Translations under genes and position numbers: made by a program
Virus record (IMG/VR): IMGVR_UViG_3300025889_000070
DNA length: 64,000 nt
Direction: 5' to 3' (one strand)
Source: a virus
Lineage: Duplodnaviria; Caudoviricetes
Notes under the pieces: model-generated
What the model was told of the DNA's origin: nothing
Seen by the model: the letters and a program-made list of their open reading frames with translations, nothing else
Databases searched by the model: none
In this document: one piece after another, positions 1-64,000 of the stretch
Layout: each line of letters starts with the position of its first letter
Numbering within the stretch: position 1 is the first letter of the stretch

Positions 1-1252
1 ACTGAATTAATCTGTCTAATTGTCCTGTTTCAAATTCGTGGAAAACATCTGGACTATCTATGTGTCCTTGATCACTAGTCCACCTTTGCCTTAGCTCAAG
101 TAGTCTGTTTACGTGTCTTTGTTTTATACTGTTGTCTAATACCAATGGTGACTGAAAACTAGGAAATCTTAAAATATTAAAACTCATTATTGCAAATCTT
201 CTATTTCCATATTCAATTCGTTTAGTCATTATACGATTTACTAGTTCTGGCAAAGTTTCCAAGCAAAGGGCATTTATAGTACACATACAATGTGTATCTA
301 TCCCTGATTCATGCAACCTTTGTATATTTTTCCACCAACGATCAAAAACCATTCCATCTCGTATGTATTCTGCAGCCTCGTCGGTTGCTTCTGCACTTGT
401 GTATACTCCAAGACTTGGTAAGTGTGCCTTAACATCTATTAGTCTTTGTATTAATTCTGGTTTAGCAACAAGGTTACTGTTTATTGCTAGACTTGTTTGA
501 CTTTTATCTCCGTTTTTTTCAAACCATTCTACAAGTTTCCAAAGGTCAGAACTCATTAATGGTTCTCCACCTGTGACTCGTAACTGTCTAAGTGTTTTAT
601 GTAGATCGCTTTCCCACCATTTAAAAAATGCTTCCACATATGGATTGAATTCACCATATCCATATAACTGGTTGCTATCATGTGTGTGAGTAAAGTGTCC
701 TCGTCCATCGCTGACTAAATTTTCATAAGGTCCATTTTTATTTAGATCTTTGACCCAAGTGCTTGAAAAAGCAGGATTACAGTAACTACATGCAAAATTA
801 CATGTTCTATCAAAAGCAATCTCTAAACTTCTAAGATCAAAATCTGTATTATGGTCTGTTGTATATGCATCGCTAAGTTCTTCATCTGTGTAAATCCAAC
901 TTTTGTAGACTCTATCACTTAAATGATCACCTCCCATATCCTCAATTTTCCAGCAATAGTTACAACCCTCAGGCCTTTCGCCACACTGCATTTGTCTACG
1001 TTGTTCTTTTTTTTCTGGTGTATTATGTAGTAGTTTAGGATTTGATTGTACTGCAATAGGATCTATTTTATGAGGCAGTGGATGATGACAACTAGTTGTC
1101 ATACCACTTCCAAGCCACACAGTAGCATTATACCATTTTGCACCGCAGAAACTTGCACTCTTACTATCCAAATGTTGTTGTTTGAAATCGTGCGGCGGTA
1201 GTGTATCTTGTAGTATACGTTCTAGATTATTAACTGGGTTGCCTTCAGTCAT
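1..1252 (-). CDS. Radical SAM protein with N-terminal twitch-like Cys domain (partial, runs off the left edge; not in the ORF track)
   Basis: Hand translation from ATG at 1252 (ATGA overlap with the stop of 1249..1542): MTEGNPVNNLERILQ...SFCGAKWYNATVWLGSGMTTSCHHP...CNYCW...DRTCKFACSYCNP (CxxxCxxC)...LRVTGGEPLM. Clear paralogue of 4356..5717. Confidence 0.88.
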   Translation of the reverse strand, partial: MTEGNPVNNLERILQDTLPPHDFKQQHLDSKSASFCGAKWYNATVWLGSGMTTSCHHPLPHKIDPIAVQSNPKLLHNTPEKKEQRRQMQCGERPEGCNYCWKIEDMGGDHLSDRVYKSWIYTDEELSDAYTTDHNTDFDLRSLEIAFDRTCNFACSYCNPAFSSTWVKDLNKNGPYENLVSDGRGHFTHTHDSNQLYGYGEFNPYVEAFFKWWESDLHKTLRQLRVTGGEPLMSSDLWKLVEWFEKNGDKSQTSLAINSNLVAKPELIQRLIDVKAHLPSLGVYTSAEATDEAAEYIRDGMVFDRWWKNIQRLHESGIDTHCMCTINALCLETLPELVNRIMTKRIEYGNRRFAIMSFNILRFPSFQSPLVLDNSIKQRHVNRLLELRQRWTSDQGHIDSPDVFHEFETGQLDRLIQ

Positions 1253-1542
1253 GTAAGTTTCTTCTTTAATATTTGTTTGATATCATCTTCAGTAAATTTT
1301 AATTCCCACGTACCATTGAAACTAACGTAATTTACATTTTTTAATTCTTTATAATCCTCATTATCAGTGGTCATGTTACTAAATTGAAACAATTCGTTTA
1401 ACAAGAGATCTTTGTAGTATATACTTTTTATAATAACATAGTCTTTTGCATTTGTTACATAGTTTTTTCCATAAAAATGAATTTTTGTTCCGTTGACATC
1501 ATATTGTATTGACCCGTTGTCTTCAAAAACATAATCTATCAT
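1249..1542 (-). CDS. Hypothetical protein (97 aa)
   Basis: ORF with 4-nt ATGA overlaps on both sides within the operon; no motif recognised. Confidence 0.65.
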   Translation of the reverse strand: MIDYVFEDNGSIQYDVNGTKIHFYGKNYVTNAKDYVIIKSIYYKDLLLNELFQFSNMTTDNEDYKELKNVNYVSFNGTWELKFTEDDIKQILKKKLT

Positions 1543-2195
1543 TTGTATCTCGTTGTAATTAAAACACTTGCTCTGGAATTTTTATTAGAGAAGTTTGCAC
1601 TAACATGAAAGTTTTCTCTAGGCCATATCATTGCATCTCCTAATTTCCATTTGTGTATGCAATCTACTGTAAAGCCACCTAATGCATCATAGTTTAGATG
1701 ATTAAGATATTTGTTATAAATTTCTTTGTCAAAAGGAGTGTTGGCTAATCCATAATCGCTACGAGTGATTTGTTTGTACGTAGTAATACCTTTACTGCCA
1801 AGACCGAGTTCGTTATTAAACGTTACTGCCTTTGCACTTTTTTGTTCAAATATTATTGTATAATACGCATCTGTATCATGAACACTTATAGGAATTAAAT
1901 AACTATTTGCAATATTTTTATCTTCATTGATGTATCCATCACTATGAACACCACCAGCACTATAGTCAAAATTTATATTTACAGTAGTAATTTCTTCATC
2001 CTGCGGTAATTTTTCTTGCAACTGTTTTAGTTTCCTACTAAAAAAAGGTTGATCCCAATGAGCCATTGTTAGAAAACGTTGCCCATTATCTCGTGTTTCC
2101 GGAAGTACACTGTGATACCATATAAACCAGTCGCATTCTTTTTTGCTAAAAAAATTATATATCTGTTTCATTTGCAAAATACTCTTTAATTTCAT
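1539..2195 (-). CDS. Putative 2OG-Fe(II) dioxygenase
   Basis: HxD motif (GGVHSDGY), distal His (PRENFHVS) and a following Arg (SRASVLI) in the usual double-stranded beta-helix order; GDAMIWP strand. Confidence 0.65.
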   Translation of the reverse strand: MKLKSILQMKQIYNFFSKKECDWFIWYHSVLPETRDNGQRFLTMAHWDQPFFSRKLKQLQEKLPQDEEITTVNINFDYSAGGVHSDGYINEDKNIANSYLIPISVHDTDAYYTIIFEQKSAKAVTFNNELGLGSKGITTYKQITRSDYGLANTPFDKEIYNKYLNHLNYDALGGFTVDCIHKWKLGDAMIWPRENFHVSANFSNKNSRASVLITTRYK

Positions 2196-2364
2196 TCAAT
2201 ACTTTTTTTGTTGTGTGTTGTCCTTCTTGCATTTCTTTAACAACACCAAGTCGTCTTTGTATATCTAATAATACTGGATTTTGAAACTTCCAAACTATAT
2301 GTCCGTTGTGCCCGAGATATAGATTACCATCTTCCTGCGCAGAAACTTTCACTCTTTGTATCAA
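2155..2364 (-). pseudogene. 3' fragment of a paralogue of the 165-aa protein at 2413..2910
   Basis: NLYLGHNGHIVW...KKVLNEIKEYF matches NLYLGHNGKLVY...KEFLQEMKKYF at the C-terminus of 2413..2910; the only start is a TTG that lies inside the radical SAM remnant. Confidence 0.55.
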
Positions 2365-2407
2365 GCATGTCTTTTTTAAATTTAGTATAATCCATAATAT
2401 GGTCCAT
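2324..2407 (-). pseudogene. 5' remnant of a twitch-domain radical SAM gene (27 codons)
   Basis: ATG 5 nt after the stop of 2413..2910 reads MDHIMDYTKFKKDMLDTKSESFCAGRW*, matching FKQQHLDSKSASFCGAKW of the gene at 1..1252. Confidence 0.65.
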
Positions 2408-2412
2408 AATTT

Positions 2413-2910
2413 TTAATCATTAAAAAAATACTTCTTCATCTCTTGCAGAAATTCTTTATTACTACGCATGCCCTGTGGCTGATGAATATTACTAAAACGT
2501 TCATGGAACCATGGTATACTAGGAGTAATAAATTCATTATATACTAACTTACCATTATGTCCTAGATATAAATTGTTTTTCCACTCCAGGGGATGGTTAT
2601 CTACGTGCCAATTATCCCAAGGAGGTATATCTGGATATTGTATAAAATTATATAGTTCCTGCTTAATGTCTACCTTGTTTATATAAAGTTTTTGCAATTC
2701 AAAATGTGTATCTGTATCTGTACTATAGTTTTTTCCGTAATGAACTATTTCTATAACATGTTTACCGTCTTTTAATTCACAATCAATGGATATACTGCCA
2801 TCTCGTGTACATCTATGGTTAGCATAGATTTTACCATCAACAAGTAATTTTATTAAAGGCAATCCTGCTTTAGTAAAGTCGAACTTAAAATTAGTACGTT
2901 CCATTGGCAA
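2413..2910 (-). CDS. Hypothetical protein (165 aa), probable beta-rich fold
   Basis: ORF overlapping the end of the B12 radical SAM gene; has a partial paralogue immediately downstream. Confidence 0.7.
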   Translation of the reverse strand: MPMERTNFKFDFTKAGLPLIKLLVDGKIYANHRCTRDGSISIDCELKDGKHVIEIVHYGKNYSTDTDTHFELQKLYINKVDIKQELYNFIQYPDIPPWDNWHVDNHPLEWKNNLYLGHNGKLVYNEFITPSIPWFHERFSNIHQPQGMRSNKEFLQEMKKYFFND

Positions 2911-4378
2911 TTTTTTCGTAACTTATCTTTAACCTTTTTAAATGACTGTCGGCGTTCCAAACATGGTATCCTAAATCTACTACATGCTCTTGTAACTCTA
3001 TACGTCTACGGATACGTTCTCTTAGCGTTAAGTCTGGATTGTCTGGCATTAGCCAGTTAAGACCAACCCGATCTCCTGTATCACCTAGGTGCATTAATCC
3101 TAGATCTGTCATTTCATTAAACAAAGGAGTTCCTTCATCTACACTTAATGTAGCACCTAAATTTAGTCCTCTAATTGTTCCATTTAGGGCATATTTTTTA
3201 AAATTAGTAAACATGTCCAGTGTTTGTTGATGATCTTCTTGTCGTTCAGTAGGATATCCACAAATCATACTAAAGAAACAGTTTAAGTTGTTCTTGTCAA
3301 GTTGGTCAATTACCGCGGCAAGTTCTGCTGTAGTAAACTGTTTACGCATGTGTTCTCTGACACGGTCACTGCCAGTCTCTGCTCCTATCATAACATGTGT
3401 GCATCCGGCACGTGCCATTAGTTGATAATCTTTTGGCGTTTGCTGGTTTAACCTTCTAACAATGAATTGGCCGTTAAATCGAAAGTGAGCGTCTGGTAAA
3501 TTATTTTTTTCATAATATTCAATAAGCGAAAACAGTAATTGTCTGAATGCTTTCATACTCCCATTAATTAAACTGTCAGTAAAAGTAAACTGTGTTACTC
3601 CATACTTTTCATAGTTCGTAATCATTTCTTCTGCTAGTACATGCCCACTACGAAACGTAAACTTTTTCCAATGTTCATGTATATCACAAAAACTGCATGC
3701 TCTTACACAGCCGCGGCTCCCGTTAACAGGAAGCATCTTTAATCCGTCATCATATTGATAGTTTAGTTCTATTAAATCGTCATACTCAGGAAAAGGTATA
3801 GTGTCTAAACTTAATTGCTTATAACTGTCATTATTAATACCAGGATACTGATCGTTTCCTGTTAAAAGTTCTACGAGTGCTATCTCGCCATCACCTCTAA
3901 TAAAATAATCAATCTGGTTTAAGTTTAGCATCTCTGCACCAAAGTCGTTGTATGCACTTGCAATACCATTGGTGCTAATACCAGCACCGCCTATAACTAT
4001 TTTTCCAGTGTATTTCTGTTTTAGTTTTTTAGTAAACAGCCTAGTGGCAAGTTGACACATCATTGTAAACACACTAATGCCAACAACCCTGGGATTTATT
4101 TCTATAACATCATCCACCCAGGAATCAAGTATTTGATCTACTCTAGCATCAATCTCAGGATCTCCATGAGTAGCTTCACTAAAATAATCAAAGAATTTTG
4201 AGTAGTCACTGCCAGTTTTGTTAAACAAATCTAAATTTAAATCTAGAATTGTACAAGTAAAACCAGCATCAACTACACTTCCTTTGAGCTGACTAGTGCC
4301 TGCCGGAGGATACTGTAACCCACTTATGGGTATATTAATTAGTAAAATGTCTAAATTATCGGTTAGCATTGTATTCAC
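2891..4378 (-). CDS. Cobalamin (B12)-binding-domain radical SAM protein (class B-like)
   Basis: N-terminal B12-binding-like region (VVGISVFT, KIVIGGAG, IRGDGE) followed by GSRGCVRACSFC (CxxxCxxC), FTDS, GAETGS and FSMICGYPTE. Confidence 0.88.
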   Translation of the reverse strand: MNTMLTDNLDILLINIPISGLQYPPAGTSQLKGSVVDAGFTCTILDLNLDLFNKTGSDYSKFFDYFSEATHGDPEIDARVDQILDSWVDDVIEINPRVVGISVFTMMCQLATRLFTKKLKQKYTGKIVIGGAGISTNGIASAYNDFGAEMLNLNQIDYFIRGDGEIALVELLTGNDQYPGINNDSYKQLSLDTIPFPEYDDLIELNYQYDDGLKMLPVNGSRGCVRACSFCDIHEHWKKFTFRSGHVLAEEMITNYEKYGVTQFTFTDSLINGSMKAFRQLLFSLIEYYEKNNLPDAHFRFNGQFIVRRLNQQTPKDYQLMARAGCTHVMIGAETGSDRVREHMRKQFTTAELAAVIDQLDKNNLNCFFSMICGYPTERQEDHQQTLDMFTNFKKYALNGTIRGLNLGATLSVDEGTPLFNEMTDLGLMHLGDTGDRVGLNWLMPDNPDLTLRERIRRRIELQEHVVDLGYHVWNADSHLKRLKISYEKIANGTY

Positions 4379-5717
4379 ATGTACTCCAAAACTCAGTCAT
4401 CTCCGGAAACGTTTCTAAAAAGTTAGTATTTCTTCGGCGATCATGTTCTCTAAAGAAACGATAAAAGTCTGCACGTTTACGCTCTATATCGTCAGTGCCG
4501 GCTTTCATCCAAGCTAAATCTCTTTTCATTTTTAAAACTTCATAGTCCTTGAATCCATGACTATTATGAAGATTTTCTTCCATAAACTCAATACAGTCTG
4601 TTAAACATACCTCATATGCTGGCGGTAATATCTGCATGCTTTGCCAATCAGGCGTGTATAATAACGGAGTATCAAACCATACACGCTGATAAGTTTTTGT
4701 ATATGTTTTGCGTAGGTAAAGTATATGTTCAAGTAATCGCTTTAACCCAATAATGTTTAAATTGCTCATTGTTATTATAAAAGTAAGACTTGAACGTTCT
4801 GGAACTTCATTTATAAAACGTTCAACTCTATTTATAGCAACATCAAAGTCCAGACCATGACGTATATATTCTGCTTGTGCTCCCCAGGTATCTAGACTAA
4901 CAAACTGCATAAAATGTTCTACTGTGCCTGGAAGTTTAGTAATGCGTTTTACATAGTCCAAATATTTTTCAAATAATTGCTGTTCAACACTAAAATTACT
5001 AGTAACATTCAGGTGTAGGTCTGGCTTGGGATTTTCTAACACATAATCAAATACACGAAAGGTATTGGGATCCATTAATGGCTCACCACCTGTCATACGA
5101 AAGTGTTTTAGGTCTTTATATAAATCAGGCCACCAACGCCAAAATGCTTTGCGATATGGATTAGCTTCTCTTTTAGGTATTGGTTTACGATCACCTGTAA
5201 AGTATTCAGGATCATTATGTGGCTTCTGTGTAGGATATGCTCCGTGGTCACGGGATTCACGTTCCCAGGTTGAACTAAACTGTGGACTACAATAACTACA
5301 TTTCAAGTTACAACTATGACTAAAATTTACTTCAACATAACTTGGGTTAACGTCTGCTTCAGGGTTGGCCACAATGTCGTCAAATGCTTCCATAGCCCAG
5401 GGTTCACCACTGCGATAATGACGATCACTGAGGTCACCGTTTTTCTCAATGTTCCAGCAGTAGTTACATTCAGTGCACTTAACACCCGCCATCATTTCAG
5501 CACGGCGCTCTTTCTTATGTGCAGTATTATGTAGGGCACTTGGATTTTCTGCAAGCGGCTCAGTAGGAATACGATGCAGTGGAGGATGATAGCAACTATT
5601 GGTATGCCCTGTTGTTAGATGTAGGCTTACCTGCTTCCATTTAGCCAAACAGAAACTGCCACTAACACCTGCTAGTTTTGCTTTTGCAATTTGTGCATCA
5701 CTAAGGTATTCACTCAT
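4356..5717 (-). CDS. Radical SAM protein with N-terminal twitch-like Cys domain
   Basis: FCLAKW...SCYHP...CNYCW N-terminal domain; CNLKCSYC; MTGGEPL. Confidence 0.88.
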   Translation of the reverse strand: MSEYLSDAQIAKAKLAGVSGSFCLAKWKQVSLHLTTGHTNSCYHPPLHRIPTEPLAENPSALHNTAHKKERRAEMMAGVKCTECNYCWNIEKNGDLSDRHYRSGEPWAMEAFDDIVANPEADVNPSYVEVNFSHSCNLKCSYCSPQFSSTWERESRDHGAYPTQKPHNDPEYFTGDRKPIPKREANPYRKAFWRWWPDLYKDLKHFRMTGGEPLMDPNTFRVFDYVLENPKPDLHLNVTSNFSVEQQLFEKYLDYVKRITKLPGTVEHFMQFVSLDTWGAQAEYIRHGLDFDVAINRVERFINEVPERSSLTFIITMSNLNIIGLKRLLEHILYLRKTYTKTYQRVWFDTPLLYTPDWQSMQILPPAYEVCLTDCIEFMEENLHNSHGFKDYEVLKMKRDLAWMKAGTDDIERKRADFYRFFREHDRRRNTNFLETFPEMTEFWSTCEYNANR

Positions 5718-6291
5718 TTTCTAACAAATTCAATCTAAAACTTTCCGCAATAATATCTTCGTCTTTTCCGGCTACAATGTCTGTAACAGGTGCAAAAGGT
5801 CCCCACTCTTTAAAAATTAAGAGTGCCTGTTCAAAATTCTTATTTGTATGACTATATAATTCATCTCTAATAATTTTAGAAAACTTACAAGTATCATTAT
5901 CGATATCTATTAGAACGTCACACTGCTTGTCGGGTATATTATCTTCATAATACCTAACATTACCAACTATAGTATCAAACGCAGATTCAACTGTGTTTCC
6001 TGTCTCATTTTTCCAAAAGACATCATAAAATCTGTGCAAGGATTGATAAAAGTCCTGGGTCCATAATTTGTGGATTTCAAATTTTGGAAAATGCTTTCTT
6101 AAAGTAGTAATAGTTAAGTTATGACATGTATATATTTTTCCAAATTCTACATTAGTATTTTCATCTAGATGTTTACTAAGGCCATAATTATGAGTTTCAT
6201 AATTTTGTTTATGCCCAGTATAATCTAAATCTTGTAGCATTAGCCTATATCTATTAGTACCCACTCCTGGGTATCCACAAATTATAATCAC
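5710..6291 (-). CDS. Hypothetical protein with P-loop/sulfotransferase-like N-terminus
   Basis: MIIICGYPGVGTNRY resembles the hydrophobic-strand-GxPxxGT start of sulfotransferase/kinase folds; the function call is weak. Confidence 0.45.
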   Translation of the reverse strand: MIIICGYPGVGTNRYRLMLQDLDYTGHKQNYETHNYGLSKHLDENTNVEFGKIYTCHNLTITTLRKHFPKFEIHKLWTQDFYQSLHRFYDVFWKNETGNTVESAFDTIVGNVRYYEDNIPDKQCDVLIDIDNDTCKFSKIIRDELYSHTNKNFEQALLIFKEWGPFAPVTDIVAGKDEDIIAESFRLNLLENE

Positions 6292-7205
6292 CAGCCTTCT
6301 GCCTTTCTTATTACTTCTAATTCTGTAGTCATAGGATCGTATGCATGATAGGTCTGACTGTAATAGTGTTTGAAAAACTTACTTTCGTCTACCGAGTAAT
6401 CAACAATGGGTAATTCAAGTATGCGTCTTAATTTTGCTCCATATTCATAGAAGTTTGAGTCCAACCATTCCTGTTCCTGGTCCCACAAACGATCCAGTGC
6501 CCTAAAGTCTCTAACTTCATGCCAGTCCCAGTCTGTGAGCATAAGCATATAAGTGCCTTGACGAGCACCATACATTGCCTCAAAGCCATGTTCAGCATCT
6601 AAGCCAACACTTTGCCAGATACACAGTTTGTCAAAGTTCTTAGCATGCACCTGTTGCTTGAATTCTTCCAGTGTAGGCTTGCGTCCTTTATTAAGACACA
6701 TCTTAACCCCTTCTCTGAAACCAGCACGCCAGGCATGTTTAGCATCCCCGTTGGGGTAGGTAGTGCTGTACACATTATTCATTGCTAGGTATTTTTGATC
6801 AAAACAAAACTCAACCACAGTTTCGTCGGTACCATCAGTTTCTTCGTGCGTTTTCATGTCGTTAATAAATTCACGTGTCCAACAACTTAAACCACCATTA
6901 CCATACATAAGTCCGTTTACTGCATTGCGTGCTTTCCAACGAAATACACAATCCTCATACTCTGGTTTAATATCTAACTGTAGATCAAAAAAGTTACTGT
7001 CTGGAATATTATCGCCGTCAATTAGAATAAAACGTTCAGTGTCGCTGGCCGCGGCGGCGGCTTTGTGTGCTGCATCACTACCTTCAACACCATCCACACG
7101 TTTAGCCCAAGGAACCATATTTTGAATATTTACCCAAAACTCTTCCTTTTGTGGTTCATCATAGGTCAAAAAAATCGTGTCTAAATCCGCTATGTCAACC
7201 AGCAT
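6288..7205 (-). CDS. Glycosyltransferase-like protein (DxD motif)
   Basis: FILIDGDN and YGNGGL resemble GT-A folds. Start moved from the track's 7259 to ATG 7205 (MLVDIADL) to avoid a 65-nt overlap with the upstream gene. Confidence 0.55.
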   Translation of the reverse strand: MLVDIADLDTIFLTYDEPQKEEFWVNIQNMVPWAKRVDGVEGSDAAHKAAAAASDTERFILIDGDNIPDSNFFDLQLDIKPEYEDCVFRWKARNAVNGLMYGNGGLSCWTREFINDMKTHEETDGTDETVVEFCFDQKYLAMNNVYSTTYPNGDAKHAWRAGFREGVKMCLNKGRKPTLEEFKQQVHAKNFDKLCIWQSVGLDAEHGFEAMYGARQGTYMLMLTDWDWHEVRDFRALDRLWDQEQEWLDSNFYEYGAKLRRILELPIVDYSVDESKFFKHYYSQTYHAYDPMTTELEVIRKAEGW

Positions 7206-8010
7206 CTTCCATTTCCCTGAGTAGTTTGCGTCGTTCTGCTCTAAGTTCTGCTTTGTCAAAATCTGACAAATGTAAGTCGTTGTTTAAATTTACAACTTCG
7301 CAGTTATAACTAAAACTCCAGCGTTCACCTTTGCTGCGGAAAGGACCAACACTGTGATTAAGCCAGGCTGGAAAACAATATAAGTCACCAACCCTGGGTT
7401 TAACCTTAAATTGTGCTAAACTCATGCCTGTACTTCTGCCATCCCAGAAGTTTATAAGCCCAGCACTGGGATCATGATCCTCTAATAACCATTCACGTTC
7501 AATATCGTCTGGCAATTTAAAGTATCCAACACCGCTAACAGTGCCAGTATGGGTGTGGGGAGGATTGAAGTCACCCGCTACACTAATATTTCCCCAAACT
7601 TGCTGAATGTTAACAGTAATATTCATGTTTTGTAATTGTCTGTCTACGAGTTCTACATGCTTGGGAGTTAATATGCCTTTCTTAAAACGCCACTCTACTA
7701 GTATACTACTAGCATAAAGTTGACTTGCGATATCTGCTAAACAGTTTGTTAGTAGCGGTGTTTTGTCTCCTAGTGTAGTTTCTTGAATTTTAAACTCACG
7801 ACGCATGTTACCAGCAAGAGCATAACTGTTATCGTCTTCCTCACTTATGTCCGATGAATCGCTGTATTTCTGGAATACTTGTTGCATTTCAGTCACTAGA
7901 TCATCCTCCATTGTAGTTTTAACAATGTTACAACTAAACGGCCTAATCACTTCATATTTTTCGTCTACAGTTACCCCAAGTCTATCTTGAACTTCATTCA
8001 ACATCATCAA
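7195..8010 (-). CDS. 2OG-Fe(II) oxygenase (phage 2OG-FeII_Oxy_5 / TIGR02466-like)
   Basis: VWGNISVAGDFNPPHTH...VSGVGYF...GDLYCFPAWLNHSV...RWSFSYN pattern typical of this family. Confidence 0.8.
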   Translation of the reverse strand: MMMLNEVQDRLGVTVDEKYEVIRPFSCNIVKTTMEDDLVTEMQQVFQKYSDSSDISEEDDNSYALAGNMRREFKIQETTLGDKTPLLTNCLADIASQLYASSILVEWRFKKGILTPKHVELVDRQLQNMNITVNIQQVWGNISVAGDFNPPHTHTGTVSGVGYFKLPDDIEREWLLEDHDPSAGLINFWDGRSTGMSLAQFKVKPRVGDLYCFPAWLNHSVGPFRSKGERWSFSYNCEVVNLNNDLHLSDFDKAELRAERRKLLREMEDAG

Positions 8011-8347
8011 GTTCCTTTATACAAAAAAACGGATTATTCTCCAGTGTTTGTGCTGGTGTCTTTTTCCAGTATATATTTTGTGCAGTTTCAATTTTAGCCA
8101 GTTTTCCATCTATAATTCTATGATTAACACTACTAGCATGAAAACTTTTATCAATAATTATATAAGGTTCTGTCCATATAGTATCCACAGTAACAGTGTC
8201 AGCGCGGCTTGTATCAAACTCCCCAGTGTCTTCATTATACGGCAATCTACGCTCTAGAGCAATTTTTGTTTTATTAAATGCTGCTAATGCCCTAGTTAGT
8301 TCACCAAATTCATCGTTATAGTCCCAGTCTTCGCTCATATCTTTCAA
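7994..8347 (-). CDS. Hypothetical protein (117 aa)
   Basis: ORF overlapping both neighbours in the operon; no motif recognised. Confidence 0.6.
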   Translation of the reverse strand: MKDMSEDWDYNDEFGELTRALAAFNKTKIALERRLPYNEDTGEFDTSRADTVTVDTIWTEPYIIIDKSFHASSVNHRIIDGKLAKIETAQNIYWKKTPAQTLENNPFFCIKELDDVE

Positions 8348-9167
8348 TTAAATCCTCTGTACAAAAATCTTTTTGGTAATAGTGAAATGGATAATGCTGG
8401 GCAAATCCACCTAATATTAGATCCATGTCCTTGGTAAGTGTCCAGGGCACAGCATTTCTCCAATCCATGTTAGGATGCCAACCATTAACTGCCCCCTTCA
8501 TGTGCGTAAAGGTTGGATAACCTATTTTGGTGGTAAATCCAATATTACTGTTACAGAACTTGCTGATGGTGCTGGCAATACTAAAGATAACATCAGTATC
8601 AGGTACACTGTAAACATTACCGGCAAGAACACTATTTCCAAGGTTATTATAGTTTTCAACAATCCTCTTTGACAGTTTAAAAAACTCCACACTAGGCCTG
8701 GATAAACGAAAATACATAAAACCATTATAAATATTGCCCAAGCAATTAACATCAAAAAACCTCCTGTATGCTCTAGTATAACTGGGTCTGCCCTGATAAT
8801 CTCTTACTGTATTAGTAAACACAACATTCTGATTTCTGCATCCGTGCCACCAGTGATCTAGGTTGCGAGGAATTAGCATGTCACTTTCAATTTTGAAAGT
8901 TTCTTTGAATGGCGTAAGATCCAGTGCTTGACATTCTAGAGCATAGGGATTACTAGACTTTGGCACCACCCTTATATAATCAAATACACCACGCTGCCTG
9001 TCTGTTAAAGTTTCTGCTGATTCTTCATCAACTACTACAGCAAACTTATTTATAGAGCAGGTTAACTTAATACTAAGAGCGAGCAAGTATGCTTGATTAA
9101 CATAGTTAACAGTGTCTGAGTTTTGTGCAAAAGTTAGCCAACCCTGCGCTTCATCTTTGGCTAGCAT
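8316..9167 (-). CDS. Nucleotide-diphospho-sugar transferase-like protein (GT8-like)
   Basis: LTPFKETFKIESDML corresponds to LSPYDETLLIDVDYL of the neighbour; YNGFMYF and FTHMK motifs; paralogue of 9151..9936. Confidence 0.65.
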   Translation of the reverse strand: MLAKDEAQGWLTFAQNSDTVNYVNQAYLLALSIKLTCSINKFAVVVDEESAETLTDRQRGVFDYIRVVPKSSNPYALECQALDLTPFKETFKIESDMLIPRNLDHWWHGCRNQNVVFTNTVRDYQGRPSYTRAYRRFFDVNCLGNIYNGFMYFRLSRPSVEFFKLSKRIVENYNNLGNSVLAGNVYSVPDTDVIFSIASTISKFCNSNIGFTTKIGYPTFTHMKGAVNGWHPNMDWRNAVPWTLTKDMDLILGGFAQHYPFHYYQKDFCTEDLIERYERRLGL

Positions 9168-9936
9168 ATTGATCTAGTGCTCCATATATTTCTGGATTCT
9201 GTAAACATTTTTTATTCATACAGTGTAGGTTTACACCCTGTATTTTTACAGCATTGTACTTGTCACCGTATCTATAACGTATCAGCAACTTGTCGCCTTC
9301 TACTTTATATATGCTATCTTCGGTGCTTAAACTTGCTAGCGGATGATTAAAGTATGTGCCACTGCTATAACCATTCATAAGTTGATGTGCTACAGTTAAA
9401 CTAAAATCATTGCGATATTTTCCCGCCTTAAAACCGTATAGTTTAGCATAGTAACGCCAATTTGCTTGTATGTTTTTCATGGTTTCAAATATGCGATGTG
9501 CTAGTTCACATTTACGAAAATAGACTACTGTAGCCCAGAGCATGGGCAATCCAGATCTGGTCATTACGTAGTCATTTTTAAAACTATTAGTTTGTGTTAC
9601 GTCCCACACACTATTATAACAGAGAAATTCGTGGTTGCTGGAAAAGTATTGTTTTAAATTATCATTAAATGTAAGATAGTCTACATCTATTAAAAGTGTT
9701 TCGTCGTAGGGAGATAGATCAAAAGCCAGTGTTCTATCACTGTTATACCAGGGCACCGTAACTATCTCGTTGTTATGCCAACGGAATGCTCTAGTATTGC
9801 CTGGCCGTGCTTCACCTACATGTATATGCGTTTCAATGTCTAAATGTTTTTCTACAAGTTTGGCAGCTAGTTTAGCAAACCCTATGTAGTCTATTGTTTC
9901 ATGTGGTGTAGCAAGTAGTAGTGCACCCTTGCTCAT
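9151..9936 (-). CDS. Nucleotide-diphospho-sugar transferase-like protein (GT8-like)
   Basis: LSPYDETLLIDVDYL (DxD), WATVVYF, RNDFS and LHCMNK motifs of GT-A fold enzymes. Confidence 0.7.
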   Translation of the reverse strand: MSKGALLLATPHETIDYIGFAKLAAKLVEKHLDIETHIHVGEARPGNTRAFRWHNNEIVTVPWYNSDRTLAFDLSPYDETLLIDVDYLTFNDNLKQYFSSNHEFLCYNSVWDVTQTNSFKNDYVMTRSGLPMLWATVVYFRKCELAHRIFETMKNIQANWRYYAKLYGFKAGKYRNDFSLTVAHQLMNGYSSGTYFNHPLASLSTEDSIYKVEGDKLLIRYRYGDKYNAVKIQGVNLHCMNKKCLQNPEIYGALDQYASQR

Positions 9937-10259
9937 AATTGTTCTACACGTCTAACCTTTTTTAATTCTTCGTGCTGATTGTGCCAATCATTCATTACTT
10001 CGTACCAGCGTTGTCTACAGTGTACTAACATGTCACAAGCATCGGCAATCTTTACTGGATTATCATAGTCGTCTACAAGATATAGCAGTTCATCTGCTGG
10101 CCATGTTGCTAGTAGTGCCATTAGTTCTACAGTGATACGAAACTGACCACCATTATATGTGATAGTTAAGCGTTGTTCCTGTTGTTCTTTAAGTGTGAGT
10201 CGCTGACGATTATGATCTAATCGTTGGCGGGCAAATTCTTCAAATGTTTCCTGAGTCAT
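9933..10259 (-). CDS. Hypothetical helical protein, first gene of the modification operon (probably leaderless)
   Basis: The track start at 10265 abuts the -10 box; the second ATG at 10259 sits at the expected transcription start. Confidence 0.65.
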   Translation of the reverse strand: MTQETFEEFARQRLDHNRQRLTLKEQQEQRLTITYNGGQFRITVELMALLATWPADELLYLVDDYDNPVKIADACDMLVHCRQRWYEVMNDWHNQHEELKKVRRVEQL

Positions 10260-10265
10260 ACACAT

Positions 10266-10294
10266 AGTATAACAGGGGCTTTCGCCCCTGTCAA
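10266..10294 (-). promoter_or_regulatory. Sigma70-type promoter whose spacer is a hairpin
   Basis: Minus strand TTGACA-ggggcgaaagcccctgt(17 nt)-TATACT with extended -10 TG; ACAGGGGC-GAAA-GCCCCTGT 8-bp inverted repeat at 10272-10291. Confidence 0.8.
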
Positions 10295-10335
10295 CTTTTT
10301 ACCATAAACTTTAATATAATTGGCCCTATTTAAGA

Positions 10336-11325
10336 TTAAGACTCTGAATTTGTTACAGTTGCCCAGGTTAGTGTACCCCAGGTTGCTGAAATAAACGTTG
10401 TTGCTGGTGGTGTTGCTGCAAATACGTCAGCTTTATCTCCATCAACTTGGTCAAGAACGTTATAAATGTTTTTTGCATAACTGGTTTGATCAGTTTCAGC
10501 ATCGCTCCATGTACATTTTAGATGAACAACGGCGCCGTTGTTACCCCTACCATCAGCATGAGCTGTGTCAACTTTGGCTTCTAACTGCCAGAAGTTTGTT
10601 GTGTAAGGAGCAGTATCAGAGAATTGCTTGTAAAGCTCTGTATAAGCTGTTGTTAGATCATAATAACCAGTGTTATTAGCAATGGTTGGTGTTCCACTTC
10701 CGCCGTTCTTTTCTGTGGTTGTAGCACGTAGTCTGACACTTCCAATTAGTGTATTTACAGTGTCTTCCCATTCATTGTACTTATCATCAGTAAAGAAAGG
10801 TGCTGGGGATGGGCCACCAACAGACGTAGTACCGCCTGAAAGACTGGGGTTAACATCAATGTAACCGCCGGCATTAAAGAAGTAACGAGCTTCGTCACCA
10901 CCATCAAATGTTAGTGTTGCTTCGTGTACAATAGTTGATGAAAATGTGCCAGAGCTTGTTAATGTCAAGTCTGTGCTAGCACCAGTACTAGCGTTAACAC
11001 TACCACCAGCTACGCTTGTGTCAAGTGTACCAATGTCCGTTGCGAGAGCAGTAATAGCTGTAATAAGATCACTGGTTGATGGGTTAGTGACACTATCAAC
11101 TGTAATGTTACCATCATCTACTGTATGATCGCTGATGCTTTTGATTCTTGTTAGTAGGGTAGCCCACTGTGTAGCTGTAATTGTGTTGCCGTCAGCTACT
11201 GTGCTGATTGTGGTTGTTTGTCCCCAGCCTCTAATTCCAGTGCTCTGACCCCATAATGCATTGACACTAGTTACAAATCCATTGTAGTGAGTGTCTAGAA
11301 TTGTATCACCTGTTTGATATGCCAT
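10336..11325 (-). CDS. Virion structural protein (fibre/baseplate-associated)
   Basis: Thr/Ser/Gly/Asp-rich beta-type composition; last gene of the fibre block; MAYQTG start similar to the neighbour's MAYTVN. Confidence 0.6.
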   Translation of the reverse strand: MAYQTGDTILDTHYNGFVTSVNALWGQSTGIRGWGQTTTISTVADGNTITATQWATLLTRIKSISDHTVDDGNITVDSVTNPSTSDLITAITALATDIGTLDTSVAGGSVNASTGASTDLTLTSSGTFSSTIVHEATLTFDGGDEARYFFNAGGYIDVNPSLSGGTTSVGGPSPAPFFTDDKYNEWEDTVNTLIGSVRLRATTTEKNGGSGTPTIANNTGYYDLTTAYTELYKQFSDTAPYTTNFWQLEAKVDTAHADGRGNNGAVVHLKCTWSDAETDQTSYAKNIYNVLDQVDGDKADVFAATPPATTFISATWGTLTWATVTNSES

Positions 11326-11337
11326 ATTATATAATCC

Positions 11338-12774
11338 TTAATTTATGGTAACAAAGGCTTCTACTGTGCCTTCTTGTTCTGTTGATTTAGATTCAATAGC
11401 ACGTCCAATTACATTAAATGCTGTTGCTTCGCCTGGTTGTGCTGCTCTTGCTAGACCATTGCCTGCGCTAACAAGTCTATCACCTTTATTTACAGTACCT
11501 AGTACTCTAACTGGTACACGACCGGTTACAGCAACTGGTAGACCATCTTCTAGTCCAGCGTTCATTAGGTAAGCTGGCTTCTCAGAGATAACACCAAATA
11601 CCTGCTCGCTGGCTTCTTCGTTTACACGAGTAATTTCTTCCGCACCACCTAGTGCAACAACTGTGCCTGGTGCATACTGTGAGTCTGCTGAGAAATTTTC
11701 TGCAACGTCAGCGTATTGTGCTGCGGTACTAGTTCCATTAAATGTTGTAGCAAATACTGTAGAAATTCTAGAACCACTGCTACCAAAATTAACAGTGCCA
11801 CTTACGAGAATATTACCTGTCATTGTGCCACCGGAGGTAAGTAGAGAACCTGCTCCGCTTACTTGACTATCAACGTATGCTTTTGTAGCTGCGTCTGCAC
11901 TGGCAGTTGGTGTTGCTAGACTAGTAATCTTTTTACTACTAACATCAACAGTGCCGTTTCCATTTGGAGCAAGAATAATGCTGCCGTTTGTGTTTGTGTT
12001 TGTAAACACTGGGTTGCTACTACCGTTAACAGTAATAGTTAAGTCACTGTCTACACCAACAACTAAACCAGTATCATTAAGAACACTTAGTACACCACTG
12101 GTGCTATCGTTTGCATTGCTGCGTAGATAGTTTGCTGCGGCAACGCCACCAAGCGCATCTGCATCAGTTGCTGTGCCTTGTAGCTTGGCACCTGTAACTG
12201 TTGAACTAAGTTGAATACCGGGTTTAATAGTTGTAAATCCGCTTAAGGCTGCTTGTGGAGTAAATTCTGTGTCTTTACTGACTGTACCAACTACAGTATT
12301 GCTTACATATAGTTTTACAACTACGTGATCAGCACTAGCGTTGTCAGTTACAACTTCAACAATGGCCCCTGAAGTTCCTGAACCGCTGGTAAATGCTGGA
12401 CCAATTGTGGTAAAGCTACTACCATTGTAAACTTTTAACTGACCATTTGTAGTATCCCACCACAAATCCCCAGTTACACTGTTACTTGGAGCACTTGCAC
12501 TTGCTGTGCTTGAACTAACAGTTTTAAATGCGGTGCCTGTATAAACTTTGAGCAGACTGTTTGTAGTATCCCACCACATTTGGCCTGCTAGAGGTGAACT
12601 GGGTGCGCTACTATTTGCAAAATTCTCTAGCAGTTTTACGTAGTTTTCATTAAGAAACTCGCCGTAACCTGCGTAGTTTTTACCAATTAGTACTAAATCT
12701 GTTGTTGTGTTAATTGTTCCGTCTGAAACAGTTGCTAGAACAGATCCGTTGGTTTTGTTGACCGTATATGCCAT
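11338..12774 (-). CDS. Tail-fibre-like protein with C-terminal chaperone-like domain
   Basis: Repeated APSSPLAGQMWWDTT/APSNSVTGDLWWDTT units; DAATKAYVD fibre motif; C-terminal QYADVAE...GTVVALGG...PAYLMN...GRVPVRV domain shared with 13500..16355. Confidence 0.75.
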   Translation of the reverse strand: MAYTVNKTNGSVLATVSDGTINTTTDLVLIGKNYAGYGEFLNENYVKLLENFANSSAPSSPLAGQMWWDTTNSLLKVYTGTAFKTVSSSTASASAPSNSVTGDLWWDTTNGQLKVYNGSSFTTIGPAFTSGSGTSGAIVEVVTDNASADHVVVKLYVSNTVVGTVSKDTEFTPQAALSGFTTIKPGIQLSSTVTGAKLQGTATDADALGGVAAANYLRSNANDSTSGVLSVLNDTGLVVGVDSDLTITVNGSSNPVFTNTNTNGSIILAPNGNGTVDVSSKKITSLATPTASADAATKAYVDSQVSGAGSLLTSGGTMTGNILVSGTVNFGSSGSRISTVFATTFNGTSTAAQYADVAENFSADSQYAPGTVVALGGAEEITRVNEEASEQVFGVISEKPAYLMNAGLEDGLPVAVTGRVPVRVLGTVNKGDRLVSAGNGLARAAQPGEATAFNVIGRAIESKSTEQEGTVEAFVTIN

Positions 12775-12801
12775 TGTTTTAATTCTCCACGAACTTAAAT
12801 T

Positions 12802-12809
12802 TATTTATC
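12802..12809 (-). promoter_or_regulatory. T4-type late promoter (GATAAATA)
   Basis: Close to the T4 gp55 consensus TATAAATA; in the intergenic gap upstream of 11338..12774. Confidence 0.6.
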
Positions 12810-12830
12810 ATGTTTTATAAACTAACAATA

Positions 12831-13493
12831 TTATAAACTTGTTAAATTAGTCAAGGTTTGAATACGAATTGTATAATCTATTTGTATCAATCTGTTCAAA
12901 CTTTTTTGTACAGGATGAAAAATAACATGAGTAAGTAACTTACCTGTGTTTACTGTTCCAATCCAGCTTTTTAAACCTAGTTCATCAAATGTATATGTGT
13001 CATTAAAATTACTAGTATTATCAAATGCTTGCTGATCATTGGGTTCGCCATAATCTAACAAGCAACTTACAACAATATCAGTGTAAACTTGGCCGCTTAC
13101 ATGACTTACTGTTAGTTTGTTTCTGCCTGAATCTGTGTTTAGGCTTGAATTATTGTCTACTACTTTGTAGTAGGTTTGATTGTAAAGGCTAGCATTTTGA
13201 CCGCTGCTATTTGCTGGTAGATATGTAATAACACCAGTGGGATCAACGTTTGTGCCGCCATTGCCAAATGCCATTTCATGAATAAAGCCAGTTGTTTTAT
13301 TTGCTACACTAAGAGCAAGTGCCTCACTCATATTTTCATAATGAATAGCATTACGCTTATTCACATATTCCTCGCCAGACTCAGGATCAAAGATACGGAT
13401 ATGCCCTTCCATAAGGACACCCCCCTGTTCTTTAAGAGGAGACTCTGGCTGGACTAGTTCTTGTTTTTCTTCCATGTCTTTATCTTCCTGCAT
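12831..13493 (-). CDS. Virion structural protein (baseplate/fibre attachment)
   Basis: Intact 220-aa ORF in the structural block; beta-rich (FDELGL, LTHVIFHPVQKSLNRLIQIDYTIRI). Confidence 0.6.
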   Translation of the reverse strand: MQEDKDMEEKQELVQPESPLKEQGGVLMEGHIRIFDPESGEEYVNKRNAIHYENMSEALALSVANKTTGFIHEMAFGNGGTNVDPTGVITYLPANSSGQNASLYNQTYYKVVDNNSSLNTDSGRNKLTVSHVSGQVYTDIVVSCLLDYGEPNDQQAFDNTSNFNDTYTFDELGLKSWIGTVNTGKLLTHVIFHPVQKSLNRLIQIDYTIRIQTLTNLTSL

Positions 13494-13499
13494 ATTATA

Positions 13500-16355
13500 C
13501 TAAACCTTTAACATACATTCAACAAGTTTTTCACCTGCGTCTGTGTTTGTTTCTAGAGCTATACCAACTCTATCTCCATCTGCTGTTGTGCTGGCTACGC
13601 CGTTATTGTCTGCTTTAACAACTTGACCCTTTTCAACTGGACCTATAACACGAACTTTAACTCGTCCAACCAACGCAACTGGGATGCCACCTTCTTGTTC
13701 ACTGTTCATTAAATAGGCTGGATTTTCACTGACTACGCCAGCTGGAACACCCAGACTATCGCAATGTGTTACTTCAAAGGATCCTCCAACCTTTAACACT
13801 GTTCCCACTGGATATCCAGCATCAGGTATGTACATTTCCGCTAAGTCAGCGTACTGTGCTTGGGTTGCTGTACCTGAGAAAAAACTGGTGGTGAGCGTGT
13901 TTGTACTTGGGTTGTAAGTAAGTCCTGTACTATCTACCTCGATGCCCTGTCCGCCGCTGGTGCCATCAACAAAGGCAATATAAACTGTTTCGTTTGTAGC
14001 AGTATTATCTGTAGTTGTTACGTTTGTTGCAGTGGTTGCAGTGGTTGCAGTGGTTGCATTACCACTTAGTGCACCACTAAATGTTGTTGCTGTAAGTGTG
14101 CCATTTGCACTGTTAAATGTAAGATTTGTTCCTGTCTTAGGAGGCAAGTTGCCGGTAGTACCAGTTACAAAAACTACATTACATGTTGTGTCTGCACTTT
14201 CATCTGCTACTGTAATGTTGGTTGCGTTAGTAGCGGTTGTTGCAGTGGTTGCATTACCACTTAGTGCACCACTAAATGTTGCTGCTGTAAGTGTACCTGT
14301 GCTTGGATTATATGTTAATCCACTGTCTTGTTTTACTGTGGTTAGTGCACCTGTTGTAGTGTCTGAAAAGTATAATAAGAAGTTTGTAGCAGTCGCTTCA
14401 TCATTTGAAACAGTTGCGCCGGCGGCTGCAAAACTTAGTGTACCTGCACCATTACTTACTAGTGCGTAACCACTAACACCAGCGTCTGCGCTTGGTAGTG
14501 TCCAGGTTACATTACTTGCAACTGTTGTTGGTGCTTGAAATGCTACCCAATTACTACTGTCTGCATCTGCAAATCTTAAATCCGACTGTGCTCGAAGTTG
14601 TACATCTGCATCAATATCTACTATACCCGATCCTGCTGTTGTTATAGATATACTCTGGTTTGTGTTTACTGTGCTTATTGCACTACCGCGAATGTGTAAA
14701 CTTGGATTATCTGTATCGCCTATCTCTAGTGCTTCTAACTGTAGTGTAGCAAGCCTAAATCCTGCGTCTGATGTATCAATAGTTGTTGAGCTACCAACAT
14801 CGCCTGCTGCGCCATAACCTGTAAACATCTTAAACTTGTTGTCACTGGCATCACGGAAGAGACCTGCGTGTGCTGGCCCATTATCGTAATAGTGTCCAAA
14901 GAAACCAATATCTACACTGTCACTTGATTCGTTATCACGAGCTAGTTTTATGAGAGGATCAGTAACATCAATCGTTGTTGCGTTAATAGTAGTAGTTGTG
15001 CCATTAACAGTAAAGTTGCCATCAACTGTTAGGTTGTTGCTAATCGTTACATCATTTGGCAGTCCAATAGTAATTTTATTTGCGGTTACAGTAGTTTGAA
15101 TTTCATTTGCAGTGCCTTCAAAGTCAATGGTATCGCCTGTTTCAACTGTGTCGTTTGATCCACTGTCTGCTTGTAGTGTAAAGATTGTTGTACCACTTGA
15201 CAGTAGTCCGTCAACATAGTTCTTAGTTGCTGCGTCTTGTGCACTAACAGGATCTGTAACGCCCTGCACTCTGTTAGTACCCATTTGTATAGTTTGACTG
15301 CCTGCAATAGTTAAACCATTTAATGTACCAACACTTGTAACGTTTGTTTGTGATGCGGTGGTTAGTGTACCTGCAACGTTTGTTGCTGTTACTGTATCTA
15401 TATATGCTTGTGACCATTCATTGCCACTTGCACCTAGTGTATATGAACTGTCAGCGTTTGGCTCTAGTTTACCATCAATAAGCACAGAACCTGTGCCATT
15501 TGGCTTTAGGATAATATCACTATTGGTACTGGTATTTTCAATAGTATTTGCTGCGCTGTTAATTTTAATATTACCAAATTCTGGCGAGCTTACTAGGCCA
15601 ATGGTTAAGTCGTTGGCATTCTGTGTTATTGTAATATTATCATCATGATTTATTGTTCTAAAATTAAACGTAACACCTGCTTTACCAGCAAAAATTTCAT
15701 TATACCCGCCTAGGTTTGCTGCTTGGTTTGCTTCGCCACCTGCTGCGCCTGGTAACTCAGCTAACTCTAATCGCATAGTGCTGGAATTCCAAACTAATCC
15801 AAAACCATTTACTTGTAAAGATAAGTCTACGTCGCTTAAATCATCTACGCTGGCGGCTGCAATTCTAGCATCTGCCCTAGCATTTGTAAAATATAGATTT
15901 GCTGAACCTTCCGGTACAACATCTGTGTCTACTTGATTAGCGCCTGTACCAAAATCAATGTGCGTGTCGTTAATACCATCTAGAAGAACACTAATTTCCC
16001 CACTGGCAATACCAATACCGCTTCCTGCTGTAAAATGTGATCTTACTTCACTTGCACTTGGGCCAGTATATGTAATAACACCAGTAGAACTATTATAACT
16101 TAAACTGCCGTCACCGCCAGCATCAGTAACACTAATAGCAGCTCTGCTTCTAGTATCTGTATAATAAAGATTGGTGTTTTCTGTAATATTATTTGTAGTA
16201 ATAGTTACAGCATTGCTAGTAGCAGTTAAACCATTAATGGTCTTAACATAATTTGCTTCAATTAGATTAGTTCTTGTGTTCAGATCAGTGAAGTTCCCGT
16301 CTAACTCTACATGGGTTAACGGAACACTTTTACTGCTTCTTAATACTATTGCCAT
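13500..16355 (-). CDS. Tail fibre protein (951 aa)
   Basis: MAIVLRSSKSVPLTHVELDGNF N-terminus of the type seen in marine myophage fibres; DAATKNYVD; internal 65-aa duplication; C-terminal QYADLAE domain. Confidence 0.78.
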   Translation of the reverse strand: MAIVLRSSKSVPLTHVELDGNFTDLNTRTNLIEANYVKTINGLTATSNAVTITTNNITENTNLYYTDTRSRAAISVTDAGGDGSLSYNSSTGVITYTGPSASEVRSHFTAGSGIGIASGEISVLLDGINDTHIDFGTGANQVDTDVVPEGSANLYFTNARADARIAAASVDDLSDVDLSLQVNGFGLVWNSSTMRLELAELPGAAGGEANQAANLGGYNEIFAGKAGVTFNFRTINHDDNITITQNANDLTIGLVSSPEFGNIKINSAANTIENTSTNSDIILKPNGTGSVLIDGKLEPNADSSYTLGASGNEWSQAYIDTVTATNVAGTLTTASQTNVTSVGTLNGLTIAGSQTIQMGTNRVQGVTDPVSAQDAATKNYVDGLLSSGTTIFTLQADSGSNDTVETGDTIDFEGTANEIQTTVTANKITIGLPNDVTISNNLTVDGNFTVNGTTTTINATTIDVTDPLIKLARDNESSDSVDIGFFGHYYDNGPAHAGLFRDASDNKFKMFTGYGAAGDVGSSTTIDTSDAGFRLATLQLEALEIGDTDNPSLHIRGSAISTVNTNQSISITTAGSGIVDIDADVQLRAQSDLRFADADSSNWVAFQAPTTVASNVTWTLPSADAGVSGYALVSNGAGTLSFAAAGATVSNDEATATNFLLYFSDTTTGALTTVKQDSGLTYNPSTGTLTAATFSGALSGNATTATTATNATNITVADESADTTCNVVFVTGTTGNLPPKTGTNLTFNSANGTLTATTFSGALSGNATTATTATTATNVTTTDNTATNETVYIAFVDGTSGGQGIEVDSTGLTYNPSTNTLTTSFFSGTATQAQYADLAEMYIPDAGYPVGTVLKVGGSFEVTHCDSLGVPAGVVSENPAYLMNSEQEGGIPVALVGRVKVRVIGPVEKGQVVKADNNGVASTTADGDRVGIALETNTDAGEKLVECMLKV
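14045..14297. repeat. 58-bp direct repeat inside the fibre gene (copies 14045-14102 and 14240-14297)
   Basis: The copies differ at 2 of 58 positions; spacing 195 nt = 65 codons; encodes LTAxTFSGALSGNATTAT. Confidence 0.9.
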
Positions 16356-16381
16356 GGTGTAATCTTCTTCATCATTAATGT

Positions 16382-16389
16382 TATTTATT
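16382..16389 (-). promoter_or_regulatory. T4-type late promoter (AATAAATA)
   Basis: Intergenic, upstream of the fibre gene 13500..16355. Confidence 0.55.
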
Positions 16390-16407
16390 GTAGTTTATAA
16401 TATTATA

Positions 16408-19400
16408 TTATAACTCTAATTCCTCGACATAATTTGCATCAACGTATCCGTCGTCTACATATAATGGGCTTTGTAGTTCTTGGATGTAGTTAGGCAATGC
16501 TGCTTCACAGTCTTTGAGGAAGGCAGCGTTAATTGTACTTGAACTTTGCAGTCCATAACCATTTGCTGCGGTGCTCGCTCCTAAAGTATACCAGGTTTTT
16601 GTATGAGTATCTGTTGCTGGTAAACGCTGTTTATCTGTTGTGTCATAAACTTCTGTGCCTTTTAAATGCATAGGAGCCCAGCGTGTGCCCATTGTACTGC
16701 GTCTGATATTAGTTACATAGTTGTCCTCCAAACTGATTTCCCAGTATGTGATTCGCTCATTGCCAACATATAGTACACCAGGGTTGTCACTGTTAACGTT
16801 AACAAGCGGAAGTTTGGTAGCATCTTCTACATAAATTTTTGTATCCGCTGGTTTTAAATCTTTAGCAAGTTTTGTTTGTCCATCATTGCAGAGTCTAAAA
16901 TATTCGTAGTTACCCAGCATGTCGTTAACCATTCTATATCCAATAATTGGTTCAATGGTATTTTCACTAAAATGTGTTACAATAATTTCAGTATTTGCAT
17001 TAATAATTTGGCTACTTAAATCTATTCTACCATTTATATCAATAGTAAAATCACCAGCATGTAGTCTTACGCCGTCCAGTGTAATCCAAAGGTTGTTTGC
17101 GTTTGTTGGGGTTCTATCCTGAGTATATTTGTTAAGAGCAAGACCTGCTAGTGTTTCGCCATCGAAAGCCCCGCTGTCGAACCCAAGCTCATCAAACTCA
17201 TCAATGCTGGGCACAAGTTCACTGCCTTGTCCAATAAAGACCTTTGTTTGTGTTCTTAATGGATCGTGGTTATTAAATGAGGTAACGTATACTTTATCGC
17301 CAGTAGAAAAACTTACGCTATTATCTAACCTTAGTTTACCAGCATCAATATAAAACTCGTTGCTATTCTCAACACTTACAATTAAAGTGTCACCAGAATT
17401 ATAAGCACTTAGCAAATTAACTTGCCAAACAAGTGTGCTAGTTGCGTCTACAACTTGTGTGAGTGTATAATCCTGAATATTATTTAGATTTTGCGTAATA
17501 TTGTTAATTTTGTCTAGGCGTGTTACAATTATGTCTCCAACGCTGGTGTTTGCCGCTGTTTCCTGAGCAGTGCTGGGAACTCGATAAGCGACTGTACTGC
17601 CATCTAAAGTGTAATATTTACTGTTGGAGGGACGCAATCTTTCTGTACCTAGTTCTACAATGACATTACCAGTTAATGGGTTTGCAAAATCGTCATCAAA
17701 AGATTGGTCTAGGTTATAAATGTAAGTACCACTTGTTAGTGTTATTTCCTGCGTTGTGCCGTAGGTGAATGCTGGCTTGGCTACACTTCTATTACTAATA
17801 AAAGCATGCAATACACTGCCATCTGGATTGTTTGTACTTAATGTAATATTTACTCTATTGTTTTGATTGGAAATAGTGTGTGTTACCGGAACACCATCTC
17901 TGAGAACTAAACTTTGCACATAGCGGCTATACTCTACGCCTAGTGTGTATTGTACTGTACTGCCATCGCCAATAATGACTTCCTCATGTGTTATTTTTTC
18001 TCCAGTGGTTCCAAATCCATAAATGTAAATCTGTGTACCTGCTGCTGGTGTACTAGCAAAACTAATAGTCCGACCTTCATAATCTGCTGTAAAGTCAAAG
18101 ATTCTTGTACTACCCTGATACACGACCAAGTAATCTACTAATTCTTTTCTGGTTAAATTAGCATAATAAAACTTGTTACTTGTTCCGTCTGCTGTGTAAA
18201 CTCTGCTTACTGTTTTAAAACTATTTCCGTCACCTAGGAAGTCATCACTGGGATCTGTATATACTTCCATGTCCAAGTTATCAAAAACAATGCCTGGAAC
18301 AAATTCTTCTGGAGCATGACTGTTGTAAACATCTACAAACTTGCCACCGTCAATATCGATATCTTCTGGCCTGGTGCCCAGTGCCAAATCACTGAATGTA
18401 CTCTTAATAACTGTATCAAGACCACTAACAGTTGTTAAACCATCTGTGTCTATTTCAAAGTTGTCAAAACCAATTATATCGTAGGTTGCGCTGTCAAACC
18501 CGGGCTCTTTGTCAAATCCAAGACCACTTACTTTGTTCGCCAAATATCCAGTACCAGGCTGTAGTAGTTCAAGATCGTCACCTAGCATGCCTTCGCCAGG
18601 CACATAGTAGGCGCCAATTCTGTCTGCCGCGCTGCTTAAATTTTCATCAGCATAAGGAACAAGTATTATAGTACCAGTTATATCTTCCACACTAAAGGCA
18701 CTGCCACTGGTAAATCCTCCACTAGCACTAACCTGATAAACTTCCTGTATTTTAGTGTTGGTATTGTAGTAGGCAATTAGATCCTTATATACATAACTGG
18801 TATTTGCTGCCCAGTCTTTAACTATAGTGGCATAGGTAATTCTATCAAACTTTAATGTTGTATCAAACTCTCTAATCTGATCATTTTTTAGTCTTGGTGA
18901 AATATCCAGTCCAGTACCCTGCCCTGTAATAGTTAGTGTAGGTGTTTTTGTATAACCACTGCCCTTGTTTGTTACTGTTATTCTAACTATGCTGTTGCCA
19001 TTGGTAACCGCAGTAGCAGTTGCCTGCGTACCACCAGAGACATCAGGTGCACTAATAGTAAGTGTTGGGTTGTCTAAAAATCCAGCGCCAGCACTGTTAA
19101 TAACGATGCTGTCAATATAGTAAGTATAGTTTTTACTCCAGGGATTATTCAAACCCTGAGTTCTAGTTATTTCGTCTCCGCCAAAGTCACCACTGGGCTT
19201 TCTGAAATATTCTACACTGGTATCATAAAAACTGTGTAAGTCAAAGTCTGTTACATCACCTTTCCAGTTATCAGTACCATCATATTTGGCAACATACTCT
19301 CTAATTTTAGTGTGATAGGGCTTAACTTCCTCAATATATTTTTCTACAAAAGTACTATTATCAAGCTGGTAAGTTGGATACTGATCTAGATCTCTAATTT

Positions 19401-22400
19401 TATGTAAGACTCTAATAAAGCTGGTTTTGATCGTCCAGTCTGGATTACCAACATCTATTTCATGAAGTGCATACTCTATCATTCTAAAAAACAGTGTGTT
19501 GGCGTTTAGGGCTAGTGTACCTGTAAATATTTCGTTAAAAATAGCAGTAGCAATAGTCCTAACTTCCTGGTGTGGCACTCTGTCAAATTTTTCAAAGTCA
19601 AACACTCCACTATCAAATCCAATAAAACTTCCAGTATCTAAGTTAGCAAAGTCATAAATCGTATCTAGTATTCTAATGGTACCTTTTTCAATAATAACTT
19701 CTATCCATTTACTTCCATCAAATTTAAGGAAGCTGAAATTACCCTCGTCATTGCTTATAACTTTGGCTAGGTCTCCAGTTTCTGCTCCAGTAATAGTTAA
19801 CAAGTCTGGTTCAGTTGCTACAGTAAATTTTGGCAGTGTTGTATTATTATACCCAGCAGCATACCAGGTTTCATAACTCCAGTATCTTGCTGTATTATAT
19901 CCCTGAACTTTTTCTAAGAACCAAGTCCGAGTATTATCAGTGGCAACTTTTAATGAATATACTGTCCAGTCACCGCCTAGTGTTTCGTCTTTTTCTACCA
20001 GTACTTTGTATCCAGCTGGTAGTGTTAACACTGCCAGGTAGTCCCTGGTTTCTACATTTGGTACCTTTTTGTCGTAGGTTCTGGAACTTGGAAACGGATC
20101 ACTGGCAAACAAGCTAGTAAGGTTGAACTGTCTTGCTATAGGTGTAGTTAAAAATACACTGTTACAATATTTTACAAATGTCTTAAGTGCTTGTTGTCTG
20201 TTAACAAAAAGTGTCTGTCTTGGACGAACATTTATACCATATTTTTCACCAGCACTTAAAGTTTCATCAGGAACTATAGCACCCTGGCTATTAGCACCCG
20301 ACAAACTGTCAATAAGTCTTGCTTTAATATTAGCTGGTAGTGTTTGCTTTGAATCACCTTCACTAATGAGTTCGAATTCACTGTGTACAATACCTTCATT
20401 TTTTACAACATCGTAGTTAATATTTAAAACAACATTTTTATCAGCCCAGGTTTTAGACATATTGTTCATAACAAACGCATTTTTGTCAACAAGGCTTAAA
20501 TATTTTATGCCAGAACTTATTGGATTTTCAATTAGCTGTCTTACGCCTTCAGTACTAATTTGCCTGCGTTCATCATCAGGGAATGTTGTTAAACCAGATA
20601 CCCAATAATAATATTTTGTAATACTAGTGTTTGTTACACTGTTATACTGCAAACTTACGCTGTAAGCACTATCATCAGGATATTTAGGTGTTCCTGGCAA
20701 GCCGCTGTCAACATGTTGACTAGGTAATACTGAACTTTCTGTCCATTCATAAATGTCAATACTACTGCCAGGAAAGAACTGATTCCAGTGCTGAATTCTA
20801 TATGCTAAATCACCTTGTTCATACTCTATTACTCTGCAAGTACTTAAATCCCACCATAATCTGCCAACTTTTTCATTATTCCAGTTATTGTTTTCAGCAA
20901 AGGTTACACTATTAGGAATAGAGCTAACATTGTAGGCTGCAGGATCTATTGGTAAGATATAGTCTAGTTCGCCTTGTGCTAAACCAGGCAGTTTATTTTT
21001 ATAAATGTCAACAGTGTCTACAAAGTCTAATATCTGGTTTGTTGATTTATCGTAAGTAACAACTCTGTTAATTACATCAACATCTACTTTTGGTGTTTGT
21101 ACACGATGCTTGGACCATGTATCTGTATTATTTGTATTTTGGAAATAATAAAAACTTCCGGCATTTGTTAGCCAAATATTATCACTTGGACTACCAACAA
21201 ATATTCTACCCTGGTTTATAACGGCGCTGCCACCGAACTGATCAAGCTCATTTATATTTGTATTTCTTAGCTGTTGACCAAATGCAAATAATGGTTGGTT
21301 GGTAATACTTTGTGGTTTGCCAGGTACTGCGCTGCTATCAAGCAAATCATAAACATAAGCAGCGCCGCTCTGTGTAACTCTGTCAATAAATTTGGTGCTA
21401 TCATCATCAAACGTGGTTAGTGCATCATTGAACGTTAAACTTGTAGTGTTAGTGTCACGATCAAAAGCAACTGGCAGCAATGAGCTAGCTCTATCACTAG
21501 CAATAACCATTCTTTGTTTTGCTACTGAATCCTGTGGAATATGCTTATCAAATTCTACTACACGACCAAAGTTTTCATTTGCTACACCCAGTGGATGATT
21601 TATTTTTTGACTGTACTTAAAGGGTTTTACTTCTGCCAACACTCTAAAAGTATTTCCAGCGCCGGGCCTTACTTTCAGTTTTTTGTTTGGATCTTTATTT
21701 ACTGTTGTAATTTTAACTTGACCAGATGTGGTAAGACTAGCAGTTACACCAACCAGGCTAGTGCTATCATTAATAGGTGATGCAAATTTACTAGGATCAT
21801 TACTGGTGTTAAAATTCATTACAACTTCGAAATCATCTACAAATATTGTATCATTTTGATTAGTAAAAGTTGTCTTATTACTATTAGCAGTTGTTAGTTC
21901 TCCAAAACGCAGGCCTTCATCCATGAACACAAAAACGCTGCCAGTGTTTGGATTTACTTCATCTTCACCAGGACTGCCAATACTTGCTATTACACCATAG
22001 GCATCTAATCCCACGCTATAGCCAAAATTTTCACTGTCTCCTAGAGTTTGACCAGAGATCTGGGCCTGATCTATTCTTTGTATTTCAGCAAAACTTCCTG
22101 TATATACTCGGATCTTGCTTCCTGACCTGGGCTTATATCTAAAGCTAATAGTATTACCAGCAACTGTATACCTGTTTTCACTGCTATCACTATCAAAACT
22201 ACTAAATTCCCCGGTTGCTAGTTGTTGTTTTACGCCGTCTACTTCTATATAGAAATTACTGGCCAGGCTGGTGTTTGTTGTGAATTGATGTGTGGTTCCA
22301 TCGCCAGTAAATCTTTCTACTATATGATGGAATAGATATGCTTCACCAGCATTAGTAAACACTGTGCTATCACTGTTTGGTACTTCACTATATGGAGCGC

Positions 22401-25400
22401 CTACAATAATAGTTTCACCGGCCGTATCACAGTCTAGACTAAATCCAAACTGGTCTCCACTTATGGTTTCACTGCCAGTGATAGATGTTGTATAGCTATA
22501 GTAACTGCGTTTGCGAACAACTACATTAACTCCTGTTGCTGGTGCACTAGTAAATGTTAGAGTAGTTCCTGACACTGTCCAATCTTTGAATGACAGATAC
22601 TCTTTTGTATTACTATCTCTTATGAAAAGCTCGTGTGCACTAGATGAAGTATTAAGTGTAAATGCAGTTGTTAAAGAATTACCAGCAAAGGTCTGACTTG
22701 TTTCTTTTGCTGTTGGGACCTCTACTAGAGTATACACATGAACTCGGTTTTCCCCAGGAGCACCAACAAATAGATACCTGTCGTCTTTACTGATTGCTAG
22801 ACTATATCCAAACTGAGCATTTGCGCCAGGATTTTCTAATCTAATACTCTGAGTAAGATTAAACACACCAACATTATCACGCTTGTAAACAAATACATAA
22901 CCAAAACTGCCTTCACTACTGGGTGCACCAACAGCTAACCATACATTGCCTGCTGCCACACTATAACCATAAGCGTCTACACTGGTTCTTATATCCTGAG
23001 CTGTAAGTTTTGAGGCGGGATTGAATGTGCCACTTGAATCTCTGGCATAGGGATAAACAACACCAGTTGACTGTTCAGGAGCGCCACTAAACAGGTTAAG
23101 ACTATCATCAGTTATAGCAAGACTTGTTCCATTTTTACTATTACCACTACTTTCTATATTGAATATGACACTCTTGGAATCCCAGGGATTATTCTTTTTA
23201 AATACTGCCCAGTTACTTTTCTCGTCATAATCTACCCAGGCTAATTCGTTTTTCTCCCAGCCATATGGTGGTGTAAATGTAGCAATGTTACTTGTATTAG
23301 TAAATCTTGTGCTTACTAGTTTAAATATTGAAATAACAATATTAGATAAACTGTCTATTTCTGTGTCATCATCAACTCTTACAGTAAATTTGGTACTGCC
23401 TTCAGTGCTATGAATTATCTTTACACCGCCCACAATACTATTACTTGATTTTATAACAACTTTGTCATTTTTTACTAAACCGTTGGCTCTATTAGTAGTG
23501 TAGGTAATGAATCCGATACCAGGTTGCTCAATTCCAGTAACCTCAGCATTTATTTCTGTTACTCTGAAGACATCCCAATCAAAGTTGCTTTTAGCTGTCC
23601 ATATAGTTGTACCCCTACCAATACGGCTAATATCGGCTGATAATTGATCTAGATTACTGTCTAAATCAAAAATAGCAAAATCAGTGTCATCTATTCTTGG
23701 ATGGCCAGCCCCCGCAATATCTGTTTTTTTAACATTGCTAGTTCTAGTTGCAAAAATATTTTTATTATATTTGTTGGGAAGTTTAAACAAATCTTTTGGA
23801 TAATACTTCAAACCTAGATTACTACCAGAATCCCCTGTATTCAAAAGTTCAACAAAAACTTGATTTTCTTGCGCCTTAGATTCATCAACAACTAACTCGA
23901 TAACCTGGTTGCTGTCAATACTTCCAAAAGCACCAGATCTGAATCCCCATTCTTCAAATACATCTATTTCCTGATTCAGGTTAGTTAGTTCTGCTGTAGT
24001 AAGTCTGTCAATAACATTTTTAGTACCCTTGTTTCTAATCATACCCTGATAGAACTTAATTTGACTAATGTCATCCAATCCTAATTGATCTAAATACTCT
24101 CTGGCTCTAAATCCGATTTGGCCTTTAGCTGCTTTATCTGTGCTGCTTTCTAAATTTGTTTTATCAAAATCGTAAAAGTCATTAAATCTGTCTGCCTTCT
24201 GAGTTAGGTTAGGCAGTAATCCTGTACGCATATCTTCTACTAGACGCCAATTACTAAAATTGAACTTACTTTCACCAACATGATTTGTAATAGCAGCATA
24301 CAGTTTTTTGTTGTGACTTACAACTTCGCCCTTTTTATAATCTGTGTTTTCTACCCATACATCAAATTTATTTTCATTTATAATAAATCCTGGACTGTGT
24401 AATGTACCGTTCCAGGGACTGCTTTTAAACCCTACAAACTTAATTCTTGCTTGTCTATTACCAAGTTCAGGTTGATATATTACATCATTGAAAATAGTTG
24501 TATTGTCTATAACCAAATAATGTTCATACTGGATCGGATCTAGTCTAGCACTATAGATCTGATTTTTATTTTCGTCTACAGTAATTAAACTTAAATTGTC
24601 TATTCTACTTACATTATATTCTGTAGGTTTAAGTGCTTTGCTGCTAGGATTTTTAATATCTCCATTTTTGTTTACGTTGTCCAGAGTGGTTAATGGCCTA
24701 TTAATTCTAACTTCGGTGTTAGCAGGGCTAATACCAAGAACACTGCCAACACTCCAGTTTTGCTGATCCCAGAACAAAAATTCTTTTACAGCTAGAGTAA
24801 AATCCTTGGGTTCTTTATTTGAGTTAAGTGTTTCAAATTTAAATCCTTTAGCAGTCAAATATCTTTGATAAGCGATCAAAAAATCACAAACTTGTTGCTT
24901 AGATCTTATAAAAGTACCATATGGAATGTTACTAATAAAGTTTTGACTGTCTTCATATAATACCGCAGTATCAGTACCAACAGTTATAGTTCTGGTGTTA
25001 GAGGATCTAATACTTGGTATAATTTTAAAGAATGGATTATCTGTGTCAAAGCCTACAACTTCGTAACCATTTTGTTTTTTGATAATATTAACACCAGTAT
25101 AAGTAACTCTTTCAAGAGGAGTACTCTTGTTTAAAAATAGTTTTACATTTTCATCAGGAATAAAAATATTACTACTAGTACTAGTAGGGGTAGTACTTTC
25201 TATAAGAAGTTTACACTTATCTAGATTTGTAAACCCGCTAAGTGGATGGACAAGTTTGAGTTCCAAATTTTGTACTTGAGTTTGTAAATCAGTAGTGCTT
25301 AAACTTTTGAACTTAAGGTAACTTTCTAAGAACTGATTATATCCTTCAACCCTGTTTACGTTTGTTGTGGTACCAACACTGGTTCCATTAATTTTATAGT

Positions 25401-28400
25401 CTCTTATTTTTGGTCTGTAAGATTTATTTTTTTGTAGTATCTGATTAAATTCACTATTAAAACTAAAGAGATTTGTGTCCCACTGCAGGGCAAAATACCT
25501 CGCAGGGTTTTTTATTGCTGCTAGAATTTGTACTACGAATGGCCATTCACTACTACGACGCCACACAGATTCAACTGGTGCTACGTCGCCTATTCTCCAA
25601 TTATCTTTTGTATTGGTTTCTAAACTTCCCTTGGTTAAAAACTCAGCTGGACTTATAAGTTGTCCTTGATCGTTAACTGGTATTAAATTAGTTAGGCCTG
25701 GTCGCTTCCATAAATTGTTTACTGTATAGGTAGCATCAATATCAGCGCCAGAATACCTTTTGCCCTTTTCTAAATCTTCCCAGAGCACGTAGTTGCCACG
25801 AGTATATGGCGCCTTTCCATAACGTGTATCCCACCAACTTGGCTTCTGATACAAGCCCAGCATTTCCCAGGGAGTTAAGTGGGGAGTTTCTGTGTCGTAT
25901 AACCAACGATAGATAGCACGCCAATAACCTGGCAGCCTGGAATCTTTATCTTTTGTTATAGCAAGATTGTAGTTCCAGGTAAAACTATTATTAGGATCAT
26001 GATGTGTGTTGGTTAAGTAGTCTAGACTATTTTTTTGTGCCCAAGCAGCAAAGTATTTTCCTATAATGCTATTATCATTAGCAAGGTCTTCTAGTGTGTT
26101 TCTAAAATATCCACTTGTATAATTTAAAATGTCGATAACTGCTGGATTGTAGCTTGTCTTAATATTATTATAAACTCTAGCCTCATATTCCAGTATAATC
26201 TTATCTCTTATATCTTTATACGCAACCCAACGACTGCCATCATGACCTATAATTATTGGTGTATAATTTTTATACTCAGGATAATCTTCTGTGTCTATAG
26301 TAGCATGTGCTTGGTTTGTGGAAGGCATATAAAAAATTCTATCAGTGCCTTCGAACTTATGAGCATGTGATTGCCCGCTAGCATCTGCCGCGGCCGCGGC
26401 AGCACTAGTAGTATAAAGCGGATAAAACCATCCTGTTTGTCCTTGAGTACGCTGAACATAACGACTGTCACTTGTACCATAAATTTTGAAAGGTCCAGTT
26501 CCACTACTTGTACCAGTTTGATAAGTGTCGTCTAAACTAACAGTTGGTTGGAATTTAGGATATAAACCTAGTTTACTGGGCGTAGGTGGCACAAAGCTAC
26601 CATTTGTATTAGCGTATTCTACAATCTCAATAACGTCACCAACAGCAAGATCTAATTTGGTGTCAAGCGTAATACTTGCTTGTACAGTGTCAAATGTATA
26701 ATCTTTTCCGTGTATCAGCTGATTCTTTTTACCAGTTTCATCTAGATAAACTAGAACACCTCTACTACTAATTTCTGTTAAGTCAAACTGAGTTTTAAAC
26801 TCAAAAGTTCTTTCTGTTGTTTGATCCAGTGTTATCTTAGTTATAGTTTTTTCACTACCCCAGGGAAGCATATCTGTATAATAAAATGGAAAATCACTGC
26901 TCTTGCTGCCTACCATAAATGTTAAAATAGTATCCAGGGCGCCACTGGGATTTCTCAAATCAAGATCAAGTTTATCAATATTATCTAAAAGTCTATTTTT
27001 AAACCTAGTATATTCTTCTAGACTGTACTTCATACTACTTACAAACAAATTGTCATCAACAGTTAGTAAGTAGTGAGCAAGAGTTGCACCAGCACTGTGT
27101 TGTAAAATTTTACCAGGATAGTTTTTGTAACTTAAATCTCTTGCGTTGTTTGTTCCTAGGCTTTTTCCTGTAAAATCCGAAATATTTCTTGTAATCTCTA
27201 CAAAGTGGTTTCTACACTGACCCAGTGTTAAATCATTAAAGTCAGCATTGTTAGCATTATTTTCTAGGTTACTTGCTACTTCGTAAAATCCTAGTTTATT
27301 AACAGTATCGCTATAAACTCTGATCAAGACAACGTCATCTGATTTTAATGCAGCTAGAAAACTTACATAGTACTTTTCATTTTGAAACAGTTGTACATAC
27401 TTGTCTGTAGTTTGGAACACACCATTAACAAAAACTTGTAGTGTTACCTCGCCTAAAATTTCCTTAGGCTTACTTCCTATTTCAAAGGCATATTTTTCTT
27501 TATCAACAACATATTGGACTTGCTGCCATTGCCTGCTTTCATGTCTTACTCGTGTCCAACCATTTAATAAACTTCTTGTTGTCCCGGAATAACTATGAAT
27601 ATGACCACTTTTTACAATAATGTCAACTGCTCCAGTACTAGTAGTATAGGTAAACTTTTCTGTAATGAAATTATTGTCAAAAACAATATCACCAACGTTG
27701 GCAATATTTTTATAACTTAATCCAAATCCTAAAACAGTATCAGCATTTGCATTATTATTTCTTTTGTAACTAAACAGTCTGCTTCCTGCAAAATTACTAC
27801 TGGGATATTTGGTTGTATTACTAAAACTGACATGTTCACCATCAAATACATCAAACAAGGGTTCCTGGTTATTTTTAGTTTTTTGCTGTGCTAACTTCCA
27901 GATCTCGTTACCAGTATTATCAGTAGTATAATGATACATCTTACCCTGAGATGTTGTACCTAACATGCTTAATACGCTGTCATTTACACTTACTGTGTCT
28001 ATTTTAACAAGATTTATAATGGTATTAGTATTAGCATTATTGTCCTGATCTATTAGATCTACACGATAAATGTTTTGTTTAATGTCAGGATCTTTTGTAA
28101 AAATTATTGTTAGTCCTGGAGTCAAACTAATGCCATCACTGAAGTATCCAGTTTTTCCGTTTACATTACTAAAGGCATCTGTTTCACTGGTATCAATGAT
28201 ACTTACAGGTGTTTTACTAGTATAACCCATGTTAAACAAGTGTAACCCACTGTCAAATTCAATAATAGGACGTTTAGCTCTTGCTGCATCATCTATAACT
28301 GTGGTGAAATTATTATATTTTGCTGTTGCTGTAATAACGTCTCGGTGGAACCATCTGTTTCCCCTGCTCCAAGCATTGTTATCACCACTACTACGATTAA

Positions 28401-29982
28401 TAAGAATGTAGTCTTGATTAAGTGGATTATTAAGTGTGGACTCAAAATTACCTACATCAAAATTAGTACTATCGAAAGGAACATTAGCACTCTTTTGAAA
28501 ACTTTCCGGCGTAACTAAATCATCCACAGCAACCAGTTTAATGCTGGACCCAACACCTTCTACATAAAATTCTTTATTTTGAAAGTTAACAGGTGTTACC
28601 GTTGTATCAAAGTTTACTTTTAATCCATTTGTAAAATTAACACCGTTGGGACTCGTGTATGTTTTTTTACCCAGTACATCATTACTAATATCAATAACAC
28701 TATTACTGCCCTGATCTACTAGTATAATTTTACCGTTACGGTCAGCATCCCTGCCGTCCTGATAAAAAAGTTCGTTCTGACTAGCAGTAATATTAGGAAT
28801 AAGTCTTAAAAATCCTTCTGGATCTTTATAAAATTCTCTGCTGCCGTACTGTATACCTTGACTAACATATACTTTATTCCCCTGCGTAATATTCTGAATA
28901 AAAGCAAGTTTAATAGTACTAACACCATCAACATTTTCAATATTAATCCGGAATACACTGTAACGTTCTGCTTGATTCAGGGCTGTTACTGGGTCAAAGG
29001 TACCCTCACTGCCTTCTGTTGAACCACTGTCATAACCATGGGCATCAAAAAGTGCACCCTGATTCCAACGATTCTCATCAAGTGTATCATTAATCATAAT
29101 GATGTCTAAGCCGTCTATTTCAGTAAGTCCATCTATTCCGGTTGTATATTGTGCTAAAAATGCACTTAGTGTTTGATTGTGTAATTCACTGTAGGTTAAG
29201 GCTGTAGCCAAATCAACCACATAATCAGTTGTCATATTTGTAAACTGACTCTGGTCCTCAGCCTGGGGTACTCTAAAAGTTATAATACCAGCATCTTCAC
29301 CATTGTTTATTACACCAGCAACTTCTCGTGTACTGATATTTTGTTGTTGGCTGTCTATTCCTGACAAGCCACGTTCTGTTTGAATCCAAAAAGGAATTCC
29401 TACTTGGTCTACTTTAAAAGTATATTCGCCACCTCTAGCAAGGTAAAGAGTAGGATTAATACTAGCAGTAGCACTGTCAAATCTGTATAAAGTTTCGCTT
29501 GCTGATCTAAGAACCGTATAATCTCGAGTAGCGTCTACAGTACCAGCAAAAACCTGAACTGGATCTGGGCCAGCTGGTAACCAAAAATATTCACCATAGT
29601 TAATAAGTTTATCAAAATCAACAAAACTACTCCAGTTATAAAACTGTTGTCTATAAAGTAGGTCTTGATTATTTGTTTGTCCATTATTATAGTTGATAGT
29701 GTTAAGAGCATCTATAATACTGCTTACACTCTTAATATCGCCTGCAGCGTCCTGGTAAATAACACCTGGTTCTAGTTGATAATTTTGTCGCGTAGAATTT
29801 ATTTCCTTGAGGTAATTATCCTTAGCAATAAAGTTTTCTGCATTTTTTCTGCCAATAAAACCACTAAACTTAGCTTTATTTTCTTCACTTATCAATTGGT
29901 CAAGCGTAGCATTTAGGAACTTAGTATTTTTACTAGTTCTGAATACCTCTGGTAAAAGTTGACTACTTTTTCTTACAGCCAT
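16408..29982 (-). CDS. Giant baseplate wedge-like protein (gp7-like position), 4524 aa
   Basis: Directly after gp6 (overlapping stop/start); contains FG-GAP-like repeats (FGYSLAISKDDRYLFVGAP, FGFSLDCDTAGETIIVGAP), GDGxTxxF modules and FDxxxFD repeats; C-terminal KPYHTKIRE motif. Confidence 0.75.
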   Translation of the reverse strand: MAVRKSSQLLPEVFRTSKNTKFLNATLDQLISEENKAKFSGFIGRKNAENFIAKDNYLKEINSTRQNYQLEPGVIYQDAAGDIKSVSSIIDALNTINYNNGQTNNQDLLYRQQFYNWSSFVDFDKLINYGEYFWLPAGPDPVQVFAGTVDATRDYTVLRSASETLYRFDSATASINPTLYLARGGEYTFKVDQVGIPFWIQTERGLSGIDSQQQNISTREVAGVINNGEDAGIITFRVPQAEDQSQFTNMTTDYVVDLATALTYSELHNQTLSAFLAQYTTGIDGLTEIDGLDIIMINDTLDENRWNQGALFDAHGYDSGSTEGSEGTFDPVTALNQAERYSVFRINIENVDGVSTIKLAFIQNITQGNKVYVSQGIQYGSREFYKDPEGFLRLIPNITASQNELFYQDGRDADRNGKIILVDQGSNSVIDISNDVLGKKTYTSPNGVNFTNGLKVNFDTTVTPVNFQNKEFYVEGVGSSIKLVAVDDLVTPESFQKSANVPFDSTNFDVGNFESTLNNPLNQDYILINRSSGDNNAWSRGNRWFHRDVITATAKYNNFTTVIDDAARAKRPIIEFDSGLHLFNMGYTSKTPVSIIDTSETDAFSNVNGKTGYFSDGISLTPGLTIIFTKDPDIKQNIYRVDLIDQDNNANTNTIINLVKIDTVSVNDSVLSMLGTTSQGKMYHYTTDNTGNEIWKLAQQKTKNNQEPLFDVFDGEHVSFSNTTKYPSSNFAGSRLFSYKRNNNANADTVLGFGLSYKNIANVGDIVFDNNFITEKFTYTTSTGAVDIIVKSGHIHSYSGTTRSLLNGWTRVRHESRQWQQVQYVVDKEKYAFEIGSKPKEILGEVTLQVFVNGVFQTTDKYVQLFQNEKYYVSFLAALKSDDVVLIRVYSDTVNKLGFYEVASNLENNANNADFNDLTLGQCRNHFVEITRNISDFTGKSLGTNNARDLSYKNYPGKILQHSAGATLAHYLLTVDDNLFVSSMKYSLEEYTRFKNRLLDNIDKLDLDLRNPSGALDTILTFMVGSKSSDFPFYYTDMLPWGSEKTITKITLDQTTERTFEFKTQFDLTEISSRGVLVYLDETGKKNQLIHGKDYTFDTVQASITLDTKLDLAVGDVIEIVEYANTNGSFVPPTPSKLGLYPKFQPTVSLDDTYQTGTSSGTGPFKIYGTSDSRYVQRTQGQTGWFYPLYTTSAAAAAADASGQSHAHKFEGTDRIFYMPSTNQAHATIDTEDYPEYKNYTPIIIGHDGSRWVAYKDIRDKIILEYEARVYNNIKTSYNPAVIDILNYTSGYFRNTLEDLANDNSIIGKYFAAWAQKNSLDYLTNTHHDPNNSFTWNYNLAITKDKDSRLPGYWRAIYRWLYDTETPHLTPWEMLGLYQKPSWWDTRYGKAPYTRGNYVLWEDLEKGKRYSGADIDATYTVNNLWKRPGLTNLIPVNDQGQLISPAEFLTKGSLETNTKDNWRIGDVAPVESVWRRSSEWPFVVQILAAIKNPARYFALQWDTNLFSFNSEFNQILQKNKSYRPKIRDYKINGTSVGTTTNVNRVEGYNQFLESYLKFKSLSTTDLQTQVQNLELKLVHPLSGFTNLDKCKLLIESTTPTSTSSNIFIPDENVKLFLNKSTPLERVTYTGVNIIKKQNGYEVVGFDTDNPFFKIIPSIRSSNTRTITVGTDTAVLYEDSQNFISNIPYGTFIRSKQQVCDFLIAYQRYLTAKGFKFETLNSNKEPKDFTLAVKEFLFWDQQNWSVGSVLGISPANTEVRINRPLTTLDNVNKNGDIKNPSSKALKPTEYNVSRIDNLSLITVDENKNQIYSARLDPIQYEHYLVIDNTTIFNDVIYQPELGNRQARIKFVGFKSSPWNGTLHSPGFIINENKFDVWVENTDYKKGEVVSHNKKLYAAITNHVGESKFNFSNWRLVEDMRTGLLPNLTQKADRFNDFYDFDKTNLESSTDKAAKGQIGFRAREYLDQLGLDDISQIKFYQGMIRNKGTKNVIDRLTTAELTNLNQEIDVFEEWGFRSGAFGSIDSNQVIELVVDESKAQENQVFVELLNTGDSGSNLGLKYYPKDLFKLPNKYNKNIFATRTSNVKKTDIAGAGHPRIDDTDFAIFDLDSNLDQLSADISRIGRGTTIWTAKSNFDWDVFRVTEINAEVTGIEQPGIGFITYTTNRANGLVKNDKVVIKSSNSIVGGVKIIHSTEGSTKFTVRVDDDTEIDSLSNIVISIFKLVSTRFTNTSNIATFTPPYGWEKNELAWVDYDEKSNWAVFKKNNPWDSKSVIFNIESSGNSKNGTSLAITDDSLNLFSGAPEQSTGVVYPYARDSSGTFNPASKLTAQDIRTSVDAYGYSVAAGNVWLAVGAPSSEGSFGYVFVYKRDNVGVFNLTQSIRLENPGANAQFGYSLAISKDDRYLFVGAPGENRVHVYTLVEVPTAKETSQTFAGNSLTTAFTLNTSSSAHELFIRDSNTKEYLSFKDWTVSGTTLTFTSAPATGVNVVVRKRSYYSYTTSITGSETISGDQFGFSLDCDTAGETIIVGAPYSEVPNSDSTVFTNAGEAYLFHHIVERFTGDGTTHQFTTNTSLASNFYIEVDGVKQQLATGEFSSFDSDSSENRYTVAGNTISFRYKPRSGSKIRVYTGSFAEIQRIDQAQISGQTLGDSENFGYSVGLDAYGVIASIGSPGEDEVNPNTGSVFVFMDEGLRFGELTTANSNKTTFTNQNDTIFVDDFEVVMNFNTSNDPSKFASPINDSTSLVGVTASLTTSGQVKITTVNKDPNKKLKVRPGAGNTFRVLAEVKPFKYSQKINHPLGVANENFGRVVEFDKHIPQDSVAKQRMVIASDRASSLLPVAFDRDTNTTSLTFNDALTTFDDDSTKFIDRVTQSGAAYVYDLLDSSAVPGKPQSITNQPLFAFGQQLRNTNINELDQFGGSAVINQGRIFVGSPSDNIWLTNAGSFYYFQNTNNTDTWSKHRVQTPKVDVDVINRVVTYDKSTNQILDFVDTVDIYKNKLPGLAQGELDYILPIDPAAYNVSSIPNSVTFAENNNWNNEKVGRLWWDLSTCRVIEYEQGDLAYRIQHWNQFFPGSSIDIYEWTESSVLPSQHVDSGLPGTPKYPDDSAYSVSLQYNSVTNTSITKYYYWVSGLTTFPDDERRQISTEGVRQLIENPISSGIKYLSLVDKNAFVMNNMSKTWADKNVVLNINYDVVKNEGIVHSEFELISEGDSKQTLPANIKARLIDSLSGANSQGAIVPDETLSAGEKYGINVRPRQTLFVNRQQALKTFVKYCNSVFLTTPIARQFNLTSLFASDPFPSSRTYDKKVPNVETRDYLAVLTLPAGYKVLVEKDETLGGDWTVYSLKVATDNTRTWFLEKVQGYNTARYWSYETWYAAGYNNTTLPKFTVATEPDLLTITGAETGDLAKVISNDEGNFSFLKFDGSKWIEVIIEKGTIRILDTIYDFANLDTGSFIGFDSGVFDFEKFDRVPHQEVRTIATAIFNEIFTGTLALNANTLFFRMIEYALHEIDVGNPDWTIKTSFIRVLHKIRDLDQYPTYQLDNSTFVEKYIEEVKPYHTKIREYVAKYDGTDNWKGDVTDFDLHSFYDTSVEYFRKPSGDFGGDEITRTQGLNNPWSKNYTYYIDSIVINSAGAGFLDNPTLTISAPDVSGGTQATATAVTNGNSIVRITVTNKGSGYTKTPTLTITGQGTGLDISPRLKNDQIREFDTTLKFDRITYATIVKDWAANTSYVYKDLIAYYNTNTKIQEVYQVSASGGFTSGSAFSVEDITGTIILVPYADENLSSAADRIGAYYVPGEGMLGDDLELLQPGTGYLANKVSGLGFDKEPGFDSATYDIIGFDNFEIDTDGLTTVSGLDTVIKSTFSDLALGTRPEDIDIDGGKFVDVYNSHAPEEFVPGIVFDNLDMEVYTDPSDDFLGDGNSFKTVSRVYTADGTSNKFYYANLTRKELVDYLVVYQGSTRIFDFTADYEGRTISFASTPAAGTQIYIYGFGTTGEKITHEEVIIGDGSTVQYTLGVEYSRYVQSLVLRDGVPVTHTISNQNNRVNITLSTNNPDGSVLHAFISNRSVAKPAFTYGTTQEITLTSGTYIYNLDQSFDDDFANPLTGNVIVELGTERLRPSNSKYYTLDGSTVAYRVPSTAQETAANTSVGDIIVTRLDKINNITQNLNNIQDYTLTQVVDATSTLVWQVNLLSAYNSGDTLIVSVENSNEFYIDAGKLRLDNSVSFSTGDKVYVTSFNNHDPLRTQTKVFIGQGSELVPSIDEFDELGFDSGAFDGETLAGLALNKYTQDRTPTNANNLWITLDGVRLHAGDFTIDINGRIDLSSQIINANTEIIVTHFSENTIEPIIGYRMVNDMLGNYEYFRLCNDGQTKLAKDLKPADTKIYVEDATKLPLVNVNSDNPGVLYVGNERITYWEISLEDNYVTNIRRSTMGTRWAPMHLKGTEVYDTTDKQRLPATDTHTKTWYTLGASTAANGYGLQSSSTINAAFLKDCEAALPNYIQELQSPLYVDDGYVDANYVEELEL

Positions 29983-32900
29983 TAGTAACTATAACCTCCA
30001 CTGCCGGTAATTCTTGTAGTTGATCCGCCTATACTAATATTTTTAGTGGTTTCTACAACTGTGTTGGCGCTGCCTGTGGTTACACTTTCAATACGATTAA
30101 TTTCTGCAGTGGAGTTGATAACTATCCCACTTGCTTGAATCTGCGCCGCAGTTATTACATCTATAATTTGTACATCATTTACTGTCGCTGCACTTATAAA
30201 AATTTCATCCCTACTACTAGCTATTTGATACAAACTACCAAATCCACTGGTACTATTTTTAGGAACAATAATAACACTGAGTACATCTGGTGTTAATTTA
30301 TTGTGCAAATAGGCACTTAATTCACTAAAATAAAAAGTATCACCAAAGTCCCAATTTGCTAGCGCAAAATAATTATTAATCTCTTCCACAACTCTTGCTT
30401 TAATTTCGTTATCACTAACAAGTGTGGCGGTGTTTTTAACAATTTTAAAGTTTGCTTGTAATTCAGCGTCTGCCTTGGTGCCGAAAAGTGGTCTATAGTT
30501 GACGCCGTTAAAAATAATAGCGTCACTTACACTCTTGTAAGTTTCTAAACTACCATAACTGTCTCTTAGTTCATTTGTACTAGGCTTTACTGGCTTTGTT
30601 ACACTGCCAGTAATATCTGTTACATAATTACGATAATCAGTATCATATTGTTTTGTAAGCAGATATAAGTCAATAATATTACTAGGCGCAGGATCAATAC
30701 GTCTGTTATTGGGAGCATTATGAGTATACTGGAAAAGAATATTAGATCTACCAACTTTTGTCAAATACGCTGTAGATTCTGTTAGTACCTTTTCATTAGC
30801 ACTGTTCACGCTCAAAATATAGAATTTACCAGTACTACTTGTATAGAAAATTTGCCCACTGCTATATGTATCTTTGACCGCAGTTACCGCGGTAAGAGTT
30901 GTGTAATAACTTTCAACACTGGAATCGAGTACAGGTTCTATTTTTGTGTAACCATAGTTGTCCAAATATGATTTATAAAATGCAACCTTTTTACTAGCAT
31001 TAACATTTGGGCTTACTACTTTATCAAACACGTCAGGATCGTCAATAGCACCATCACTGTCCTGATCCGGAAAGGTTACCTTAATACGCTCTGTTAAAAC
31101 ATAACCATCAGTTTCAATGACTGTATCATCAATATTCATAACAAAGTCCTGAGCAAATGGTAAGTTACTGTCGGGCAAACTGTTTACTTTGAGCATAACA
31201 ATTTTATCTCTGATAGTTTTGCCAGTTCTTGGATCAAAGATTTTTAAATCTTTGTCAAAATAGAATCGTGTTTCCAAATAACTTTCGAAAACATAATCTA
31301 ACTGTCTATATTTTACAGTATACGTTTCCCCATCATTTGTAAGTAAAAAGTACCAACTAGCATCTCTGTTGTTGCCTGTGGTATCGCCGGCAAATTGTGT
31401 GCTGAAAGTTGTGGTTTGGTTTAAGTTAGTACTACTAATAATTGCCCAGGCTTGGGTGTCCTGATCATAACGTATACCCAGTGTCTTATAATCGCCAATG
31501 TCTGCTATTAGGCTTTGTCTAACTGTGTTTGTCAAACTTGTATTCCAGGGAACAATTACAACTTCAAGTTTAGCAGTATCAGGCACAACTTCAGTAAGAG
31601 TAATCGGCCCAGTGCCATTGTCTAAGTTTCCTTTGCCTTGGTTTGTGCCATCATCTACTAGGTTACTGCAACTTGCCCACAGGTAAGTCCTTGTATTTAA
31701 ATCACCAGAACTGCCAGCAACTAAATTATTGTTTACATCAAATACATAGCCACTGGGAGCAGTAAACTTTACTAAACTGCCCTCTTTAAAATATTTCATG
31801 TTACTACTAGTAAAGCCTGCTACCTGCTGCGGATTTCCACTACTATTTTTAAAATATCCGGTACAAACTCCTGTACCAATACTGCTTTGTTCCCAGGTAA
31901 TACCAAGAGCACTCACATCAAGTCTTGGCTGCTTGTCCAAGAAGTAATGCTGCATGCTTTTGCCCTGTGTCAAGCGTTGTATTTGTGTTGTAATAACGTT
32001 ATCAATGTCACTGTCAGTTATAAAATTAAATGTAAATGTTGGCAGTAAACTTTCTCTGTAAAATATTCCATCTTCCGCAAATATGTTGGTGCTGGAATAT
32101 TTGCCAGTAGTATCTCTAACATCCAAATATCTACTTACACCACTGCTGGTGCGATTTACTGCTTTACTTTTTACAACACTGTTAAAGCTGGTGTAGGGTA
32201 GAATCTGATAATCTTCGCCGGTGACCATCCGGTCCTGTGTGTAGTATTGTTGTTGTGCTCTTGCTTTAATGTCGTTTAAGTTTTCTCTGGCTACTGCATT
32301 AGCAACGGTTTGTTTTAAACTCATGTTAAGAGTTAGTGTTTCTACCTGTGTGCTATGACTCAAATAGGGCAAAGTAATAGTAACATTGTCCATGTCCTGA
32401 GGGCTAATTTTATAGGTAAATCCATTTCCAGTGCGGAAATAGCATCTGTAGTTACCCTGTGGAATATCTGAAAATACACCATCACCAAACACAAGACTAA
32501 TTCTATCACCACTACGGCTTTGTACATTGAATAGTGTCTTGATGTTTTTACTTAAACTATTAAAAATAACACTATTACCACTGATAGCAGGAACTTTTGT
32601 CCATAAATCCTGCTCATTGCCATTGCTGTCTAGTTTATAAAGCCAAACATCATTGTTATCCACACCAGTAACATCTATTTCTACCACTCTGTTTGGTAGT
32701 GCTTCATCAATATTAAAATCCACAGTTTGTAGATTTCCCTGTTTAAAGTAAAAGAAGTATCCTGTATTAACACTGGAGAATCCACGGGCGTCGTTTTTGT
32801 ATATTGTATTAATAGTACTGGTTGGTTTGGGTGGTATTTCGTACAAGAAGTCTGTGCCACTGAAGGTTCCATTTACAATCTCAAAATTAAATTGGCTGCC

Positions 32901-33518
32901 ACCTACACTGTTAGTATAGTCAAAAATACTAACTGTATTAGGAATAGTGCTTAAATTATACTCTTCAATTTTTATACCACCAACAGTGGTTCTCAAACTA
33001 GGAGCACCAAAACGCTGTGTTTTTACAGTAGCAGCATTCATTACAGTTGTAAACTGTTCTAGGAAATCTGAATTAGTTTCATCTGCCCAGAAGATTTCAG
33101 TGTTGGCTAGATTATTTCCATTACTATCAAAAATATTTTCTGTTGTTTGTACACTGTCTACTTTTAGCATACCCCTAGCAATTTGACTACGCTTAGGTGT
33201 GTAATTTAACATCTTTGCTAATCTGAGAATACTATCTCTACGCTCAGCAGTTTCCAGGAAGTTTTCTCTAGCGTTTAAATCTGTTCTAAAACTAATGCTC
33301 TGAGCAATATAGGCAATAAGATCAATTAGTGCTACATATTCTGAACTTTCAATAAAGTCATTGAAATCTTCAGGGTAAAATTCCCTGAGATAATCCACCA
33401 TTGACTTACGAATTGTTTGAAAGTCATAGCTTTGAAAGTCTATTTCTTTAAAACTTTCGTATACCTTTGTCCAGTCTTGTGTAGCAAATAAATTGCTTGA
33501 TCTTGTTGTATGCGCCAT
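29982..33518 (-). CDS. gp6: Baseplate wedge subunit, T4 gp6-like
   Basis: DFQSYDFQTIRKSMVDYL...FNDFIESSEYVALIDLIAY...ENFLETAERRDSILRLAKMLNY and E-x-I-K...QDRMVTGEDY, characteristic of gp6/baseplate J; follows gp25. Confidence 0.88.
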   Translation of the reverse strand: MAHTTRSSNLFATQDWTKVYESFKEIDFQSYDFQTIRKSMVDYLREFYPEDFNDFIESSEYVALIDLIAYIAQSISFRTDLNARENFLETAERRDSILRLAKMLNYTPKRSQIARGMLKVDSVQTTENIFDSNGNNLANTEIFWADETNSDFLEQFTTVMNAATVKTQRFGAPSLRTTVGGIKIEEYNLSTIPNTVSIFDYTNSVGGSQFNFEIVNGTFSGTDFLYEIPPKPTSTINTIYKNDARGFSSVNTGYFFYFKQGNLQTVDFNIDEALPNRVVEIDVTGVDNNDVWLYKLDSNGNEQDLWTKVPAISGNSVIFNSLSKNIKTLFNVQSRSGDRISLVFGDGVFSDIPQGNYRCYFRTGNGFTYKISPQDMDNVTITLPYLSHSTQVETLTLNMSLKQTVANAVARENLNDIKARAQQQYYTQDRMVTGEDYQILPYTSFNSVVKSKAVNRTSSGVSRYLDVRDTTGKYSSTNIFAEDGIFYRESLLPTFTFNFITDSDIDNVITTQIQRLTQGKSMQHYFLDKQPRLDVSALGITWEQSSIGTGVCTGYFKNSSGNPQQVAGFTSSNMKYFKEGSLVKFTAPSGYVFDVNNNLVAGSSGDLNTRTYLWASCSNLVDDGTNQGKGNLDNGTGPITLTEVVPDTAKLEVVIVPWNTSLTNTVRQSLIADIGDYKTLGIRYDQDTQAWAIISSTNLNQTTTFSTQFAGDTTGNNRDASWYFLLTNDGETYTVKYRQLDYVFESYLETRFYFDKDLKIFDPRTGKTIRDKIVMLKVNSLPDSNLPFAQDFVMNIDDTVIETDGYVLTERIKVTFPDQDSDGAIDDPDVFDKVVSPNVNASKKVAFYKSYLDNYGYTKIEPVLDSSVESYYTTLTAVTAVKDTYSSGQIFYTSSTGKFYILSVNSANEKVLTESTAYLTKVGRSNILFQYTHNAPNNRRIDPAPSNIIDLYLLTKQYDTDYRNYVTDITGSVTKPVKPSTNELRDSYGSLETYKSVSDAIIFNGVNYRPLFGTKADAELQANFKIVKNTATLVSDNEIKARVVEEINNYFALANWDFGDTFYFSELSAYLHNKLTPDVLSVIIVPKNSTSGFGSLYQIASSRDEIFISAATVNDVQIIDVITAAQIQASGIVINSTAEINRIESVTTGSANTVVETTKNISIGGSTTRITGSGGYSY

Positions 33519-33536
33519 ACCTGCTTACCTTTACTA

Positions 33537-33544
33537 TATTTATT
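33537..33544 (-). promoter_or_regulatory. T4-type late promoter (AATAAATA)
   Basis: Intergenic, about 20 nt upstream of the gp6 start. Confidence 0.55.
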
Positions 33545-33564
33545 AGTATAATTATATGGGCATA

Positions 33565-33936
33565 TTAACTAACAGTGCCATCTTGTCTATTAAAGTTTAT
33601 TAACAGTGTTTCTACCTGGTTTGTTTGTACATATACTAACTCTAGTTCACACTGGATACCATTATTAAACTCAGTTAGTATTAGTTGTTTTAACCCTATT
33701 CTTGGATCTTGGTTAATAGTGGTTGTTACCTCTTCTATCAGTAAGTTTTTAACTTCTTCAGTAAGTGGTTCCATGATTAAGTCAAGAATACTGCTACCAT
33801 AAGCAGGATTGCCTACTTTTTCACCTTTACGGATAGCAAAACTATTTAAAAGGTCCCGATTAATTAACTCGGTATCCGTTAGTCTAGGGCTAGAAAACTC
33901 GCCTTCTAGCGTACTAAATCCACGATATATACTCAT
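33565..33936 (-). CDS. gp25: Baseplate wedge subunit, gp25-like
   Basis: LINRDLLNSFAIRKGEKVGNPAYGSSILDLIMEPL...DPRI pattern of the GPW_gp25 family; upstream of gp6. Confidence 0.88.
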   Translation of the reverse strand: MSIYRGFSTLEGEFSSPRLTDTELINRDLLNSFAIRKGEKVGNPAYGSSILDLIMEPLTEEVKNLLIEEVTTTINQDPRIGLKQLILTEFNNGIQCELELVYVQTNQVETLLINFNRQDGTVS

Positions 33937-33946
33937 TTTTTCCTCC

Positions 33947-34771
33947 CTAGAATTTAATCTTTCCTGATCTTACCTGTCTATAAAATTCACGAACTACATC
34001 AGATCCAGTTAAACTACTTTCACTTTTAAATTTGTTTAGTGCAACCGCTCTGTCTTCTCGTCGGCCTGTTAAATAAATTTGTGCATTACTTTGTCTATCT
34101 GCCGGCGACAGGCTGTAATCTACAGTGTGTTTTTTTACACTAATAGTATTAGATTCCACAGTATTTTTTTGACTTTCCAGCAAATAATGTGTAAAAAAAT
34201 CTGGAGACTTGTTAAATTTTCCCAGTGTGCCGGCTTGTGCTACTGTACTAAAACCCTTCTGAAACCAGGGAATCATTTGACTTCTCATATCTGTATCGTT
34301 TACGGTTTGGTAAACGCCTAGAAGCGGTCTAGGATGAATTTCTTCTCCAGTCCTAAATTGTAATGTAGCTTTAGACCCAAAAGCCTTGGCTACAGTAATA
34401 AGCCCTGCAACATCAGATTCTGGGTCATTTGGCTGTATACCGCCATTTAAACTAAGTTCTTCATATAAGTCCCGCAACTCAACTGTGTTTAAATTTTCCT
34501 GAATTTCTTCGTTCGTATAAAAATCCATTCTACTTCTCATACCCAGCTTTCCAGTCCAAACTCTAGGATTTTTTAATTCACCATTAAACTGAGCATAAGG
34601 CTTAATAAATCCATTCTTCTTTAAGACACGAACGTTAGCGCCGTATTTTCCTATTGCTCTACTAAGTGGATGCTCAAATTTTAGATTACCCTTGCTTTCA
34701 ATGAGATCTACAATAGCTGCTTTTATTACGTCTATAGTTTCTTCATGTAAAATTTCTATCGATACTGTCAT
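33947..34771 (-). CDS. Hypothetical protein (274 aa) between gp5 and gp25
   Basis: Intact ORF with purine-rich RBS (ccaggaaaaaaac); no motif recognised. Confidence 0.7.
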   Translation of the reverse strand: MTVSIEILHEETIDVIKAAIVDLIESKGNLKFEHPLSRAIGKYGANVRVLKKNGFIKPYAQFNGELKNPRVWTGKLGMRSRMDFYTNEEIQENLNTVELRDLYEELSLNGGIQPNDPESDVAGLITVAKAFGSKATLQFRTGEEIHPRPLLGVYQTVNDTDMRSQMIPWFQKGFSTVAQAGTLGKFNKSPDFFTHYLLESQKNTVESNTISVKKHTVDYSLSPADRQSNAQIYLTGRREDRAVALNKFKSESSLTGSDVVREFYRQVRSGKIKF

Positions 34772-34785
34772 GTTTTTTTCCTGGA

Positions 34786-36393
34786 TTATGCTTCTAAAGT
34801 TGTGTCTACTAATTCCGTAACACTAGTGCCTGTAAACTTGTTGACTAGACCTTTAACAGCATCTAATCCTGAACTTAGCACATTGATGCTTTGTTTTGGC
34901 TTTAGTACACTAAGTGAGCCACTATCCGGCACATCTGTAACACTAACTTGCTTTGATGATGTAGTCTGTGATACACTGGCATGTTGGGCAAAGGGCTCAT
35001 GAGTGGGTGCTCTATCCACTGTAGTTTTAATATTACCACCGCTTGTCCAGAACCCATTGCTGTCGGGTTTAGAATCTGGCAATGATTTTAAGGGCACTGC
35101 ATTTTGTTTTGCTGCTGGTCCAGCGCCACCATTAAGGGCAATACAACTTGCCTTTAGATCCATGTTACCACCTGCTTGTATACCAACAGTTGAACTACCA
35201 GACATAGCAAGAGCAGCGCCACTTTTGATATGCGCTCCCTTGCCACCGTAAAGCATTGTAGTTCCATCACTATACAAATTAGCTAGTGATTTTCCTTCTA
35301 GTGTAAGTGATCCGCCACTAACCATTTGTATTTGTTGCCCAGCATGAAACTTTATACTCTGATCAGCATGAAAATTCATACTGCTACTTCTAAAGTTAAT
35401 ACTACGCTGACTAAAAACATCTAATTGTCCATTTTTGTCCATTTGTATCCAAGTAGAACCACTGCTATTACTAATATAGATAACACCTTCTGTATCATGT
35501 AATAGTACTTGATGTCCTCCAGCACTACGTAAACGAACTAGATTATTATTTCCCTGAATGTCTCCGTCATCCATTACAAAAGCATGGCCGTGTTTTCTTG
35601 CTATCTTTCCTTCTACTGCTCTAGCATCAGCTGATGATAAGTCTTCTCCAGCGTCAAGTTTATCTATAATGTCTTTTCTGTCTTTAAGATCGCGGCCACG
35701 CACATCTGTTTTTCTACCTTTTGTGCTAATACCAAAAACTTCGCTGGGTGTTTCCCGCATAGCATTACTAGTAGTTAACCCTCTAATCTCGTCCTGATCC
35801 AAACCCTGTGTTTTTAATTGTATGGCTTTATCAAAGTCTACACCACGTTGTATAGTGTTAAAATTTGTTAACTTTTCTACATCATTGTCTTTGTCATTAA
35901 ATTCTAAACCAGGAGCCTTGGTGTGTCTAACAATTTTTTCCAAACCAGTTTTATTAAAATTACTGGTCATTGCAGCTTCAGGCAAAGTCTGCATCATATA
36001 GACGTCTGGTGCACAAGCAAACCAGTAACCGTCCTGGTTTCTACCTTCAGGAAAAAAACATAGTACTCTGGTGCCCACGTCAGGACATGGATAAACAATA
36101 CCACCTGTATTTTTGACACTTTGTGCACTATTTCCGCTTCCTTGAACTTCTGTTCTGCTATAAAACGGACTAGCATACTTTACACTGCGCCACTGGCTTT
36201 TGTCATCTTCTCTAGATTTATCAGCAAAAGTAGGAACAAAAACCTGCAGGACACCCATAGCACTAGGGTGAGCATTTGTTTTGACTACCCCAACTACTAC
36301 ACCGCGCTCTTCTCTTAAACCTTCAGATCGCGAAGTATTATGATCTTTGTCTCCGCCCTTTTTTCCTGATTGAAATGTTGAATCTATGCCCAT
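34786..36393 (-). CDS. gp5: Baseplate hub/central spike, gp5-like (OB fold plus beta-helix; no lysozyme domain seen)
   Basis: GVVKTNAHPSAMGVLQVFVP...YASPFY...PDVGTRVLCFF OB-fold start; GHAFVMDD...VRLRSAGGHQVLLHDT...WIQMDKNGQLDVFS beta-helix repeats. Confidence 0.8.
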   Translation of the reverse strand: MGIDSTFQSGKKGGDKDHNTSRSEGLREERGVVVGVVKTNAHPSAMGVLQVFVPTFADKSREDDKSQWRSVKYASPFYSRTEVQGSGNSAQSVKNTGGIVYPCPDVGTRVLCFFPEGRNQDGYWFACAPDVYMMQTLPEAAMTSNFNKTGLEKIVRHTKAPGLEFNDKDNDVEKLTNFNTIQRGVDFDKAIQLKTQGLDQDEIRGLTTSNAMRETPSEVFGISTKGRKTDVRGRDLKDRKDIIDKLDAGEDLSSADARAVEGKIARKHGHAFVMDDGDIQGNNNLVRLRSAGGHQVLLHDTEGVIYISNSSGSTWIQMDKNGQLDVFSQRSINFRSSSMNFHADQSIKFHAGQQIQMVSGGSLTLEGKSLANLYSDGTTMLYGGKGAHIKSGAALAMSGSSTVGIQAGGNMDLKASCIALNGGAGPAAKQNAVPLKSLPDSKPDSNGFWTSGGNIKTTVDRAPTHEPFAQHASVSQTTSSKQVSVTDVPDSGSLSVLKPKQSINVLSSGLDAVKGLVNKFTGTSVTELVDTTLEA

Positions 36394-36394
36394 T

Positions 36395-39307
36395 CTATGC
36401 TTCCAATATATCTGTGTTATTTACTCTGTTAAATGTAATCACCGGTGCTTCCTCTGGTATTTCATCTCCAATGCCTTCTTCAAATTGGCCTTGATCTGTT
36501 CTATCTGCTTCTGCTTGTATTCTTTCTGCTTGTAAATTATTGGTAAAGTCTTGAGCAAGTTGAGACAATGAAGTTGCCCCAGATCTTGCAAGAGCAGCAA
36601 ATGGATTTCTACCTGCGCTCATTATTTGGAACATTATATTACTAAATTGATCTACAGCATCCTGTCTTTCCTGATTTTGAATACTGGTTGTACTTCTGCC
36701 AACTTTTCCATTTACTGGTTGCATCTTTTCTCTTAGCGCACTCAGAGTTTGTGTAAAAACCCCGCCACTAAAATTACTGGTTGTTTGTGTAACTCTGTAT
36801 ACTCCGTTAAACTGGCTTGAAGAATATTTACTCTCAGTTGACAAATCCATAAGTCCAGTTACTGGATTATAGTCTGTTGGTGTTTTAAGATTAACCTGTA
36901 TATAAGGTGGTGTCAAATCATAGTTAATAGTGCCGTCTGGCAAAAATGGTTCATTGTATACTTTGTTGTTATTTCCCTGTGGTTGAAACATAGCATCACC
37001 GGTTGGAAAAAATGCAGGGTCACCTAGTATATCCATTTCAATTTGCACAAGATCATAACCATCGTGCATAATTGTTCCAAAAAGATCTTTTTTGCGCTTT
37101 GCTGTAACTGATTCGTCATTAACAATGTTTTGATTCTGACTAGGCACATCTTTCATTTGAGTATGAACATCTTCAATGTTTTTAAGATCGCGATCTGGTG
37201 TTCCAGTACCCAGTGTTCTAGCTTGATAATAAGCTGTGTCAAAGTCTAATCTAAATGTTTGTACTTCTGTATTATTTCCTGAAAAAATATAATCATAAAT
37301 TTTGTGTACACCTTGGCCTTTGGGTTTAGTTTTAGCTGCCCAGGGAAAGTCCTGATAAAATTGGCCGTTTACAATAACAGTATACTGTACATGAAACTTA
37401 TATCTACTATCTTTGTCGTCCCAGCCTAAAAATTTAGTAATTTGTGGTATAATTTTAAACCAGCGTATTTTTTCCTTTTTTTCTTGATTTTGTGGCTCTT
37501 CATTAATATTAGAATCTAAATAGTTACTGGCTACAATTACATAGTTAATTAATGCAGTTATATTAGTACCATTGTTTATTTTGAACAAATTATTTTTTTT
37601 GTCTACTGTGACTTTACCCTTAACAGCGCCAGCTATAGTTTTATAGGCTTTTTGATTCGCTTGTGGAGTATTTAAAGCATCAAACTTTTCAGATTGTACT
37701 TTTGCATTGCCTATTTCCGGCGCAAATTTAAAACTTACTTCATCGGCAATTTTCGAAGTTGATGGAATAGTTTTTCCAGTCTTTTTATCTGTAGTTGGCT
37801 GTGTCTTCTTTTTGTAGAAATCATTCATTGCTGCCTGTAAAGTAGTATGAGGTTCTCCAAAAATGTTCTTTGTCGTTGTAACAGTTCGAAATTGTTCGTC
37901 TTCAATGTCGCCATCGCCTAGCTCGCCAGTACCGGCGACTACTCTTTTAGATTCAGTTACAGTTTTATCTTCTATACTAGCAGCACCCTGGAACACATCT
38001 TTTACTGTGCCAGCACTTACTTGTACGTTTACAGGAATAGTGCTGCTAATACTGCTAAACACACTGTGGTTGAAAGGTAGTGCTGAACATTTATACACTG
38101 CGCCACTCTCTGTAACACTAAATGTAATATCATTAATTTTAATAGGAATATGTTTGGGCTTTATTGCACCAATAATTTCTGCACCAGTATCATCATATCC
38201 TTTGAATGTTATCTTCAATACATAAGGAGTGCTGATATAGTTTTCATTTTCCTCTAACATGGTTTTAGCAGCATCTTTTAATCTTTCAAGTAACGTTACG
38301 CCATTGGGTTCTGTTATTTGGAAAGTTAGCTCTGTAGCATTTGTGTTGACTGCTCTTGTGCTAGGCGCGGTGGCTAGATTGTTTAATTTAAGGTTATCAA
38401 TAAAAAAATCTACATCAAACTGCTCTGGTCCGTCGGAGGCTATTCCTCCACTTCTAACAATAGGCACGCTAAAGTTGCTTAATATTCTATTAACATCACC
38501 AGGCGCTTGAAGTAGATCTACATAGCGCCTGGGACTTAACATTAATAATTCAAAGTTATATGTGTAACTTGCAAAATCACTAAGTTGATTTGTCTGTGGA
38601 TTTATTTCAATATTTTCAATATCTGCTGTTAGTTCTGCCCCAGTAGTCCCTGATCTTATGTCTTTAGTGTTTCCCTGTGCTTGTGTAACTACAGGAGCGG
38701 TCGTAGATGCTGCCACTTTAGGATCCGGGGATCCGGAAACCGTGCCAGGTGTTACAGACTCCGCAGCTTCTCCTGAACTTGTTCCTGCTCCTGGTTCAAT
38801 ATCTCCAAAATCAAAATCACTATCTTCAGCATCGCTGCCTCCTGCTCCAGGATCTCTGCCTTGAACTCTAGCACTTTCTTCGGCGCTTAAATCACCACCT
38901 GGAGTAGTTGTTGCTGGTCTGTCTTGTTGATTATCAGGAGTTATTACGTCTGAATCAGGCTGCGGGGCAGGAGGAGTACTACTACTTACTGCCGCTTCTC
39001 CTCTATGTGGCCAATCCTCAGATATAGCAAAGGTACCAAAACTAACCGCATCTGTACGCAAGGCTGAAGTAATTGCCGGCAGTTGACTAGCGATTGATGT
39101 TTTAAGATTTATAGATAACTGAGCATTAATAAAAGCACCATTTGGATTAGGGGTACCATCTTCATCAACAAGAGTTTCACTCCTGCGCCTAGTAAGTTCA
39201 CTCTCAGCAAAATTAAGTTGACGGTTTGCTTCTTGATTGGCCAGGGAAGGATTACCCTGAACATCAGCTGCTTCTAAAAATCGTTGTCCGTTTACTATTA
39301 CAGCCAT
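36395..39307 (-). CDS. Baseplate hub protein (gp27-like position), 970 aa
   Basis: Lies between gp53 and gp5; NQLSDFASYTYNFEL, FQITEPNGVTLLERL, ILGDPAF and FNGVYRVTQTTSNFSGGVFTQTL motifs typical of large hub proteins; low-complexity N-terminal extension. Confidence 0.65.
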   Translation of the reverse strand: MAVIVNGQRFLEAADVQGNPSLANQEANRQLNFAESELTRRRSETLVDEDGTPNPNGAFINAQLSINLKTSIASQLPAITSALRTDAVSFGTFAISEDWPHRGEAAVSSSTPPAPQPDSDVITPDNQQDRPATTTPGGDLSAEESARVQGRDPGAGGSDAEDSDFDFGDIEPGAGTSSGEAAESVTPGTVSGSPDPKVAASTTAPVVTQAQGNTKDIRSGTTGAELTADIENIEINPQTNQLSDFASYTYNFELLMLSPRRYVDLLQAPGDVNRILSNFSVPIVRSGGIASDGPEQFDVDFFIDNLKLNNLATAPSTRAVNTNATELTFQITEPNGVTLLERLKDAAKTMLEENENYISTPYVLKITFKGYDDTGAEIIGAIKPKHIPIKINDITFSVTESGAVYKCSALPFNHSVFSSISSTIPVNVQVSAGTVKDVFQGAASIEDKTVTESKRVVAGTGELGDGDIEDEQFRTVTTTKNIFGEPHTTLQAAMNDFYKKKTQPTTDKKTGKTIPSTSKIADEVSFKFAPEIGNAKVQSEKFDALNTPQANQKAYKTIAGAVKGKVTVDKKNNLFKINNGTNITALINYVIVASNYLDSNINEEPQNQEKKEKIRWFKIIPQITKFLGWDDKDSRYKFHVQYTVIVNGQFYQDFPWAAKTKPKGQGVHKIYDYIFSGNNTEVQTFRLDFDTAYYQARTLGTGTPDRDLKNIEDVHTQMKDVPSQNQNIVNDESVTAKRKKDLFGTIMHDGYDLVQIEMDILGDPAFFPTGDAMFQPQGNNNKVYNEPFLPDGTINYDLTPPYIQVNLKTPTDYNPVTGLMDLSTESKYSSSQFNGVYRVTQTTSNFSGGVFTQTLSALREKMQPVNGKVGRSTTSIQNQERQDAVDQFSNIMFQIMSAGRNPFAALARSGATSLSQLAQDFTNNLQAERIQAEADRTDQGQFEEGIGDEIPEEAPVITFNRVNNTDILEA

Positions 39308-39308
39308 G

Positions 39309-39611
39309 TTAGATTCCTAACACTGACTCTAGCGTACTCTGTTTGGGAAGATATATCTGTTGTCCTACTCTAAAATCCCAGATCGGATCTTTCATAGCAT
39401 TGGGATTTCTTACCATGAACACCCACCATAGATTGGGATTATTATACAAATCATAAGCAAGCAGATCAGGCCTATACTGATATGTACTTGTTATTGTAAA
39501 CAATACATCATCTTGCTTGTAGGGAATACTTCTGTGTGTATATGTATCCAGTACATCACCATACATTTCTGTTATAGCATAAGGGCTATCTTGTCTATAT
39601 TCTACAGTCAT
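39309..39611 (-). CDS. gp53: Baseplate wedge subunit, gp53-like (LysM-type)
   Basis: YQYRPDLLAYDLYNNPNLWWVF...IYLP motif. Confidence 0.85.
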   Translation of the reverse strand: MTVEYRQDSPYAITEMYGDVLDTYTHRSIPYKQDDVLFTITSTYQYRPDLLAYDLYNNPNLWWVFMVRNPNAMKDPIWDFRVGQQIYLPKQSTLESVLGI

Positions 39612-40480
39612 TACGGCATAGTCCCGGGTCCAGTCTTGGAACCTATTAATCTTCCAGCAGCATAATCGTCCAAACTGAACTCTCTCATTCTTGTTCTGCT
39701 GAGTACTGGTATTAGTGTCACTGTAATTAGCATGCTAGTAGGTACTCTTGTGGTAGCACTGATGCCGCTTGGATCACCATCACCGCCACCACCAACTCTA
39801 GCATCTATATAATCAACACCTTGTTCAAAATCCTGATTAACATTGCCCAAAACAACAGGAACACTGTTAAACATATAAGGGCCGTGTGCGCTAAATCTTA
39901 ACACAGGTGGTGGAGTTCCGCGATTAGTATCTCTACCATAAAACATCTTGGACATTGCTCTTAAAAAATTAATCACGGCTAGCATATACTGTGCTTCTTG
40001 TGGTGTGTTTGCTGTAAACGTACCAGCGCATGTAATCTGATCTACACTGCTCATAGCATAACTCTGACTAGCATAGTTTGCGTGTGTAACCTGATTAGCA
40101 GTATAACTTGCGCTATAACTTACGTTAATACTAGGAGTATAAGGCCAAACAACACCATCAGTTAAGGCAAGTGGCGCTAGCAAGCTATTACTAGGGTCTC
40201 GGTAAAATTTGCCAGCTAACCCAGGACTGAGTGCTAGTCTTGCTCTAATGTCTTTACCACCATTAAAAGTAGTAAAACTTAGATCAGGATTAAAACTATT
40301 ATTTGCTGCTCCTGGAAATAGGGCATTGTTTATTAATCTATTAGCCTGACTGCCTATAACTCCGCGAGCAATTTTACTAACAACGCCGTCGCCAGGTATT
40401 ACCTTGCCAATTCCTTTATTAACAAGATTTTCCGTGGCACTCTGAATCTGTCCAGTAATATTAGTAAAATTAAAAGCCAT
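39611..40480 (-). CDS. Baseplate tail-tube cap/initiator, gp48/gp54-like
   Basis: GVVWPYTPSINVSYSASY...HANY...FTANTPQEAQYMLAVINFLR...PPPVLRFSAHGPYMFNSVPVV pattern; first gene of the baseplate operon. Confidence 0.7.
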   Translation of the reverse strand: MAFNFTNITGQIQSATENLVNKGIGKVIPGDGVVSKIARGVIGSQANRLINNALFPGAANNSFNPDLSFTTFNGGKDIRARLALSPGLAGKFYRDPSNSLLAPLALTDGVVWPYTPSINVSYSASYTANQVTHANYASQSYAMSSVDQITCAGTFTANTPQEAQYMLAVINFLRAMSKMFYGRDTNRGTPPPVLRFSAHGPYMFNSVPVVLGNVNQDFEQGVDYIDARVGGGGDGDPSGISATTRVPTSMLITVTLIPVLSRTRMREFSLDDYAAGRLIGSKTGPGTMP

Positions 40481-40500
40481 AAATATAGTATACTCACAAT

Positions 40501-40529
40501 TTGCTATTTGTATTTATTTGCCGTATAAT
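40501..40529 (+). promoter_or_regulatory. Sigma70-type promoter for gp55, overlapping a divergent late promoter
   Basis: TTGCTA-17 nt-TATAAT on the plus strand; the spacer contains TATTTATT (40511-40518), which reads AATAAATA on the minus strand, upstream of the baseplate operon. Confidence 0.7.
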
Positions 40530-40555
40530 AGTAGCATATTAAACAAGGATGAGGT

Positions 40556-47996: not shown

Positions 47997-50093
47997 ATGG
48001 CTGTAACTGGAGATTTAGGTGGGCAACCCATTACGCTTAATAATGCTGCTGAAGAGTTTACGCTTCAAGCTATTAATAATAATCTGTCACAGCTGGGAAA
48101 AGCCGCAGGGTATAATTTAACAGGATTGAGGAATGCCAACGCAACTGCTGGAAAAGCAGCAGGGGCATTAAAAACTGTAGCTAACGCTGCTGGTATGAGC
48201 GCAAGTGCTATGGAAAACAGCGTCGCCGCTGTTCAGAGGTGGTCAAACGAAGCAAGTAAAAATATGCGGGCAGCTAGTGCTAGCATGGGCAGGGCTTTAA
48301 GTACTTCTGGCGACACGTTAAGTTCAAGATTAACTGCTGTTGGTGGTGCATTTAGTTCTGCTGTAAAAAGTATACCTTTATTAGGTAGTGTTGCAGGAGT
48401 AGCAGCTGGCGCTATTACTGGTCACATTGCTAATATGGTAGATGCTTTTGATACTGCTCAAAAATCTGGTGCTAGTTTTGGATATGATATAGGCAAATTT
48501 GGAGAAATAGCAGGACAGTCTGGTTTAACTTTTGGTCAACTGGCAGAGGTAGCCAACAAAGCAGGCGAAGGGTTAAGTAAATTTGGTGGTACTACGCTTA
48601 GAGGTAGTCAGGATTTTGCAAGATTTAGTAATGGATTAAGACAAAGCAATTTTTCAAAAGATCTAATGCGAATGGGTATGAGTATTACAGATCAAGCAAT
48701 TGCCATGGCAGACTACACTGGGATGTTAGCCAGGCAAGGTGTTAAAATAGATCAGTTGAATACAAATGACGTAGTTATAGGCATGGCCAGTTATCAGAGA
48801 GAACTTAAAACACTATCCCAAATGACAGGCACAACCATTGATCAGCAACGACAGTTACAGAAACAAGAAATGATGAATGCTGATAGCCGTGCAGCAATAA
48901 TGACTCTAAACAAAGATCAGCAGCAGATAGCATTGCAATCTATAACTACTGCTACTGAAAAGTTTGGGCCGGCAGCAGGCCAAGTAATCCGCGAGTTAAT
49001 AGCACATGGTCAAGTTGTAAGCAAAGAAGGTTTAATGTTCGCAGATCAGAATCAGGCTGCTTTTGGGCATTTACAAGGATTAACTACTAACTTGCGAGCT
49101 GGTGCTGCTAGTGCGGACGGCGTAAGCCAGATGTTTGCAAACATGGAAAAAGATGATCGCATCCAATCAGAGATGCAACAAAACGCTAAATTAGCAGCAC
49201 AAATGGTTGGTGTTGCTCACAGTAATGCTTATATTAACACAATTAAAGACAGTTTGCCAAAGATTGCTGATACAGTTGGCCAGTTTAGAAATGAAGGCGT
49301 AGCGAAAATTAGAGAAGACATGGCACGATTAAGTGACGACGTCTCAGGTATGCAAAAAATAACTAATGAACTGAGAAACTTTGGTCAAGCTGCACAAACG
49401 GCCTTGGAACAAGGTACCGTTGCTTTAACAAATAGTGGGGCATCAAATGAAATTCTCGGAGACATCGCGAACAAGACTGCTGGTTTAACTAGTGCTTTGC
49501 AAACTTTTACTACTGAATTATCAAGTAGTACTGGTACCTTTGAAACAGCAGTGGAGAAGTTTGCTCAAGCAGTAGGCATAGGCGGTAAAAGTCAACCTAC
49601 TAGAAGAATTGAAAAAGCAGGTAAATTTATTTCGGATTGGTTTAAATCTAATTTTTTGGGTAGTGACCAATCCAATCCAGCCGGCAGTGCTGCCCGCGGC
49701 GGCGTTGGGACGGGTAGCCAGATGCCAGGTAGTGACCAATCCGAAGAAGACGGCAGTGCCGCCCGCGGTGGAATTATTAATGCACCAATGTCAGGTGCAG
49801 TAGGAAAAATAAAATTTCATGGCATGGAAGTTATTAAACCTGTAGCAAATCTGGAAGAAGCAAAAGCTGAACTGTCAAATAAAAATACTTTTGGTGATGC
49901 TAACCAAGAAGTTTTACAAGATTTACGTGTTTTAGCTCAATCAATAAAAGCAGGGACAGACAAAAACTTAAACGAACAAAATACCGGGAATAATGATTTA
50001 TTATATGCTTTAAAAGAGAATAATGAATTACTCAAAATAATGACCCAAACAATAGAAGACGGTAACAAGAAAATAGAACGGGCCGTAGCTTAA
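47997..50093 (+). CDS. Tape-measure-like protein (gp29-like)
   Basis: 698 aa, Ala/Gly/Gln-rich and helical, with YQRELKTLSQMTG-type repeats; divergent from the chaperone-like gp26/gp51 pair. Confidence 0.72.
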   Translation: MAVTGDLGGQPITLNNAAEEFTLQAINNNLSQLGKAAGYNLTGLRNANATAGKAAGALKTVANAAGMSASAMENSVAAVQRWSNEASKNMRAASASMGRALSTSGDTLSSRLTAVGGAFSSAVKSIPLLGSVAGVAAGAITGHIANMVDAFDTAQKSGASFGYDIGKFGEIAGQSGLTFGQLAEVANKAGEGLSKFGGTTLRGSQDFARFSNGLRQSNFSKDLMRMGMSITDQAIAMADYTGMLARQGVKIDQLNTNDVVIGMASYQRELKTLSQMTGTTIDQQRQLQKQEMMNADSRAAIMTLNKDQQQIALQSITTATEKFGPAAGQVIRELIAHGQVVSKEGLMFADQNQAAFGHLQGLTTNLRAGAASADGVSQMFANMEKDDRIQSEMQQNAKLAAQMVGVAHSNAYINTIKDSLPKIADTVGQFRNEGVAKIREDMARLSDDVSGMQKITNELRNFGQAAQTALEQGTVALTNSGASNEILGDIANKTAGLTSALQTFTTELSSSTGTFETAVEKFAQAVGIGGKSQPTRRIEKAGKFISDWFKSNFLGSDQSNPAGSAARGGVGTGSQMPGSDQSEEDGSAARGGIINAPMSGAVGKIKFHGMEVIKPVANLEEAKAELSNKNTFGDANQEVLQDLRVLAQSIKAGTDKNLNEQNTGNNDLLYALKENNELLKIMTQTIEDGNKKIERAVA

Positions 50094-50094
50094 T

Positions 50095-50123
50095 TTGCGT
50101 AAATAGTATAAAGGTGCTATAAT
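50095..50123 (+). promoter_or_regulatory. Sigma70-type promoter
   Basis: TTGCGT-17 nt-TATAAT with extended -10 TG; an ATG follows 5 nt later. Confidence 0.6.
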
Positions 50124-50128
50124 ATATT

Positions 50129-50209
50129 ATGAACAGATGGTACAATAACGGCATTAAAATTATCTTTTGTGATAAAGATACTCCCACCATCAGTGGAAGG
50201 AAAATTTAA
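50129..50209 (+). CDS. 26-aa mini-ORF carrying a homing-endonuclease-type WYNNG repeat
   Basis: MNRWYNNGIKIIFCDKDTPTISGRKI* fills the gap between the promoter and the portal start (stop 2 nt before the portal ATG). Confidence 0.45.
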   Translation: MNRWYNNGIKIIFCDKDTPTISGRKI

Positions 50210-50211
50210 AA

Positions 50212-51945
50212 ATGTCGTGGAAAAAATATTTTAAGACTGTGAATGCCAGCCCCCTGACAAACGCAGGGCCTGGTAATAGTTCAGATCTAAAATACAGTCA
50301 TTATGCTAGTCATCTACCTGAAGTTTACGTTGGTCATGCAAATCGTATTACTCGTTATGCCCAGTATGAAAACATGGATGTCGACAGTGAAGTAAACGCT
50401 GCGCTGGATATTATTGCTGAATTCTGTACACAAACAAATGTAGAAAATGGCACAGTTTTTGATGTTCACTTCCACGAAGATCCCAGTGACAGTGAAATAG
50501 AAACTATCAGAAAACAACTTGTAAACTGGAATAACTTAAACGAATTTGACAAACGAACATTCAAGATTTTCCGGAACGTTCTAAAGTACGGTGATCAGGT
50601 GTTTATCAGAGACCCAGAAACTTTTGAATGGTTCTGGGTAGAGATGACAAAAGTCACTAAAGTGATTGTTAATGAGAGCGAAGGCAAAAAGCCTGAGCAG
50701 TATGTGCTCAAAGATATAAATCCTAACTTTGAAAATCTTACAGCAACTCAGTTAAACTACAGCGATGATTTTCACAGATCAGGCGATCACAAACAAAGTG
50801 GTTATATACAGCCCAGTAACATATATACAAGCCAGAGCAGTAGTCAGGGAAGATTTGATCGCAGTGTAAATGAAACTGCGGTAGAAGCAGAACACATTGT
50901 ACATTGTAGTTTAACAGAAGGTCTGGACGCTAACTGGCCTTTTGGTAATAGTATACTAGAAAATATTTTTAAAGTTTACAAGCAAAAAGAACTGCTTGAA
51001 GATGCTATTATTATCTACCGTATCCAAAGAGCTCCAGAGCGTAGAGTATTTTATGTTGATGTTGGTAATATGCCAGCACACATGGCTATGGCCTTTGTTG
51101 AGCGTGTTAAAAATGAAATTCATCAGCGTCGTATTCCTAGTCAAACAGGCGGCGGCGCTAACATCATGGATACAACTTATAATCCACTTAGTATTAATGA
51201 AGATTACTTCTTTCCACAAACAGCAGAAGGTCGAGGGTCAAAAGTTGAAACACTACCAGGTGGAACTAATCTTGGTGAAATTGATGATTTGAAATACTTT
51301 ACCAACAAACTATATCGTGGACTAAGAATACCCAGCAGTTACTTGCCTACCGGACCTGATGAATCACCAGCTGGTTACACTGATGGCAGAGTTGGTACCG
51401 CTCTGATTCAAGAGTATCGTTTTAATGAGTATTGTAAACGACTTCAGCGTTTAATTGCAGAAACATTTGACAGAGAATTTAAAATGTTTCTAAAGTGGCG
51501 AGGTTTTGAACTGGATAATAGTAGTTTTGAGCTACGCTTTAACGAACCACAAAACTTCAGCAAGTATCGTGAAGTTGAAATGGATGGAACCAGAATTAAT
51601 ACATTTACCAGCCTGGAAGGTTATCCATATTTGAGTAAACGTTTCTTACTACAACGCTTCCTGGGTCTCAGTGAAGAAGAAATGTCAGAAAACACTAAGC
51701 TCTGGAGAGAAGAGAATCTAGATGATGTTGAAGCAGATATGCCAAACATGCGTAGTGTTGGTATTACACCAGGTGGATTAGAAACTGACTTAGAAAACTT
51801 TATGCCACCTGATCTTGAAACACCCGAAGGTGAAGGTGCTGAAGGTGAAGCTGATCTTGGAGCAAGTGAGCCTGGTGGCCCAACTGGAGCACCACAAAGT
51901 CCTATTCCAGGAACGCCACCGCCTACAGAAGTTCCCAGTACATAA
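50212..51945 (+). CDS. gp20: Portal protein, T4 gp20-like
   Basis: YENMDVDSEVNAALDII, EDAIIIYRIQRAPERRVFYVDVGNMP, EDYFFPQTAEGRGSKVETLPGGTNLGEIDDLKYF, LRIPSSYL. Confidence 0.96.
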   Translation: MSWKKYFKTVNASPLTNAGPGNSSDLKYSHYASHLPEVYVGHANRITRYAQYENMDVDSEVNAALDIIAEFCTQTNVENGTVFDVHFHEDPSDSEIETIRKQLVNWNNLNEFDKRTFKIFRNVLKYGDQVFIRDPETFEWFWVEMTKVTKVIVNESEGKKPEQYVLKDINPNFENLTATQLNYSDDFHRSGDHKQSGYIQPSNIYTSQSSSQGRFDRSVNETAVEAEHIVHCSLTEGLDANWPFGNSILENIFKVYKQKELLEDAIIIYRIQRAPERRVFYVDVGNMPAHMAMAFVERVKNEIHQRRIPSQTGGGANIMDTTYNPLSINEDYFFPQTAEGRGSKVETLPGGTNLGEIDDLKYFTNKLYRGLRIPSSYLPTGPDESPAGYTDGRVGTALIQEYRFNEYCKRLQRLIAETFDREFKMFLKWRGFELDNSSFELRFNEPQNFSKYREVEMDGTRINTFTSLEGYPYLSKRFLLQRFLGLSEEEMSENTKLWREENLDDVEADMPNMRSVGITPGGLETDLENFMPPDLETPEGEGAEGEADLGASEPGGPTGAPQSPIPGTPPPTEVPST

Positions 51946-51948
51946 ATA
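51941..51948 (+). promoter_or_regulatory. T4-type late promoter (CATAAATA)
   Basis: Overlaps the portal stop codon, upstream of 51952..52194. Confidence 0.55.
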
Positions 51949-51951
51949 TAC

Positions 51952-52194
51952 TTGGAGATAGTTATGTACGTTAAAGACTTTATTAAAGAATCTGATACAA
52001 AAACAGAAGATAAACTTCATGATCAGAATTCTGATGCTAGCAAAGCTGAAAAAACAGATACCAGAAAAACCCGCCTTACTCTAGAGCAGATTAATCGTTT
52101 GCGTGTACTTAATGATGTAAAAATTTCTGAATATCAGCAAAATATTAAAAAAATCAAGCAACAATTTTCTGCTCCTGCCGCCCCAGCCCAGTAA
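51952..52194 (+). CDS. Small head-assembly protein (gp67/68 position)
   Basis: Between portal and core genes; RKTRLTLEQINRLR motif. The true start is probably the ATG at 51964 after the GGAG RBS. Confidence 0.6.
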   Translation: MEIVMYVKDFIKESDTKTEDKLHDQNSDASKAEKTDTRKTRLTLEQINRLRVLNDVKISEYQQNIKKIKQQFSAPAAPAQ

Positions 52195-52223
52195 AATCTC
52201 CTTTTTGACTCAAAAAATGCTCT

Positions 52224-52256
52224 TAATTACACATAAATAAAGTGTGTAGTTAAATA
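52224..52256 (+). promoter_or_regulatory. Late promoter in the loop of an inverted repeat
   Basis: TAATTACACA/TGTGTAGTTA 10-bp stem (one G-T pair) whose loop holds TAAATA (CATAAATA at 52232-52239); a second TTAAATA at 52250-52256. Confidence 0.6.
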
Positions 52257-52289
52257 AACTAAATGCCTTAACATAAAGGAGCCCTATTT

Positions 52290-52988
52290 ATGAGCGACAA
52301 ATTTAATGAACTTATTGAGCTTATCATTAGTGAAGAAAGTGATAAAGCAAGAGATCTTTTTCATGAAATCGTAGTGGAAAAGAGCCGTGAAATTTATGAA
52401 GCCCTAGACGAAGAAGAAGTAGTCGATGAGGCGGAAGAAGAAATTGAAGAGAATGATTTTGATGAAGCAGAGCTAGGTGGCGATGCTGCTGATGACATGA
52501 TCGACGACATCGACGACATCGAAGCAGACGAACAAGGTCTTGCTATCGAAGGTCACGACGACGACGATGAAGAGCTAGAGGATCGTGTTGTTGATCTCGA
52601 AGACGCTCTTGACGAACTCAAAGCAGAATTTGAAAGAATTATGGCTGGTGACGATGACGAACCAGAAATGGACATGGACATGGATGATGAAGAAGTGGAC
52701 ATGGACGACGATGAGTCAGACATGGACATGGATGACATGGACGACGAGTCAGAAGATGAGATGGCTGATGAAATGGTTCGCGAGTACAAGGAAAAAGTTT
52801 CACCTCCTTCCAATTCAGAAGAAGGTGACGGCAAATCCGGTCCAGTTGCTGGTAAAAACCCAATTGGTAATGCCGCTAATGCTAAAAACCTTAATCAAGG
52901 CGGAGACGGTGAAAAAGTTACACCACAGAAGCCAAAAGTTCAAACAGATGCAGCCAATCCAAAAGGCGCAACTATGAAAAAGGCATAA
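52290..52988 (+). CDS. Highly acidic prohead core protein
   Basis: Asp/Glu/Met-rich low complexity; LEDRVVDLEDALDELKAEF coiled segment; directly upstream of gp21. Confidence 0.75.
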   Translation: MSDKFNELIELIISEESDKARDLFHEIVVEKSREIYEALDEEEVVDEAEEEIEENDFDEAELGGDAADDMIDDIDDIEADEQGLAIEGHDDDDEELEDRVVDLEDALDELKAEFERIMAGDDDEPEMDMDMDDEEVDMDDDESDMDMDDMDDESEDEMADEMVREYKEKVSPPSNSEEGDGKSGPVAGKNPIGNAANAKNLNQGGDGEKVTPQKPKVQTDAANPKGATMKKA

Positions 52989-53002
52989 GGTAGGTACAAT
53001 AT

Positions 53003-53626
53003 ATGAACTACCTAAGAGAACACCTTACCTTCGATCAAGCTCGTATGGTTACAGAAACTGCTAACGAGGGCAAGGATCTCTATATGAAAGGCATTTGTAT
53101 TCAGGGCGGGGTAAAGAACGCCAACCAGCGTGTTTACCCTGTCACTGAAATTTCCAATGCCGTTAAGCAGCTCAACGATCAAATTACATCAGGAAACAGT
53201 GTTCTTGGTGAAGTTGATCATCCAGACGACTTAAAGATTAATTTAGATCGTGTTAGCCACATGATTACTGAAATGTGGATGGACGGCCCAAACGGCTATG
53301 GAAAATTAAAAGTTTTACCCACTCCAATGGGTCAGTTAGTTAAGACCATGTTAGAAAGTGGGGTAAAGTTGGGCGTTAGTAGTAGAGGCAGCGGCAACGT
53401 TGCAGAATCTACTGGTGATGTTTCCGACTTCGAGATTGTCACAGTTGACGTTGTGGCACAACCCAGTGCTCCAAATGCATATCCTAAAGCCATATACGAA
53501 GGCTTACTTAATATGCACCATGGGCACAATGTCCTTGAGATTGCCAGAGAAGCAAATGGCAATGCTAAAGTACAAAAATACTTGAAAGACGAAGTAGTTC
53601 GTCTTATCAAGGACCTAAAGATCTAG
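53003..53626 (+). CDS. gp21: Prohead core protease, T4 gp21-like
   Basis: LYMKGICIQGGVKNANQRVYP, LGEVDHP, LDRVSH, LGVSSRGSG and TVDVVAQPSAPNAY. Confidence 0.95.
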   Translation: MNYLREHLTFDQARMVTETANEGKDLYMKGICIQGGVKNANQRVYPVTEISNAVKQLNDQITSGNSVLGEVDHPDDLKINLDRVSHMITEMWMDGPNGYGKLKVLPTPMGQLVKTMLESGVKLGVSSRGSGNVAESTGDVSDFEIVTVDVVAQPSAPNAYPKAIYEGLLNMHHGHNVLEIAREANGNAKVQKYLKDEVVRLIKDLKI

Positions 53627-53635
53627 GAGACAAAG

Positions 53636-54736
53636 ATGCTAGATGCTATCAAACCATTATTGGATAGCGACCTGATCAACGAAGAGACCCGCACTCAAAT
53701 AGAAGAAGCCTGGGAATCAAAGTTAACAGAAACTAAAGAACAGGTCAGAGTAGAGCTCCGTGAGGAATTTGCTCAACGCTATGAGCACGATAAGAGTGTA
53801 ATGGTTGAAGCCTTGGATCGTATGGTAACTGAAAATCTAACAAGTGAACTAGAACTTATTCAGGAAGAAAAGAAGCGTCTTGCAGAAGACCGTGCTAAGT
53901 TTGTAGCACGTATGCAGGAAACTTCCGGAAGTTTTGATAAGTTTCTAGTAAATCAACTTGCTGAAGAAATTCAAGAATTTCAAGCAGATCGTGCAGAGCA
54001 AGCAGAACATGTAGCAAAGATAGAAGCCTTTATTACAGAAGCACTTGCCAAAGAGATCATTGAGTTCCAAGAAGATCGCCAAGATGTTGTTGAAACCAAG
54101 GTTCGTCTTGTAAAAGAAGCACGTAGCAAGTTTGATGAGATTAAATCAAAGTTTATTGACAATAGCAGCAAACTTGTCAAAGAAGCAGTTACTGATAATC
54201 TAAATGCTGAGATCACTCAACTACGTGAAGATATCGAAGCAGCCAAAGCAAATAACTTTGGTCGTAAAATTTTCGAAGCATTTGCAAGTGAATTTAGTGT
54301 AAGTTATCTCAATGAAAATCAAGAAATTAAAGATTTAAAACGTTCAATTGAAGAAAAAGAGCAAGCACTAACAGAAGCAAAAGTTGCAATCGCTGAGAAA
54401 TCACACATTATTGAGAGCAAAGAGCATGAAATTGAAGCTATTAACGAATCTGCCCTGCGCAAAGAAATTATGGCAAATCTCATGAAGCCACTCAATAAAG
54501 AAAAAGGCGCAGTAATGCGTGACCTTCTAGAAAGCGTTCAAACAAGCAAGCTACAAGCTGCATATGATCGTTATCTTCCAGTTGTACTAGACGGCAAAGC
54601 ACCAAAAACTGAAAAGAAGATGGTAGCTGAAAGTCGTGTAGCAAAAACTGGAAACAAAGAAGTAAAAACACCACAACCTGTAGAGGCTGATACAAGTAAT
54701 ATTGTTGAGCTTCGCAAGTTGGCAGGCTTAAAATAA
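53636..54736 (+). CDS. gp22: Prohead scaffold protein, T4 gp22-like
   Basis: Long Glu/Lys coiled coil between gp21 and gp23; FGRKIFEAF motif. Confidence 0.88.
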   Translation: MLDAIKPLLDSDLINEETRTQIEEAWESKLTETKEQVRVELREEFAQRYEHDKSVMVEALDRMVTENLTSELELIQEEKKRLAEDRAKFVARMQETSGSFDKFLVNQLAEEIQEFQADRAEQAEHVAKIEAFITEALAKEIIEFQEDRQDVVETKVRLVKEARSKFDEIKSKFIDNSSKLVKEAVTDNLNAEITQLREDIEAAKANNFGRKIFEAFASEFSVSYLNENQEIKDLKRSIEEKEQALTEAKVAIAEKSHIIESKEHEIEAINESALRKEIMANLMKPLNKEKGAVMRDLLESVQTSKLQAAYDRYLPVVLDGKAPKTEKKMVAESRVAKTGNKEVKTPQPVEADTSNIVELRKLAGLK

Positions 54737-54755
54737 AGTACTAGAGGAGACAAAA

Positions 54756-55952
54756 ATGTCAAACGTACTATTAGAAAGCCGTTGGGGCGAAACAAAAGAT
54801 GCTCTTCTAGAAGGTCTAGAAGGCAATCGCCGCAGCAGCATGGCAGTAATTCTTGAAAATACCAAGCGGTATCTATCAGAATCTGCATCTACCGGCGCAA
54901 CCGCAGCAGGTAACGTAGCTACACTTAACCGTGTTATTCTACCAGTTATCCGCCGTGTTATGCCAACAGTTATCGCCAACGAAATCGTTGGTGTTCAACC
55001 AATGCAGGGCCCAGTTGGCCAGATCCACACTCTACGTGTTCGTTACGCAGAAGCAGTTACTTCAACAGCAACTGGTGACCTCGGAACAGATACAGTAGCA
55101 GGTGATGAAGCTCTTAGCCCATTCAAAATTGCTACAGCATATTCTGGTACTGTATCAGCTACTTCAAGCACAGGTCGTGCCGGCGCAACAGCCGCCATGG
55201 AAGGTGATGGTGGTAACAAGATCAGCATCCAGATCCTAAAGCAGCCTGTTGAAGCCAAGACCAGAAAGCTACAAGCTCGCTGGACATTCGAGGCAGCTCA
55301 AGACGCACAGAGCATGCATGGTATCGACGTTGAAGCCGAAATCATGGCCGCTCTTGCTCAGGAAATCACCGCAGAAATCGACCAGGAAGTTCTAGCTTCT
55401 CTACGCAGCCTAGCTGCCACAGAAGAAACCTTCAACCAGGCCGCAGTAAGTGGTACAGCCACATACGTTGGTGATGAGCATGCTGCTCTAGCAGTGCTAA
55501 TCAACCGCACAGCCAACAAGATTGCACAGCGCACACGTCGTGGTGCAGGTAACTGGGCAGTTGTTAGCCAGGAAGCACTAACAGTTCTACAGAGTGCAAG
55601 CACTTCAGCTTTTGCTCGTACAACTGAAGGTACTTTCGAAGCACCAACAAACACCAAGTTCGTTGGTACACTCAACGGTGCAATGCGCATTTATGTTGAC
55701 GGTTATGCCGGCGACAGTAAAGCAGTACTAGTTGGTTACAAGGGTCAAAGTGAAACAGACGCAGCAGCATTCTATTGCCCATACGTCCCACTAATGAGCT
55801 CTGGTACAGTACTAGATCCAGCAACATTTGAGCCAGTAGTTAGCTTTATGACCAGGTATGGATATGTGGAGTTGTCAAACACTGCATCATCACTTGGTAA
55901 TGCTGGTGATTACGTTGGCGAAGTTGCCATGCAAAATATTAGCTTTAGCTAA
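54756..55952 (+). CDS. gp23: Major capsid protein, T4 gp23-like
   Basis: LPVIRRVMPTVIANEIVGVQPMQGPVG, TRKLQARWTFEAAQD, EIMAALAQEITAEIDQE, FYCPYVPL and MTRYG. Confidence 0.97.
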   Translation: MSNVLLESRWGETKDALLEGLEGNRRSSMAVILENTKRYLSESASTGATAAGNVATLNRVILPVIRRVMPTVIANEIVGVQPMQGPVGQIHTLRVRYAEAVTSTATGDLGTDTVAGDEALSPFKIATAYSGTVSATSSTGRAGATAAMEGDGGNKISIQILKQPVEAKTRKLQARWTFEAAQDAQSMHGIDVEAEIMAALAQEITAEIDQEVLASLRSLAATEETFNQAAVSGTATYVGDEHAALAVLINRTANKIAQRTRRGAGNWAVVSQEALTVLQSASTSAFARTTEGTFEAPTNTKFVGTLNGAMRIYVDGYAGDSKAVLVGYKGQSETDAAAFYCPYVPLMSSGTVLDPATFEPVVSFMTRYGYVELSNTASSLGNAGDYVGEVAMQNISFS

Positions 55953-56002
55953 TAAAAAAAAAAGCATTGCAGTTTACCTAAACGTAAGCTCAAAAACAGA
56001 CT

Positions 56003-56029
56003 GGGGAAGCAGAAATGCTTCCCCTTTTT
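56003..56029 (+). terminator. Rho-independent terminator after gp23
   Basis: GGGGAAGCA-GAAA-TGCTTCCCC followed by TTTTT. Confidence 0.9.
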
Positions 56030-56055
56030 GTTGACTAAAATTATATTGCAAAGTC

Positions 56056-56063
56056 TATAAATA
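56056..56063 (+). promoter_or_regulatory. T4 late promoter, exact TATAAATA
   Basis: Exact consensus, between the gp23 terminator and 56146..56619. Confidence 0.75.
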
Positions 56064-56145
56064 CATTGTCTATAAACTAGACTTATGCGGACACCACCGC
56101 GTACCTGGTAGAACCAGGATCGGACTTCTTGAAAGGAGAAAACAA

Positions 56146-56619
56146 ATGGGTAGACCATTAAGAACAGCAGAAACAGTTGATGGTAACTTTCACACAGGCG
56201 CAATTGGTGCAGATGCCGGCACAGGTCAGCAGATTCGTATGATTGCTTATATTCCTGAAGCAGATGGCGGCAGTAGTGCAGTAAACACATCAGTTGTAAA
56301 ACAAAAAGGTACACACCGTTTTCGTGTCACAACTGTACAAGGTACAGGCACATGCACACTTCGTCCACTAGCCAGTGGCTCACTGGCTGCAGGCGAGTGC
56401 CAGCTAACAGCAACAGACAGTGCAAGCGGCACTTACTTTGTAAGCCGTGTTAGTCCTAACTGGATTGAAATTGGCGCTCTAGGCACAGGTTCACAGGTTG
56501 CAGTAGGCGATCGTGTACAGTGGGTTAATACAGGTGAATCAGCTGTTGCAATTGACACCAGTACATATGCTATTGGTGATGTTAATCAGCCAGGTAGATT
56601 TATCATTGTAACTGCATAA
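56146..56619 (+). CDS. Hypothetical virion protein (157 aa), possibly head decoration
   Basis: Strong AAGGAG RBS, late promoter, codon style like gp23; KQKGTHRFRV motif. Confidence 0.65.
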   Translation: MGRPLRTAETVDGNFHTGAIGADAGTGQQIRMIAYIPEADGGSSAVNTSVVKQKGTHRFRVTTVQGTGTCTLRPLASGSLAAGECQLTATDSASGTYFVSRVSPNWIEIGALGTGSQVAVGDRVQWVNTGESAVAIDTSTYAIGDVNQPGRFIIVTA

Positions 56620-56635
56620 GTTCAAGTATTAAGTC

Positions 56636-56682
56636 TTGACAAACAAAAAAAGGTTACAGTATAATGTATTGTAACCTTTTTT
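56636..56682 (+). terminator. Bidirectional terminator-like hairpin that contains a sigma70 -10 box
   Basis: AAAAAAGGTTACA/TGTAACCTTTTTT inverted repeat; TTGACA (56636) 18 nt upstream of TATAAT (56660), which lies in the loop. Confidence 0.7.
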
Positions 56683-56688
56683 AATGAT

Positions 56689-57270
56689 ATGACTGAATTT
56701 GCTTTTATACTTGGTAACGGAAAAACACGCAGAGCTTTTAACATTTCTGATCTGAGAAATCGGGGATCAGTATATGCCTGTAATGCTGTTTATCGTACTG
56801 AACAAGTAGATGTATTAATAAGTACAGACCCTGGAATAAGCAGTGAAATAATAGCCAGTGGATACCCAGATAATCATATTCACTACACTAGAGAAAATAA
56901 CATTAAACCTGGTGTAAAAAGTCGGGCGCTAAGTTCTAGATGGCAAGGATATAGCAGCGGTAGTAATGCACTAGCACAGGCTTGTATTGATGGGTTTGCT
57001 TATTGTTTTATGATAGGCATGGACCTTGTCAGTGACAGTATGTATATAAACAATTTGTATGCTGATACACTAAACTACAAAGCTAGCAATAGTGAACCCA
57101 CATTTCATGGTAACTGGGAAGGACAAATACAAGAAATCATACAAGAATTTCCCACTACAAGGATAGTTCATGTTAATCCACTTTTAATGTATACGCCTGA
57201 AATCTGGAAAACATATCCTAATTTTGAAATACAATCTGTAGACAAGTTTAAATCTATGATAAATATTTAA
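56689..57270 (+). CDS. Hypothetical protein, DUF115/glycosyltransferase-like Rossmann fold
   Basis: FILGNGKTR, VYACNAVYR, SSGSNALAQA and FMIGMD motifs; the function call is tentative. Confidence 0.5.
   Translation: MTEFAFILGNGKTRRAFNISDLRNRGSVYACNAVYRTEQVDVLISTDPGISSEIIASGYPDNHIHYTRENNIKPGVKSRALSSRWQGYSSGSNALAQACIDGFAYCFMIGMDLVSDSMYINNLYADTLNYKASNSEPTFHGNWEGQIQEIIQEFPTTRIVHVNPLLMYTPEIWKTYPNFEIQSVDKFKSMINI
57258..57265 (+). promoter_or_regulatory. T4-type late promoter (GATAAATA)
   Basis: At the end of 56689..57270, upstream of the next structural block. Confidence 0.5.
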
Positions 57271-57294
57271 AATCGTATAGAACAGGTATAATCT

Positions 57295-57933
57295 ATGGCT
57301 AGAACTCAGCGAGTAACAGGAAACTTAACACTGGATCCCTCCGGTGACTTTATTGTTTTGGCTGATACTGAGATTACAGGAAACCTAACTGTAACAGGAA
57401 CAACAACGACTGTTACTACTACAAATACTGCTATTTCCGATCGTCAGATTATTTTAAATGATGGTGAATCTGGTGCTGGTGTCACTGGTAGATACAGTGG
57501 GTTAGAAGTTGAACGTGGAAGTACTAGCAATTCTTGGTTAGTATTTGATGAAAATGATGACAAGTGGAAAATCAGCTACGATGGTGGGTCTACGTTTGCA
57601 ATAGTAGCAACATCTGTAAGCGGCGGAAGTGAAGTAGTTGATGATACATCACCACAACTAGGTGGTGATCTAGAAGTAAATAACTTTAACATAGTCAGTG
57701 CTAATAGCAATGAAGACATTCAGCTGATACCCAACGGATCAGGCAGAGTTACTGCCGCAGGGCCACTTAAATTAAATGATCAAGCAAGTACCCCCAGTAG
57801 TGCAGTTGGCTCAACTATTCTTTATGCGGACACAGCCAGTGGCGGTGGCACCGGATTGTTTTTTGTAGATGGTAGCACTAGTGACGAACTGGTAAGTAAA
57901 AGTAAAGCCATCGTTTATGGATTAATATTTTAA
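57295..57933 (+). CDS. Virion structural/fibre-like protein
   Basis: ITGNLTVTGTTTT and DTSPQLGGDLEVN fibre-type motifs. Confidence 0.7.
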   Translation: MARTQRVTGNLTLDPSGDFIVLADTEITGNLTVTGTTTTVTTTNTAISDRQIILNDGESGAGVTGRYSGLEVERGSTSNSWLVFDENDDKWKISYDGGSTFAIVATSVSGGSEVVDDTSPQLGGDLEVNNFNIVSANSNEDIQLIPNGSGRVTAAGPLKLNDQASTPSSAVGSTILYADTASGGGTGLFFVDGSTSDELVSKSKAIVYGLIF

Positions 57934-57945
57934 GGATTAAATATA

Positions 57946-58254
57946 ATGGCTATAGCGCAACAACTAGTTTCAAATTCAGCAACTACAATTTATACATCAA
58001 GTGGCAGTAGTGCTACTACTGTTATTTTCTTTATGAATAATGACGCTAGTGCAAGAACACTAGACGTTTATGTTGTGCCTAACGGCGGCAGTGCAGGCAC
58101 ATCAACACAGATTATTAAAAATTTAAGTATTGATGCTGCTGATACCTATATTTTAAACATTGAAAAAATTGTGTTATCAAATGGTGACACTATTCAAGCA
58201 ACAGCTAGTGCTATAAACAGTATATACGCTACAGTAAGTTATGTAGGTATCTAA
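57946..58254 (+). CDS. Small virion structural protein (102 aa)
   Basis: Beta-sandwich-like; EKIVLSNGDTI motif; AAGGA RBS. Confidence 0.65.
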   Translation: MAIAQQLVSNSATTIYTSSGSSATTVIFFMNNDASARTLDVYVVPNGGSAGTSTQIIKNLSIDAADTYILNIEKIVLSNGDTIQATASAINSIYATVSYVGI

Positions 58255-58256
58255 TC

Positions 58257-58688
58257 ATGCCTAGATTTGTTAAAGTAAAAGATCCAACTTTTAGTGTAAA
58301 GGCACTTGACGGCGGCGGGTTAAGTGTCCCAGTAGGAACAACAGCAGAGAGAAGTAATGTTCCTGTAGCTGGTGAACTACGTTTTAATTTAGATACAAGC
58401 AGTTTAGAAGTTTATAATGGAACGTCATTTGTTAGTGTAGCAAACACAGGCTTTGCGAGTATTACACAAGACTCATTTACAGGCGACGGATCAACTGTAG
58501 CATTTACAATGAGCACAAGTGTAACCAGCAACCAAACCCAACGTATCGTAGTTGCGGTTGGCAACGTTTATCAGAATCCAGCCAGTGCTTATACACTTAG
58601 CGGAACAACTATTACCTTTACAAGTCCTCCTGGCGCAGCAGAAACTATTACTGTTATTCACGGATATGATTCTGTAACATCTGGATAA
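58257..58688 (+). CDS. Virion structural protein with GDGxTxxF module
   Basis: VPVGTTAERS...GELRFNLDTSSLEVYNG and FTGDGSTVAFT...YTLSGTTITFTSPP modules, both shared with 62327..63472. Confidence 0.7.
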   Translation: MPRFVKVKDPTFSVKALDGGGLSVPVGTTAERSNVPVAGELRFNLDTSSLEVYNGTSFVSVANTGFASITQDSFTGDGSTVAFTMSTSVTSNQTQRIVVAVGNVYQNPASAYTLSGTTITFTSPPGAAETITVIHGYDSVTSG

Positions 58689-58700
58689 AGTCCAATATAA

Positions 58701-58708
58701 CATAAATA
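58701..58708 (+). promoter_or_regulatory. T4-type late promoter (CATAAATA)
   Basis: Intergenic, upstream of 58773..62327. Confidence 0.6.
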
Positions 58709-58772
58709 AACTTAACAGCACCCTGTCACCTCGGATGTTAGCATGGTGAGCGCAAGATAGCGGAGAACAAGT

Positions 58773-61700
58773 ATGGCTATTAGTCGTATTGGCGGCAAGG
58801 CTCTTAGAGCAAATCTAGAACGAGACTTAGATCTTGCGTTTAATACAGATACCCTAGTAGTTGATTACACCAACAGCCGTATCGGTATTGGTACAACCAA
58901 CCCTTCCCAATTATTCACAGTAGACGGACAAGGACAACTTACTAGTCTTAATGTTACAGACTTAACAAATACAAGAGTTGTATATGCTGGTGCTAGTGGG
59001 GAATTACAAGATAGTGCTCTGCTTACATTTGATGGCAGTGCTCTTACTGTTGATGGTTTACAACTTACAGATAATAAAATTACTGCTACAAGGAGTAATG
59101 ACGATATTGTTCTAGTTGCTAGTGGAACTGGTAATGTTAATGTTAATAGCAGCAAGGTTGTAAATGCTGCTGATCCAACTAATGCTCAAGACCTTACAAC
59201 GAAGGCATATGTAGACAGCCAAGTAAGTGGCGGTGCTATTAGCACTGGTATGCAGATTACACTAGGTACTCCGACTGATAGCGATCTCACAAGTCCAGCA
59301 GCCTATACAGGCTGGACAAGCAGCGTAAAAGTAACAGATGCTATTGATGATCTCAATGAAATGGTTGAGAATGTTCGTAATAATACCTTTGTTAAAAGCA
59401 CGGATTTTACAGCAGATCAAACAACAGGTGGTGCTGGTTTGGTAGTAACACTTACTATTACCAGTGTCGGCAATCCTAATAGATATGATATTACTTGGGG
59501 CGATGGAAGTGTTACCACAGGCACAACAGATAGCACACCAACTCACACATATAGTACAAATGTTGGTTCACCTTTTGATGTAACTGTTAGAGCATACAAC
59601 AATGGCGGTAGTGGTACTGGCAGTGAAGCAAGTAAAACTAGAGCAAGTTATATTACAATTTACACTGCAAATCCTGTAGTAAGTTTTGCAGCATATGCAG
59701 CCTCAAGTGGCGGTTCTCCTATTACACAATGGGACGACGGCGATACTGTATACTTCCAAAACAATACAACAAACATTGGTGGTGCAACAATTCAGTTTAC
59801 CTGGGACTGGGGTGATAGCGAAAGCGACGATGTAATTACAAATGACAGTTCAGCAGGCGGTACAGCTGGCGCAAGACTTGCTCATACATTTACAAGTAGC
59901 TCTGAAACAGATGTACAGCGTACCGTAAGACTTACGCTGGATAGTCACAGTACAGCAACGCCTGGTGTAACACCTACAAACACAACTAACACCTATACTA
60001 TATATGACACACATACTCCAAGCGTGACACTAGACGATAACAGTGGTGTGAACGAAGAAGGCACCAGCGGACACGTTGTTACCTTTACAAATAATACAGA
60101 AGCAACCATTGGTAGTTTTGCAACATATGGGTTACAATATCAGTATCAATGGGGTGATGGTACAAGTAATACAACTGTAAACGTTGGATCTGGTAGCAGT
60201 GGTGATACTGGTAATACTATAGCACACACGTATACACTTAGCTCTTCTAACCAAGCAAACGGTGTAGCAGTTGACTACACTGGTAACTTGAGAGTTATTA
60301 GTAGTCACACAAGTTCACCTTTTATTAGTTCTAACTTTACAGTACATGTTGAACCAGATGTAAGGGCAAACATTGCTGGTACCGCAGTGACAGTGAGTAA
60401 TGGTAGCAGCGATAATCAGTATACAATTTATGACTTTACTGATTTACTTGGCAACAACCGTGCTCTAGTTCGTGCTACAAACACTTCTCAAAATGCAGAT
60501 GATTATGTATACAACTGGGCAGACGGCAGCACAAACGATACACCAAGTGAAGATGGATCAAGTCCTGGCAGTATAGGTGCTACACTAGATCATGATTATG
60601 CAGGTGAAAGTGCAAGCACTTACAATCTATCATTTACAGCAAATGGAACTCCAGACATAACTGCACAAACAGATGTAGATACTAGCATTACATTTACTTT
60701 AAAAGCAACACCAAGTGCACCTGCAAACCTAAGCACAAAGAGTATAACACTTAGCGATGCTGCTCAAGGAACATTGCCAGTATTGTGTGCAGGATTTGAT
60801 GACAATACTGGTGCAGCAAGTACACTGACAGCAGGCACTGCTCTTAACACATCAACAGCTAGACGTTACACTAGCGGTACTATTGACACAAGTACAGTTG
60901 ACAATGCTTACAATGGTGCAAGTGGTACACTAGCAGCAGAAATTAATGCTGTAAATGATGGCACAAAAACATTTACTACTACCACTGGGGAAACAGGAAC
61001 ATTTACAAGCCTTGTAGTTTCACAGCAAGTTGATTACAACAGCATCAATGGAAGTTACCCAAGTAATTTTTACCAGGTGTTTGATGCTAAAATTACAAAA
61101 GCATTAACAGGTTATAGTGTAGGTCTAAACGCTCAACGATTAACACATGACGCAACAGGCAATACAAACTATGTACATGTTTTGCATGATGATGTTACAT
61201 TAACACCAAATATTGCTGACAGCGGCACACTTACGGAAAGTTCGGGTGGTAGCAAGCGTTATATTTCAGGTATTCCTTATTACAACACAGGTTCGCCTAC
61301 ACTACAACTTGCTGGTACAACAATAGATGATTTGACAGGTCAAGCATACACTAACCAAACAAATATCGTTGAGATTGACAGTGGCACAAATGCCGAAGGG
61401 ACAAGCAGCGCAGCAATTACTGGACAAGATTATACATATGCTGACATTGATGGTGCTAGTAGTATGCTTACAGATGGTATTCCAAATGTAGACACTGGCG
61501 TGAGTTCAGCATATGCTATTGGTAACTTGAGTATTCCTGTAACAAGCTCTAGTGTAAGAACAGTTGAGCAATTACAAATTCGTGCAAGAAACGCTAACGG
61601 CATTGGTAGTTATGCTAATATTACTGGAAAAGTTCAAGTGCATACCGCAGCGCAGAGCGGTATTAGTGAAATTGCTATTGCAGTAAGCGATAGTTTAGGT

Positions 61701-62327
61701 GCTGGATTTGATGACGACGGTGTTCGCATATTTGACTTTAATGCAGCAACTACAGATACACCAACATTCAATGGTGCTACAAACTTCTACACAAACAGTC
61801 CTTATACTGAAAGTGCAGATCCAGGTGTTGAAGGAACCAAAGAAGCAACTATTAGATTGGGTGTTCTTAAATATGATGTAACAGATTATAGCACAGGCTT
61901 CCTGCCAGTAGGTCCAGATCGCAGTGCTGATACAGGAACACAATACTTTACATTTGCATTCCGTAGAACTACAATGGCTAACTTTGATATTAACATTACA
62001 AGCAGTGGCATTGCAGGACTTTGGATTGCAGCGCCTGGCACTGCTATTGACAGTGCAAGTGGTCTTAATGGTTGGTTAGATGCAAGTACAACATACGGCG
62101 GCAGTGGTGTACCAGGAAGTAATACAGGCAACGGTGGTAACGGCAGTGATGGTTGTGCGTTTACTTCAGGTGACAGAATAGCAACAAGCACTTCACTTAG
62201 TGGAGGTTACACAATGACATTAGGTAGTGAAAACGGTACTAACGCAACAGGCAATGTTGTGCTGGTGCGTATTGCACTAACAAGTGGGCAAAGTGTAACA
62301 GCACTTAGCGTAGGAGTTGCAAGTTAA
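58773..62327 (+). CDS. Large virion/fibre protein with PKD-like Ig domains (1184 aa)
   Basis: Repeated WGDGS/WDWGD/WGDGT/WADGS...HTY motifs typical of PKD domains; DLTTKAYVD fibre motif in the N-terminal part. Confidence 0.75.
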   Translation: MAISRIGGKALRANLERDLDLAFNTDTLVVDYTNSRIGIGTTNPSQLFTVDGQGQLTSLNVTDLTNTRVVYAGASGELQDSALLTFDGSALTVDGLQLTDNKITATRSNDDIVLVASGTGNVNVNSSKVVNAADPTNAQDLTTKAYVDSQVSGGAISTGMQITLGTPTDSDLTSPAAYTGWTSSVKVTDAIDDLNEMVENVRNNTFVKSTDFTADQTTGGAGLVVTLTITSVGNPNRYDITWGDGSVTTGTTDSTPTHTYSTNVGSPFDVTVRAYNNGGSGTGSEASKTRASYITIYTANPVVSFAAYAASSGGSPITQWDDGDTVYFQNNTTNIGGATIQFTWDWGDSESDDVITNDSSAGGTAGARLAHTFTSSSETDVQRTVRLTLDSHSTATPGVTPTNTTNTYTIYDTHTPSVTLDDNSGVNEEGTSGHVVTFTNNTEATIGSFATYGLQYQYQWGDGTSNTTVNVGSGSSGDTGNTIAHTYTLSSSNQANGVAVDYTGNLRVISSHTSSPFISSNFTVHVEPDVRANIAGTAVTVSNGSSDNQYTIYDFTDLLGNNRALVRATNTSQNADDYVYNWADGSTNDTPSEDGSSPGSIGATLDHDYAGESASTYNLSFTANGTPDITAQTDVDTSITFTLKATPSAPANLSTKSITLSDAAQGTLPVLCAGFDDNTGAASTLTAGTALNTSTARRYTSGTIDTSTVDNAYNGASGTLAAEINAVNDGTKTFTTTTGETGTFTSLVVSQQVDYNSINGSYPSNFYQVFDAKITKALTGYSVGLNAQRLTHDATGNTNYVHVLHDDVTLTPNIADSGTLTESSGGSKRYISGIPYYNTGSPTLQLAGTTIDDLTGQAYTNQTNIVEIDSGTNAEGTSSAAITGQDYTYADIDGASSMLTDGIPNVDTGVSSAYAIGNLSIPVTSSSVRTVEQLQIRARNANGIGSYANITGKVQVHTAAQSGISEIAIAVSDSLGAGFDDDGVRIFDFNAATTDTPTFNGATNFYTNSPYTESADPGVEGTKEATIRLGVLKYDVTDYSTGFLPVGPDRSADTGTQYFTFAFRRTTMANFDINITSSGIAGLWIAAPGTAIDSASGLNGWLDASTTYGGSGVPGSNTGNGGNGSDGCAFTSGDRIATSTSLSGGYTMTLGSENGTNATGNVVLVRIALTSGQSVTALSVGVAS

Positions 62328-63472
62328 TGGCTATTACAGATACCCAAAAAGTTGACTTCTTATGGAAAAAACTAGGCTTTGGTGCAACTAAAACAGATAC
62401 CAATGCTAACAAAAAAGCACCTAACGAAGCTATTTCAAGCCCCCTATTATTGCGTGGCGACAAAGTTTGGAAACAAGCAAGCAGTATTCCTGCTATTCAG
62501 CCAGGATCAAGTACTGGTGTTGTAACAGTCTACCCCACAAGTAGTCCTATTGAATGTACACTTGACGGTACAGCCACAGCAAATAGAACTTGGAAAACAG
62601 GACAAACAGACTGGATACCACCAGAAATTGCTTCAACATATCAGGCTAAAGTTTATATTCATACCAGTGGTAGTGCTGGAACCGCTGCAAGCGGTGGAAC
62701 ACAAGTATTTGCTACTGGTTCAGGCAATGATGATGAATGGTATTTTGATTATCAGTCAGGCACACTACATTTTATTGGCACAAACTTACCTAATGGCATA
62801 AGTTTCTCAGGCAAGAGTGTCTATATTGCAGGATCTAGATACACAGGCACATTTGGCGTTGGTGCAGACGCTAGTGAACTTGGTGCCTTTACATTTACAG
62901 ACAACAGAATACGAACAACTGTTACTAACGAAGAAATTATACTTGAACCTGCTGGTACCGGCCATGTTGCTATTGATAGTACCACTGGACTTATTATTCC
63001 AGTAGGAACAACAGGTGAACGTCCAACAGCACAGACTGGTATGATACGCTTTAACAGCACTGATAGCCAAGTTGAAGTTTATAATGGAACTAGTTGGGTA
63101 AGTGTAGGCGCAGTAAACACAGTTACTTTTGATGAATTTGATGGTGACAACAGTACTACGGCATTTACCTTAAGTCAAACAGCCACAGCCGGTTCTGCCC
63201 TTGTAAGCATAAATGGTACCGTTCAAGAAGTAACAAATACCTATTCTATTAGCGGAACTACATTAACATTTAATGAAGCACCTGCAAGTGGCGATAAGAT
63301 ACAAGTGCGTAACTTTTTTAGTGGCGCAAATTTAGCACCAGCAAGTAAGTTTGCTAGTTATACAACTAGTGCCAGGGATGCATTAAGTTCTAGCAATGGT
63401 GACGTTATATATAATACTACAACCCATAAGTTTCAAGGTTATGCAAACGGTGTGTGGGTAGATTTTCATTAA
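62327..63472 (+). CDS. Virion structural protein
   Basis: QKVDFLWKKLGFG N-terminus; IPVGTTGERP...GMIRFN and FDGDNSTTAFTL modules; ends FQGYANGVWVDFH. Confidence 0.72.
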   Translation: MAITDTQKVDFLWKKLGFGATKTDTNANKKAPNEAISSPLLLRGDKVWKQASSIPAIQPGSSTGVVTVYPTSSPIECTLDGTATANRTWKTGQTDWIPPEIASTYQAKVYIHTSGSAGTAASGGTQVFATGSGNDDEWYFDYQSGTLHFIGTNLPNGISFSGKSVYIAGSRYTGTFGVGADASELGAFTFTDNRIRTTVTNEEIILEPAGTGHVAIDSTTGLIIPVGTTGERPTAQTGMIRFNSTDSQVEVYNGTSWVSVGAVNTVTFDEFDGDNSTTAFTLSQTATAGSALVSINGTVQEVTNTYSISGTTLTFNEAPASGDKIQVRNFFSGANLAPASKFASYTTSARDALSSSNGDVIYNTTTHKFQGYANGVWVDFH

Positions 63473-64000
63473 AACTTAACCTCGTCTGTAACAATGGTGG
63501 TTAATATATTAATGTCTCCTCGTAAAACCTGAACTTCTACTTCTTGTTTGGGTTTAACATAATCCATAGCTACACCAACATCAGCTAAAGTTTTTATTTC
63601 TATTCCGTTAATTTTTTCCAGAATGTCATTTACTTTAAAATCTGATTTGTCCATAGGGCTATCTTTTATTATGTCCTTGATTATGATAACACCTCGTTTT
63701 ACATCTACTGAAAAAGCTACTCCTAATCTACCTCTAGCAACGTTGCCTTCTTTAATTAGCGTATTAATAATATATTTTGCACTATTACTAGTAACACTAA
63801 AATTTATACCAACATTTCCGCCTGATCTTGTTGGACTTATTATAAAACTATTGATACCAACAACTTCTCCATTGGAGTTAAAAAGAGGACCACCACTATT
63901 TCCTTGATTAATACTAACGTCAGTTTGTATTACCTCTTGCCAGGTGTTTGATGTTCTTTTTTTTATGGCACTTACTATGCCCTGTGTTACTGTCCATTGT
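63469..64000 (-). CDS. htrA: HtrA/DegP-family serine protease (trypsin plus PDZ), 3' part; 5' end lies beyond the window
   Basis: Hand translation from the right edge: TVTQGIVSA...IQTDVSINQGNSGGPLFNSNGEVVGIN (catalytic Ser motif), then RGRLGV...DSP...DILEKING PDZ domain. The track's 61-aa ORF is only its C-terminus. Confidence 0.9.
   Translation of the reverse strand, partial: QWTVTQGIVSAIKKRTSNTWQEVIQTDVSINQGNSGGPLFNSNGEVVGINSFIISPTRSGGNVGINFSVTSNSAKYIINTLIKEGNVARGRLGVAFSVDVKRGVIIIKDIIKDSPMDKSDFKVNDILEKINGIEIKTLADVGVAMDYVKPKQEVEVQVLRGDINILTTIVTDEVKF

What the first reader, a model, noticed from the sequence alone, without database searches (positions are those of the whole stretch)
1..10294. 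A 10-kb phage operon of radical SAM, 2OG-oxygenase and glycosyltransferase genes next to the tail fibres
Seen: at least 13 co-oriented genes, nearly all overlapping their neighbours, behind one consensus sigma70 promoter. They include two paralogous twitch-type radical SAM enzymes, a B12-binding radical SAM, two 2OG-Fe(II) oxygenases, three GT-A-like proteins and a sulfotransferase/P-loop-like protein; the cluster continues past the window edge. Known: class B cobalamin radical SAMs methylate unactivated carbons or phosphorus; 2OG oxygenases coupled to glycosyltransferases build hypermodified bases (TET/JBP plus glucosyltransferase systems) or decorate proteins. Inference: this is a coherent biosynthetic pathway making an unusual glycan or modification for virion proteins, phage DNA or the host surface. 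No nucleotide-kinase, thymidylate-synthase or preQ genes are visible here, which leans towards a glycan or protein target. B12 dependence would tie phage fitness to host cobalamin.
Basis: partly seen in the sequence, partly recalled or inferred. Interest (0 to 1): 0.75.

Follow-up and report, generated by a model that had tools for sequence, protein, structure and literature searches.

The report
Phage tail-fibre-linked sugar-tailoring gene island
An uncultured giant phage carries, right after its tail-fibre genes, a conserved operon of sugar-transferring enzymes and many radical-SAM enzymes that most likely builds an unusual sugar decoration, probably for the fibre tip; no paper found here describes this module.

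Summary
Fourteen co-oriented minus-strand ORFs (2-10265), 12 of 13 junctions overlapping, follow one conserved sigma70-like promoter.

Gene calls:
- Firm: two N-terminal-twitch radical SAM paralogues, a B12-binding radical SAM and one 2OG oxygenase.
- g03 has a glycogenin-like GT8 fold, and g02 is its paralogue.
- g06 is GT-A/nucleotidyltransferase-like, at moderate confidence only.
- The second 2OG oxygenase (g12) and the sulfotransferase-like g07 are plausible, not proven.

The window is a T4-like jumbo phage. In 80 of 80 related viral contigs, and in Ralstonia phage RsoM2USA, the order is fibre, u1, g01, g02, g03, g06, then a radical SAM array. The B12 enzyme, 2OG oxygenases and g07 are rare, lineage-specific additions.

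In cellular genomes (almost all Bdellovibrionota) the same radical SAM family sits among glycosyltransferase and sugar-nucleotide genes. In some proteins it is fused to GT2 domains.

The fast-evolving GT8-like genes co-diverge with the last fibre gene. g06 and the radical SAMs evolve slowly. No cluster protein has a membrane segment.

Best reading: a soluble pathway that makes a tailored sugar and transfers it to a cytoplasmic acceptor, most likely the fibre tip. The acceptor and the chemistry are inferred, not shown. Other notes of this scan cover the same stretch of this genome.

The parts
10259..10294 (-). Sigma70-type promoter: TTGACA, a 17-nt spacer that forms an 8-bp GC hairpin, then TATACT. 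The probable g01 start ATG lies 6-7 nt after the -10 box, which implies a leaderless transcript.
   Evidence: 11 of 12 match with TG extension; conserved in 9 relatives, with compensatory changes in the stem.
9933..10259 (-). g01: a 108-aa conserved protein of unknown function and the first gene of the operon.
   Evidence: Present in 71 of 71 loci that reach it. 24% identical in RsoM2USA. The alignment is conserved along its whole length and does not look like a RiPP precursor.
9151..9936 (-). g02: GT8-like glycosyltransferase with an invariant DxD (D84, D86). It is a paralogue of g03.
   Evidence: hhalign against the g03 family: 96% probability, E 2.6e-9, 183 columns. Invariant columns.
8316..9167 (-). 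g03: glycogenin-like (GT8 fold) glycosyltransferase with an E-S-D variant of the DxD motif.
   Evidence: Profile against PDB glycogenin, E 1e-5. AF2 model pLDDT 91.8. Foldseek E 2e-9. VIA Z 16.2, rmsd 3.5 A over about 208 residues.
7994..8347 (-). g04: a 117-aa protein of unknown function, detected by BLAST mainly in the closer relatives.
7195..8010 (-). g05: 2OG-Fe(II) oxygenase (PF13759 / phrog_81). It is an accessory gene.
   Evidence: Absent from L018, L019 and L024 and from most of the 80 loci.
6288..7259 (-). g06: a highly conserved protein with an invariant DGD motif. Its N-terminal domain has a GT-A / nucleotidyltransferase-like fold. The true start is probably the ATG at 7205.
   Evidence: More than 8000 homologues and no Pfam family. 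AF2 pLDDT 69. Foldseek and VIA hits are all GT-A or NDP-sugar transferases, Z 7-8.6. Present in 59 of 59 loci.
5710..6291 (-). g07: a P-loop kinase / sulfotransferase-like protein, found in no relative examined.
   Evidence: Atlas features 0.93-0.94 to sulfotransferase clusters, TM 0.60 over 182 aa. No Pfam hit.
4356..5717 (-). g08: radical SAM enzyme with an N-terminal twitch/SPASM-like four-Cys domain (NF033640).
   Evidence: 330.5 bits against a cut-off of 170. Invariant C23, C42, C84, C87 and C136xxxC140xxC143. Adjacent to g06, or separated from it only by a lineage-specific gene, also in RsoM2USA.
2891..4378 (-). g09: B12-binding (class B) radical SAM enzyme, a rare accessory gene.
   Evidence: best hit is the PhpK family, 96.6 bits against a cut-off of 600. 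Found only in the window, in L001/L021 and in L115 among about 90 related loci.
2413..2910 (-). g10: a 165-aa protein of unknown function that travels with g09.
   Evidence: 72% identical in L001, next to the B12 gene.
2155..2364 (-). g11: a 69-aa ORF, a remnant copy of the C-terminus of g10.
   Evidence: BLASTP 39% identity over 54 aa, E 5e-8.
1539..2195 (-). g12: a candidate second Fe(II)/2OG oxygenase. Its family keeps a near-invariant HxD...H.
   Evidence: No PDB or Pfam match.
1249..1542 (-). g13: a 97-aa protein of unknown function, found in no relative examined.
2..1252 (-). g14: second N-terminal-twitch radical SAM, a paralogue of g08, cut by the window edge.
   Evidence: 278 bits against a cut-off of 170. 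32% identical to g08.
10336..11325 (-). u1: the last tail-fibre-like gene. It is a candidate acceptor because it co-diverges with g01-g03.
   Evidence: Homologous to part of the fibre-like ORF355 of RsoM2USA. Mantel r against g02 and g03 is 0.88 and 0.83, partial r 0.72 and 0.59.
11338..12774 (-). u2: tail fibre protein with a Peptidase_G2 / intramolecular-chaperone C-terminal domain.

Best explanation
This is a conserved, fibre-adjacent glycosylation and sugar-tailoring island of a large clade of T4-like jumbo phages.

Proposed mechanism; every step is inferred:
1. g06 and the N-terminal-twitch radical SAM array make or remodel an activated sugar. g06 has a GT-A or nucleotidyltransferase fold. 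The array is g08 and g14 in the window, and most related phages carry 4-6 such genes in all. These genes evolve slowly, which fits a conserved small substrate.
2. The two fast-evolving glycogenin-like GT8 enzymes, g02 and g03, transfer the sugar to a cytoplasmic acceptor. The most likely acceptor is the neighbouring distal tail-fibre protein u1, with which they co-diverge.
3. Lineage-specific tailoring enzymes diversify the decoration. In this phage they are a B12-dependent radical SAM (probably a C-methyltransferase), a 2OG hydroxylase (g05), a probable second oxygenase (g12) and a sulfotransferase-like protein (g07). Relatives add a cytidylyltransferase and a carbamoyltransferase.

The operon has its own conserved sigma70-type promoter, so it is transcribed separately from the late fibre genes.

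What is shown: the gene families, the folds, the synteny, the gene fusions and the co-divergence. What is inferred: the sugar substrate, the acceptor and the order of steps.
For: - Synteny: u2-u1-g01-g02-g03-g06 is kept in 71 of 71 and 59 of 59 loci that reach far enough. 57 of 59 also carry the radical SAM array, with a modal copy number of 5. RsoM2USA has the same order at 24-39% identity.
- g03 has a GT8 fold: Z 16.2 to glycogenin. Other top matches are LARGE1, UGGT, the Skp1 galactosyltransferase and GlyE, most of which glycosylate proteins.
- g02 is a paralogue of g03 with a canonical DxD.
- Fusion evidence: a full-length N_Twi radical SAM, 41% identical to g08, is fused to GT2 domains in P0405, P0407 and P0410. 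It is fused to Glyco_transf_7C in P0446 and P0452.
- Bacterial neighbourhoods of the family are enriched in GT4, GT2, GDP-mannose dehydratase/epimerase, DegT, carbamoyltransferase and, in a few loci, flagellin.
- Relatives add a cytidylyltransferase and a NodU-type carbamoyltransferase.
- No cluster protein has a transmembrane segment, so a lipid-linked export pathway is not self-contained here.
- Mean pairwise distances are 0.61 for u1, 0.57 for g02 and 0.50 for g03, against 0.34 for g06 and 0.33 for g08. The partial Mantel r of u1 with g02 is 0.72 and with g03 0.59, controlling for g06 and g08.
Against: - No glycan, substrate or acceptor has been observed.
- The co-divergence of u1 with g01-g03 could be plain physical linkage.
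- The operon uses a sigma70-like promoter rather than the ATAAATA-like motif seen before the fibre genes. This is not what one would first expect of a virion-maturation function.
- g06 is only moderately modelled (pLDDT 69), and GT-A cannot be told from nucleotidyltransferase.
- SPASM/twitch radical SAMs are best known as peptide modifiers.
- A 33-aa basic peptide gene lies in the extended cluster of relative L001. Two of 148 bacterial neighbours carry a PqqD domain.
- GT8 enzymes also build LPS (LgtC and WbbM are among the hits).
Confidence: 0.5

Rival explanations
1. Peptide or protein radical chemistry (RiPP-like). The radical SAM array crosslinks, epimerises or methylates a small peptide or the fibre protein itself, and the glycosyltransferases add a glycocin-like sugar.
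For: - SPASM/twitch radical SAMs are mostly peptide maturases; several NCBIfam side hits are to RiPP maturases.
- The second-best NCBIfam hit for g09 is a RiPP C-methyltransferase family.
- A 33-aa basic peptide ORF sits between the last radical SAM and the carbamoyltransferase in L001.
- Two bacterial neighbours carry PqqD.
Against: - No RRE/PqqD domain and no precursor-like gene were found in the window.
- g01 is conserved along its whole length and is not Cys-rich.
- The family is fused to GT2 domains and sits in sugar-nucleotide neighbourhoods.
- The peptide was found only in L001.
Confidence: 0.15
2. Remodelling of a host surface glycan. The enzymes alter host LPS, capsule or flagellin glycans during infection, for example to block superinfection or to prevent progeny from being trapped.
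For: GT8 enzymes include LPS transferases such as LgtC and WbbM. Bacterial homologues of the radical SAM sit in surface-glycan-type islands and, in 4 of 73 loci, near flagellin genes. A sigma70-type promoter suggests expression before the late genes.
Against: No flippase, polymerase, polyprenyl-phosphate transferase or any membrane protein is in the cluster. The strict position after the fibre genes and the co-divergence with u1 are not explained.
Confidence: 0.13
3. Hypermodification of phage DNA or nucleotides. The glycosyltransferases and radical SAMs decorate a modified base to evade restriction.
For: Phage glycosyltransferases often glycosylate DNA (Pyle et al. 2024, as cited in PMC12619734). 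A sigma70-type promoter would fit early expression. The radical SAMs have weak side hits to MoaA, QueE and viperin.
Against: No TET/JBP domain, hydroxymethylase, nucleotide kinase or dNMP-modifying gene is in or next to the cluster. No paper found here reports a GT8 enzyme acting on DNA. The bacterial contexts are glycan-type, not DNA-type. The module is always in the tail-fibre block.
Confidence: 0.1
4. A diffusible small molecule, such as an aminoglycoside-like or nucleoside-like natural product, made during infection.
For: The enzyme set (several radical SAMs, a B12 radical SAM, a 2OG oxygenase, a NodU/TobZ-type carbamoyltransferase and glycosyltransferases) resembles aminoglycoside or nucleoside antibiotic clusters. 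This comparison rests on general knowledge of such clusters. A cyanomyovirus with radical SAM, sugar aminotransferase and amidinotransferase genes has been read this way (PMC12801897).
Against: The cluster has no scaffold-forming enzyme such as an inosose synthase, NRPS or PKS, and no exporter or self-resistance gene. The core is fixed next to the fibre genes in every lineage.
Confidence: 0.08

Closest known systems
Virion glycosylation islands of mycobacteriophages (Freeman et al. 2023, cited in PMC12619734)
   Same: Phage-encoded glycosyltransferase genes lie beside structural genes, and the proposed target is virion proteins.
   Different: This island has GT8-like enzymes plus an array of 4-6 radical SAM enzymes and variable tailoring genes. 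It occurs in T4-like jumbo phages. The target is presumed to be the tail fibre rather than the capsid or tail tube. No glycan has been shown.
Glycogenin / GT8 retaining glycosyltransferases (also LARGE1, UGGT, Skp1 Gat1, GlyE, LgtC)
   Same: g03 shares the fold (Z 16.2, rmsd 3.5 A over about 208 residues). g02 keeps a DxD motif, and both keep a C-terminal His...Lys.
   Different: About 14% identity, and neither reaches any Pfam family. g03 has E-S-D in place of DxD. Donor and acceptor are unknown.
NCBIfam NF033640, N-terminal twitch radical SAM proteins (uncharacterised family)
   Same: g08 and g14 score well above the family cut-off. They keep the four N-terminal Cys and the CxxxCxxC motif.
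   Different: No paper found here assigns the family a function. In phages it is expanded into tandem arrays next to g06. In bacteria (almost all Bdellovibrionota) it is single or tandem within glycan islands, and sometimes fused to GT2.
Class B cobalamin radical SAM methyltransferases (PhpK, GenK, Fom3, PoyB/C type)
   Same: g09 has the B12-binding domain followed by a radical SAM core with CxxxCxxC.
   Different: It reaches no equivalog cut-off (best 96.6 bits against 600). Its substrate is unknown, and it is a rare accessory of the island.
Hydroxylase plus glycosyltransferase protein modification (collagen LH3; Skp1 P4H/Gnt1/Gat1)
   Same: A 2OG oxygenase (g05) lies next to GT8-like transferases. 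LH3, COLGALT1 and Gat1 are among the structural matches of g03.
   Different: g05 belongs to PF13759, not to the prolyl or lysyl hydroxylases, and many relatives that keep g03 lack it. The analogy is a lead only.

Membership tests
NF033640 N_Twi_rSAM (radical SAM with N-terminal twitch domain) | Score above the curated cut-off (170 bits) | tested here: met
   g08 scores 330.5 bits and g14 278.3 bits.
NF033640 N_Twi_rSAM (radical SAM with N-terminal twitch domain) | CxxxCxxC radical SAM cluster motif, plus conserved N-terminal Cys ligands for an auxiliary cluster | tested here: met
   Invariant C136, C140, C143 and C23, C42, C84, C87 across 8 paralogues. The three downstream paralogues in L001 hit Pfam SPASM at their N-terminus.
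Class B (B12-binding) radical SAM | B12-binding domain followed by a radical SAM core, both above the Pfam cut-offs | tested here: met
   PF02310 32.4 bits against 32.1 (marginal). PF04055 57.2 bits against 29.5. The CVRACSFC motif is in the sequence.
Class B (B12-binding) radical SAM | Membership of a characterised equivalog (PhpK, BchE, GenK-like and so on) that would give the substrate | tested here: not met
   The best hit is the PhpK family at 96.6 bits against a cut-off of 600. All 25 hits are far below their cut-offs.
GT8 (glycogenin-like retaining GT-A) | GT-A fold closest to GT8 structures over the whole domain | tested here: met
   g03: Foldseek E 2e-9, VIA Z 16.2 over residues 5-283. 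g02 is linked by hhalign, 96% probability.
GT8 (glycogenin-like retaining GT-A) | DxD metal/nucleotide-sugar motif | tested here: inconclusive
   g02 has invariant D84-x-D86. g03 has E94-S95-D96, aligned to glycogenin D-A-D.
GT8 (glycogenin-like retaining GT-A) | Match to Pfam Glyco_transf_8 at its gathering score | tested here: not met
   g02 and g03 match no Pfam glycosyltransferase family even at E <= 10.
GT-A glycosyltransferase or NDP-sugar nucleotidyltransferase (g06) | Rossmann-like alpha/beta/alpha domain with DxD after strand 4 | tested here: inconclusive
   Model pLDDT 69. All top matches are GT-A or nucleotidyltransferases, but only at Z 7-8.6 and Foldseek E 1e-3 or weaker. The DGD motif is invariant.
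Fe(II)/2OG oxygenase | Pfam 2OG family above its cut-off (g05) | tested here: met
   PF13759 64.2 bits against 27. phrog_81 E 2e-24.
Fe(II)/2OG oxygenase | HxD...H facial triad and a profile or structure match (g12) | tested here: inconclusive
   H84, D86 and H197 are near-invariant in 29 homologues. There is no PDB or Pfam hit, and hhalign to g05 gives E 0.11.
TET/JBP plus glycosyltransferase DNA hypermodification systems | A TET/JBP-type dioxygenase, or a 5-hydroxymethylpyrimidine-forming enzyme, in the cluster | tested here: not met
   g05 matches PF13759 and PF13640 only. No other cluster protein matches a nucleotide-modifying family.
RiPP biosynthetic cluster | A precursor peptide gene and an RRE/PqqD-like recognition domain | tested here: inconclusive
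   No PqqD/RRE hit in window proteins. A 33-aa peptide ORF exists in relative L001, outside the window's range.
Sulfotransferase (g07) | P-loop-like PAPS-binding fold and a family match | tested here: inconclusive
   The atlas gives nearest named clusters that are all sulfotransferases (0.93-0.94; TM 0.60). Pfam finds none.
Phage virion glycosylation | A glycan detected on virion proteins | not testable with these tools
   Needs virion mass spectrometry. RsoM2USA is the cultured phage that carries the core module.

The most novel reading that the evidence does not exclude
A previously undescribed kind of virion decoration. A clade of aquatic and soil jumbo phages uses an array of N-terminal-twitch radical SAM enzymes, coupled to GT-A-fold enzymes, to build a heavily tailored sugar. 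Depending on the lineage the sugar would be C-methylated, hydroxylated, and sulfated or carbamoylated. Glycogenin-like transferases then place it on the receptor-binding fibre tip, so that glycan and fibre diversify together. This would also give the first function to the NF033640 radical SAM family, as radical carbohydrate tailoring, including in Bdellovibrionota surface and flagellar glycans.
Probability: 0.3. Interest if true: 0.85.

Novelty: new variant of a known kind. Interest (0 to 1): 0.7.

Why it matters
Phage-encoded glycosylation of virions is known from a few systems, but no paper found here reports one built around arrays of radical SAM enzymes.

- The module is very common. IMG/VR holds at least 571 stretches encoding a g03 relative, and g06 has more than 8000 homologues with no Pfam family.
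- It sits at the business end of the virion. If it decorates fibre tips, it bears on host recognition, on resistance to proteases and on the evolution of receptor-binding proteins in abundant environmental jumbo phages.
- It offers a tractable entry to an uncharacterised radical SAM family, through the cultured Ralstonia phage RsoM2USA and through natural radical SAM-GT2 fusions.
- It offers new radical carbohydrate chemistry, including a B12-dependent step in some lineages.

Tried and rejected
- Megablast of the 10.3 kb against GenBank phages found nothing.
- Pfam, PHROGs and NCBIfam gave nothing for g01-g04, g06, g07, g10-g13, even at E <= 10.
- PDB sequence or profile searches gave nothing useful for g06, g02, g12, u1 or the radical SAM at 44824. 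The N_Twi profile gave only a weak MoaA match.
- hhalign of the g06 profile against the bacterial partner 'x324', the L062 fusion and the GT domains of P0405 and P0446 was not significant.
- The T4 late promoter TATAAATA is not enriched in the window.
- The 'moraphage' paper (PMC12619734) describes a different lineage.
- Literature searches for this module found no description.
- Flagellin adjacency of the bacterial radical SAM looked striking at first but holds in only 4 of 73 loci. It is kept as a minor lead.
- g01 was considered as a RiPP precursor or carrier and rejected on its conservation pattern.

Full report
**What the window is.**
The window is a T4-like jumbo myophage.
- Its major capsid protein is 64-68% identical to those of Pseudomonas phage PA5oct, Vibrio phage 2.275.O and the Erwinia pEa_SNUABM phages.
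- It carries a gp55-type late sigma factor, gp46/47-like nuclease subunits, a portal, a gp6-like baseplate wedge and a 4524-aa ORF.
- No near-identical phage is in GenBank.
- No whole genome is held for the window.

**The observation.**
- From 10265 down to base 2 there are 14 minus-strand ORFs. Twelve of 13 junctions overlap.
- Upstream of the first ORF lies TTGACA-17-TATACT with a TG extension. It is the best promoter-like site in the 13.5 kb scanned and one of three such sites in the 64 kb window.
- The 17-nt spacer forms a GC hairpin. In nine relatives the two hexamers are kept and the stem changes by compensatory substitutions. An ATG follows 6-7 nt after the -10 box. The operon is therefore probably a separate, leaderless transcription unit.
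- The fibre and baseplate genes upstream carry an ATAAATA-like motif instead.

**Gene identities.**

| Gene | Call | Evidence |
|---|---|---|
| g08, g14 | N-terminal-twitch radical SAM (NF033640), paralogues | 330 and 278 bits against a cut-off of 170; 32% identical; four conserved N-terminal Cys plus CxxxCxxC |
| g09 | B12-binding radical SAM, substrate unknown | Reaches no equivalog cut-off |
| g05 | 2OG oxygenase, PF13759 | |
| g03 | Glycogenin-like GT8 fold | Profile against PDB glycogenin E 1e-5; model pLDDT 91.8; Foldseek E 2e-9; Z 16.2 over the whole protein |
| g02 | Paralogue of g03, invariant DxD | |
| g06 | GT-A / nucleotidyltransferase-like N-terminal domain, moderate confidence | More than 8000 homologues; no Pfam family; invariant DGD; all structural matches are of this fold, at Z 7-8.6 |
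| g07 | P-loop / sulfotransferase-like, atlas lead only | |
| g12 | Candidate 2OG oxygenase | Near-invariant HxD...H but no profile or structure match |
| g11 | Remnant of a duplicated g10 | |

No cluster protein has a transmembrane segment.

**Beyond the window edge.**
In the 87%-identical relative L001 the operon continues. It holds three more N-terminal-SPASM radical SAMs, four ORFs of unknown function, a 33-aa basic peptide ORF and a NodU/CmcH-type carbamoyltransferase. L001 also has a cytidylyltransferase between g01 and g02.

**Synteny.**
- Nine close IMG/VR relatives keep the order giant ORF-u4-u3-u2-u1-g01-g02-g03-g04-(g05)-g06-g08-g14-radical SAMs.
- A profile search with the g03 family found at least 571 viral stretches. 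In the 80 fetched (34-92% identity), every locus that reaches far enough has u2, u1, g01 and g02 upstream (71 of 71) and g06 downstream (59 of 59). 57 of 59 also have the radical SAM array, usually 4-6 copies.
- The cultured Ralstonia phage RsoM2USA has fibre-like ORF355, then g01, g02, g03, one ORF, g06, an N_Twi radical SAM and a short g06 paralogue. Identities are 24-39%, and the block again lies downstream of gp6 and a giant ORF.
- The accessory genes are patchy:
  - The B12 radical SAM with g10 occurs only in the window, in one other contig (fetched as L001 and L021) and in L115.
  - g05 occurs in a minority of loci.
  - g07 and g11-g13 occur only in the window.

**Function by association.**
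- A scan of species-representative genomes with the N_Twi profile gave 79 loci. Six are phage-like contigs binned into MAGs, with the same module. The other 73 are almost all Bdellovibrionota.
- Among 148 immediate neighbours in those bacteria, the commonest Pfam families are:
  - GT4 (8)
  - GT2 (7)
  - further radical SAM/SPASM (7 and 5)
  - flagellin (6)
  - ABC transporters (5)
  - GDP-mannose dehydratase/epimerase (3)
  - DegT, carbamoyltransferase and PseB-like (2 each)
- One locus reads carbamoyltransferase-GT4-DegT-radical SAM-GT4.
- Flagellin lies within 8 kb in only 4 of 73 loci.
- Full-length N_Twi radical SAMs are naturally fused to GT2 domains (P0405, P0407, P0410) and to Glyco_transf_7C (P0446, P0452). 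P0405 is 41% identical to g08 over all 453 residues.
- Together with the conserved g06-g08 neighbourhood (adjacent, or split only by a lineage-specific gene), this ties the family to GT-A glycosyltransferases and carbohydrate chemistry.
- Neighbours of B12 radical SAM homologues in other phage contigs include further radical SAMs and NAD-epimerase/dehydratases. This signal is weak.

**The acceptor.**
- Across 60 complete loci the mean pairwise distances are 0.61 for u1, 0.57 for g02, 0.51 for g01 and 0.50 for g03. They are only 0.34 for g06 and 0.33 for g08.
- The distance matrix of u1 correlates with g02 (r 0.88), g03 (0.83) and g01 (0.78). The correlation is weaker with g06 and g08 (0.65) and with the upstream fibre gene u2 (0.36).
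- After controlling for g06 and g08, the partial r is 0.72 for g02, 0.59 for g03 and 0.20 for u2.
- Among the nine close relatives, identity to the window for g03, g04 and g05 tracks that of u1 (r 0.85-0.92). The intervening g01 and g02 do not.
- This fits fast-evolving, acceptor-specific transferases that travel with the fibre tip, and slow-evolving donor-making enzymes. Physical linkage can produce the same pattern, so it is suggestive only.

**Reading and rivals.**

| Reading | Confidence |
|---|---|
| Soluble glycosylation and sugar-tailoring island whose product is put on a cytoplasmic acceptor, most likely the distal fibre protein | 0.5 |
| RiPP-like peptide or protein radical chemistry | 0.15 |
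| Host surface-glycan remodelling | 0.13 |
| DNA hypermodification | 0.1 |
| Diffusible natural product | 0.08 |

For carbohydrate chemistry in general I put the confidence higher, at about 0.75. The sigma70-type promoter is the main oddity for a virion-maturation role.

**Novelty.**
No paper found here describes the module or assigns a function to NF033640. Phage virion glycosylation is known (Freeman 2023, as cited in PMC12619734), so this is a new variant of a known kind, with unknown radical chemistry. Other first-stage notes of this scan cover the same stretch of this same genome and its continuation. I tested their claims about the promoter, the g10/g11 scar and the downstream array only through this window and L001.

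Noticed in passing
window 16408-29982 (-): A single 4524-aa ORF lies between the gp6-like baseplate gene and the fibre genes. It shares patchy 21-28% similarity with the 7.6-kb ORF361 of Ralstonia phage RsoM2USA, in the same position.
   Followed up: partly
window 10259-10294 (-): A promoter, a hairpin and a leaderless start lie in one element. The -35 and -10 hexamers flank an 8-bp GC stem whose sequence varies by compensatory changes in nine relatives. The ATG lies 6-7 nt after the -10 box.
   Followed up: partly
window 2155-2364 (-): The 69-aa ORF g11 is a remnant copy of the C-terminus of g10 (39% over 54 aa). It marks a duplication or deletion scar inside the roughly 3-kb accessory insert (g09-g13), which lies in the two lowest-GC 2-kb bins of the window (33.6-34.6% GC).
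   Followed up: partly
window 44824-45669 (+): A further radical SAM-like gene (phrog_21308) lies directly after the SbcC/SbcD-like (gp46/47) genes in the replication block, unrelated to the fibre-side array. It has no PDB match.
   Followed up: partly
L025, L026, L035, L042, L049, L063: Contigs binned into MAGs named Haliscomenobacter, Betaproteobacteria TMED41, Rickettsiales MED606, Verrucomicrobia TMED56 and Neomarinimicrobiota RS350 carry the same fibre-g01-g02-g03-g06-radical SAM module. They look like jumbo-phage contigs inside bacterial bins.
   Followed up: partly
L027-L103 (bacterial loci): The NF033640 radical SAM family is concentrated in Bdellovibrionota, often as tandem arrays of 2-7 paralogues. 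In L030, L062 and L090 it lies directly beside flagellin and FlaG genes. In L062 two copies are fused into one 834-aa ORF.
   Followed up: partly
L001:19976-20074 (+): A 33-aa, very basic peptide ORF ending RKRDPFIYK overlaps the end of the last radical SAM and precedes the carbamoyltransferase.
   Followed up: partly
window 6288-7259 (-): The g06 family has more than 8000 homologues at 62% identity or more among the best 120 listed, in contigs of up to 369 kb, yet it has no Pfam family. It would be a good candidate for a new family definition.
   Followed up: partly
window 11325, 13493, 45740 (gene starts): Several genes have TATAAT or TATAATA ending directly at, or 3 nt before, their ATG. 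This may be a second class of promoters with leaderless starts.
   Followed up: no
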